Positions 1-64,000 of a stretch of 64,000 bases of DNA are shown here, piece by piece. The stretch is from Tubiluchus corallicola (taxonomy: Eukaryota > Animalia > Priapulida). Within the stretch, counting starts at the first letter, position 1. The number at the start of each line of letters is the position of its first letter. Below the pieces are notes generated by a model, which saw only the letters and a program-made list of their open reading frames with translations, was not told where the DNA came from and made no database searches. The stretch is taken from positions 62,001 to 126,000 of the forward strand of contig JAQGDQ010000149.1 in NCBI GenBank assembly GCA_030141605.1, read 5' to 3'. A program made the position numbers and the translations under genes.

Positions 1-1085
1 AAAAATAGAATAGAATATGTATATACAAATACACCATAATAAATAGATATTTGCATTGTTAAAGTAGTCTTATCTATCAGTAATGCTACAACTAATGAAT
101 TTTAACATTTTAGAAAGGCAAGGTCAGTTTAGAGCATCAAGTAAACCAGTATTAAAAGATGCACCTGATATTTCTGGGAATATATTTTTGACAAACTTGG
201 TAGTTATGAAAAGTATTGTTACAGAAATTACTTTACTGTAGGAAAAGCATAAGAAGTACAGAAAATCTTTATGATTGGGTCATGCAATTAGCAATACGCT
301 AACAACTCTAGCACATTTTTGCTACACCCATACCATCCATACCGTCCTGTAATACAAAGCTTCAAATGGCAATGCATTAATATATTTGATAAAAGCTAAA
401 AAAAAACAAATAACATGTGACAATGCCTAGTGCACTTTCAAAAATAACTTGCTGTCAGTTGCTGACCTTTTAACTTTGACATTATGCAGGAGCTATTTAA
501 AAAAACACTTCAAATGAACACAACTACATTTAGCTTATTCATTATGAAGGAACAATTTTTGCTGTACAGATGCTAAGTAATTTTCGTTTCGATCAAGCTT
601 TGCCTCTAGCGAATTTGTGGTAATTTCAATCCTGAACAAAATATTTCTTTGAAAGAGATAAATGAAATACACCATAATGCGCACCTGGTTAACAAAATTC
701 AAGTACTGCACAGTATTATTAACCATGCCATATTGTCACATGTGGTCTTAACACAAAGCAATGATAAAAGTGAAAACAATTCACAGTGGAACTTCTGTTT
801 CTTTTTCGTTAAGAAGCTCATAAGATATGATGATCTAATGTTAATATTCCTGCCTCAGACTTTCTCAATCAATAATATATATGTACTCTCAATTACGTCG
901 GGCAAATATGAAATCAAATATGAATTCATTGGTAAATAACATTGCATTTGATTTCATCAATACACATAAAAATTTGAGCAGTATGTTCTTAAGGATTCAC
1001 AATAGAATTAAGAAAGGTACAATATGGACATGCATATGGTGTTACAAATCTTTTATTCAAAAAAAGAAAGCTAGTTGACACTCAC

Positions 1086-1571
1086 AGTTGGTATGGAAAT
1101 ACTTTAGTTCTTCCTCTTTGGCTAATTTAACCCACACCAGAATAAGGAAAAGGAACAATGGCCAAACCAGCTCAACTACTAATCTAACCTACAAAAAAAC
1201 AAAGGAAAAATTTAGAAGTCATTCGCTACCTTACTTGAGTAAATAGATAATTGATACCTAACATGTTACATACATGAAAATCAGAAAATCAATCAGATGT
1301 GAGACCACATTATGTAGAGACATTTGATTTAATAGCATTTTGTTTTTGAATTTAAGGAAAATTAATTACTGTATTATGTATCAATAGGACAAAATGATAC
1401 AAACAAGAAAAACAATTTTTACAAACACATGCAGTGTCATTCTAGGGAAAACAGCTAATGACAAACTTCTACCCACAAGTCACAACTTGATAGACTTCTA
1501 CTTACTTTCTGTCTTTTTCTGTGTACAAAGTTTTTCCAAAGAAGCAGTCTAAGCTTATCCCAAAACCCCAT
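1086..1571 (-). CDS. ABCA subfamily transporter (ABCA1/ABCA4/ABCA7-like), first two coding exons; gene continues off the left edge
   Basis: Exon 1506-1571 = MGFWDKLRLLLWKNFVHRKRQK (ATG in CCACCATGG context, donor GTAAG). Exon 1086-1188 = VRLVVELVWPLFLFLILVWVKLAKEEELKYFHTN+T (acceptor TTTGTAG, donor GTGAG). This matches the ABCA N-terminal signature L-x-L-L-L-W-K-N...RxR plus TM1 (E-L-x-W-P-L). The paralog cannot be assigned from 56 aa. Confidence 0.93.
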
Positions 1572-1648
1572 GGTGGAGATTCAGTGATGAATGTCTTTGA
1601 CACTAGTTAGCGAATTCAGACGATCATCTAATCACTGACTTCACAAAT
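1572..1648 (-). other. 5'UTR part of the ABCA start-codon exon; implies an upstream non-coding exon
   Basis: Pyrimidine-rich acceptor TTTTCTATTTACCATTTAG immediately upstream of 1648 on the minus strand; the upstream exon was not located. Confidence 0.55.
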
Positions 1649-4600
1649 CTAAATGGTAAATAGAAAATTTTAAAAACCATATAATAAAGTTAAGATAAGC
1701 AATAGAAATGCTACATTTTAATAATGCAATTATTACTTACAGTTAGTTTACCTTTTTGATGTAATGATGTGTTACGTAATATAAAATTCTAAACATTCAA
1801 TATATTAAACACATGCTACATAAAGGGTAGTTTTAGTAACATCATGTTTCTTGGATATATAAGCAAGCACCTATGGCTTTTCCAGCAAAAGTTTTAGGCT
1901 TGCAAGGAGACTGCACAAAAGCATGGAAGGAGACAAAAAAGAATATCTGACGTGATTTAGAACAAAATTCTTTGGCTGATTTTTCAGAATAACCGCAATT
2001 CTACAAAAACGTTTTTTGGTGTTTTATGAATAAATAAGGTTGCCAAATGTCCCCCTTTTATGGGATTAACGTAACTTTTAAACTATCGTCTTGGCATTCC
2101 TCTTCTTTCTAAACTGTCTGGTATTTTTGCTCTCATTCTCTCGAAAATGTTTTCAAAATTTAAACAGCACAAAATAGACTAGGCATGTACTTTCCAGCTT
2201 CATTGGTGCTTATGTCATATGCTATGGACATTGCATTTTTGCAAGTCACTCTCTGATTTGCAGAACAACTGTCTTTTGTATCTTATTTCAGCCAATCAGC
2301 ACAGACAATATTAAATTATCGTTATCAGTTACATTATTATTAAGTGTTACATTTACATTAATGTGTTAGGAACTTGGAATAGAGTTAGAAAGAAAACTTG
2401 TGTAACTTAATTAAATCTGCCTAATTAAATCTTGTGTACAAGATTTGTCTGATCGAAATGTGATACCAAAGTAGGGATGACTTACTTTGTGGATGAAGTA
2501 AAAAATTTATTTATCACATCATACCATATCATGTAGGGGTAAACAACTTGACGACCATTTGGTCTTTCGCTAACCTTTCTCCTGCATCCTCTAACACTTT
2601 TCTTTGTGCATAATTTATCCAGATTAATTATTAATTGCAGCAGTTATGGTATCTATTTGCGTACTGGTGTAAATGAGGAGAAAAATAAAAAAGAGTCAAT
2701 ATCTTTCCATATCTTGCCTGCACATCCCTGTATTAAGGTTGATGATAACTTCATCAGTTTTGATTTAACAGGCACTTTTCCATCATTGACCACTGATCAT
2801 ATGAGTCCAGAATCAAATGGCTTCCCAGTTCCTCCCAGACCCATCTCTGTTATAAGTTTGATGATTATAGCTTCACCCATTTTGATTTTATTGTATAGAC
2901 ACACATGTTAAGAAAGATATCACGCTTGCAACAATTAATTAACTAATGACTAATTAAGTGAAGAAAGCAGCACAGAAAAATTGTGGACCAACTAGAATTT
3001 CTAACCCAGAATCTCTAAACTTATATGGCATGTTGCTGTACCATTTGAACTATTGGCCCAATCTAGCACAACTGGTAAGAATTCTCACCTTGGTATCACA
3101 TAGTCAATCAGAGCCACCTCTACTAATGATATATCACTATATTTCGAATGACTCAAAAGAGACAGACACACACACACACATGCAGACAGATAGATTGATT
3201 TAATGAATGCTAAATTCATATTCCAACTATTTTTGTGTGGGTAACTACAATGAATACACATTATCTCACTGAAAGTCTAATTACACGAGCAGTACTTCAC
3301 AAGCCTATCACTTCTGCTTAACTGGTATTTGAGAGAACCAAAAAAAATTGCTAAATACGCATTACATTATTAAGTGCATTGAAGCCTATTAGGGCTCGAA
3401 ATCTGATATGAATTCCAAATTGATAAAATTCAAATTAATAAAACTGACTTCACTAGCAACAAAGCTACTCATGCATAGGGCAACAAATGTTCATTTCTTT
3501 GTTGTCCCAGCCCAAGGTTGTAAACAGCTATATAGTTTACTATGCGAATAAAGCATTAGAGCATTTAAGGCCATTACATGGTGTAAATTAAATGACTTGA
3601 GATACACATACATTTTATATTTCCAAAGGTCCTTAAGATATAAACTATAGTACTTTACTGATTGTTTTCGGTAGCAGACTTATACAATAAAAGCGTGCAG
3701 TGCATTTATGATTGAGAATTTTATCAGTGTAAACTAATAATTACTAATATTTTTTTAAACAGAAGTAGTTTTCTTACTTTTCCTTTATAACATTATTTAG
3801 AATCTGCTTTCATATTTCAGGTTTTTAGCCATAGCTCTAATTACCACAGTTCATTGATCTTTTTCCTATAGCAATTGGGGTTTACATTTTTTTGTACATT
3901 GTATATAATATACGTTAATGTAAATATATATGAACCACAAAGCCTATTTACAATGATATACAAGTAGATTAGTAATTAGATTTATCAGATCATGTATAAG
4001 CAATAACTAAGTACATGTATATGCTAAAACAGTTTGGCAGACCACTCTTAAGTCACTCAAAACAAGTTCAATCAATACTTTCTACTAACATTCCAGTTTC
4101 AGTTTCAACATTAGGTAAAATGATAAACTTGGTTCTCAACATAAAAATGATTTCAGTTTCAGTCAATAAAATGGTAACTATCAAAGTAATGTGTTTGCTA
4201 GTAATAAAATTTATTGTGGTCTATTGTGAATTTACATAATGGTGTACTGATCATTATGCATAATAAAACATGTTTGCACCCTGAGGTAATGATAAATTAT
4301 TGGTTACTAGCAAGATAGTCTGTGACCAGCAAAATAAACAACAAGCATCATTTACAAGAACAATTAATTAAGTTGCCATAAAGCGATTAAATGAATAACC
4401 AAACTTACCACTTTAATAACACATTCTTACTCATTCCAGTTGCACATAATGTCAATGGCGTGGTAATAATGTGCGTTAAACCACAAAAGTGAATTGCACG
4501 CACTAGAAAACTTACTTTAGTAACCTTTAGACTGCTGCAGTACTAAATACACAACAAAGGTGAAGCAGGCAAATATAGACTTTGTTCAGTATGTTCCACC

Positions 4601-6889
4601 TATATATTAGCTCTGTATTTTAAATATTTTAGTTTGTGTAGACTAACACAGCAACATACTTTGATAGGAGATTAGAGCTTCTGTTTTAATACATGTATTA
4701 ATATAATCAAACACTGAAAATTTAGTCCTAAAATCATACTGACACTGCGACACAGTCGCACATGTGCAAATACTATCATTGCAAACTTATACCTGTATGT
4801 AGTTTATTAATGTCACAGTAAGTGGTACAAACCCAGTAATAACACAAAGGAGAGGGAGGAATAAATTCAAGCTTATGACAGAGTTATATGCTGGAACAAA
4901 AAAAGTCATAAAATTTCTTAACTATTTAAAAATCACATCACACACACACACACACCGAAAACTGTGCTTACCTTTGAAAAATAATAATTACTGTAAGTAA
5001 CAAGCAACTGAGCTCGAGGCAGATGAAAAAATTCCAAGAAACGAAGAAAGGTTAGATTCTGCACACAGTAAAGTTCTGTTATTTTCACTTGATCCAATGG
5101 TAACTTTAGTGACGAACCTTCCTATCAACAATTTAAAGATAAAACTGGCATTGCAGCATATGTTTTTAGCTCTGTACAATTTTAACTCTCGACAAGACTT
5201 AGAGAACTTCATTGCTCTCTTAATCAAGAGACTATACACCTGGTACAAGGGTCATAACTAAAGTGCATTTCAAAAATGTCTTAAATACACTTTAAACAAA
5301 CATTGATAATTCTTCCTTTACACCAGCTGGAATGTTACAAGTTCATGAACAATTTCAAGGATAAAAATAATTCTTTTACAAGCACGACAATCTGGTATCT
5401 GATAATGTATCACGCAGTTTAGAACAACTATTCTAACAATACCCAGAAATGCTTATCAGTCATGTTAGCAAAGAAAGCAGCAGTATTGTTGGAACGAAAA
5501 CTTGTTCTGGAATGTAAGATTTTAATAGAAAACCTTCGTGGGATGGCACGTACGGGAGGTCCCTTGATCTGATTTACTTGCCATTACATTAGGCCTAGTA
5601 CTCTATAATAGACAGGATGCTTATGAATCCACTGTTCAAACTTATGAATCAGTTTATTTAATTGTTTTCATTAGCTCGTCCACACACCCAAACTATTTTT
5701 CTTCTTCTATATGGTTTTGAGATGGGGCAGATGGGTTTAGGGTAAAGCAATCAGGGCTGCAGCATCCATGCAAGGAGGGTCCTCACAATGTCCATGTAAT
5801 CCATTCATTTAGTTATGCGTGGTTAAACTTCAATATCTAAAACCTTTAGGGCCCTTACGTCATCAAAGAAATTGCATCGTTATTAAGACTGCAACGTAAA
5901 AATCCAATTTCTTCTTTGATTCTAATTTTTTATTCAAATCCAATAGGAAAAATTCAATTTGAAAATTGTTGATTCCATTCAAAAAACTTAATTTGAATTC
6001 AAAATTTTCTACTTGACTGACAGCCTTAGCAAAAAGTTTCCAGTACCTTAATCAGGAGATGGATAAGTACTATTTGTCACAGCTTCAAGAGGTCTTGGCA
6101 TGTGGGTGGAGCTGCAGAAAGGCAATCTAAATGCAAAACTGACAATTTATTTGATTACCTCATACCTATAGCGCATAGAGGGTAAAACCATCATGCTAAC
6201 TGAATACCTGATATGAGCAGTGCTAGTAACATCCGTACTACCGCCTTGTACTAATACTGGCCAACAGCAACATGACAGTTTGGACCTCACAACCTGGCCT
6301 CACCTTGTACCTCTCTACTGTGCACTACCTCGCCATGACCAGCTCTTTGCCAAATACTCTAGCACTATGTTTTAAAAATGGGTACACAATGAGATGGCAC
6401 ACGGAGGTATGATACACGCAAAAGTGGTACATGGGGAAGGCGAGCAAGCACGAACGTCCCACATACCAGGGTTTTTCACTGAACTGATCAATTTATTATT
6501 AGTATAAAAACTGAAAATAATTAATGATTATTATGCGATTTGAATTCTTACTAATTTCTATGGCTAAAATGAAACAACACTAATAACAATCCAGAAGATA
6601 CCTAGCACATAATTAACAGCTAAATTAAAGAACATAGGCGAAAAATTCAGTTGTACACTACTTTAGTTCAGTTAAGTATACATCAGTTATCTAAGTTTCA
6701 CTGCCTGCCTCATATAACTGTAAAATATGCAGTACACTTATCGTTCTATATTGCCTCGTCATATAACCGGTGAGTTTACTGTAAACATTGGGGTGACTGA
6801 ATTCTAATTGAAAGGAGTGACCAAGAAAACACAGCTCTGAATAAACATTTCTATAAAAAGATTGCTATTATCGTCATCAAATGCCCACT

Positions 6890-7710
6890 GCGTCTATTCA
6901 TCATCATCCAATGAATCATATGTCCAGGTACATGATTCTGCTCACCTCCCTATGCAAGGACTCCCTGCTTGTCGCAATGCCCCAAGTGCATTTATCTCTA
7001 AGGATCAATGCTGAAGCGTTTAAATCTTTCTGTGCAAAATCTAAATATGTTAACATTTGTCCTCCTGCAGGTTTTTTAGCTGGTTCTATGGCTTGTTGAA
7101 GAGCTATCTTCCTTGGAATATCATCAGGTAGTCTAAGCATATGTCCAATCCATCTTAAATGGCGTCTTTTTATTTTTCTTGTCCAAGGTTCTTCTTTTAT
7201 TTTTTCATATAGATCTTTGTTTGAATTTTTCTTAGGCCATCTGATACCCAAAATGTTTTTGTAATTTCGCCTTTGAAATGCATCGATTTCAGCTTGATGA
7301 TTTGCTTTTAATGCCCAGAGCTCAGAGTTATACAGAAATACAGTTTCAACTAAGGCTGAGAATATTCTGATTTTTGTTTCCAAAGAAATCTTCCTATTCT
7401 CAAAAACTTTTGTGAATTTTGAGTAAGCTGATAATGCCATTATCTTCCGTCTTGATATGTCGTCTTCTGTTGCCAGCAGACTACGGAGATACTTGCATCT
7501 TTGCCATGATTCATCACCATGGCGTGTTATGTGAAACTCTTCAGTTTTATTTTTGTTTACAACGAGATCCATTCTATTCAGTTTCTCCTCTATTGGGTTT
7601 TTTTATTTCATCTACTTCTTCTTTATTTCTTGTAATCCATGCCACATCATCAGCATACTGCATAGATATAGTAGTTGACTTACTTTGTAGACAGCTGTAA
7701 CTATGTTCTT
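6890..7710 (-). mobile_element. 5'-truncated non-LTR retrotransposon (RTE-like), RT C-terminal part, frameshifted
   Basis: ORF 7574-7825 contains MQYADDVA. ORF 6916-7572 contains KIRIFSALVETVFLYNSELW and RRHLRWIGHMLRLP. There is a short (GAT)n-like run after the stop. Confidence 0.88.
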
Positions 7711-8404
7711 GTCTTACGTCATTCTGTATTAATCCAGGATCAAGAATTGTGTACTTCACTCTATTTTCGCTATATCTTGCAATGTGGGAAATCATCAGCA
7801 GCAGGCTGAAACTAACTCCTCTCAAAGGATAGACACGCAGAAAAATGGAACATTACCAAATTGTAAAAAGAGGAAGTGACGACAATTGTTACATTACGTA
7901 TTTCGTTTTTGGGATTAGCGGCTACGCTGGTGGCATCAAACGGTAGATGATTAAAAAATTTTGAGCGGCGCATTGACTGTAATAATAATAATATTCTTAA
8001 GTTCACCAATAATGTTGGCATACGCGCAATTTCGGTAAACCAAAATCACTTCTGCGTTTTTAATAAAATAAGAATATCTCAATTAAAAGCAATTAATAGT
8101 TTAAAAAACTGAAAGCATTTCATGAAAAGGAAAAAAGTTTGTATTATGTACTTGCAAATACTTCTTCAGTTTTTTTTAAAGTAAAATTTTATTGTTCTTC
8201 CTGAGGAAAGAGGCTAGCTGACTGTGTGATGGGCTGCCTACTATGTAAAAAAGTAATGCATTTTTTATTGATTTACTGATTTTTCTCTCCCTCCCTCTCT
8301 TAGAGAGAAAGAGAGATGGGCGCTTTTCTAAACACTTAAGATTATATGAAAAGTAGAACGCAACAAGCAATGCATGCTTTTCATCTTTTCTTCAACACAA
8401 GAAC

Positions 8405-8720
8405 GTATTAATAAATAAGAAATTAAGTCTTAACGTAAGATTTAGATTATTTAATGCTTGCTTACGTTACCAGCATATTTATGTACAACAGCTAAACTTG
8501 GGGTTTAACAATTACTCAAGAAAAGCAGATTGGCACATTTCATAGAAGTCTTCTTAGGAAAGTTTTAAAGATAAAATAGACATACATAATCAAAAATGAA
8601 AATTTATACTCCAGCACAAAAAAAAATTATTGGAGTTCAAAAATAAGGATCCGAAGTTAAGATGGCTAGGACATCTTCTAAGATTACCAAATGAAGAACA
8701 ATTTCAAAATATAACAAATA
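8405..8720 (+). mobile_element. Degraded RTE-like LINE 3' fragment, related to but divergent from the 6.9-7.7 kb element
   Basis: Broken translation KLSLNVRFRLFNAC..TSIFMYNS*TWGLT..QIGTFHRSLLRKVLKI..NENLY..RWLGHLLRLP aligns with the motifs of ORF 6916-7572. Confidence 0.7.
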
Positions 8721-8909
8721 CAATTATTGCAATGCTGCAAAAACATGAGTTTTACAATTTACTTAAATAACCTACTTAAATCTAATAAGAAATTATATGC
8801 TCTTATGAAATAATATTTTATGTTACAACTACAATGAACTAGTAAAAACACAAAACCTAAATAATTACAAACGGGACAATCAAAGCACAATGTTTATCCA
8901 GCACTCACA

Positions 8910-9835
8910 GATTACTGAGCGACTAGCAAAATTTCTTGAAAATTCTGGTATTCTTTCAGAGTTACAATTTGGCTTTTGAAAAAATTCACGAACTACAGAT
9001 TGTCTAATGACTTTAGATTTACCGATAAAAGAAAACAATATAAAAAAATAATAAAAAGAAAGGTTCCTACTTATATACCTGCTTTATTGATTTCACAACA
9101 GCTTTTGACAGGTTAAGTCATGATATTTTGATTAGCAAATTAAAAGGCTATGGCTGATGAATATATCCAACGTATCACTAAAGATATGTATAATAAAAGT
9201 CAAAACACAATAAAAAATCAGACACTTGTTCTCCTTTCTTTAAGACTGAACTGGCGTTAGACAAGGTGACACTCTTAGCCCAACTTTGTTTAATGTATAT
9301 GTAAATGATCTTCCTGATTTTTTACCTGATGGGGATTCCCTGACTTTGCATGACAAAATCATTAAATGCTTACAGTATGCTGACGACCTAGTTATTTTCA
9401 GTACATCTAAGAAGGGCATTACAAATTAATCATACCAAAACTAAAGTTGTTACCTTTGGAAACAGGACATCCAGTAAAACATTGAACATTCACTTTTATC
9501 TTGACAATACCACATTAAAAACAGAAAAACATATCAAATACCCAGGAATGTATTTTACAAACAATGGTTCATACACAAAGCACTGTGACACAATGAGAAA
9601 ACAAAGTACTAGGGCATTATTTAAATTAAAATCTCTAATATTTCAATACAGTTTTGATGTAAATATACTTCTTTACCTGTTTCAATCCCTAGTCTCACCA
9701 GTAGCACTTTACGGGTGTGAAATTTGGTCTTTTATCACCAAACTAAAGACCATAAACACTGATCACTCAGAAAAACTTCTAAAAATGTGGAATCTTTTTC
9801 TATTCCAACATGTTCAGAACAGATTCTCAAAATGA
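8910..9835 (+). mobile_element. Inverted segment of a CR1/L2-group LINE carrying the RT core
   Basis: Broken frames give ELQFGF*KNSRTTD, CFIDFTTAFDRLSHD, GVRQGDTLSPTLFNVYVNDLP and LQYADDLV, followed by ORF 9482-9835. Confidence 0.9.
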
Positions 9836-10938
9836 ATATACTACCAAGATACAACTGCCTTTTTTATCACATTCATTTAAGTAGTTTCCAATGTGAATAA
9901 GGCCTTCGGAGTTTGTATTTAGAAAAAGTCATATTACTGAGTATACATTACCTTTTTATAAAGATAGACTATATATTTTGTGCTCATATTTTTGTCTAAT
10001 ATTTTCATACAATGGACAAGTAAAAAGGTAATGTAATTCGTTTTCTACTAATTCTGAGCTATTGTTGTGACTCTATTGACAAAGCCTTTCGTCCTCTTTT
10101 TATTTTTATATCTACCGCATTCTATTTCCAGATCATGGTTGCTGATGTGTAATTTTGTAATTCTTTGTCTCTGTTTCTTATTAGAAATAATTTTTAAATA
10201 ATCTTCTAATTCATAATTACATGTCTATAAAATCTTAGTTCGTTTTTGCCACCATTTTGTTTAGTATCATTATGTAGCTCTGTAAAAAATAGTTTTCTGT
10301 ACCCTGATTTGAATATATTACCGAATTCTTTTAATTCGCGATTCAGACACATTTTATCAATTTCATCTACACCATATGTTTGAAATCCTGGAAAATCTGC
10401 CCATTTTGTATGAAGCTGTTTCAGTTCTTCATGAGACTGGTAACTATACACATTTTTAAATAGTGTATTTCTTGGCTTTACATGTGGCTTTACTAGATAT
10501 TTGTGAAGAATTGTTGATGCTTCAATTAGCAGTAGGTATATGCCTAATTCAGCTTTACACGCTATATTGGAAGCACCGGACACCTTAAACTCATTTTGAG
10601 AACCTGTTCTGAACATGTTGGAATGGAAAAAGATTCCACATTTTTAGAAGTTTTTCTGAGTGATCAGTGTTTATGGTATTTAGTTAGGTGATAAGAGACC
10701 AAATTTCACACCCGTAAAGTGCTACTGGTGAGACTAGGGATTCAAACAGGTAAAGAAGTATATTTACATCAAAACTGTATTGAAATATTAGAGATTTTAA
10801 TTTAAATAATGCCCTAATGCTTTGTTTTCTTATTGTGTCACAGTGCTTTGTGTATGAACCATTGTTTGTAAAATACATTCCTGGGTATTTAATATGTTTT
10901 TCTGTTTTTAATAAGGTATTGTCAAGAGTAAAAGTGAA
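9489..10938. repeat. Inverted repeat, arms ~9489-9835 and ~10591-10938 (~347 bp), spacer ~755 bp
   Basis: The arms are reverse complements with about 13 differences counted by eye. Both translate to DNT.LKTEKHIKYPGMYFTNNGSYTKHCDT.RKQS.RALFKLKSLIFQYSFDVNILLYLF.SLVSPVALYGCEIWS. Confidence 0.92.
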
Positions 10939-13900
10939 CTTGCCTTTTTTCAGTATTAAATTCGTCAGCTTAGTTAAGGGCCTGGCAAATATATCTATTG
11001 CAGACTTAATCATTTCATTTGAGATATAATCAATGCCAGTGCTTTTGCCAGATTTTAATTTTTGGATTTGTTGTTTTAATTCACTGATTGTGATAGGAAT
11101 TAATTCTTCCATTTTAACTTGCACTGTATCTTCCGATTGGATTTTATGTGTAGTCGACTGATCTTTCGTATATAAATTATTAAAATGTCTATACAGAGTT
11201 CCCAAATCTATTTCTATAGGTTTATTTTTATTTCCATCGCAAATGCTATGTATTCCCTCCCAGAGCTCTTTTGGACCACAACCTTTTAATTCGTTTAGTT
11301 TTTTGTTATTTCAGCCAAGCACTGTCTTTTCAAATATTTTTTCATTTGTTTCATGTACTTTATACAACTTTTTAACTAGTGTCTCAGATAAGTATTATTT
11401 GGACATCTTTTGCAATATCTGTTCGAAAAGTTTGCCTGTCTTTTTAATACTTTAAGTACCTGATCTCGATATTGTTTGTTTCATTTACGTTTTATTCTAT
11501 TCTAGAAGTTCTGGTGTTTTTTTGTCACTAGAGCTTTGTTTGCGGCTTGTATGTAAATATCACTGAAGGTTTTATCTGCATCATTATAATTTTCCTCTAA
11601 AAAGTTTGCGGTTTCATATCACCTGAGAGTAGTGCTGTTTGAAATCACACATCTGAATGTCTATCCCATTTGTAGGATATATAATTAAGATTCATTTGTT
11701 GAAATACGGGTGTATTAATGCCAATGCTGTTATCAGTATTTTTGTTTGGAAGAACAATCGGCAATAATCGGATAAGCTACTGAAATCTCCATCTGTAAAA
11801 TATGGAATCAAAGTGTTACTAATTTCTTTATTTGAAATGACATAATCTACAGCACTTTGACCATTGTGTGTTTAGCATATGTACCCTCCCTTTGAATCTC
11901 CCCGTTTTCTGCCGTTAAGTATTCTTATATTGCAGACTATACATAATTCTAACAATTTTTTGTCAAAACTGTTGGTTGTTTTATCTACATTTTCTCTAGG
12001 TGACAATGAATTACTTATTGAAATGTCAGAATCTACACCAGGGGCATCATGTTTTTGCTGTGTGTCTTCTAGATAATCTGCCATAGTACCTGTTCTAGCA
12101 TTGAAGTCCCCCATCAGAATTATTTTTCCTTGTGTGGTAAATTGTGCTATCTCCATTTCAAATTTGTTACACTGGTCTGTGTAATATGGAGCATTTTCAG
12201 GTGGTATATAAATTTGGCTAATGAGTAATGGGCCTCTGTTTTGCCACATAGTTGCAGTTTTATCGATACAGAAAAATCAGAATCAGTTTTTATTTGAGCT
12301 ATTTTAACACCCAGAATATTTTTATAGAAGAGTGCTAAGCCACCGTGGTTATTTACTATATGTTTTTTTGAAAGGCTATGTTTAGTTATCACATTGTATC
12401 CTTCTAGGACTATCTGTGAGTGCTGAACAGATCAAGTTTCAGATAGGCCAATTATATTATGTTTTCTGAGTAAATTTTCAAAACTGTTATCTTTAAGCTT
12501 GGCTTGTAGATCGCTATGAATATTCCAAGACATTACATTGATAAACTTGCACATATTTTCATGTTGATATTGTGCAACAGATAATTAAGTACAAACTTTA
12601 AATGATTGGAGGCTGTCAAAGATGTTGATTATTTAAATTATAGTTATTGTGCAGCTATTGTTTTGTTGAGAGTTTTAAACCCAAGTCTATAATGAAATAA
12701 AATTACATTTTTTTACTTGAATTAGTGAAGCATCTTAGAGTTATGCAATATACAGTAGATTTTAAGGTTTTCAAAGTATATACAACTTAAAGCACTATTA
12801 AAACGACTCACAATGAGCCTCATACCGCATCAATACATCTTGAATTGTGTTTTGAATATCAGTTTTTCTGTATATTTTGGTTGTATTTACTGCTGAATTC
12901 TTACCGCCCACTTCTGCTAAGTGTTGTAACGATGTCGTTCCTCTGGACTGGACTCTTCACCATTCCTGCCCCATCTGCTTTGCAGTGTTTTGTCATTCTT
13001 CCAGTTATTGTAGCTTCTGCTGCTTCCATAAACTTGTTGCCTTTTATATCTCACATTTTCAACAACTAGTCCTTGTACAGATCTTTTTTCGTAAATGTCA
13101 CATTTGAAATGTCTAACGAGTATGGCTGTTCCCTTGCCATCATTTAGGTGTTTGTCGTCTTCAAACAGGTATGGCTTTGGTTTTCCATTAAACAACTGAA
13201 AATGGTTTTGATGATCAATATAGTGCAGAGAACTTTCGCTTTGGCACAACTCAGCAATAATGTTGTTCATTTGCATAGACAAATCATTAAATTCAGCACA
13301 ATCTCTGGGAAGAATACCCGATATAAAAATGACTGTTTCAGGCATTCTGATTTCAGTTTTCGTAACAAACTTTCTAGTTGGTTGCAAGTGCTATGGACAT
13401 CCTTCGAAGAAGCCAGATCATTAATTGGATCCTACCTGCAGCACCAATGTTTTGGTTTATTTTTCTTCAGTTGAGGGATGATATGTCGAGCATTTTCTAC
13501 AGTGTACACGTTTTTGAATAACCTTACAGTCCTATTTTTGTATACATTGGTTTCACCGAGGTATTTTATTAATGATGTACCTGCTATGACCAGATCTACT
13601 GTCTTGCTTGCTTTCTCTTTTGTATCTGGTATGTCAGACATAGGTTCCTTAGGCTCATTGCTGGCTTTCTCATTTCCAGTTTGTCTAATCAGGCAAGACT
13701 ATCCACTTAGCTGTCCATTATGCTTTATGAGTTCATTCTGCATGACATGCAGCTGGTCTTTCACAGAGTTTATCTTAAATGTGTGAGACTGATTTAGTTT
13801 CTCACAACTGTTCTCTATTTTTAGTGTGAGGTCAGTCGCTACTTGTTCTGCTGAAGTTTCTATGCAACTTATGACACTGGCATTTTGAGATTCACATGTT

Positions 13901-14070
13901 GTGGAAGACTTATTGGCTTTATCAAGTAGACTACTCAACTGTCTTTTCATGCATTCTTCATTAGTTTTATAGCCTTTCAGTTTTTTCATTTGTTGTTTCA
14001 GATCACTCATCAAGGTCACTAGGTGTTTTTCAGTATTTTGAGTGCTGTCAGAGATTGTTGATAGTACTGA
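9836..14070 (-). mobile_element. Near full-length decayed CR1/L2-group LINE: ORF1 (coiled coil + SGNH esterase) and ORF2 (APE endonuclease + RT with core deleted)
   Basis: ORF1 pieces 13699-14019, 13432-13641 (LVIAGTSLIK) and 12917-13387 (ISGILPR, DDKHLN). APE piece 11872-12249 (IYIPPE, ILMGDFNARTG). RT N-terminus (LKSGKSTGIDYISNEMIK) is joined directly to post-YADD sequence in 10684-11205. C-terminus has ACKAELG and ISNHDLEIECGRY. Confidence 0.92.
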
Positions 14071-15545
14071 ATACAGTTGGGAATTATACAGTTGGGAGTT
14101 GACAATAGTTGGGCGCGTTTACGAAACCGATGTAATTCTTTAAAATAACATTTAAAGCTACTAATCAAGATTGATGATTGTATACAAAAAGGAAGCTCAT
14201 TCCAAATGGAGATAATTCCATATTAATAAGAGGGCACTAGTTCAAGTAGAAAATATGGACACAATCTATTTACAATTTTATAAAATATACAGAGTTTGTG
14301 AGAAAGTCTTCTATTAGATAGCAGATCAAAGTCATTGTCATATGACATATAATAAGTTTGCTGTATTGGAGCTTTTCATTGCTTTGAAGCAAATAAAGAC
14401 TGATTGTGATTTATACATTTTGAAGATCGTCAGAAAGGCTAGTAAGGATGTCAAGAACACCGCCAGTAGGGCGCTTCTCTAGTAAAAGTGTTTATATATG
14501 GTTCCATGAATCTGCCCTACTAAACCTGTTTTCATAGCATACATAGTTTAACTCTATGGAAAGTAGTTTTGTATTCTTTCCCAATTAGCCGTGTAATCAC
14601 TTGCATATAATCTTCATTCTCAGAAGGTGTAATAGTTTTAATCTTATTAAATTTCAAATTTTTCCTAGCTAGCTTGGAGTGACATAACATTGCGTTATAG
14701 CACTTCACCTTCTCCTTGTCGAGGATACTCCATAGCCAAATATCTGTATATAGCCATTTTATTTATATCTTGTAGTGTTTATGTAAATTGATTTCACTCA
14801 TGCTCCTTTTGATGTAGCCATTAACTTAACATAGCCAATGGATCGTACGTGTGTTTAACCTTGTTTTTTCTGCTTAAAACGTAGCATTTAGCTGTATTTA
14901 TTCGCATCGCTATTATCGTGTAATCTTTCTTTTCCATATAATCATTGTAAATATCACTTGTTAAATGATCATAATTATAATGTAAAAATTACTATGTGCA
15001 TTTTTTTAAATTTATCGTTCTTGTTTTCTATGAACGGCATTACTACTCAGAATTTCGATATTAACAAACTTTATCCTAATCACATATTGGCACCTCGCAA
15101 AATGTGGACTTGAACTTTAAAACACCGGGGCTTTCAATCGCCCAATAATTGTTTGCCCGCCTGTAAAGAGCTAAAAGATTAAAAATTGAAAAATATTCGC
15201 AAAAAACGAAAACATAACCTGCATTCGTCAATGCAGCGTCGACAATTGATATTGTACCAAACAGAGTCAGTGTATTCAAGAATGGATTTGCAAAGTTGTT
15301 CTAGAACCAGATGGACTAACATTTTGCCAACTAAATTTTCTTCAGCCGCCTATGTGCTTTTTCTTTTGAACGCACTATATGAATATTTCTTTATATAATA
15401 GACTGGAGGGGTAGACCTAGGTGTTGGTGCGAACTAACAGTTGTTAAAACAGAGCAGTGGTTGAGGGGTGGAACAGGTTCTCGACTTAAGAACCTGACAT
15501 CAGCTTTTTCAGCATTGAAAGTAATATATTTTACTGGTCAGCCCA

Positions 15546-16150
15546 TTAAAATGTCGATACAACACGCTGACACCAGTTAGATAAATAGCACTCAAACCGT
15601 TTTAATGAATTACCTAATGTACCAACTTGTTTGACTTTAAACAACAGACCCAGATGCGAAATCATATCACATTGTTTAGAGATGTCGAGGAAGACAGCCT
15701 TCACATCAAATCCCGTGTCAAGTGTTTGATAAATGTTGTGCACTATATGAAGAAGCTGAAAAATAATACCATCATTTGGTTTGAACCCAGAGTTTCCAAA
15801 CGCTAATAAAATAATTGTTCACAGTTGTTCACAATTAAATAGATGTTTATACACAATTCTTTCCAAGACCTTTGACAAACAAGAGAGAAGTGGCACGCAC
15901 AGGCCTATAATTGTTTTTCAGTTGACGATTACCTTTTCCAAAATCGAACAAACATTGGCCTTCTTCCGCATTCTAGGAAAATTGATGTTTGGACAGGAGA
16001 ATTAAATAACGCACAAAAAGGGTTCAAATAGAGCCGGTAGTTTTCTTTAAAACTTGATTGCTAATGGAGACGCTACCTGATACTCTTGTTGTATTTAAGC
16101 TTAATACTACGTGCTGGATTTCATTAGGAGTTGTAATAGTATTGATATTA
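15546..16150 (-). mobile_element. CR1-like LINE RT fragment
   Basis: QLLHIVHNIYQTLDTGFDVKAVFLDISK..ISHLGLLFKVKQVG..YLSN..QRVV, with an upstream SLLSLVKGLGKNC-like degraded RT segment. Confidence 0.8.
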
Positions 16151-16174
16151 CATAACCTTTTGTTGGTTTTGTAA

Positions 16175-16860
16175 ATCATACAGACCATTATGGCAAACTT
16201 TTCGACATTCTTATAGACCGCAAGTTGCCTACAAAAGTAACTAAGTTACTGTTTGTGTCGTTTACAGAGCAGGAAGGCACGCATTGCTTGGTATGGAAAA
16301 CATTCATACAAATTTAGTGTCAGTAATGGTGTTCAGCAAGGGCCATTATATACTTTCTCGTTTTTAATGTATATCTTGGCAGTCTTCTGTTAAAATTACC
16401 AAGAGTTAATCTTGTAGTTTTGTAGTTGCGAAATTTGTTGATGCGTAATCTTACTTGCTGCAGTGTAGAAAATGTTGATCATTTGCGAGCAGTATAATTA
16501 ATAATCTCCAATAACATAGTCAAAAGACAGCGCATATGTTTCTCCAAGGACAGCATTGCAATCCATCCTGTTGTTAAACTTGGTTTAATAGAGTAGCTCA
16601 CCTTGGTCATATTACTAACTGAAAACTTGATGATGCTGATGACATTAACGCAAAAAGAAATGATTTCATTTGTAGAATGAATCAGATTATATCAGATTTT
16701 CATATTATCCCGTTCAAGGTCAAAAATGCAGTCGTAATGACGTACTGATGCCATGCAGTTTTAATGGCTGTCAGCTGTGGAATTTAGGTAATGTGTCCAT
16801 ATTGAAATTAAACTCGTCACATAATATTGGCATGAGACGATTTTGGAAAATTTCTTTGGA
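16175..16860 (+). mobile_element. Heavily degraded LINE RT fragment
   Basis: Broken frames give KLFDILIDRKLP, FSVSNGVQQG, HLGHIT and GCQLWNL, in the order expected for RT. Confidence 0.6.
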
Positions 16861-17739
16861 AACTTCTGTCTTGAAGGTCTAGTGCCAGTTTGGGTGATCA
16901 ACATCTGTTATTGTTATAATTGCTATGATTTGCAATTGTTTATGGCTCGGGATGTATAGGGAACACACTATTGTGATTGACCAAACAGCTGGGGTAAACA
17001 TGGAGGCGGTTTATCGAAGAAGAAGACCTCACATACAATTACATGAAGGTATACCATTACGTAATAAGAAAAGATTGTTAACATCAAATAAATAAGTATA
17101 GCATCGTAGTATTCTAACTTCATGATCTCGATCATCTTAGCATTCTGCACACAAGAGCTAGGTATTGCCTTTGCATACAGCTGCATAAAAGTTATAAAAT
17201 TGTCTTGAGTTGCAACTAAAGTTTCTCTAGTTATTAAATTACTCAAGCACTCCTCACTCAGTTCATTCTGCTAAAATAGAATCTAACACTTTTATGCGTG
17301 TCTAATAACAACACATTACAAAGTGTTCTTAACAATGGCTTCACACAGCTCAACTCACTACGTCTTAACAGCTCACTACCCAGATATTGCAACTACACAT
17401 GGTCCTCGCTCTCAGCTCTTTTCACGTGAGCACTCCGGAATTTTACTTAGTCATCTAAAGAGTGGCCTAATGCAAAATCCTAAATAATAAACATTGCATC
17501 TGCAGCATCTCTAATTCCTCCACTAGGTTTTATACAGCAATTCCCAGTAATAACTCTACTTTACATTGCCTCAGATACTGAAGTACAGATTTAAAATTAC
17601 ACATCACTATCAGTAGTCAGTTTTTTGAGCCACTTTCGAAGAAATTACACAGACTAGTATTGTACTGTAACATTATTTATTGTTCATTATCAATTTGCTC
17701 ACTACTGTAAAATTTTCTATACTGTGGTGTGTAATTGCA

Positions 17740-17921
17740 GCCAAAGACCTACATCCGGAAAAGAAGACTGAAGCTGATTTTGCACTATATTTCTTGGCGG
17801 ATCAATATCCGTTCATGTTACCTTAGTGGATTTTCTTCTGTCTCATGTTTTATGCGAAATGATAAAATTTTAGTCTTTGTTTAAGTACCAATATTTTCTC
17901 TCAATCTCGAAAAATTCACAG
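17740..17921 (+). promoter_or_regulatory. Candidate TRIP12 promoter / non-coding first exon
   Basis: Good donor CAG|GTAAAT at 17921/17922, CCGGAA (ETS-like core) at 17755-17760 and locally more CpG. A non-coding upstream exon is required because the start-codon exon has an acceptor at 21912. The position is inferred only. Confidence 0.3.
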
Positions 17922-18677
17922 GTAAATACTCAATGCAGTATTCAGCTTGGATATAAAGTGAATTTCACAATTTTAAGAAATTTTATTTTCTGGGACTCGG
18001 ATTGCAAATCTGTTGATAGAATACATCTAGTCTAGGGATCATTTAGGTCGAAGTTTATCATTAATGCTGCAACGCATTTGCGCTTGAACATGTAAGCACC
18101 GAACAGGGGCTTCTGTGTTAACAAGTCGTGGTCGCTATTAACTTTTAATAAGTGCTTTTGGCGTAATAAGAAACCTCAAGGTCTAACCAGAAAATAGTAC
18201 GGCAAGTAACCTAACTTATCTGTAATCCATAAAGAGGTGGAAGGTAACAAACATTTTGTGTGTACGATCCATATCTATAGCAACTGTGTTGTAATGGACC
18301 TTCTGTTTTTGCATAAACACTGCTAGGAAATGTATATTTATTTTTAATAGGGAATATTGACCATTTGTTATGAACTTGCTTGGTAAATTATATAAATAAA
18401 ATTTGCTAGAGTTTATTTGTGAATGTTGCCCTATTTTGGGATTGTTTGCCAAGTGCTTATTAAACAGCCAATGCATAGTGCTTGTTTCTGTGATTACTTC
18501 TGTTACTTGTTGGCAATATGATGCACACATCTACATTTCTGAAAGAGAAATAGTGTGATCATTTGATGAACTTCCGTGTTTTCGTCTCTCTCTCTCTCTC
18601 TGGCACACACGCTTTCTCGTTCTCTCTCTCCCTACCTCTCTGTCTTGTCTGAAAAAATTCTCAGAAGTACCACAGTA

Positions 18678-18800
18678 CAGTAAGTCCTTGCTTAATTACA
18701 TTAATGCGTTCCAGCAAAACGCATCCTTAAGTGAAACGTCGTTATGCAAAACAATGCCTTTCATAGAAAACAGTGTAAAAGCATTCAGTTGCATGCCACA
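18678..18800. mobile_element. pogo/Tigger-like DNA transposon end fragment
   Basis: TA followed by CAGTAAGTCCTTGCTTAA..., resembling Tigger-type termini; no matching opposite end found. Confidence 0.35.
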
Positions 18801-20628
18801 CCCAAACATCAGTAATACCTAGTCTGCTTAGAATGCTCACTAAGCCCCGTAGGGCAAAATTCAATAATACCTAGCTATGTAAGCTCTCGGTTGCCTAGGC
18901 CTGTCATGGACTAAGTATCACCTGGTTAATATATGCCTACAAAGGTTCTACAGCATAAAACCAATCTGATTCTTTACATCTATGCTGTGGCTCTTAAAAA
19001 TCTGTAAGTTGTTATCTGCAATTTTAGAAGGTTGTAAGAGGTACACTGAAGTGCTATTACTGACATTGCGTTTTTTCTAGATGTGGAAATTCCTTGGGGT
19101 AAACAAACCTGTGAAGTTTATCTAAGTTAACTTTTTTTTGGTGACAAATAAAATTCAAATTCGACACTTATGTTATAAAAAATGAATCTGAAAATCCCAT
19201 AATGGAACTTTTATTTTGGAATTTTGTTGTTGCCACTACATTTTTAAAGTAAATTGCATTCAATTTTGCATCATAGAGGGTATTTATTATAAACAAACAG
19301 AATGAATTGCACAAAACTCTAAAGGTAAATGACTGTTTATATTATATCATAGGTAAAGTGCATGTTCAGCTTTCTAATTTTTCAAACTTACTATTTAGAT
19401 TGAATTTAAATTTCTCATATCCAATTCAATGGATATGAGAAATTTAAGTTCATAGCCAATGCAAGGAGAAAGGCTGTTTATATCTGGAGCCATTTTTGGT
19501 AAAGTTTACTCAGTTTATACAGGGTTGCACATGACAAAATTCAAAATTGGTTAAAATCCAAGATTTCCTGTAAAGATCATTTGGCCATAGATTGGAACTC
19601 TTCTAAGTGTGCTCATGAGAAAGAGTTTTTCCATATATAAGTTATTTGGATTGTGGAATTTTCCTTTGTTTAACTTCTTGTAATACTGACCTTTCACATT
19701 TTTCTCAAGTCCAAGAAGACTGTTAAGGTAACTGGTAGATATTTTAATAGCTATGTACATCACCTATGAGTCATCTTTTGTCTGTTTCGTCTTATGGTTG
19801 GATGTGTTTAATGAAATTTTGCATGAATGATACTACTAGGGCTGCTGGGAGAACACAGGGTCAATTTATGTCATCAGTGTCTTGCACCCAGTATGGCACC
19901 TAAAATAATATTTTATAAGCCCAATTTGCCTGTTTGCTTTTTATGGACAGTCAGACGACTGCGTGGATTTTAATGAGATTTTGCATGCATAATACTAGAG
20001 CCTGGGACGGGTGTAGAAGAGTCAATTTTTAGGGTATATTATATATATATGCCTAAATGCCTGATTTTCAATGCTTTTAAACCCCTTTAAACCACAAAAA
20101 AACCTATATATATATATATAAAGGGGTACCTAGTTAGAGTATTGTATCTGTATCTAAATAATGACTATTATGTGTATGGGACTAAAAATGTAAATGGTCG
20201 ATAAAATTAAACATATATTTATTGTATTAGTACTTCCAACAAAATCAGTATTTAGGCATTAAAAAACCTGCTGTAAAGCAAAGGTTAATCAACACAAATA
20301 TATGATCAAAATGTTTGATCAATATAACATGAGTCTTGAAAAACACATACATAGATTAACATGGGACCCATTGTTCCCATCCGTTAAGATGGCCCTGTTT
20401 AATGCATTATAAAATTACAAGGCAAATGAATCACTTTGAAGCCTAACCTAACTTTGAACTTAAAAGACAATAAAAGAGGTTACTGGAGTAGGTTTCAGAA
20501 AAGTAACAATTGTATTACTTCATAACAATTTTATGCATATATCATACTCGTGTTGACATGATTTTTTTGTTTTCATTTTAAATTTCTGCGACACTATTCG
20601 GACCGCGCCATTACGTGACGCCATATGC

Positions 20629-20740
20629 GCACAATATAAATCAGGGGAAGAAAAGAAAATTTATATATGCACAATATAAATCAGGGGAAGAAAAGAAAAT
20701 TTATATATGCACAATATAAATCAGGGGAAGAAAAGAAAAT
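20629..20740. repeat. 40-bp tandem repeat, ~2.8 identical copies
   Basis: Unit GCACAATATAAATCAGGGGAAGAAAAGAAAATTTATATAT, repeated head to tail with no spacers. Confidence 0.95.
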
Positions 20741-21918
20741 GTTAAACTATGTCTCAAAAACTTTCCATGCAAAATTATATTACTTAGCATTTCGCTTACC
20801 TGTTTGAAAGACTTATGTAACTAGAAAAGGAAATATTAATTATTTAAAATGCTTTTGGGCAATTGGTAAAATGTCACTGACTCACCCTCCAGGGTGCACC
20901 GCTCACTAATCAAAAACATGTTTTTAATCTTTTTGACAGTATATAGTAATTCAATATTTTACTTAGTTAGTGACGTGTGCACTACAAATGGGTTCAATAT
21001 TTTTCAAACTTTACACAATGTTATCTGAACTTTTTGAAATGGCTACATCTAACTGCCATCACGGGAGTTTACATTTACATGTTTTATACAGCGTTACTGT
21101 CAGTTCCCACAAGTCCAGTATGCACAAACGCAGTGTGTAAGTGGTGTAAAATTTCAAGACGAATTTTTTAAGCTTCATGTAAGTGGAGGGTTTTCTTGTG
21201 CTTTAACCTAGCTAATTAAATAATTTATTTATATGAAGCAAAACGAATTTATATTTAGAGATGTATTATTCATTTTCAAATGTTGCCAATTTGCAAAAGT
21301 GTTCAAAACACTACACTGACGTATAGAAATTTATTTAAAATTAAATTAATAAAGCAGCTGATCAGTTTTAATTAAGATTCGGAAAAAGTCGTTGAAGTAA
21401 ATGGATAACATGTAGCAATAAAAAGTTTATGAGCAAAATTAATATCGTCCTTCTGCTTTACCAGTTTCACTAATGGTCAGGTTTTTAGTCTCTTGATTTA
21501 ATGTATTCAACATGAATTTCATTCAATGTTAAGAGCTAAAATTTCCTTATTGATATGTTAATGTGGTAGACTTTGTGAGCTTGATAACATATTTTTGAAT
21601 GTTATTGCATGAACTTGCAAGTCTATTCTTTAGTTCCAGCACAAAATTACAAAATTGAAAACTGAGACACTTATTTTATGTGAGCATTTTGTGTGACAGA
21701 ACTATATGTGGCTCTTAAAAATTTGCTTAGAAACCTTTTATTCTAATAGGAAACTATACCTTGAACTTGCAGCCCTGTGGCCTGTAAGTTTTTTTTTTCA
21801 CGTTATGGGTTATCAATGTCTTTCGATGTAGTGCAAACATGTTATAAAGAACCTGGTAAGTTATATTTGAAGATTGCATAATTTTTACATGCAAATTTTT
21901 ATTGTGTTTCAGCGTGGC

Positions 21919-21960
21919 ATGCCTCAGAGAAAGAGCCGTGTCTATGGCCGACCAACCTAG
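21919..21960 (+). promoter_or_regulatory. Upstream ORF ([13 protein letters not shown]) overlapping the TRIP12 start codon out of frame
   Basis: ATG at 21919 (GGCATGC, purine at -3) lies 6 nt inside the exon that begins at 21913 and 25 nt before the main ATG at 21944. It stops at TAG 21958-21960. Confidence 0.75.
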
Positions 21961-24900
21961 ATACCATCCAGGGGGGTCATTACGACGGCACACACGTCAT
22001 TCTTCTGGAAAAAGTTCTGAAAGTAATAGGTAAGCATTTGTATCATATAGCAACAGGTTTAGTATGCAGATAAACTGCTCTGTGAAAGGAAAAATAACAA
22101 GGATCCTAGAGAATACAGCATGATGTTTTACAATGCTTTTGATATATAGCTACATATAGTCCTCAAAGTGTGTGTGTGTATGTGCTTGAGTAACAATTTT
22201 AGCCAAGTAAGTACTTTTTTATGAGTAATCCATGGCAGTTTATTAAAAACATTTGTGATGGTGGTTTATATGCATTATGAGTTACCTATCATTTTCATTT
22301 TTAAGTTAAATATGAACTAGATGGTTGATAATGCTGGGTACTCTTATTTCACTGAAAGATTTTTCAAGCAGACATTTTGTGTTCGTGTATTTGGCAAGGT
22401 AAGGTTATGATCCGAAGCAGGTTTCTACAGTAAAGAATTTCTACTGTCTTTAAAAAATGAGGATTAAAAATACAACCTGGATAGTAAAGTAAAACAAAGC
22501 CTGTCAGAATTTGGCATAAGAAAGCTTTTTGAAGACAAAAAAGGGAGGAATTTGCATAAGAAAACCAGCAAACTGGCATTTGGCTTGTCACCTGTCCCAT
22601 TTGCAAAATCTGGAAACATTACAGACTGCATCATTATCATAGCTGATTCTAACTTTGTGCTTTCTGTTCTCAGAGTTTTTCTCGGATCATTGCTTTGTTG
22701 AGTCAATAATAGATATTCAAAAACCAAAATTAACAAGCAAGAAAAGTAAGTTCAGGTGGCTGCAAAATATCAATTATACTGACTTGGCAATGGATTTACA
22801 CAACCCTGTCACTGCTATACAAGAGCAAACTGATGTACAATCAGCATCGGATAATTTGAAAAGCAGGTCTAAAGTTACTCTTCATTAAAAAGAAGACAGT
22901 TACTATGCGGAGCTTCCTTGGTTCAACGAAACAGCATTATGGCTGAAAAGACAAAAAAGACTCACCGAGAGAAAGTGGAAAAAGGATAATATGTGACAAA
23001 ATTGGAATTTATGTAATTAATCAAGAAAGAACTGTTATGCTTATTTTTGAGAAAAGAATTTTATATCAATGAAACAGTTCCAGGGTGTAATGGAGATTCA
23101 CAAAAGGTCTTTGCTGCTATTAGAAACAGTTTCAACACAGGAAAACACTAATTTTACCTGATGCTCTATCCGTCTCTGATAAAAGCTTGCCAATGACTTT
23201 GCAGAATATTTTTATCAAAAAAATTAAAAACATCAGACCTTCTCTTAATAATATCAGATTGTTTAACCCAGTATCAAACATTAATTACATGTTATCAAAG
23301 TAAAGAAGGTGACTAAAGAATAAGTGCGAAAAGTGTTTAGGTCAGCTAAACCATCCATGTGTCGGTTGTATGTCTCGCCAACAAGCTTGCTAAAAACTTT
23401 TTGGGTGAATAGGTGCTGTTCATTATATGGCTAGCAAATTCTTCATTTTCTTGATAAATGGTAATATGCAATACTGAATTCACTAATTAAAAAAGTAAAC
23501 TCGGGTAGTGAATGAGTAGTACAACGACAGTTTCAAACAATCATTCAAGCCCATAGTCTTTTACCAGCTTATTAGAGCAGCTGTCTACTTTTAATGAGAC
23601 TAATGGATGACATCTAGTATGTTATGGAATAGGGAAAAGTCACATGTATGGTTACTTTGGATTTGACAGCCACATTTGCCACAATGAACTTGAAATCTTA
23701 TGCAATGTACTTCAATGAGGTTTGGCTTTTCAAGCACTTTGCTAGAATGGACAAAAGAATATCTACAGAACAGGTCTTTTCAAATTCAAAGTAATTATAA
23801 TTGTTTTGTCTTATCCAGCAGTCATCTATTAAGTACATCAAGGAAGTATCTTGAGTCTTTACTTTTAAATGTTACACAGCTACAGTTGATGAGTACAATC
23901 TAGAATGTCAACAGACTTATATGGCTATGAGGATGATCAAGCCCTTGCCGACAGTTTTATGCTGGGCTGCGTTAACTCAAAGCTTTGTGCAGCAAACACC
24001 TTGGGACGTAATGTCACCACAGTCAAAGAGCAGATGGACCCGAATCATCTTATGTTTAATTACATCTTGCATTTTAACGTGCATCTAATTACAAAATTGA
24101 AAGGGTATTTAACTATGAATTCAATGCAATGTATCAGGTATGCGCTCGTTTTCACAAAATCTAATTATGCAAATTCATTGATTTGTTGGACTCCCATAGT
24201 GCATCTTGAAGCCAATGCAAAGTGTGCAAAATTGGGCTGGCTGCCAAAATTGCGAAAATGTTACAAAATATGATAGTGCAACAAAGGCTTTGCATAGTGT
24301 TCATTGGCTACCAACCAGATGCCGGTGCACTTTTAAAATAACAGTTCTAGTAAATAAGTAAGTAAAGGTCTTTTCTTCTCAGAAAAATTTGGGAGGTTCC
24401 TTGGCTGCTTTAAGATAGTATAAATTGAAGGAATATTTAGAACAAGCCGATTTACGATATTTCTAGTTTAAAATATGTCTATGTATAAACTTACAATACA
24501 TCAATAAAATCTTTGAGATAAATCTTTAGGCGCTTAAAAGTGTATAAAAGAGAGGAAATGTTTGTACTAAATAAATCTGAACTGGCAATAAAACCCAATA
24601 GAGAATAGTAAAGAAAAATATAAATGATAAATTTCATTAAAAATACATTTATTTATAAGAGTATTAGCTTTTCTTTTCAATTTAGCTCTAACAAACATGC
24701 ATTTTTGTGTCTAGGGTGTTCTGTTTTCCCTTTTTGTGGCAGGAGATTGTGAAGTAGATGGGTCGACTCGCTTACTAGTGAATAATTTTGCATGTTTTTT
24801 TCAATGATAATGCTTTTGGTCCTGCATCTGAGTATTCCACTTCCCCTTTCACCCTATTCCATATATTTTCTATCAATTTGAATTCATCTGCCATCAAACA

Positions 24901-27900
24901 ATTCTGCATTTAGAGGTATATAATAGTTATGCCTCTACTAATGATTGAAAAAGCATGTTTAGTTCTACAATGTAGTGCATTTTCTTCACTTTAAACAATT
25001 TAACCTGCAAAGCATAGCATGGATGGCTAAACATACTTGGCTGATCATTTACATTTTTGTGTATGTAACAAGAACACAAGAGCTAACAAAGCAAATGAAT
25101 TAGAACTTGTAGTGCCTTTTAATAAAAGAAAGTCTTTGCTTATTTACACCTTTTAAAGGGAAACTAAGAACGCAGGTTTTTAAGCAGTATTTTAATGTAT
25201 AAAGTGGTGAACATTTTGTAGTTTTTTATGATTTATATTTTTAATTGTACAGTGCATTTGAAATAAATTAACGAAAAAGTGCTTTATATATAAATGTACA
25301 TTTTATTATTATGTTATGTGACTGTCATCAAATGCAACAGTTTTTAGTGCAACTGATATATTTTATATTGTTTTTATAATTCAACAACTAGTTGTCCAGA
25401 TAACAGTTTTTATAATTGCTCAGTTTTGCAATGTTCAAATATCATTCCTAATTTTATGGTAAGCTTTTTGAAAAATTTAGAAGGACTGCAACCTTTGGGC
25501 ACCATAAAAGTATTATTTTTTGAGCTTGTTTACCAGCTTAGATCTTTGCATAAATTTGGTGATATAAACTTCTAACATACTATTTAATTTGTTATTATTA
25601 GATTTGGACAGCTCGGCAAAGTGTTAACTACAGATAGTTGTCAATTGCCACGGAGACGTAGAGCACCACTTGAACATCCTACTACTGAAAAACCTTCCAC
25701 CAGCATAATTAACAAACCTGTAAGCTGTCCAACTCCCCGCAAACGAGGACGTCCACGAAAAATCAGCTTAAGTAGTGTGGGAAGTGTTGACAAAAAAGAT
25801 TTAGTACAGATTGAGCCATCATTACCAGCAGTGGTTGAAAAATTGCCTGTGAAGAAACGAGGCAGATATAAGAATTTTACATTTGACAATAACGTAGTTG
25901 GAGCTACTGAAGCAGCCACTGCTTTTAATACAAGAACTGCAGGAAACTCACTATTATCTGATTCTGTGCATCATCCAGAGCACAAAAGTTCAGTGGATGA
26001 GGTTGTTTCTAATAAAAGTGAACAAAAACCTTTGCAGTCTAATTCAAAAAACCTATTGCCTGAGAAACAATCGAGCACTGAGCCTACGAGAATACAAACA
26101 AGAAATTTAGGAGTGCAAAAAGTAAGTTATTACGAACCTGGTTGTCGCTTTTCAATTGGAAGAACTAAACGAAGCCGAGGAAAAAGGAAAAACAGTTCTG
26201 TTCAAAATTGTTTGTCACAAAATTCTGCTAGTCTTCAAGAGTCTAAAAGTAAAAAACGAAAGCCAGAGCCTGTTGTTGAAGACTCCTACCAGCCACACAT
26301 TTCTAAGGTTGAAGAAAGCAGACAATCAGACACTGAAGAAAGCAAAAGCAAGCAAAGTGAGAGCAAAAGATCAGCTAGTAAACGTCATCCTAGTAAAGGT
26401 TATCCTTGTAGGTCACACACAAGTAAAGCCTCAACGTCGTCTGCTGAAGCTACTAGTGCTGCAAGTTGCTCACATAGTGCTTTAAGCACTAGTAAGCAAA
26501 CATTTAGTGTTCCAATTAAAAAACGTGCAGTAAATTTATTGGACGAAGTTAAATCAGATACTCAGAGAACTAAGAAGGCCAAAATTAAAAAAGAAGCAAG
26601 TCTCGCTGAACCTCGAAATTTGAGGAGCAGTACTCGGGCAACTAAGATCACGGGCTCGTGTGCTAGCAGCAGGTAATAAATTAACCAGTGTTTGATATAG
26701 TCGACTTCTTATATATATGTTTCTGCTTAAAAATTTGCATTATGGAATTTGTTTAGTTTAGATTTGTGAGTTATACATATTTTCCAAGTGCTTGTTTTTA
26801 TTCATGTAGGCGGCGGTCCTCCAGTGTACGGAAAGTGACACCAAGTGACGCCACGGGTAATACAGGGGGGACTAGCCGTCACCAGCCGGCACAGCAGCAA
26901 ACTACAATGTCGAGGCAGGAGCCGGCAGTGGAATCTGGTGCACCCGCTGGTTGCAGTGATGCTGGAGCTAGTTCACAAGGAGCAGCAGGTATTGCATCGC
27001 GTGCGACATATTATCGTATATATTAACTTCGCTGGTATATACATATATATATATATATATATATAACCGACGAGGCTACAGTTTTGACGACGGCACCATT
27101 TTCAGCGATCTATATGTCAAATGAAGGTCTCCACTCATAGGTTCGCATTGGGGGTTTATTTTTCGAATTGGGCCCACCGGGAGGAACAGAGGCCAAAAAA
27201 TCCCCTAAAGTGGTCATTTTTTGCCCATTTTTTGCAAAACTTATACCTCTTATTTCTAGAGAATGGGAACGTTTCGGGGGAGGTGCCAGTAATGGTTACA
27301 TAGCCCATTGGATAACGGTGGGCGTAATAGTCAGATTAAGCTGGAGGGCCACGAATACCCCGCTACTGGCATTTTCCTAGAATTTTGTAGAAAACTGATC
27401 AAACAGCCTCCAGAAAAATTCAGCTTATGCAACTGTTCGGACATGTTAGGAAAAAATAAGTACAGTCGCAGAAAGAGGACAAAATGATCTACAAGTTTTT
27501 TGGGAGAGAGATCCATTAGACGGAACGGGAAAATTGTATTTCAACATTATTTTTCATCAACCCCTCTAAGCTATTTGGAACAAACATTGCCTTCGACTTT
27601 GAGAAATTTTGCGGCTGTTCCAGGTATTGTTGTCACCTGCCATTCTACAGTGTTATAGATTTTACATGTAAGTAAGTTGCGTTAGCCTATTATCATCTGG
27701 GAAGCAGCAAACAGAATTATGTAGAATATCCGTGCATTATTGATCATTGATAGGAAGACTAAGAGCATTTATTATAGCACACAGTTTCGACTTTGTGCAA
27801 AATGTTCTGAATGGTTTTGCTGTGATTCTGTATTGTTGGTGCTGGTGTCATCACCATTGGCGTCATCATCATCATCGCCATCAACATCATGATCACCGTG

Positions 27901-30900
27901 TGATGTGGTGGGTGTTGTGTGGTGTGGTGTGCTATGGATGGTGTAGTGGGGTGTGCTCTGGATGGCGTGGTGGGGTGGTAGAGTGTGTGTGAGGTTGGTG
28001 GAGTGGTGTGGGAGATATGGTGGGTGTGGTTTAGTGTGGTCTGAGTGGTGTGGTGTGGATAATCTGGTGGGGTGGTAGTGTGTGGGCAGTGTGATGTGGG
28101 TGGTGTTGGTATAGTGTGGTTTGTTGTGGTGTGGTGTAGTGTGGTGGGTGTGGTGTATTGTGTGTGTGGTGTGCTATGGTGTGGGTGGTGTGGTGCGAGT
28201 GAGGTTGTGGGTGGTTGTGTGGTGTGGTGTATTGCGTGGGTGGTGTGGTGTTGTGTTGTGGTATGATGTGGGCAGTATGGTGTGGTGTGGCAGGTTGGTG
28301 TGGTGTGGTGTGGGGCCTTTGCTAGTTTGTTTTTATTACTGTTGTATGAATCACGTGTAATTCTCTGCTGAAATAAGTTTCTGATAATAATGATGCCGAA
28401 CATATATCAATTTTTTATAGTTTTCGAATCAGAATATTGTCAAGGTCCAAAGCGATAGTAATTTTCATCTAGTAAACTCTGTAAATTATTGATAAGGAAA
28501 CATTTTAATGGTATAGAATCATTACAAATGATCAATTTTCAAAAATTCTTGCTGACAGTTGCTGTATTAATTGTTGGTTAACCGAATGTTTTTAGCTACT
28601 GAACATCAGCAAGCTGTTTCAAACTTTCAATCCAGACTAAATTATTTGGATCAGATCAGTTGTTGAGTTTAGAGATATGTTCAAACTTCGGCACTGATTA
28701 TTCATTTGTAAGCTGCTGCTTTTCTTTTTTTTACTGTTTAAACATTTTGATAATCTCCTTGGTTAGACGTCACTGTGTTTGTACGTCAAATATTTTTGAC
28801 ATGTTATAGCTGCCAGCAGTATGGCACGTGGAGCAGCAGGAACTACAACATCTGCAGAAAGCGAATCAGAAGATTCAGAGATGGGGCGGTTACAAGGTGA
28901 GCTTTTCATTCATTAAAGGAACTGACACTTTTCTAATATTCATGTATTTATTACGTATTTCTACATTATTTAGCAGAAATTGTGTATACGATATTGAACA
29001 AAACCTGCCATCTAAGTAGTGATGGGACTGGCCCTTAATTTGCCGAATCGAGGCTCACCCAAAATTTTCATTTTTTGAATTGAGTCAAACAGGATTAAAC
29101 GTAGAAATAAAAAATTGCAGACCGAGCCGAACTGAGTCGACCTAGATGCAGCACCGAATCGGGTTGAACCGCAAATTGTTTTGCCTTGAGTCATACTGGA
29201 AAAAATATACGTTATTTGGGAGGGGATTTTATCTCTTTTGGCTTTAGTCCTCTAACTAAAAATTATTGCCAGCATAAAATGAACTATTTGCAAAGAGAAA
29301 AATTTAAAATGCAGAATGTTGACTGTGATATGGCTGTACTGTACACCAGCATTTTGCACTGCAGTTGTTGTCACATTTACAGTAGGTTGTCGTTTCCTCA
29401 ATAGATTCCAGGAACTTTAACATGATTATTAATTTCAAAGCTTTTTGCTGCAGAAAGTAAGATTGAGTAAGATTTTCTTTAGTGAGTTTAGCTTTTTGTA
29501 GCCGCAGAAGCACTACATTAGTTAGTGAACCGGGTCTGCGGAACCATGTTAAAGCTGCAGGCTAAACTGAGCCGAACAAAGACGCTAAAACATTGTTACT
29601 GGGTCAAATCAAACCGAACAGTTTGGTAGTTCGATTCGAACAGAAAAGTTCAGCAGTTTGATTTGGTACGAACCGGCAATTCAAATGGTTCTTTTCGTCA
29701 CTAGGTCTAGGTCAGCCCTAATTCAGTCATAATAGCTCACTGGGACGAAGCTTCACTACTCTGAAGGTTCGAAGCTACGACTCGGATCCGATTCGGGTTC
29801 GTTATAAAAGTGCGAAGCAGTCTTCATAATTCGTGTTTACTCAGTTTCAGGAGCAAATCCGCTGCCAATTAGTAGTGTAAAATTTATGTAATTTCCCTTC
29901 TTACTTATTCGACCACTAAGAAAAATTCAATTTTGCTATGTGCACTTCACAACATTGACCTCTTTAATGTGATCGCAAGTTTCTACAAAAGTTATGCACA
30001 GCATTTATTATTCGTCAATTCAACACCTGACCAGTGGCGGCTCGTAGCTAAAATTAGTGGAGATGCTTAACCATTGTTTTAATAGTGTGTAAAAAGTAGC
30101 AAACATATGTAATTTTAATGTTGTAGTTGTATTTGAAGATCTGGTGTTGAACAGCCTCTTTTCTTTACTGCGACTTTCTCATGAAGAGCCAACTGTGAAA
30201 AATTAAGCTATTGTAGTTCACTTACAGTCACAGAATTTATTTCTTTGGGATGCAAGGCATCCATTATTAAATAATTTGTTCTAAGCACACACGCTAAGTT
30301 TACATTTTATCACTTCCAAGAATAGGACGGTACGTGGTAAGCACGTGGCAGTTGTTACTGTGATAGACACAGTACTTTTCTATCTAGCAGCAGACGATAG
30401 TGTACAGCGTGTTATCTTAGACATGTGCGCATAGCCGCATGCACACATCAGCCAAACACCACTTTGCTTGGGCTGTGAAGCAAATTGTTCTTCCCTCACA
30501 TGCTCCGGTTCCGCACAAGTATAAAAACAGAACTAAAGAAAAAGACTAATTATATTGAATATTATCGATAATGAGTGAAAAAGGGGTGCTACAGTACCAC
30601 AGTACCTAAACACGAGCCGCCACTGCACCCGACTGATGCTGTTTTCAACAGTGACACAACTTATGCAAGATTTCAGTTATTGCACTTCTAAACACAGACT
30701 GTAAGTTAGCACTGATTATAATACGTTTGCTCTCAGAAGTGATACTGATAAGCCACTGCCACAGCAGTGTCTAGTTTTTTTTGCTGGATTACTGCTGTGT
30801 TTACCTGTCTTGAGGACAGATTTATTTTAGAATTCTGTCTGCCCAATGTCTAGTATACGTACTTGGGCTATGGTGATGATGTGTTTAATTTCCTTTTTTC

Positions 30901-33900
30901 TTGATAAAGTTTAATTGGGTTTAAAATAAGAACAAGCTGTCATAAAATATGTCAAAATTTCTTTGAATTCTCTGTACGTAGTACCATTCTCGTTTTGCAT
31001 AGTAATTGCAGTATTTTCTAGATTCTAAAATCAAAACAAGCTGAACATCAACTAAGGCAAAAACTTCACTGAATTAACAAACTTTACTATGTTTAGCACA
31101 CTACCCTGATCCTAAGATGACATTGAGCTACAAGATTCGTATTTAATCTAGTATAGAAAATTAAGCTTCGAATATTCTGTTTCGGGTTGGATTCAGAAAT
31201 TGTAAGTGTGAGAGTCAGATTCGATTCAGATCTTCGAAATGAAATTAAAATTAGCTTCGAATTCGATACTCTTTCAGAAATTTGAGCTTCGTCCCACACC
31301 TATAGCTCACCACCAATCCAGCATTTCAAGATATTAATGACTAACTGATTATATTAATTTTTTTGCACTTAGTTTAGAATAATCTAAAATGAGAACTGTT
31401 GGCAGTTCATTAATTATTTACGACCATAACTGTAATGTTATTATTAACGACTGTCATTAAATCTTCGAAATGATACTTGGGATAAAAGAAAGAAATGTTT
31501 AAAAATTTTGGACAGAGCCAACATACTTAAAACAAGTGTTATAGTAACTGAAATTATTTCACTAGTTTAATCTTCTGAATGTATAACTGTTGTTCTAAAG
31601 TCATCTGGTATCGGTATCTTTTGTAGCATTGTTAGAAGCAAGAGGTTTACCACCCCACCTGTTTGGTGCGTTGGGACCACGGATGCATCAGTTACTTCAT
31701 CGGTCTATGGGTAGCAATGCAAGTACGTATATGTGTATTTTTGACAGTAAACATTTATTGTTTACATTTAAAGCTAGAAAAATTTCAGAACTTGGTACAG
31801 CAGCTATAAAATGCTATTAAATGCTGCTCTTTCTTTATTTAAAATTGTTTACATGTTGGAGCTTTTTTACACAAAGTTTCTTGAGTGTTGGCTGATGATC
31901 AGGCTTTACTTGTTGTTCAGTATCAACCCCAAAGTTGATTATAATTATAATGGGCATTGCAAGTTACTAAAAATATTATCACTTTTACCACTTTATAGAC
32001 CATCATTTGACGGCGTTTTCCAGTAATCGAACATACTTGGTGTTGTGAGAATATAAGTCAAAAATTCATTTGCATTTCTGCTTTTAATTCCGGAAATGTT
32101 TGATAACTAATTGCTTCACATCTTTGCCGAAGTTCTTTTTTCTTTGATTCCTCTTTCCTTTGCATCACATGCTAATTCAGAGCTTGTTTTCAGACTAGCT
32201 GTTTTGTGCTATTTAAAAATGAAGCTAGGTTAGTGAAACATGATCATGTGGACAGAATTCAATGTTTTGAATATCATTCTTTTGAGGGACCGTATGGACT
32301 AGATATTACACTCGACTAACAGAAGACTTAATGCTTGCAGCATATGGTATACGCCTTCAACAGGGCAGTACGCACAGTAGTCTCAGTTATTATCATTATT
32401 ATGTTATTTATTTCAACCACACTTCTAATACATTTCATGTGACAAAATGTGGATCAATCAAGCACATCTGTAAAAGAAACTGTATTATAAGTAATACCAA
32501 CTATGTAGATACCAAGTTTGCAAAACCATTTAATTTTGAAGCATACAGATACAAGTCTGTCCATTGAATTGAGCCGAGCAATGTTTTGAATAATTAGCTC
32601 TACAGTTCTGAATTATGCGTGAATAATGCAATGCACTGATATTATAGATTCCAAAGCTCAGCAGTTGTTGCAAGGTTTGCAGACAAGCGGTGATGAAGGT
32701 CAGCAACTACAAGCCGTAATAGAGATGTGCCAGCTTTTGGTGATGGGTAATGAAGATACCCTAAGTGGATTCCCGGTGAAACAAGTAGTTCCAGCTCTTA
32801 TCACTTTGCTCGGTATGGAACACAATTTTGATATGGTAAGTTAGTTTAAATCTCAAAGTCAGTAAAGTTTTACTTACTGCTTAGAAAATTGTTTATGTTG
32901 TGTGCTTGGTGGTGTAAATTTTTAAAATTTTAATTCCCACGCTCACTATTAGATTGTGCCATCTTACAAAAAATTAGTACACTGCCTCGTTGTTTAGTTG
33001 AGAGAAATTACATTATGCCTTAACTAAAGTGAATAGAAAAGAATGAATCATTTTTGTGACTTCCTTAATGCCTACATGGATTGCTAGGCACCATTGTCAG
33101 CTTGAGATCAAGATAACTAGGGTCAAGGGACTGAAATTTTTGTACAAGTATGGGTCTTTCAAACTAATTAAATGAGGGTGCTGACTTTCCATCCTTGCAT
33201 TGCAGATTTGTTCAGACTTAAAATTAATTTAATTTTCTGCTTTAGTGACATTCATACAGGTTTCCCTAAATGCATATGCTCGTTTAATAATCTTTGTTCA
33301 TTTGTTGTTATGGTATTGAAAGTACAGGCTGACTGCTTAGAATAGATATTGGCAGTTTCGAAAACTTTTTGTGTTTAGATGAACCATGCTTGTCGAGCTC
33401 TCACTTATATGATGGAGGCACTGCCCCGCTCATCTGCTGTTGTAGTGGATGCTGTGCCATGTTTCCTTGAAAAGGCAAGTATAAATATTATTTAGTCCTT
33501 AAACGAAGGTGTAGATTTAAGTGGCATTAGGATTGGTGGCTTGCAAAATTAGATAGATGTAGATATCATTAAGTATACATATACTCCATACATACATGCA
33601 GGTATATATACAACCTATTGTAGTACTTTTTCTTCCAGATCTGCTCAAAATTTTTCAAGTTTGGCAAAGACAAATAGGCAGTTCAAAAACTAAATGTAGC
33701 ATGAAACATTTCTGATTAATTATGAAAAAATTTGCAGTAAAAGTGAAAAAAAGCTCAAAAGTTTGATTTCTATTTTCAAACTTACCACATCATCTACTTT
33801 ACAATAGCTAATCTGCGATCACTTTACTAAAGTTTTTTTGTTTTTGTTTTGTAGCTGCAAGTAATACAGTGTATGGATGTTGCAGAACAGTCTCTTACCG

Positions 33901-36900
33901 CACTGGAAATGTTGTCACGGAGACACAGCAAGTCCATACTACAAGCAGTGAGAATAACTAAGTGCTCATAGGCTAATTAACTAGCCCAAATTTGTTTCCT
34001 TTTACTGCTAAGATGACAGAAGTTGAAATTTCTAGAAATTGAAGTGCATCTTGTGTGGGCAACAAAATGTGATTTTTAACTGCCATTTTTCTACCTGAGC
34101 TTCTCGCAAAAATAAAGTTTAAACCAAAGTGCCTGAAAAAACCAGCTCCTATAAATCAGCATGCTTTCGTATTTACGATTTTCGCAATGGTCCTTTTGGT
34201 TTTCACAAACATTATCAAGCTGAAAATAAGGCTGACTGTAAATAGAAAAGTATGTTTAAACTAAAGTGTTTTACGATACTTTAATAGCCATTTAAATGCT
34301 ATAGTGCACAAAAAACTGCACATTTCTACATTACTATGTGTTGTATTAATTCAAGATTTATTATTTTGATGCCTAGGGAGGTGTTTCAGCTTGTCTGACA
34401 TACATAGATTTCTTTTCAATTACTGCTCAAAGATGTGCATTAGCAATCACAGCAAACTGTTGCCAGAGCATAACTGCTGATGAGTTCCACTACATAGAGG
34501 ATTCACTTGTGCTACTTAGTGGACGTCTTACACATCAGGTTGCGATAGCTTTACAATTTTGTGAAATTGAGCTAATTAAGATTTTCTTATAGTAATTTTT
34601 TTTTTGGCATAACTAATTTCAATTTTAATAAATAATTTGCATTGTTTCATAAAAAAGCTTCATTAGCTGTACATTGTGTCCAAGAATATGTTATGAATGT
34701 TTCAAGTTTCAATTTCTTTTTTATATAATTAAAAATAACATTCTGTAATGTATTATTTGTGTTTTACAATTTTGAATCTAGCACCTTTATAATAGCATGT
34801 CTGTATATGTAAAGCAGCTTTTTTATTAATGGTCACTGTTAATTGTTAACTTAGTTAACAAAAACTCACAGTTTTACTTGATTTTTTAATCCAACTAAGG
34901 TGCAAGATCTTTGAGTCGCTTTGGCCGCAGCTAGCTGATTTATCTCCATTTTCTAATTACATAGGCATTTTTTTGTTATGCGTTATAAATGTTTGCAAAT
35001 GGTGATAAGATAGAATTTAATTATTTTCAGGACAAGAAGTCTGTTGAAAGCTGTTGCATTTGTTTTTCTCGATTGATTGAAAATTTTCAACATGGTGATT
35101 CCAGTATGCTGCTGCGTATTGTGGATGGCACTTGTGGTACTAATGGAAGTGATAGTAAAGACTCTGACATTTTGAAGAACATTCAGCAATTGGTATGTAG
35201 CTGGTTTGTTATATCAAACTTGGTAGCTTTCATGCACTTTTTATGACAAGTTCTATTTATGTTATTTCATAGTCCAGAATAATAGCAGTAGCAAAATTAG
35301 TAGTAGGCTAGTAGTCTATTAGGCATGGATAAATGTGCGAGTGTTCAGAATTGTGTTTGTTAAGTAGAAAATAATTTGAAGAGTGTTTACCATGTACAAA
35401 CTTATTTGGAAATTATTTCTGAGATTTGAAAATGATGCTTGTCAAAATTAAAAGAAAAACAAAATTAGTATCTCATATAATATTGCGGAAAAATAAGCTG
35501 GTGAAATTTGGAATGTTCACTTTTCATTAGTTTTTCATTTATTTTACCTTCATTCACTTTTGAAATGGGCTTTATTATAAGTAAAAATACTTGATTATTA
35601 AAATACTTTACTTGAAGTACAATATTGCAACATTTACCAGAACAAATGTCAAGTGTTACAATCAACTGCTTGAAAGTTTTTGCCTATAGTCAAGTGATCC
35701 TTCTAGGCTGTAAAATGATCAGAAAAGGGATGATGATGATGATGAGTTAGTTGTGAAATGCAACAAAATTATATGAAGCTGGGCAACCAACTTACTCTGG
35801 TTAACCAACTTGCTGCAACTTATTTGGGAATAGACAAATTTTGGTGGGGTGCTTGGGAGCCTGGGGTATGAGTCCTTCAAGATCAAAGGCAGTTTTTTGA
35901 AGCTTTACTTGTTAAGGCTTCATATCTAGTTGTTGTTGAAACTGGCAAGACAATGACTGACATGCACTAGTGCATTGTTCTAAATTATGTTACTTTAAGC
36001 AAGTTGTTGGGGCTGATGGGAACTAAAATAAAGTACTTAAAGATGAACTAACAGACCTATGTCAACTGTCAATCCTAGGCCATAGCCATATGTGGATGCA
36101 CCCAAACCAGTATTAACAAAAACAGCAGTAAGGCTTTGATTTGGTGCAGTAAACCTGAAATAAATTTATTTTATATAGTGCAGAAAGCGACAAAACACGT
36201 AGAAAATAGTAACTGCAAAAATTTATTCGAAAAAATAATAATAATTAACAAACAGCAGTGTTTAACACGTATGCAAATGAGTTGAGAAAAAACGCTGTAG
36301 GTAGATTTAGTATACTATGCATTTAAAATCAAAATTAAATTGAAAATATACTATTGTTGCTTTACAAAATATTAGCAATAGATCGCATATGAAATTAATA
36401 TCGTCGTTACATGATAATTAGTACTAAAAGTAGATTGATTTATTGCTTCTTACGATTTTAGTGACCCTATTTAAACATCACATCAGTCAGTAAGAATTAA
36501 GCGAAAATATAATTCGTTTATATAAACCAGAATTGCGTGTACACTGTGATAGAGTATATACGAAAATGAGAACGACAGGTATACAAAATACAGGTGTGCA
36601 GTGATTCATTTCAAGTGGTAATGTATAGTAGGAATATACAGCCGCATTCACACCATATGTGATTTGTGGAAGAGTTGGAAATTTTGCATGTATTAACCCA
36701 AAGTCTGTTATACAGTCATTATACTGGAAAGTTGTGGAATGCTGTGTGCAACTGCATGCAGATGTCTGGCAGCCAGCTGCCATCAGTTGACATTTCCTGG
36801 ATTCTAGGGTTTTGCAGAGTCCTTGGCTATGGGCTTATATTAGTTTGCCAGTTTCTAGAATTGGAGAATTCGGAAAGAGATTTTTGACTCTCGAACTTAT

Positions 36901-39900
36901 TTGTAATTTTTTCGTTCAGAATTTATATAAACATGCTAGATACAAAGAGCGTCATGTGAAATTGAATATGTGCGCTGCACACTAACCCAAATAGTTACTT
37001 CTTAATGTACAACAAGCTTTGTTTTCAAAACAATGTTTTTTTCTAGCTTGTAGTTACGCCGCCACTCATCAGTACAAACACCTTCATCATGGTCATTCGT
37101 ATGCTGTCTATTCTCTGTGCAAGTTGCCCAGAGCTTGCTGTGAGATTGTTAAAACAGAGTACGTACAATAGCATTGTTATCATAATTTCTAATGCTGTAA
37201 TATAATCAAGTTGGATGTTATAAGATGTTTTATTAAGTTAGTGCTTTGTTAGCCTGAACTTAATACGTTGTTGTGAAAAAAGTTTACAAATGAAAGAAGC
37301 TTTGAGAGTGCACCCTTTTTCAAGGGTGTAGACATTGTTCAGTTATAATATTTATATTGAAAGGATTAATCATAAACATTGAATGAACTGTTTTCTATGA
37401 AGATTGTAAGGCAGAACTTGGAATTTTATTGCTGTTTACCTGCAACTAATGGTTTGCATCTTAAAAAAACAGTAATTTTTACCATTGTTTGTATTGTTAT
37501 TATTAGATGTTGCTGATACACTTAGTTATCTGTTAATGGGTGCACCAGACAGTGCCATGCAAAGCATAGAGGTATTTCATATTTTTTACTATGGTTTGTA
37601 CTTGTGTATTTTTATATCCTTGTCTGTTTTATGTGGCATACGTGGTTTTAACTTATCTTTAGTATTCCCGTACTGTTAAAAACTTTTTTGATCACTAATG
37701 TGTATAAATCATTTCAGGAACTTGTCTGTAAATTAACCAGATATAATTATTGCTTCAGGAACTTGAAGGGAAATGTGCAATGTTTATTGAAATAATTTTG
37801 CAGTGTTCTCTATTGATTTTTTACAGCTTGTGCCAAGAAGCCCACAGGAGTTGTATGAGATTACATCTTTAATAGGAGAGTTGATGCCACAGCTTCCAAC
37901 CGATGGTGTATTCAGCATTGATGCCATGTTGCGAAAAGGCAGTCATATTCCGACAGATACTGCAACCTGGCAGTGGAGAGATGATCGGGGTATATGGCAT
38001 CCATATACAAGTATTGATAGCAGAATTGTGGAGGTATTAGTTAGACATTTCTACCTCAGTTTTACTTGTTAAATCTTTTATTTGTTTGTGTTTTATGTAT
38101 TTGGCATATGTGGAAAGATCTGCTGTCATTATTAATTGAGAAATTTGTCTGGAATTTTGATTGAGTGTTACTAGTTATTAAACTTTTACATTACACCTAA
38201 TTGAATTTTTTGTAGGTGATAAAGATAGGCATTTTTGCTATTTTTTCCATTATAATTTGGTTTAAACTTATATTTATATTTATGTGCTTTATTGAGAGTT
38301 GGCAAATTTTTAACCTGTCAACATTATCAGGTGAAATAAAATGGGAGGGTGGTGCAGTTTGAAGCAGAAAATCTTATGAAAATAACTTCATAGCTTAGAA
38401 GTAGTGCTTATGTACTGAATTAAGAACAAGGTCTTGTACAAACATGTGACAAACATTAGATTTTTACAACCTAGGCAGCACACCAGGCTGGAGAGGATGA
38501 GATTAGCCTGACAACAATGGGGAGGACTTACACAATAGATTTTTTGTCCATGCAGCAAATTAATGAAGATACGGGTACAGCACGACCCGTACAGAGAAAA
38601 ACAAACACACATGCAGGTCATATCACTGGTAAGTTTACCTACTCTGCTCTTTATGTTTAATCCAAGTTGATATATATAATTTGTATTTTATTATATATTA
38701 TATATATCTTTTTTCCATTCTGATATTGTTTTTGTACATGATTACGATAACCATATGTCATGATTTATGTAAGAATTGTGATTATTCGTTATTTGCAATT
38801 TACTGATTAAAATTGTTTTTATTGCAGCTGCAACTTCAAACTTATGCCGTAGTGATTCCAGAGTTGATGTCTTAAAAGAAGATAAAGACCTTGGAGCTAG
38901 TCTGATTAAAACCTTATTCAGTGTTCTTTATGAAGTGTATAGTTCTTCAGTAAGTTTCACACTTTTGACAGTTATTTGAATCTGATTTGATTAAATTCTG
39001 ATTTTAACTCCTTGGTTAACTTTTGCCAGGACAGTATTACAATATTGGTTATGCTTAAAGTTATGTTTTCTTTGTGAATTGTAGTGTTTTTTTGTGTGTT
39101 GTTCATCATTGTGTCAATAGTTAAATATGGTTAATTCATAATGTCATTAGTGTAATTGCTAATTTTTAAATTTGAATGTACAGGCAGGACCTGCAGTTCG
39201 ACATAAGTGTCTTAGAGCCATTCTTCGCATGATTTATTATGCTAATGCCGAACTGTTGAAAGATGTTCTGAAGAATCATGATGTATCTAGTCACATAGCA
39301 GCCATGTTGTCGTCTAGTGACCTGCGAGTTGTCGTTGGTGCCCTGCAAATGGCAGAAATATTGATGCAACGTTTACCTGACGTCTATGGCGTTTATTTCA
39401 GAAGAGAAGGTAAACTGATTTTGACAGTTTTTAGTTAGATGTATGTATTAAAGTGCTTATTGATGTCATCAGCATCATTGTTATTGTTAATATTCTTGGC
39501 GTTTTGGAAGTATGTTGATCATCAAAACTACTCCATTTTGCATTATTTTCTCTTGTGTGCATTTGATTTCTGTGGTGCATCTTTAAAGTTTTCATTAATT
39601 GTAAGATAATAGTGTCAGAACTGGTACTCGGTTCAGCTGTGCTGTTTTTGACACATTTAGCAGGAATATTGGATCATTCTGATAATAATTATTTATTGTA
39701 TTTCATTGTGCTCTGCTCGAGCTGAATCACAATTCTGGTTGGAAAAAAACATGTCAGTGTCTGTAATATTATTTTATACTTGGGTAGTGTTTTTCGTATT
39801 TATTCAGTACATATTTCATACAGGTGTAACACATCAGGTAAGAAAGCTTATGTTAACCGAAGTTCATCTGGCTGGCACAAGTAGCAAAGATTCGAGTCCT

Positions 39901-42900
39901 AGTACTTCGGGAGCGAGCTTACAATCAGTCAGCCAAGGCGAATCCAGTCCAGGTGATAAAGATAAAGCAGAGGGTGATATTGCTAGCGAAAAGAGTTCTA
40001 ATTCACAGTTGTAAGTGTGGTTATATTTTATTGAGTCTTAAACAAACAAATAAAATAAGTAAGTACAAACGTTTTAAGAGCATTGGTGATTTTGTATTGT
40101 ATTCATGGTGACGAATCTTCTGTTTACTAGAAAACTCAGTGACGTATTAAAGAGAAAGCGGACCCCAAAGCGTGGTAGTTCGCGCAAAGGAAATCGATCA
40201 GAGGAAACATCTGTTGAGTCTCTCACATCTAGTAAACTATTTGGCGCTGCTGCATCGGCAAAACAGAGCTTGACTGGACGAGGTAAAACTACGACAGGTA
40301 CGTAATAATTATGTTGTTTCTTTTTGATTTGCTTTAATGGTAGTAAATTCTTTGCCCTAAAACTTTCTTCATTATTCTTGATATCACTATATGTATTTTA
40401 CTATCTCTTATGCGACAACTGTTTGAATTTGTTTGTGTTAATTTTTCTTTGTTGTAGTATATAAAACCTCATGAATTTTATTATAGATATTATAATGTAG
40501 TGACAAAAAATTGCTTACTTGCTTACTGATCCTTATATTCTAGGTAAACTGAGTGGGGCATCACAGAAAACCTCGTTTCTTACTAGTCTGAATCCCACAC
40601 GGTGGGGCAGATCCAATTCTAGTCCTGCAAATGAAAGGCCTTTACTGAGGGTTGGCTTACATCTTTCTCAGGTGCAATTTTGTGATCAGTTTTCTTTATC
40701 TAAAGACATCCTTGTTTTATTTTGTGGAGTGTTCTAATTTCTGCTTAGTACATTTCCGCACAGATAGTTTGTTTACTTATATATAAATTAGTCTAAGGTT
40801 ATGAGTAGAAATATTAAATGACTGCTTAATGTACCATCTCACTGATTGCATTTCAATTTGTTTTATTAGGAGTCTGGTATAATGCGTTCATCCAGTAGTG
40901 CTGGTCCAAACAATCGAGAGAAAATCAAAGTTTGGATTAAAAATCAAGGTGAGATAAGTAATTATTAAAATATTTTTTTGGAATATACCATGCTTGAACA
41001 GCAAGTACAAAAAGTGTAACACGTTAACAATATTAAAAATATATTGCCTTTTTTGTAAAATAAAATAAATTGGCCATTTTAATGAATTTGAAAATTCTCT
41101 AGCTACAGTATTATGAAAAAGTAGACTTTGCCCCGTGTTTTAGCTTGTGTTTCCGACTAAATGTAATTAATTGGTAAGTGTTCAAGAACCTATGCAACAG
41201 AGCATAATTTAAAAAATCAGTACGTGTTTTCCAAATATTTGATTCGGTCTCTAGTTACACTGATGATTGCAGCACTGGTGATCTTACAATTACCTTTTCT
41301 TTTCTGACTTTTGCAAATAATTGCAGCGGATTTCTAAATGAAAAATATTGAAACCAAAATTTACACCAGTCTGATAGATTGAATCACACTGATAATTTAA
41401 CAGAAAAGAATGCTTATAGAACAAATTTTGTCTTATTAACATTACTTTTATAAAATATTTGATAAAACTTTTAAGAAATCGCATAACAACAAATTAAATA
41501 AATAAAATGCATATATGAGTAGTCTTTTTATAGCATTATGTTATCAACCAAAATGTTTTGTAAATCTTTGCTTGCTGATATGTAAGGCAGTATTTAGCAA
41601 AATGCTGACAGGTTACTTGGGTGCAAAATACGAGTATTATATGGCATGTGTCAGCATGGACATATCACAATGCAATACTCCTTGCAATGCAAATATATTT
41701 CAAATTATAATTTTTAAAAGTCTGCAATTCTGATTACCATTAAAACTGTTAATTGTTTTTTTATTGTGTTTGAACTTTGATTTAGGTTTTGAATTTGATG
41801 CAATCCTATTGCTTTAAAGAAAAGTATGCCATTATCGGGCGGCTAAATCTGCTTTGAATTGCCCCTTGTAGATTTTAATCGTTAGAGTCCTTCTCTAGCT
41901 TATGTATTATACTTCGTCAAATACATACCTGGCATAATAATTCACTGTGCACATCATCTAGCCGAAGTATGTTTTAAAAATAGACACCTTGCTTTATAAT
42001 TCCATGTACAAATTCACATTCATTTTACTTCTATGTAATGTACTCATTTTATTAAATGTTTTTTTATTCCTATTTACATTTATAAATTTTCTTTTTTCAG
42101 CTGCCAAATTAGACAATCTGTATTTTAGTGTAGAGAATCATGGTGCCACACATCCAGCCCTTGATGTGCTCAATCGGTTAATGTCTGCCACTCAGTTATT
42201 GGAAGAGGTATCATGTGCAGCACACGATTTATCTCAATGTTATGTTAACGATTACAAATAAATGAGGTTTTTTACGAGTATTATAAATTGTAAGTTTGTC
42301 AGAAATCTTTTGCAGTGTTAAGTTTGTCATACATTTATTTTTTTCTGCTTTTCAGGATGGAGACAAGGTTGAAGCATTATCTTCTATAAGTACAATTATT
42401 TCACAAAGTGATGTTTCTCCATTTGAGGTGATACATAGTGGATTAGTTAATAAGTTGCTAAGATTTCTAACACATCCGGGCAATAGCAGAAATCATCGGT
42501 TGCAGCAATTCCTACATGTGTTTCTAAACTGTCCAGTAAGTTAAATTATGTCAAAACTTATTTTTTGTTACTTATTTAATTCTTTGTTTAGCAGATTTTA
42601 GAATGACGACTGATGAGCTTTTCAATCATTAACTTTTTTCTTAGTATTAAGCTTTTCTTGTAATTTTCAGCCACCAGGAAGTTGTGCTGTGTTTAAATTT
42701 GAAGATGGTGATCCGTCTCTCTCATCTCTGGTCAGTAAACTAAATGCCTGCATCAATCAGTTGGAACAATTCCCAGTAAAAGTTCATGACTTGCCTGGCG
42801 CCGGTGCTGCCGGCCGTGGTACTAATGCATTAAAATTTTTCAATACTCACCAGCTAAAGGTATTTTATTCGTGTTATATTAGATAACCATATTTATATGT

Positions 42901-45900
42901 TGGCATTGAAACATTAATTAAAAAGTTGGAAGTAATATTGACCAAAATAAAAGCAATCTGAGGTTGCTGCTTTGTGTCTGTTTTATTGCATGTATGTACG
43001 TTATGTAATGTTTTAAATTTTATTTTCTATGTGAAATCTAAAGTAAAGAAAGTAATGATTAATTTTAGCACTTAGTTTGGTAGAAACTATTTTGAGTGAT
43101 TTGTATTAAAAAGAAAAACTTAGAACTGACTTGAGGCTTAATTTCTTCCAAACGAGTCCTGAAAGTTTTCAAAACTTTACAAGTCCAGAAACTATGTGCT
43201 GCATTCAGTTCCTTGTTGCTTTCTTGCAGTGCAATTTGCAGCGCCATCCATCCTGTTATAATCTCCGACAGTGGAGAGGTGGTCCAGTAAAAATTGATCC
43301 GCTAGCTCTTGTTCAAGCAATTGAACGGTATTTGGTGATAAGGGGGTATGGACGTATCCGACCAGACGAGGATGAGGATGGGAGTGATGATGATAACTCC
43401 GATGAAGATATTGATGATACAATGGTTTGTTCTACAATGATTTTGTATTATTGCTTTGAATTCTTAACTAGTTGGAATACGGGATTTTTTTTTAATTGTA
43501 GATATGTTCATTTAAACAAGTGTGCTAATTTTTTTGTTGTAATGACAAAAATGTTGAATTCTAAATTTTTAGGCGGCAGTGTTCATAAGCCAAGGTAATG
43601 CGAGACATAAACTACAGTTCCTAATAGGAGACCATGTATTACCATATAATATGACTGTATACCAAGCTATTCGACAGTATGGCTCACCTGTAGAAGATGG
43701 CCACGAAACGGATGCAGATTCTGACCATCCATTTGGTAGAACTAGTATCTGGGTGCAGACACACACAATATGGTAAATGTGTCATTGTTATTCCAGTGTT
43801 TTTGTTTTATTGATGGTCAACCACTTCAGCTTGTTCTTGATTGCACTAAATTTGACATTTTCTCTATTTCTGCTTCTCAGATGCTTGGTTAAATTTTTTT
43901 TAAAGTTTATTTTCTTTTATTTACCTAGGTACCGCCCATTGTCTGATGATGATGCAGCGAGCTTTGGCAACATTTCTAGTGCAGCCACAACAAGTGCTGC
44001 TAGTACCAGCACTATCAGCCCAATTGGCAAAAAAGGAAAATCATCTGGTTTAAATAAAACATCTCCGAAAAGTAAAAAAGGAGAAGATTTGTGGCTGGGT
44101 ATGTTTTTAAAGGTCAAATCTAACACTTTTACAAGATTCCTTAAAGGGGGAATATCATGAAAATCAAGTTAAATTTATTTTATAGTTGCCTTCCCCGTGA
44201 ACAACTTGGCAAAAAAAATTTTAACAGTACGTTGTGTAATTAATGAGTAATTAACTTTTTTGTCTCGCGCGGAAATGCCGTGGAGCTGCACTTACGCCTC
44301 TCCCGGTGGAAAAATTGAACTAGCGCAGCTCTGCTGATGACGTAGCAGAGTGTACCCGCAGCTTGTTGTGATACTATGGTACACAACTGGGCTAAAAGTA
44401 AAGCTGTTATTATTACATTACAGTATTTGACCTTGGGTCGATAGGTGATAGAAACGATTGCCGTTGCGCTCATTCACGTTTTCATTAAATTCTGCAAAAG
44501 TGATATATTTTACTACTGTTGAAAGTTATAGGTCCATTATAGTATATTCTAATAGATGTGTAAACAATCATTGTGCCAAAGTAGACTGGCCTACAGCATA
44601 TTGTGAGAATTCTTGTGGCCTTAATTGAAAACATCGTTAGCAATACAAGCTGCAAAAGTGTGGGCCTTGGTAACAAAAGTTCTTTTCTTGTAAACAAGTC
44701 CTATAAAGTAACTTCATTCTGCTAGAAGAATTAATGAATTTGCAAATACAGAGAAACTCACTGAAGCATAATTATAATGCTAGTGTGACAATTTTTAGCG
44801 ACAGCTTCATTTTATCAGCCTTGACAAAAATATGTGAACCCCGTGGACACATAGAATTATTGATTAAACATATATGAACATTTTTAACTTTGTCGTGTAT
44901 CAGTCAGTTAAATCAGTAAGACTTTTAATATCAACCAGAACTTTAACTGTTGTTCTTTAGCTTTTGTTTTTGCATGATAACAACATGTTGTGTTTATTTT
45001 TACACAGCAGTATTATTAAAATATTAGGATTAAAAAAATTTTTTGTGGTCATTTGGACTGAAATAAAAATTAATGATAATAATATATTTATTATTAACAT
45101 ATTACTATCCGCTTTTACAAAATAAAAAACTAACGATATAATGTGGTTCGATGACAAAATAATTATTGTGTTATTTCAAGCAAGGTTATTCTGACACTCA
45201 TTCTATTACAAAGTTGAAAAAAGTGTATGTAGTACAAAATAATCTAGTGCAATGCTCTTTGTGCTACACAAATTGCCAAATATGCTGAAGTCATTGTTTA
45301 TGGTGTAAGGATTAACAATTTACAGTTGTCAATTTACGATTTACAATGTTTTTTCTTTAGTTAATATTCAAAATTCCGGAAGAAGCATCATAAATAAAAT
45401 TTTAGCTCAAAAAAATTGCATTACGTAATGTAATTGTGATATTTTTATTGAAATGGATACAAATCTCGAGATGACTAAACTGCGTCGATATGCTATACAC
45501 TTGGCTTAAAATGAAACAAATTAAAAAAGTTACTATCAAAAACTGCATCTGACTAAATCTGTTCGAAGTCTAAGCACAGTATTTTTAACATTAGAGTTTA
45601 TCATGTTCCTAAACTCTCATTTCAAAGCAAACAGCCGAGAAATTATTACACAGCTTATAGGAGTGAATCCAGCTTTTTTAGATTTTGCTTTCATTGTTTC
45701 AATAATTTTGTGTTGCTCATTGGAAACTAAAAGTTTTTATATTTTTGCTATTCCGACACTTTCCGTCTGACTGCTGCATCGAATGGCCCATTTAATTGTT
45801 GAATCCTAGTGTAACACATTCCACGGTTGTTTTTCAATAAGAACGATCACAATGACCGAAACCGAGCAAATCACACGTTCAGCACAGACGTCTATAAGTT

Positions 45901-48900
45901 CATATTTGGTACTAACATTTTGAATTTTATGGTATGAAAAATGTGGGTGCAATTCTAAGAAGAGTATCGTGAAACAATCTTTACTCAGAAGAAATGCAAG
46001 ACTGCCATTGCGTTCTAGGTCCCAGCTTACAGAGTGCCAAACAGTAAACTTTTACATACAGCTTTTGATGCAGTGTTGGGTATTTCATATTATATTATAA
46101 TATGGATATCATGTCTGTAAGCATGCAGTTATGAGAGATATTTTGGCAAAGGCTCTCATCTTATAATATTTGAGAATATCTTCAGCAATTACACATTGTT
46201 AGACATTTTTGTAGTTGCCCCAACGAAGTGGTTCACACAACGGCCTATTTATTATTAGATTATTCAATGCAGATTTGAATTTTTTTACAATTTGTTAAAG
46301 CTGAATGCTGAGATATAGGCAATTGACAAACACCATTTTCGGCCAATCTAATCATGACTCATTAGCAAGGTATCAATTGCCTGTGTCTCAGCACTCAGCT
46401 TTAACAAATTGCAAAAAGTTCAAATCTGCATCGAATAATCTAAAAATAAATAGACTGTTGTTTGAACCACTTCATTGGAGCTACTACAAAAATTCAGATG
46501 ACAAAAACAATGAGTAGCACATTTTAATCTAAACCCGCATGATATGATGGTACCCATGTTTTCCACTGCTTTGGTATAATGTTATATTACTGGTATGTCA
46601 ATCTCATAAGAACAACAATGTGCCTCTACTGAGGGTTCTGTTTTTTTTTTAGTTTTTGCAAAGGTAGAGTTAAACATATCAGAAACTTTCAACTAGAGTG
46701 TTGTCTTGATCTATATGTATGCATTAAATTCTTACTTGATAGCTTGCCTTGAATTTCACTTTTAAATTTAAGTTTTTAATCTAGTGCAGTCATTGTAATT
46801 GCAAAAAGTAATTGAAATTCATTTATCTGTGTTTAGTGTTTTGATAAATCAGTAAGATGTATTTATACACGTTTGTTGTAGATGGTATTGTGCCTTCACC
46901 AGTATCTCTTTTGGATGGTTTCCTTATCTCTGGGTTATTTGATTTGGTCTCTGTTAAAGATCCTTCATTGGAGGTGATAGCTTTATTGCGTGTTCTCCAT
47001 GCTCTGAACCGTTATTGGGGGACCTTGTATAATGTAAGTAGTAATTATTCATTATGTAAAGCTAATGAGTAAGATTATTGTACAGTATGCTTACTAATCC
47101 ACAATTATGTTTATGAGAAACGTACGTGTGGCTGAAATATTCCCTTCTGCATCATAATTTGGCGCTACAGCTAATGTAGGTAGGACCATCACGTTTAAAT
47201 TTGTTAAACATTTACACAGTGCTTACGTTTCTTAAGCTTCTTACTAAAGCCTACGACTCCGTTTACACATTATACATATATAATTATTATGTGTATGTGT
47301 GGGCCACGAGGCATGACCTACCACCTCATGCAGTAATTTTTTTACCTGTCACTATTTGAAATGACTTGGTGCTAATAAACACTTTTATTGAATCTAGCTT
47401 GAAATATATCATCTAGGCACCTTTGTTAATTACTGCTGCTAGGGGATTAGCTAAACTATTTGCTTTATTCTTTTGATATTGTGCTGAACTCTAACATGTG
47501 GATTACCAAGCACAAATTTTTCATTGCCTAACGTGGGTGCATGTGGCTCTATTTTAAATATTGTTGTCTGCATGCATCCATTTGTAGCCATTGCTTATTT
47601 AACTCATGTCATAGTTGTTGTAATTATTCATTACTACTGAAGAGGTTATAAAGAAATTTTAATAAAAAATTCTGCAAAAATGTGGAGAAACCACTCTGCT
47701 GTGACATGAAACTTATGAAACCTTTCATTCAAATACTTTCCCCCATACTCTTCGAGGCATAAAATTTTAACATAACTGAGAGGTTAGCAAGGGGTCATTC
47801 GTCATTAATTATACTGTGACAGTCTCCCAGTAGCAAAAGGCAGCAGTCTTCCGTGCAGGCTCACCAGGCTGTTTATCATTAAATTGCACTAATAAGCCGT
47901 ATCAGTAAAAATGAAAAACTCTGAATAAACTGGTTCACATATTATAAGTATATTGCTCATAATAGTTTATATTTCAATCCCAGGGTTAAATAAACAAATG
48001 CTAATGCATCTCACTAATGTATTAGTTACTAGTAGACAAAAATAATATTTTAAAAAAATTATAATTTATGAGCATTGTAGACTTATGACTGTACATTCTC
48101 TTGTTAAAAAAAGAAAATGCTTCAGCTACAGTTACGCCACTTCAGAAGCAAGGTGATAAGCAACCTTTGCAAAAATCAATAAATGTTTAGATTGACTAAA
48201 CTAATGCTTCCATTTACATGTGTAAATGTGACAACTCTAACTGTAATTGTAAGAATTATTTGACATATTTGACATTCTAATGTGCTATTAATAAAAATTT
48301 TTGCTAACATTTGTAAGTCATTTTCACTTTATGCTCTTTGCAAGAATAACACAAGTATTTCTTATTCTTATGCGATTTTGTTTTAGTTAAGTATGTACAA
48401 ACCAGTATTACCAGCAGGCGAATTTATCAATCATAAATTAACCGCCAAGGCTAATAGGCAACTGCAGGATCCTCTTGTTATAATGACTGCTCACATACCT
48501 GTCTGGCTACCAGAGATTGCAAATGCATGGTAAGAGTACAAGTTTATAGTGAAACAACATTTTATTAAAGTAGAGTAGATTCTGTTCTCTATAATACTTA
48601 CTGTTTTTGTGGTATAATCACATTTTCTTTTTTCTTCTGTTATGCTTTCTTGAGTTGATTAAATGATATTTTACTTTTTGTTTAGTCCATTTTTGTTGCC
48701 ATTTGAAACGAGGCAAATGTTGTTCTATACGACGTCATTTGATCGTGACCGTGCTATGCAAAGGCTTTTAGACACTGTGCCAGACCTGAACACCTCTGAG
48801 AGTGCAGAGAGAGTTACACCTAGACTAGAGAGAAGAAAGGTAATACTGATAGTAGTCGACTTACAATCCATGCAACTTACGACTGTTCTATTTTACGACC

Positions 48901-51900
48901 CAACCAGAACGTAATTAACTAATTATGCAAAACTAACAATAATTCATTTCCTCCTAATTTAAGCAGATTAATTTTAAATTGCTATCTGTTTTAATAAACT
49001 CTTCCATACTTACTTCTCCATACTTAGTGCGCATACATATACTCACAACACCTTACATGTAGGGGTGCGCCACTTGCATTTTACGACTGAGTCATCTTAC
49101 GATCAATCTGCTGGAACCGATATAGTTTTCAGTTCTTTGCTGTTTAGGGGCAATTTATTAAATGGAAATGACTGGTTTGTGATCATTATTTGTATGGATT
49201 TTAACTTCTATATATAATATAAATGAACTTTGATGTTTATTAAGGTGTAAATTGGTGATGGGAATCTGATTATTTTTGTAGCGCACTGTGCACAGAGATG
49301 ATCTCCTTCGTCAGGCTGAACAGGTGATGCAGGATTTGGGGACATCTAAAGCATTGTTGGAGGTCCAATATGAAAATGAGGTTTGTAAAATTTTGGTTAT
49401 TCTGATGGCTGCAAATGATTAGCTAATTTTTTTACAGGCAACATTTTTGTTAATTTTTAATGTTAATATAATGACATTTATATTTTTACTGAGTCTTGAA
49501 TGTGCCATATTGGTGTATGGCTACTTATATGGATCTGTGATAGTGGCATTACTGAGCATGAATCTGGTATTTTAGCAGTAGTAGTTTTTGTTTCTGAAAC
49601 TGTTGTATTTGTTTGTGCTTGGTGTTGTGCAATATGAACGTGTAATAGATACAATTACCATTTGTAGGTTGGCACTGGTCTTGGACCAACTCTGGAATTC
49701 TATGCTTTAGTTTCTCGAGAACTTCAGAGAGCTGATTTGGAGCTATGGAGGGGGGAAGCAGTAAAGTTTCATGACTCAAAAGGTCAGTGTAACTATCGTA
49801 AAAGATTTCCTGCAATCCATTTTTAGTACAACCACACTTGAAAACCTGTTCTCTGTATATTCACACATCTTTTACTTTTTTATAGGCGTGCAGAAAGATG
49901 TTATGTATATTCATTCTTCTGTGGGACTTTTCCCATTACCTCTTCCCCGATCCTCAAAGTCATCTGCAATCAAAGCGAAATTATCAAAGTTTCGGTTTAT
50001 GGGAAAGTTCATGGCCAAAGCTCTCATGGACTCAAGAATGGTAGGATAGTTTTGTTTTAGATGCCCTTTTATGAGTAATTTATCATTTCGTCAAGTAGAT
50101 TTAAAATCGAAGAAATGTGTTGGTGCTTTTTTGTTTAATTAGCTGATAGTATTCTTAAAGGGTTAGATAATTCCAATAATAAAAGCCATAGCACTAGCTG
50201 AGACACTGTAGTACTACTGTTATAAACTTCTTCTCATATTCTGATGTGCTATCATTCATGTTACGCAATAAGGACAACAGTATGTTTTTAAAACTATATG
50301 CATTGCTACGTCCATCTTCTAGTGCATAATGTATTACACATTAATTTTTAATTGACTGTTGGTATGTAGACTGTCTTTGAAGGTTCATAAGTTTAACAGT
50401 ATTAACATCATCTTTTGCAGGTTGATATTCCTTTAAGCCTAGCCTTTTACAAGAGGCTGTTAGGTCAAGATCAGTCACTTTGTGATGGAGATGTATTTCA
50501 CGTTGATCCTGAATTAGCAAAATCATTTTTACAACTTGATGACATATCTAGACAAAAGAAGAGACTTCAGGTTGACAAGTCACATGTATGTCTATGGTGT
50601 TGCTAGAGTTTTGTTTATTAGTAGTAAAATTTACCGTTCTTTCAGTACATACCTTGAATTTTTTTGTTGGATGTAATAATTAATATTTTTTATAATGGTA
50701 CAAGTCCTTGTTTCTAAACTCCACACAAGGAGTACTCCGATAAAGAGAATTTATGGAACTAGCAAAGACGTTTTCATTTTCTTGCATTACGGGCGGAAGC
50801 AGTGACACAGTAGCTGATTGGCCACGGTATCACTTGGCTCAGAATTACTTAGTGCTGACTTAGTTGGATGAATGACCATTAAAAACTGGTTTTGTGTAGT
50901 GAATCTGCCATCAAGGGAGGATGTACACACACTTGGACTTGGCTAAGACTGTAAGGCATTTCTGCTGATACAGGTTCTTGTTAGAGGATTGTCATTCATG
51001 GTAGAGTTTGGTTCTGACTCTGTTGCAGCTAGTCAGTATTTAGTAGTAGTTGGATTCTGGTTTGTCCAGCTTTATAATAATATAGTTTTATTGTGATACA
51101 GATAAAATGCAGAGTCAAATTGCAGAGTCATCAATACATGGTCACTAAGGTACTAAATTATGCTAGAGACTCAGCCATGCTTGGATGTTGCCTTTTATAA
51201 GTTTTTGTCTCTCGCATGATTATATGGTAGGACTTTTTAAGCGCCATACAACTTGACTTTGTTTTTATGACAGTTTGTTTTGTATATTTACTACAGACAC
51301 CAGCAAGTTTACAGCTAGCCCTTGATAGTTTAACCATTGGTGGATGCTCAATTGATGACCTCTACTTAGATTTCACATTACCGGGCTTTCCTAACATAGA
51401 GCTGAAGAAAGGTGGCAAAGACATTTCTGTCACTATCCACAATGTGGATGAATACTTAAAGGTAAATAAATTGCTAATTGCCAGTGTTGGCAAATCTATA
51501 ATTTGTTGTCTATTAAAGTAGTAAAATCCCCAGAATGTCCACACTTAGTGGTCAGTAGGGCATGCTAGAATAAAGAATTTTTTACAATATTAAGCAAATT
51601 AATCACTATATATGATTTTTGTGTCCACGTGTGTTTTAAAGCTATTTTTCAATAATTCTAGCTTGTTGTGCATTGGAGTCTTCTAGAAGGTGTTAATAAG
51701 CAACTCGAGCACTTCAAAGAAGGTTTTGAAGCAGTGTTTCCACTGTCAACATTGCAACTGTTCTATCCTGAAGAGGTACACAGTTTAGCTTAAACAGATT
51801 TATTTTCTTAATTAAGTATTTTCACTCATTTTTCCAATTGCCTTGTTCACACTTCGTGTTTTTTGCAGTTAATTGCCCTTTCATGATAAAAATAAGTTTT

Positions 51901-54900
51901 TACATGGACTTATAGAAGTCAAACTTTGCTTAAATAGTTGTTTCTTTCTTGTAAAGTATTTTTGAAATTGAAAATTGCATTGTGTGCCATTTAGCTGTTT
52001 CAGTTCTTTTTTCCATGTAAAATAATTTTTATACATTTTCTTTGAGTAATAACAATTAACAGAGAAGTTGCACTGGCAAACCTGAAACATTTTGTTAAAG
52101 TAATAAGGTAATAACTTAGCAGAGAAATTTGACTGGCAAAGGGTGTACTTTCAAAATGTGATGCTGGAGATGTATCACTGGCAAAGTGACTGGAGAACAG
52201 TACCTCTTACAAAGTGTGCTCTGTTGAAATGTGCTGCTGGCGAACTATACTACTAGTAAAGTGACCACTAGAGAACTGTACTACAGTAGGCGCCGTAGAC
52301 TCACTTTGGGACCGAAGTGTTTTGACCCAATTAACCGCTGGATCTATTAACTGATTGGTGTAGTATTACTGGTATAGATGTATGTGTCACTAACAACTAT
52401 GCATTGCAAAGTTTTTAGTGAATTTTAGAGACGAAGTAATACCTAAATTCCTTTGTGCAGTTAAAAATTAGAAAAAATATTTTACATTATTAATTTATAT
52501 AAGTGATTTAGCAATCAATTAAAAAGTGTACTTTTCTAAACCACGCAAGTCTGTTTATTTGCAAATATAGTGGAAATATGTCCAAGGTTGGCTGATTGAT
52601 TTTTTGTGACATGTTGGCTCAGAAAGTTCTCATAATGATAAAAACGTTTAACTGTTGTTGTACGATACACAAATATGTGCTTGAACTGTTGCTGGTGACT
52701 GCGTTTCCCCGCTTGAGGCTTCGTCTGTAAGCTCCCGCTTACTATCGTGACATACTTATGTACTGTTGCATCCCTGGCATAACAGCAACGGCAAACTGAT
52801 TAAACTTTCTGGAAAAAGCAAACCATTAGGCAAGTGATTAAGAACGCTTCCGCGAGAAGACCATGCAAAATCGAAAAATTCTGGCACAAGGTTAGGTAAA
52901 CCGATTCAGACCAAAGTTCGGGTATGAGGTCCACTAGTCCCTAGTATTCACTATGTGAATCCGCTTGGTCCAACTCCTCGTAGTAGCAGAGGTACGGCAT
53001 AGGCCGATTTTCATGAAAAAATGCCTATTTTTCTCTATTTTTTCACTCATATTTGAAGGATTAACCATGCAGCAACCACTGAGTTTGAATAGATCTGACT
53101 TTGCACAGTATTGGGTCTTGTTATCTTCTCCAAAATGACTTTTCGACTTTTGTCCCAAACCCCCCTCTTTCAGCTTTACTGGGGGTCTTTAAGCTCGCAT
53201 TACGCACAAGATGCAAATACTCCGTCATTTCAAAGTCTTATATCTCACCCACTGCGGGGGCGGGAACAAAAATATCGATATGTATGTGAATAGAGTATCC
53301 CATCCCACTATGTTGCAGTGACAATTTCAATGGAGCGAATTTCCACCCTATTGTAAATGACCCTTGAAAGAGGCATATATCAGGGTGAAAATATAGGTAA
53401 CAACGTTCATCAAAAAGTTTCGTGTAGGTAACGTGAGTTGTCAAATCTTGTCAAAATACTTCAAAACGTCATAAATGTTCATCTTTGGCAACTAGGGGCC
53501 TGGACAGCACATTGGTTAAACTACCGACAGGACTGGACTCTAGCATTCAAGATGGCAGCCACTGCTGAACTAAAATGTTCGTTTTCTGGGCTGTTTACTA
53601 GCGTTAAATGCGGTATTCTGACTAGTTATCCGCACGAAACGAATATTGTGACTCTATTAGCCTGTACTACAGACACTGGACCGCATTTAGAGCGCTTCCT
53701 TCAAAAAAATGAAATATCTACGGAATGGAAATTGCTTCTTGCAAGGACTGGAAAATGTTTTATGTACTGTTTATTTTCTATGCTTTGTAAATGTTATGTA
53801 CAGGTTATTACCTAGTTATTACTCATTGTCTTACATAGGCGTACAAGCCAGGACACAAAGAAAATTGCCCTAAATCTGAGCAAATGCCCAAAAAGTATGG
53901 GACAGGCTTCCCCCAAAATATCATTTGTCCGGTGATTTTTTGACTGTAAAACATCGAAAATTTTTGTGCCATTGGTGCAATCATTCAGTCACACTATTAA
54001 TATTTTTTGTCAGAAGTATCGATTTTGTGCCACAAATAAACTTTGGGCGAAGAAAATTTTCTGAGCTAAATATCACCGCCATCCCCCCTAGAAGCGGCCC
54101 ATACGCTTATATTGTCTCATGTTTAGACTGTAAGATTTTCGCTTTATCACTTTCCCCATGATATATTTGTCTATATTTCTGTATCTATCTTCTAGGGATA
54201 ATCTACCTGCATCGATAATTCTTTCTCTATTATTTAGATATTATGGTTTTGATTACTTGTACTACTCTTCAGTGCTAGGATTATGCTGCTACAATAGGAA
54301 CACAGTATTTTGGACTTAGAGAAATTAATTCTGACTTGAGTTTTGTAGTTTTTCATTTTTGTACTGATATTCATAATCTTCTATGTATAGCCATGAAGCT
54401 TATTCATATAAAAAGTATAAAAAATGAACAGATGTATAAAAATGAACGGATTTCTATTTTATATGTATATACCAAGTGTTTGTCAGATTCTTTCGCTAGC
54501 AATGACTTTCAATCTTAACAATCGCTACTTCTTTTCTATTAGAGCGCTTATTGTTTAGTCTTTCCTGGTATCCACTAGCGATTCAGTGTAGAGAATGCCT
54601 TGAATCAAGGTCGGACTCAGTACCTGGGGCATGATGTCCTGTCCAGAAATCCATCAGAAGAGGCAATTATTCATATTTGTAGTCATATGAAAATTCTGAC
54701 ATAACTAAACCAATTTAAGATGAAATTCGCAAATTTCTAGCAATTTCCATGGCAAAGGAATCTATTGCTACTAGGAAATGAGAGCACTAGTCACAGAAAA
54801 TGCAGGTTAAACGTGGCTAAATGTCTACTGTCATATACGACCTGAGCCAAGTATGTCTACTTTTTACACATGGACGGAATTACTATGGAAAGTAAAAAAG

Positions 54901-57457
54901 TGTGTTGATAAGGCAGTTTTTTCTAATAGTGCCCCCTCTATATAATGTCATTCGTGATATTATCTCAGCTCGTGCGTTTTCATGAAATTTAGAATACAGA
55001 TTTGTCACTTATAATGCAGCATATAGATAGAAAAAATATTGAAAAACTACAAAAAAGGGGAATTTTGCTGATTTTTGTGAAATTTTAAAGTGCCAGTACT
55101 AAATACTGAAACAGGCTCCAGCAAATTTTCTTTTTTATATTATTAGTGAGGATGATGGTTAACACATACATGAAAATCAGAAGTTCTGTAGCCCCACAGT
55201 GGGCGAGTTATGAGCCTTACAACTTAACCTCTCCATGGACTCTTAACAAAGAACCGAATTTGAAAAATCTCGTTCTCTGATACTATTAATAGTATGTCAG
55301 AAAAAGTTAGGATATCAGAAGACAATGTCTGGGTCTATGTACCAGCCAACTTACATCGACCCATCTATAATAGTTTATACAGGAGAAAAAGTTAAAATAA
55401 CCCCCCAAAATAGCGATTTTTTGCCTCTTTTGAGGTCAATTTCTTGATGTGGTCATTTCTCTGCCAATAGTAGCTCGATCAATTTGATATCTTGGTTACA
55501 TGGTTTTGGGGGGTCGCCCTTCATGTTAGAAAAAAATGATATAAATTTGTCACCCCTCATGTGCCACCCCCTGCATGATGCTCTCGCGGACTCGTTCTTA
55601 AATGTTTAGCTTCCAGGAATTCTTGGGTTACGAGGTTAATTGCAGTGGACGGACGGGCAAAGCAAACCATTAGGCTAGCATATTATATGACAAACGTTCC
55701 TGCTTACACGCAAAATGGTACTTAACATGATATGTATATTATAGGACAAAAGTGAACCAATATGATATAAAAGTCATAAAAGCTTATTAGTCACACGAAA
55801 GTGTCTTATTGAAGCATGTGAAGCAAAAATATTGAGTCAGTTATGCAGAGTTATTTGAGTCAATTATCGACAGTTTTTATGTACATTTGAATAGAAGCGG
55901 CCCGTTCCTGGCATTTTTGAGTCAATTAACCGACTGAGTCTATTAAGCGGCACCTACTGTATTGGCAAATTGTACCACAGCAAACCATACCACTAGCAAA
56001 GTGTACCTCCGGCAAACTGTACCACTGGCAAACTGTACACCACTGCAAAGTAACATACAATCTGTAGTTTTTTTAAATATTTTGCACAGTCTGTGACTAA
56101 TCAGTTTTTTTTGCTGTTGCTTTACTTCTTAAAATTGTAGTGTGCCTCTTCTTTCTGCAGTTACACCAGTTGTTCTGCGGCAGTAGTATGGAGGCATGGG
56201 ATGTCAAGACTTTAATGGAGTGTTGCCGGCCAGACCACGGGTATAATCATGACAGCAAGGCAATCAAATATTTATTTGAAATACTCAGCGAATACACACC
56301 AGATGAACAGAGACAGTTCCTGCAGTTCGTGACTGGTTCACCAAGGTTACCTGTTGGAGGTCGGTTAACACGTGTACATTGAAACTATACTTCTTTATTT
56401 ATTATTGGCCTACTAGTACTATATTATTATTATTAACTTGAAACTAGAGTGCTCTTTAAAATTTAAAAAAATTAATTTATTTTTTTACATCAAATTCTGA
56501 TTTTGTTTGAATGTGTTGAATTTATATTTGCATAACACTTTTATTTTTAAACTTGAATAGAAAAAAATTTGCTAAAGTGACTATAGCTTAGGCATGTTTA
56601 TGTTTCTTAAACATAAATCTATGGGGTTCATGTTATATGTACATGTTATACCAGTATGATGAATTTGATGGCATTTTTGCAATCACAATTTTTGTCATTT
56701 GTTGACCAAACATTATGCAATATACTTTGCTATCTATTTATATATTAGTTTTTTAAGACTTTGTCAAGCAGAGAAATCTTGCAGTTAGTCTGTGCTTGCT
56801 TTGATTTGCTCCTGGTTAATTTTGGTTTTTTGAATGGAGAAATGATGAGAGTTGAGATTAGTGCCAGTGTGTGGCAGGGATATGATTGCTACCACAATTA
56901 GTCATTACACTGATAGTGTAATGATAGCTCTGTAAATTTATATGAATAGTGCCGGGCTGAAGTCGAAGTTGTGCATTCTATGAGTGCAGCCAAATTGCCA
57001 AAGTACCTCAAAATCTCTGCTAGCTTTTATAGCAAAAATGATAATTGGCCCATGCATGGGAATGTAGAAGTCATTTAGGCAAGATCCATTTTCTAACATG
57101 CACTCTTCTCAGGGCTTGTCCATGTTAAAGGTTATATGTAATAGTTGCAGAAAATTATGGCTAAAGCAGTAGTAGCTTTAATAGCTGATAGCTCAAAAAT
57201 TGGTAATGATTAAGTTTCTGCTGTGCAGCCTTCCGATGAAACTGTAATTATCCGTTTTAGGTTTCAGAGCTCTCACTCCACAGTTGACAATCGTACGGAA
57301 AGCCGTGGACCCACCTGACTCGCCTGATGACTACCTGCCATCTGTGATGACGTGTGTGAACTACTTGAAGCTTCCTGATTACACCACTGTGGAAATAATG
57401 CGTGAAAAACTGCAACTTGCCGCTGTGGAAGGACAACAATCATTTCATTTGTCATAA
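21944..57457 (+). CDS. TRIP12: E3 ubiquitin-protein ligase TRIP12 (basic IDR - ARM repeats - WWE - HECT), ~2114 aa, 37 coding exons
   Basis: Exons: 21944-22029, 25602-26672, 26810-26988, 28810-28896, 31627-31722, 32648-32835, 33379-33474, 33855-33947, 34377-34538, 35031-35192, 37047-37158, 37507-37571, 37827-38033, 38475-38628, 38828-38949, 39184-39409, 39824-40010, 40131-40297, 40544-40650, 40870-40948, 42101-42207, 42356-42535, 42671-42859, 43230-43424, 43573-43772, 43929-44098, 46882-47033, 48387-48529, 48686-48839, 49282-49380, 49668-49782, 49886-50040, 50421-50585, 51297-51461, 51662-51775, 56161-56359, 57261-57457. All phases join and the total is 6345 nt. Diagnostic peptides: [105 protein letters not shown]. 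Confidence 0.97.
22330..24345 (+). mobile_element. Old L2/CR1-group LINE ORF2 remnant in the first TRIP12 coding intron
   Basis: Broken frames in the correct order: [52 protein letters not shown] (degenerate YADD), [13 protein letters not shown]. Confidence 0.75.
27036..27065. repeat. (TA)n microsatellite
   Basis: Direct reading; it is followed by GC-richer, transposon-like sequence. Confidence 0.9.
27847..28315. repeat. (CAT)n stretch followed by a degenerate (GTGTG/GTG)n G/T-rich satellite
   Basis: 27847-27895 is (CAT)n/(CAC)n; 27897-28315 is almost only G and T on the plus strand. Confidence 0.93.
29017..29703. mobile_element. hAT-like MITE (old)
   Basis: Ends TAGTGATG.../...CGTCACTA, with many subterminal (A)CCGAA(C)/GTTCG motifs. 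The 8-bp flanks match only partly (CATCTAAG vs GGTCTAGG). Confidence 0.55.
29741..31302. mobile_element. Non-autonomous hAT element
   Basis: Perfect 8-bp TSD TAGCTCAC (29733-29740 and 31303-31310). Right TIR is AGCTTCGTCCCACACCTA; left TIR TGGGACGAAGCT lacks 6 nt. TTCGA/ATTCG subterminal repeats at both ends. Confidence 0.85.
30032..30625. mobile_element. hAT MITE nested in the 29741-31302 element
   Basis: Perfect 14-bp TIR CAGTGGCGGCTCGT / ACGAGCCGCCACTG. 8-bp TSD CACCTGAC / CACCCGAC with one transition. Confidence 0.9.
33475..33854 (+). other. GC-AG intron of TRIP12
   Basis: AAG|GCAAGT donor is required to join ...PCFLEK to [12 protein letters not shown] in phase 0. Confidence 0.9.
37960..38600 (+). 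other. WWE domain of TRIP12 (two exons)
   Basis: [23 protein letters not shown]|[42 protein letters not shown]. Confidence 0.9.
44141..46545. mobile_element. Probable decayed Kolobok-like DNA transposon
   Basis: Left end TTAA|AGGGGGAATATCATG; only a partial inverted match (CATGATAT) near 46538-46545. A minus-strand remnant near 44610-44730 reads QNE...[23 protein letters not shown]. Confidence 0.4.
52842..55597. mobile_element. TTAA-targeting DNA transposon derivative (Sola3/Kolobok-type, superfamily uncertain), 2.76 kb
   Basis: TTAA TSD at 52838-52841 and 55598-55601. Imperfect ~26-bp TIR GAACGCTTCCGCGAGAAGACCATGCA / GAACGAGTCCGCGAGAGCATCATGCA. Internal Cys-containing ORF remnant at 53552-53752. 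Confidence 0.8.
53834..54111. mobile_element. 278-bp hAT-like MITE nested in the TTAA element
   Basis: TIR CATAGGCGTA / TACGCTTATA; 8-bp TSD TTGTCTTA / TTGTCTCA. Confidence 0.72.
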
Positions 57458-59331
57458 TTTTAGTTTATCGTGGATCAACATAAAAAAGGTGTTGCCAAGA
57501 GTATTTTTAGTCATAGCGAGTTGTTTTGACACCTAATGCCACAGTTACTATACACTATGAGGTGTGAAGATTACGTTTTTTGACCGAGTTTGAATTGCAA
57601 ACAAATATTTTACTTAGAACGTCAGGAAAGTGTTTGGAAAACATGTTGTGAATTTTGTTGTATCATTTAGTTGAGCAGTTATATTTTTGTTGTTGAAATC
57701 AGAATAGTTGCATCAATCTTAATAATTGTAAATTTGCTGAATGCAATTTCTTTTGAGATCACAAATGTGATCTGTGCAGCAAAAGATTTATTTTGTTTTG
57801 TTGTAGCCGATGATCATTGTGATGATTGTTGTTAAACACCTATAGCTACAACTGCAATGAGGTTTGTACAATTTTTGTAAAGAAGCATGAGAAACATTGG
57901 AAACTCTTCTAATATTTGGCATATTTTATATGTGCATTTAATGATGAGGCAGTCACTGGAGTCACTAGTTTAACCAAACTTAGTCATTAGACTTAAAGGA
58001 ACTGAATTCATATTCTGACATGAATTACAGATTCAACTCCTTATTGCTGTCTCTGTAATGTATTAAAGAGATGCCTCTGTGGTAAGCATTACAGAAGAAA
58101 GTTGTTTTGTGATGTAATACTAGCTATTGAGGAAGCAAGCAATGTACTGCACTGTAAATAATGCCCATCTTGTATGTTCAGCACGTTAATATCCAATTAC
58201 AATCTACTACTATTATCGTAAGCCATTATAAAAATGTTTAAACACTGTGTGGCCTGTATGGCAGTTGTATATCAACAATTTTATTGGGTCCAAGAACCAG
58301 AGTATAATAGTTGTTGTTATTTGATTATTTAAGTCAATTTGTTGCAATAAGTTTGTGGATGGTCTGAATAACAGCGACTGTGCCAGAAATCGTAGAATAA
58401 GTTTTGTGTGTTGCCGTTAGAATTTAGAAAATTTGATTCCCGGGAAAAGTGATTACTTCGTAGGTGTCATTTCTATTACTGATGTCTTATATTTTATGTA
58501 AGTTACCGTCTGCAGCCCTGCAGCGTGGGTCAGATTTTTGAGTGCTGTATGCATTCATTGAGATATAATAATGCCAATCAGTATGCAGAATTTTTATAAC
58601 CAGAAATTATTTTGCAAAAATTGTAGTTTTATGCCGGTAAGTATATGATGCTTATAAGACTTAATGAGTATAATTAAGTTAATTAGACATTTAGTTATTA
58701 ATTTGTGTAATTATGTTAATTGTTTCAATTAGCAATTATTGTGAGTTGCATGTATTAACTACGGTCGCCTTGCTTTGTGTTTAATAATATTCAATATACA
58801 TTTGTTCACCCTATTATAGCATTTTCAGTTATTGAATAACAAATGCTTTCACACTAAACGTTTTTCTGTAGTTATTTCTTTTGTTAAAAGTTTTAGGCAT
58901 TGTGTGCGAATGTAGTAATACGTTCGTGTTACATTGCTGGGCAGCATACAAAAAAAAGTTTGAATAATCACTGAGAAAGGTACATGCTCCAGTTTGACAC
59001 ATCACGTTTATTATAAAATGGGTAACCATTCATTTTTTATAAAACTCAAGCTGTAGAACATTCAACAATGTAGTGTGTTCAAAATAAGCCAAACTTTATA
59101 CAGTGAGTTTAGAGTTTGAAAGTTATCACCTCATGAAGAAAAACTGTTGAGAACCTTGGTGGTAAAACTGCCAGTCAAGTCAATGTCATTTTCCCTTCAC
59201 ATATGGCACATGGCATTTGGTCAAGAGTAGGAACACATCTCAACACAAAAGCACAGTTTATAATGACACACAACAATTTCATAGTCCTCTTGTTTGCTGT
59301 GGTTACTTTTAAGGAAGTGCTTGCACATGGG

Positions 59332-62300
59332 CTACCGAACGAAAACATCAGTATTACGAAAACTAGAGTTATCCCTAAAACAAAAAATAAGGCATAGAAA
59401 GAAACATATAAACAATTTTCCAATTTTCTTGATGTATAATAAAAAATGTTTTACATTATCAGTATGTTACTATCACTAACAAACAAGTAAAAACAAAATT
59501 ACCAAGAGACGATTACTTACTTGAGACTGTCATTGTGTGTTTTATATTCCATGATTGTATTTGGAGGAAGGTTAAGAACCCGTTTTAATGTGTCCCTGAT
59601 TCGGGATGTCGTAGCTTGATCACTTGAAGTCTTGTTCCACACAGAAATGATGTCTTCCTATGCAAAATACATGAAATATATATAAGCGGTAGATACCTCG
59701 CAAACACATTCTTACAATATCTGAATGGTTACAGTGTGTGCTTAGTGACTGAAGTTGAGCAATGCCTGAACTGGTCAGTAAGTGGATTTTTTTATTCCCA
59801 GGAAGCTTCTGGGCAGTCTTGTAGAGTAGTAAATTGTTATGAATTCATTATTACACTCAGTAATGCACAAACACACATTGCTATAATTCTGTTTTAATTC
59901 TTTAAGCTACCTATTTAATGATGATTATAAAGAGAAATCGATATCTATAATAGACAGCATATGTGCAGCTGTAACACAGAGAATAACTGGGATGCAGTAA
60001 CAGTAGTTATGCTTTATACACACCTTAGTGAAAATTTCCAAATTGCAACTTCTAAAACCAACCTTTAACCCTTTCACTACGGAAGGCGGCACACTGCAGC
60101 CTATGTTTTCCTTGTAAGTGACGGAAGGCGGCAGACTGCTGCCCGAGCTCAGCACTAAGTGCAGTTACCCAGGCCAGGTGTGTTTATTTCATGCTACGGC
60201 CATGCAAAAACATTGTAGAAAAGTTTAACAGCTGTGGGTTGTTTCGCAACAAGTAATGCTAACCAGCCAATCAGCATCTGAAGCCATGTGCATTCCATAA
60301 TACTGTATTGCATAGTATGTTCTCATGCAAAATCGCTTGTTGATAGTTGGAGAAACGTGTTCAGTCATTTGTTCAGCATCTTTATAAAATCATTGCGTAT
60401 TATGGATTAGTAATATGACTTTCGTGGAAATTGGCTTCTAAATATAAGTATGTGCTTATATGTGTGGGTGTGCGCATGTGTGCATGCATGAGTGTGTGCA
60501 CATGTGTACATGCATGAGCGTGCGCGTGTATAAATAAAACTAATATGCAATATTAGTGTTAAATAACAGACGACTATTTGTTTATTTACAAGATTCTGTT
60601 TTAGCAACACACCACAAGAAGTTACTGTCAAATGTGAAAAAGCCAATACGGCCCTGTTAAAAAGCAACTACGTAGCAAAAGGGTTAATGTCTTGTTTATT
60701 GCATAGCCCATTTGCTTTCTAATGATTTATAATAGTACACCCCAAAACCTACATGAAGCATGAATGTTTAAAAAATCAAGTAACTGGGTCAAAAATGTCG
60801 AATGGCAAGAACAGGGACCTCCCACAAAATCTCAGTAAACAAAAGTCTGAATATCTAACAATGCTCCCGTTCAAATGTGGTAATAAAACAAAATACAATA
60901 AGCAATACCTACGTTGTAACGTATTGACACAACTGCTCCACATATCTCTTCTCCTACCATAAACTGTTCACCAAGCATAGCTAAAATCAGATTTTCCCAT
61001 GCCCGTGCAGCCACACCCTTCCTTAGCCTAACAATCCATTTACCACCTTCTTTATTTGCTTCATCCTATTAAGAATATACACTGCTATAGGCTGCAAAGT
61101 GGAATGACGTAAAACTGGGAATATAAATGGAAAAACAATAACATGTACAATTAAATTATTTTTCAACAAATTCTGTTTATGATTGGGAACAATGAAATCT
61201 GTCACTAACAAAGTAAAAGCCCAGTCTTTTTTATGTATGTAAAAACCATCTATGGTATTTATGAAGAAGAGAAAATAATGAAATCAAATTCCAATGTTTT
61301 TATGTGTGATAATTACCTGATTAATTAACAAAGCATGATAATTTAAATATTCACTGTACTAATTATTAATTAACAAAGCATGATAATTTGAATATTCACT
61401 GTACTAATCGTACTATATCTGCATTCGGTAAACTTTGCCCGCATAGCGTGGAATGTCATTAAAATGGGAAACAGCAGAGTCGTGAGTACTCTTATAGACA
61501 GATGTTTTTAAAGAAGTACGAACGTAAACAAGAAGTCATTTATGCAAATATTTCCCCAAGCTGTATCTAGCTGTTCATACTCTGGCCCAAGCACATAAAT
61601 TTAAACCAATAAGAGAAATGTTAGTAAACTACTTTTGCGGACCAGAAAGGGGGGGGGGGGAAGTGGAATATACAAAAACAAACAATTTTTTTATCAAGAG
61701 GTGAACTATCCAAAAGTATTTGTTTATTAACGTTTGTGCAAATGAAAGTGAAAATTTTCTGTTTACAATATTTTTTTCAAAAAGTACAATCTCTGCTATT
61801 TTTAGAAAAAACTGCTTCATTGACTACAACTCATTAACTACTGACTGTTTCAGTAACACTATACAACAATGTACTTATGAAGTTATGACTGCATGGTGTA
61901 TAGTGTATTTTCTATGAATATGTGTGCCAAGCGGCATTGGCATTAAAAAGTATCCATTATAGGAAGTTAAGATTTCAAGCAAAATATGCAGAATTTTTGG
62001 AAGATTATGGTGGTGTAAATAATCCTGTTTAGTAAGAGGACCTACCCAAAAAATCAGGTGTTCTGTTGGGCCAGTTCACACTTTAAGGTAATAAACACAT
62101 AACAAAATTAAACATGTTCCTTGAATTTTTGTGAAAAAACAAGGACAAGGCTGGAGACGTTTACTTTAAAATGATTTTGCTTTGGTATAAAATAAAAATA
62201 TCACAGCATATACCTCCCACATAGGCTTGATACCATCCTTAAATAAGTGAATGTCACAGTGCCCACTGAGATCTGATGGCCTTGTCATGTGACTGTAATA

Positions 62301-63827
62301 TGCCCAAAACTGTTCTACCTGTAATTAGTATAATACAGTCAAACAGCTGATTTGCTTTACTTGGATATGGTAAATTTTAATTTGCCGTTAATTCGTGCCA
62401 GATCTCTGCCATGAAGGGACTTGTCTGCTTGCATAATCAGTTACGTATTTCAATTAACTCAATTTGTTCAATAAACAAGCACTCGAGTACATTTGAGCAA
62501 AACAAAAAATAATCACTTACACAAAACAAATATAATCGTAATTGTAGAAACTTTTAAATATTCCTGAATACAAATCTGGCTGCCGGAAACTTAATTAAAA
62601 ATAACATTTTTAAAGAAATTTATGGACATGTACCAAAAAAACCTAAAGATTTTAGATTTTAGAACCTGGCTTATATTTTCAAAAACTTGTACATAAGCTA
62701 AAACTTTAAGCAATTAATCTATGAATGTCCCTCAGTGTGAAGTTTACAGATTACGTGTAGCAGAATGCGGAGGCACTGTGAAACAGTATGATTTTAACAA
62801 GGCATTTAGAAGACTATTGGTAACACCAATAGTACATAGACAGTATGTGTTACACCAGGTTGTAGAAAAAACTGTTTTCAAGTAGGTCAGGTAATTGCAA
62901 ATTCGTTCACTAGTTTGAGAACCTGAGAACGTAAGATGACTTTCTGTTTCACTTAGCCATACTTTCTGTTATGTCACATCTTACCGATATGAAAGTTCCA
63001 AGAGGTTTAATAGCCTGTTCAAAACTTGAAGATGATGTTTGGCGTCCTGGCGACCGCCGTGAAAACCAAAAACTATAAGCAAACTGCAGTGGATGTTCTC
63101 CAGGACCAAGTTTTGGTGGTGCCTGTGCAATTATATGGTAAAACTACATTATTTTTATAGCACTGGTAAAGAAAAAGAAACGTGCAATGCAACAATTTAT
63201 ATATATAACATGTTAACTTGCATTTCAGACACTTTGAGTGTAAAAAAACCTCACAATAAACTCGCGCATGGACCAGCTTCAGCTGGTGCTCCAAACTCCA
63301 GTAGAATTTGCCATAATTTGTTTAAAACTTCATTACATAGGGATTCTGATTTTATTTAAGTATGTTTGCTACATTTTTCTACCAGCTGTTATAGAAAACT
63401 ACTATATGTATGTTGAACACTACTTTATGTGTATACTTCAAGTGGTGAGAATGTACAAGATGCACCACCTGGCTTGTTAAATACATTACAGAAATTAACA
63501 GCTGACTTAATGATGAATGATACATCTGCTGAGTAGCTACGATGTCTACAGAAAGTAGAATCTTACCTTCCAATAAATAGCTTCATATCTCAAAATAACA
63601 AACTAATCCAATGTCTTCTTAACTGTCTCATCATCGATTTATAGACATGACTTGATAAAATCTTGAAATCAGAAATTTTAGTTGTTTTACTAAGGCACTG
63701 AAAGTTTATAAGAAAAGCTAGTTTACATAATATGCATCAGATAGTTCGAGGAAATTATTTTACCTCAGCTGTACTTTTCTGCTTTTCCTTGTCATTTTCA
63801 GATTCATCACTGTCATCATTTTTCAAC
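59332..63827 (-). CDS. EIF4E2: Eukaryotic translation initiation factor 4E type 2 (4EHP); first coding exon lies beyond the right edge
   Basis: Exons 63764-63827 (LKNDDSDESE..), 62985-63122 (GEHPLQFAYSFWFSRRSPGRQTSSSSFEQAIKPLGTF), 62214-62318 (VEQFWAYYSHM..HLFKDGIKPMWE), 60913-61065 (GGKWIVRLRKG..WENLILAMLGEQFMVGEEICGAVVS), 59521-59657 (EDIISVWNKT..LNLPPNTIMEYKTHNDSL), 59332-59374 (KDNSSFRNTDVFVR*). All introns are GT-AG and in phase. Tyr/Phe replace the first two eIF4E1 tryptophans, the class II signature. Confidence 0.97.
60069..60683. mobile_element. piggyBac-like MITE in an EIF4E2 intron
   Basis: TTAA TSD (60065-60068 and 60684-60687). TIR CCCTTTCACTACG / CGTAGCAAAAGGG. Subterminal direct repeat ACGGAAGGCGGCA.ACTGC.GCC at ~60079 and ~60121. 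Confidence 0.85.
61321..61408. repeat. 45-bp tandem duplication (2 copies, 1 mismatch)
   Basis: TTAATTAACAAAGCATGATAATTT(A/G)AATATTCACTGTACTAAT occurs twice. Confidence 0.9.
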
Positions 63828-64000
63828 CTGAAATACATTTAAGTCACAAACAAATTATAAAAGAAGAAAATATAAATTACAAGCACGTTTAAGCACTAAG
63901 AAGGCCAGTATTTCATGAGTTTTTTTTGATTCCATTGATATATTCCATCTAGTATAAAGTGCAGGTAGAGTATGAATGTGCTATATCAGCACAATTTTTA

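Follow-up and report, generated by a model that had tools for sequence, protein, structure and literature searches.

An AUG-free corridor and a candidate three-start translational switch in animal TRIP12 messages

The TRIP12 locus of Tubiluchus corallicola

The window, the whole stretch of 64,000 nucleotides that was analysed (contig JAQGDQ010000149.1, positions 62,001 to 126,000), carries the gene for the HECT E3 ligase TRIP12, with an N-terminal intrinsically disordered region (IDR), ARM/TPR repeats, WWE and a C-terminal HECT domain in one open reading frame. The protein groups with that of Priapulus (support 99) in a quick tree built for placement only. The gene model has 37 exons, with splice sites that are predicted and not taken from RNA reads; in this predicted model the protein is 2,114 aa long from Met1 and 1,696 aa from Met419. 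Pfam domains PF25579, PF02825 and PF00632 were matched on single exons of the domain part, and a Pfam search of the IDR exon gave no match. The features are as follows.

21913..22029, plus strand: first coding exon, with the upstream AUG (uAUG) and Met1; acceptor at 21913 predicted
21919..21960, plus strand: upstream ORF (uORF) of 13 codons in frame -1, starting 25 nt 5' of Met1 and ending 17 nt 3' of it
21944..21946, plus strand: Met1 of the 2,114-aa TRIP12, in the weak context TCTATGG (T at -3, G at +4)
25602..26672, plus strand: 1,071-nt IDR exon, the main part of the AUG-free corridor, encoding a basic, Ser-rich protein region
25997..26110, plus strand: the single internal out-of-frame ATG with its 37-codon ORF, frame +1, weak context with T at -3
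26650..26652, plus strand: in-frame ACG (Thr379; A at -3, G at +4), at which a 1,736-aa isoform is predicted to start without an AUG
26653..26672, plus strand: G-S-C-A-S-S, a predicted N-myristoylation (Gly2, Ser6) and palmitoylation (Cys4) motif of the known acylation consensus
26810..26988, plus strand: third coding exon, with a basic cluster, Met419 and the start of the common N-terminus
26907..26909, plus strand: Met419, putative start of the short 1,696-aa isoform and equivalent of human Met356, in the context ACAATGT (A at -3)
28810..57457, plus strand: the other 34 exons (ARM/TPR, WWE, HECT), common to all isoforms in the predicted model

The uAUG lies in the context GGCATGC, and its uORF overlaps Met1. 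The IDR exon encodes an AT-hook-like GRP motif (aa 75-81) and has phase 2-2, that is, it is frame-symmetric and so can be skipped in frame. The basic cluster that follows G-S-C-A-S-S runs on into the next exon (26810..26988).

Between Met1 (21944) and the next in-frame ATG (26907, Met419) the spliced message spans 1,251 nt with only one other ATG, out of frame at 25997. An earlier sequence-only reading of the window had reported this span, its coordinates, the single ATG and the start contexts, and our recount reproduced them all, together with the six ATGs of exon 32648-32835. Its expectation of roughly 20 ATGs was too high: about 21 follows from base composition only and 13.4 with dinucleotides, and protein-aware nulls give four to nine out of frame. 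Given the protein, 4.1-5.1 out-of-frame ATGs are expected and 1 is seen (P=0.033 by synonymous shuffle, P=0.005 by whole-CDS codon usage); codon-order shuffling raises the expectation to 9.3 (P=0.0003). Since the window's internal disordered region is likewise poor in ATG (2 in 462 nt), the window alone is only moderately significant. ATG density per 100 nt is 2.5 in the flanking intron versus 0.09 in the IDR exon, and strong-context near-cognate codons show no depletion in the corridor. A 352-nt piece from run X2 aligns with the IDR exon at about 93% identity; by inspection, no ATG arises from any of the 21 differences listed (of 25), a comparison that is uninformative because only about one new ATG is expected. 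At the sequence level it is the cross-species data, and not the window by itself, that make the corridor desert secure.

Conservation of the corridor and its starts

Eighty TRIP12 proteins were chosen after exclusion of N-terminally partial records and of redundant fish, bird and isoform records, and 78 were kept once Haliotis (no anchor) and Allacma (no motif) had been dropped. Methionine makes up 16 of 26,929 corridor residues in this set versus 197 of 13,260 (1.49%) in the internal IDR control, a 25-fold depletion, and 63 of the 78 corridors are Met-free where about one is expected; all other residues are less depleted. The pattern also fits cnidarians (Rhopilema, Clytia, Pocillopora), a crinoid and flies, with 1,119 aa lacking Met in Glossina. 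The TRIP12 coding sequence opens with 0.6-1.3 kb or more that is nearly AUG-free from jellyfish to humans, across lineages that are related and hence not fully independent. There are exceptions: moths have a Met about 20 aa upstream of the T-G-S-C-A-S motif, some mites and Rhagoletis lack the motif and keep the Met-free corridor, and both are absent from Allacma, Dinothrombium, P0341 and a spider paralogue.

Out-of-frame AUGs are avoided as well. Dipeptides able to spell an AUG in frame +1 occur at 0.45 of expectation in the corridor, and under expectation in 77 of 78 proteins, compared with 0.94 for the reversed order and 1.04 in the control IDR; Priapulus shows no such depletion (19 vs 15.8). 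Ten mRNAs, a set from which contigs that were partial or genomic were dropped, together with L001, where no Met1 was found, and L015, which duplicates L014, hold 5 ATGs in 9,702 nt of corridor, against expectations of 21.7 by synonymous shuffle and 58.8 by codon-order shuffle. The ratio of NAT to NAC codons before G in these mRNAs is 5:23, versus 189:136 elsewhere in the corridor (P=4e-5). Codons ending in A precede TGN in 0 of 32 corridor cases versus 80 of 273 downstream, and ATG is the most depleted corridor trinucleotide. The boundary at the second methionine (Met2, Met419 in the window) is sharp, with no out-of-frame ATG in the 400 nt upstream and 16 in the 100 nt downstream.

The start contexts are conserved along with the corridor. 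Position -3 of Met1 is a pyrimidine in 10/10 mRNAs (weak), and that of Met2 is a purine in 10/10 mRNAs and 12/13 partial loci (background 58%). The uORF overlaps Met1 in eight of the ten mRNAs, with its stop at +17 or +35 relative to Met1 in 8/10 and its uAUG at -25 in 6/10; there is no overlap in jellyfish and in mite L005, and the uORF of jellyfish L014 ends 7 nt before Met1. Protein residue 6 is compatible with a conserved uORF stop in 64 of 68 cases, a result that is only suggestive of such a stop, and residue 3 is equally restricted. In-frame upstream extensions carry Cys at -8/-9 after Ala or Val in five of six cases, one mammal included, a pattern that would fit, indirectly, a uAUG at -25/-28. 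These are sequence features of a leaky-scanning, N-truncated proteoform: a conserved weak first AUG, no AUG between, and a conserved strong in-frame second AUG.

For human TRIP12 the sequence-only reading had given the Met positions correctly, as the protein sequence confirms. The human mRNA NM_004238.2 appears in Table S4 of Benitez-Cantos et al. 2020 (PMC7397870) among the messages with a 'conserved weak start'; its start scores -5.27, and its first downstream AUG is in frame 0 and conserved-strong (+11.01). Human peptide 357-372 is classed as aTIS with initiator Met356 in one dataset, from Jurkat cells, by a method that cannot show in vivo acetylation; an N-terminus at 357 was not found in two HEK293T datasets. 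In PMC9396073 no peptide begins at residue 2, 356 or 357, and an acetylated start at 179 is of low confidence; none of the supplementary rows listed holds a peptide starting at human Gly330, and in the supplements of PMC11974929 TRIP12 appears only in UTR-length and pull-down tables. Translation efficiency of mouse Trip12 after Denr knockdown, a whole-CDS measure, showed no significant change (log2FC -0.16, adjusted P 0.79). The earlier proposal of a scanning corridor leading to an IDR-less Met419 isoform finds support in its conservation between cnidarians and mammals and in two genome-wide human tables. It was incomplete in overlooking an invariant ACG in optimal context, 120 nt 5' of Met419.

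This ACG (26650) opens the motif T-G-S-C-A-S. The Thr codon is ACG, preceded by A at -3 and followed by G at +4, in all 26 distinct DNA sequences; two chance intronic matches were excluded, and the only vertebrate DNA in the set is the bird-like L008. Neighbouring codons and seven four-fold control codons vary, as do the Gly, Ser, Cys and Ala codons of the motif itself, and the chance of an invariant ACG is about 10^-8.6 over nine lineages. At the protein level the residue before the motif Gly is Thr, Leu or Ile in 85, 5 and 1 of 91 sequences, all with near-cognate codons, and the one before that is T, K, I or N in 89/91 versus a background of 25%. Gly and Ser6 are present in 91/91 and Cys4 in 89/91, where the search pattern itself demanded G and S. 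No ATG lies between ACG and Met2 in any of 22 loci. An intron follows closely 3' of the motif in the window, L021, L045, L055 and L073, and transcript-derived contigs read ACG, not ATG. Three copepod mRNAs (L018, L022, L030) begin with a calanoid spliced leader or leader-like sequence and have an in-frame stop 3-11 codons 5' of the ACG with no AUG between; no AUG start can therefore reach the motif there, and it is still kept. Non-AUG initiation can be enhanced by a stem-loop about 14 nt downstream and does not require one; no conserved hairpin was found downstream of the ACG (mean z -0.1, 12 loci). The acylation consensus is permissive, comprising Gly after the initiator Met, a small residue at position 6, a nearby Cys and basic residues. 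Initiation at the ACG is predicted to expose an N-myristoylation-type Gly...Ser motif with Cys and basic residues, and the ACG likely starts a third, acylatable isoform, which would explain the TGSCAS motif.

A proposed three-start switch and its alternatives

We consider it likely, from sequence anatomy, its conservation and a human N-terminus at Met356+1 measured in one dataset, that a switch based on leaky scanning and re-initiation divides ribosomes among three TRIP12 starts: Met1, the ACG and Met419. Ribosomes that skip the uAUG and are caught by the weak Met1 would make the long nuclear, chromatin-binding ligase. Those leaking past Met1 would cross the AUG-free corridor, as would those that translate the 13-codon uORF, whose stop lies beyond Met1, and scan again. 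A fraction would initiate at the ACG and make the 1,736-aa form; with Met removed, its Gly predicted to be myristoylated and its Cys palmitoylated, this would be a membrane-anchored ligase. The remainder would initiate at Met419 (human Met356) and make a soluble IDR-less ligase. All three forms would keep ARM, WWE and HECT, and their ratio would be set by start-codon stringency and re-initiation efficiency.

One alternative, which we regard as unlikely, is that the short forms come from separate short transcripts that arise at an internal start site, by omission of the Met1 exon or through trans-splicing, so that the IDR exon is 5' UTR to them and the uORF and weak Met1 merely limit the dose of the long form. 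The calanoid mRNAs have their spliced leader shortly 5' of the ACG, several database proteins begin at Met2, the window's IDR exon is frame-symmetric, and human splice isoform d (1,722 aa) skips the IDR (PMC7697007), as do fish P0211 and P0212. However, the desert is found in contiguous Met1-containing transcripts of nine other animals and in human NM_004238.2, the weak Met1 context and uORF geometry are conserved along with it, and skipping of the IDR exon also deletes the ACG motif.

We judge it decidedly unlikely that only the Met1/Met2 switch is real, with TGSCAS a peptide motif of the long protein and the ACG kept for another reason, such as RNA binding, C-to-U editing that would create an AUG, or a splicing enhancer lying about 20 nt before a conserved exon end. 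The nearby introns, the permissive acylation pattern, the missing hairpin and the persistence of the desert in motif-less lineages all fit this possibility. It is countered by the copepod mRNAs, where the motif is kept out of reach of any AUG-initiated frame, by the unedited transcript-derived contigs, by the Leu and Ile substitutes, which suit near-cognate starts and not editing, and by invariance confined to the start-like position and -3/+4.

That the lack of AUG is a by-product of Ser/Lys/Arg-rich disorder or of protein-level selection against Met is very improbable: composition does remove most of the naive expectation, which drops from 21 to 4-5 out-of-frame ATGs, and ATGs are scarce in the window's internal IDR too, but the protein- and DNA-level comparisons largely refute it already, the internal IDRs of the same proteins having 1.49% Met and normal dipeptides, and the avoidance being order-specific and synonymous and stopping abruptly at Met2 within the same low-complexity region.

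The three-start switch may be old. With moderate confidence we propose that the ACG-initiated acylated membrane ligase and the cytosolic Met2 form, made through uORF-gated scanning over a kilobase, predate the split of cnidarians and bilaterians, and that humans make all three forms, of which IDR antibodies missed two. Human residues 107-325 bind chromatin and fragment 325-445 is cytoplasmic; the description of endogenous TRIP12 as nuclear counts against membrane and cytosolic forms. Isoform d, which by its length would lack about residues 34-336, is missed by commercial antibodies (PMC7697007), and the same antibodies would likely miss both short forms.

TRIP12 is a haploinsufficient neurodevelopmental-disease gene and a cancer-linked ligase, regarded as an enzyme of the nucleus that is bound to chromatin. 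Over the cell cycle the amount of the protein varies while the mRNA stays constant, by a route that is unexplained and possibly translational. If membrane and cytosolic forms are made, substrate assignments, early-exon knock-outs and patient variants would have to be reinterpreted: function would be affected by a synonymous change at human Thr329, by an AUG newly arising in the corridor or by a variant of the uORF, and the short forms might escape early stop codons. The message would also be a cellular mRNA with virus-like leaky scanning on the kilobase scale.

Comparison with known systems

No description of the three-start TRIP12 arrangement was found in the literature searched. It resembles CEBPA and CEBPB (PMC11109482), where a short uORF makes the long start and downstream re-initiation mutually exclusive and the short isoform lacks an N-terminal functional region. 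The analogy, drawn already in the sequence-only reading, is inexact: the C/EBP uORFs stop 7 and 4 nt before the long start (PMC11109482), whereas the TRIP12 uORF overlaps Met1 in 8/10 mRNAs, the exceptions being jellyfish and one mite, where it ends no later than Met1. Among the mRNAs studied the TRIP12 corridor is also 630-1,250 nt long, reaching about 3.4 kb in Glossina as judged by Met spacing, and TRIP12 has an extra predicted non-AUG start and conservation to cnidarians.

The set of Benitez-Cantos et al. 2020 contains human TRIP12 as a row with a weak start and an in-frame downstream AUG; TRIP12 is absent from the main text (PMC7397870), and the consulted parts of that paper say nothing of the 1-kb distance, the uORF, the ACG or conservation in invertebrates. 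Human isoform d is likewise an IDR-less TRIP12 with ARM, WWE and HECT (PMC7697007), but is made by splicing from Met1 and, judging by its length and the fish equivalents, would lack the acylation motif.

Among viruses, the leaky-scanning systems of rice tungro bacilliform virus ORF I-III and Sendai virus C'/P/C offer parallels in about 895 nt of AUG-free coding sequence, weak and non-AUG starts in series, and a strong-context ACG start (PMC3542737). These are polycistronic viral messages, whereas TRIP12 is a cellular mRNA with proposed nested isoforms, in which the predicted non-AUG start comes after the first AUG.

Dually acylated N-termini are known from the SH4 regions of Src-family kinases, CUG-initiated Hck p61 and plant receptor-like cytoplasmic kinases, which share Gly2, Ser6, a nearby Cys and a basic cluster, and in which alternative starts set acylation and location. 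TRIP12 differs in being a HECT ligase whose predicted motif lies 330-920 residues inside the annotated protein.

The TRIP12 gene and its candidate start sites

A complete TRIP12 gene lies on the + strand of the window, and its predicted 37-exon model translates openly, with no stop, into 2,114 aa. Single exons give matches to Pfam PF25579, PF02825 and PF00632, and a quick tree groups the protein with Priapulus (support 99). The open reading frame requires the GC donor (GC-AG intron) of exon 33379-33474. When the coordinates of the sequence-only reading were recomputed, all matched (uAUG 21919, Met1 21944, Met419 26907, lone ATG 25997).

21913-57457, + strand: TRIP12 exon model, 37 exons, one GC donor, splice sites predicted
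21919-21960, + strand: uORF of 13 codons, opening at the uAUG
21944, + strand: Met1, start of the 2,114-aa TRIP12
26650-26652, + strand: ACG, predicted non-AUG start, 1,134 nt past Met1 and 120 nt before Met419, yielding 1,736 aa
26907, + strand: Met419, next in-frame ATG, with 1,251 nt between Met1 and Met419

Elsewhere in the window, broken LINE-like retrotransposon pieces occur at 6919-14118 (- strand) and 9392-9832 (+ strand), one of which matches Pfam Exo_endo_phos_2; a near-identical segment is present in both orientations. By contig depth, high-copy repeats lie at 20600-21200, 27000-28320 and 29700-31300; among them, in the intron that follows Met419, is a low-complexity tract rich in GT.

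One TRIP12 mRNA likely serves three starts, with scanning ribosomes shared out between Met1, the ACG and the second in-frame Met (Met2, here Met419). The uORF and the weak context of Met1 would send ribosomes past Met1, and the corridor, a nearly AUG-free coding stretch between Met1 and Met2 that encodes a basic, Ser-rich disordered region (IDR), would leave a scanning lane open to the downstream starts. Met2 is very probably used as a start, and there is a strong case that the ACG is too; the ACG-started form is probably lipidated, and control of the isoform ratio by the uORF is reasonably likely. The IDR exon (25602-26672) is of phase 2-2, and skipping it leaves an open 1,757-aa product lacking both the IDR and the ACG motif, which resembles human TRIP12 isoform d and the fish records P0211 and P0212. 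That short forms derive from short transcripts, rather than from alternative starts on one mRNA, we consider unlikely.

Start contexts and the invariant ACG

Scanning of metagenome contigs gave 80 loci, including nine contiguous transcript-like contigs with both Met1 and Met2, which with the window make ten mRNAs. Position -3 is a pyrimidine at Met1 in 10/10 mRNAs, and a purine at Met2 in 10/10 mRNAs and 12/13 partial loci, against 58% for internal Met codons. In eight of the ten, Met1 is overlapped by a uORF whose uAUG lies in frame -1 (at -25 in six, at -28 and -40 in the others) and whose end falls at +17 or +35; in a jellyfish contig (L014, 93% to Rhopilema) the uORF has 2 codons and stops at -7, and in a mite (L005) it has 3 codons and abuts Met1. 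In-frame upstream extensions in database proteins are, as indirect evidence, compatible with the same uORF design; in one mammal the extension carries Val-Cys at -9/-8 and ends in Pro at -1.

The Thr before Gly in T-T-G-S-C-A-S (the TGSCAS motif) is encoded by ACG in 26/26 distinct DNA sequences, representing 32 loci, and in every one of them position -3 is A and position +4 is G. Neither the flanking codons nor seven four-fold codons of the conserved core, used as controls, are constant, and the chance of such invariance is ~10^-8.6 over nine lineages, given each species' own Thr usage. Of 92 proteins compared at the position ahead of Gly, 91 carry a residue that has near-cognate start codons, namely Thr (85), Leu (5) or Ile (1); the position is Thr or Leu in 267/267 motif-bearing records. 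One residue further upstream, 89 have T, K, I or N, which are chemically dissimilar but share codons that start with A. In the moths P0110 and P0340, Leu rather than Thr precedes Gly, and a Met lies ~20 residues upstream of the motif. A conserved hairpin downstream of the ACG was looked for and none was found. Conservation of the ACG for splicing or RNA reasons appears quite improbable.

The N-myristoylation consensus, which is permissive, has Gly2 and Ser6, accompanied in dually acylated proteins by Cys and a basic patch. The predicted ACG-started N-terminus ([12 protein letters not shown]) would fit this consensus, and its Cys and basic patch would be typical of dually acylated membrane proteins.

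Three calanoid copepod sequences (L018:1-145, L022:1-127, L030:1-90) start with a leader, which is followed by one or two short uORFs and these by the ACG. L018 has a 34-nt match to the published calanoid spliced leader, and L022 and L030 have its 3' part or a variant. As an in-frame stop lies 3-11 codons upstream of the ACG with no AUG between, the conserved motif would be readable only from the ACG in these mRNAs. Calanoid TRIP12 mRNAs appear, from their sequence, to be without the long IDR isoform; a longer isoform may come from another transcript.

Avoidance of AUG across animals

Our orthologue set took one protein from each genus and added that of the window, 80 in all, and the corridor was measured from the first Met to the TGSCAS motif in the 78 with both anchors; an internal IDR, taken from 68 of these proteins, served as the control. 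Met makes up 16/26,929 corridor residues (0.06%) versus 197/13,260 (1.49%) in the control, and 63/78 corridors are Met-free versus ~1 expected. Ten of the 16 exceptions sit no more than ~50 residues from the annotated start. Met2 lies 24-69 aa past the motif, followed by Ser or Ala in 72/78. The pattern is also found in 104/105 further records (from an id range of almost all tetrapods) and extends to jellyfish, hydrozoans, coral, crinoid and flies; Glossina TRIP12 is without Met from residue 2 to 1,120. In some mites and in Rhagoletis the motif is gone and the Met-free corridor persists, which indicates that the Met2 form is under selection in its own right.

The spider Parasteatoda offers a natural control in a TRIP12 copy (P0440) that lost both motif and Met-free corridor, with six Met among the first 381 residues after Met1. 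Other deviating records are Allacma, Dinothrombium and P0341. A jellyfish gene model (P0214) is fused to a foreign rhodanese-like N-terminus, and Met content is normal in the foreign part only.

At the protein level, a +1-frame AUG requires D/N/H/Y followed by V/A/D/E/G. Such dipeptides number 352 in the corridor against 777 expected (0.45), compared with 0.94 for reversed pairs and 1.04 in the control IDR, and fall below expectation in 77/78 proteins, the exception being Priapulus. The records closest to the window, Priapulus and a relative (P0148, P0143), differ in their N-terminus (Met1, Met7) and show weak or absent dipeptide depletion, and keep the motif and Met-free corridor.

In the window mRNA, 25997 is the single other ATG between Met1 and Met419. 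The ~20 expected by the sequence-only reading corresponds to base composition alone (~21); this overstates the deficit, as 4.1-5.1 out-of-frame ATGs are expected with the protein held fixed (P=0.033 and 0.005) and 9.3 with codon order shuffled (P=0.0003). Because the internal IDR of the window protein is likewise poor in ATG, the desert in the window by itself is only moderate evidence.

The AUG count across TRIP12 mRNAs proposed in that reading shows the desert to be conserved beyond the window: the ten corridors, 9,702 nt together, contain 5 out-of-frame ATGs where synonymous shuffle gives 21.7 and codon-order shuffle 58.8 (base composition predicts 138 ATGs in all frames). ATG is the most depleted corridor trinucleotide. 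T-ending codons are shunned specifically where a G follows (5:23, compared with 189:136 elsewhere in the corridor; P=4e-5), a bias reversed downstream of the corridor, and A-ending codons before TGN number 0/32 vs 80/273 downstream. Summed over the ten mRNAs, out-of-frame ATGs number 0 over the 400 nt before Met2 and 16 over the 100 nt that follow it. The depletion is order-specific, synonymous and ends at Met2, and therefore selection targets the nucleotides AUG in every frame, not methionine; that the desert is a by-product of composition is highly improbable. Clearing out-of-frame AUGs would be sensible only if ribosomes need to arrive downstream.

Human and mouse evidence and known systems

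In Table S4 of Benitez-Cantos 2020 (PMC7397870), NM_004238.2 scores -5.27 at its start, conserved as weak, and +11.01 at its first downstream AUG, which is conserved as strong and lies in frame 0. The human protein sequence bears out the sequence-only reading that no Met follows Met1 until shortly after the TGSCAS motif: Met is absent between residues 1 and 356, so the human corridor is AUG-free in every frame. In Tables EV1A/B of Gawron 2016, a human N-terminal peptide covering residues 357-372 is listed at 7 time points and categorised as aTIS, Met356 being its initiator; its in vivo acetylation is indeterminable. The 357 peptide is absent from the N-terminal data of Yeom 2017, which include the position-2 start and other TRIP12 sites, and from those of Bogaert 2022. 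One low-confidence acetylated N-terminus at residue 179, after Leu178, comes from HEK293T cytosol and may mark a further near-cognate start within the corridor. Denr knockdown left bulk translation of mouse Trip12 unchanged within error.

Since chromatin binding maps to residues 107-325 and a 325-445 fragment is cytoplasmic, according to the mapping in Larrieu 2020 and a 2026 iScience paper, the ACG and Met2 forms would both lose chromatin binding. Larrieu 2020 also describes TRIP12 protein varying with the cell cycle at constant mRNA, with translational control suggested.

Among CC-licensed PMC and bioRxiv full texts, no title or abstract start dealt with myristoylation of TRIP12 or with alternative initiation, an ACG start or a uORF on its mRNA. 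A 2020 TRIP12 review (PMC7697007) does not mention uORF, IRES, myristoylation or palmitoylation, and the main text of PMC13404309 does not mention TRIP12. The Met356 start is present, uncommented, in the two supplementary tables concerned. The combination, scale and age of these parts in TRIP12 appear undescribed, prior mention being possible; the uORF switch, leaky scanning, the ACG start and acylation are each already known.
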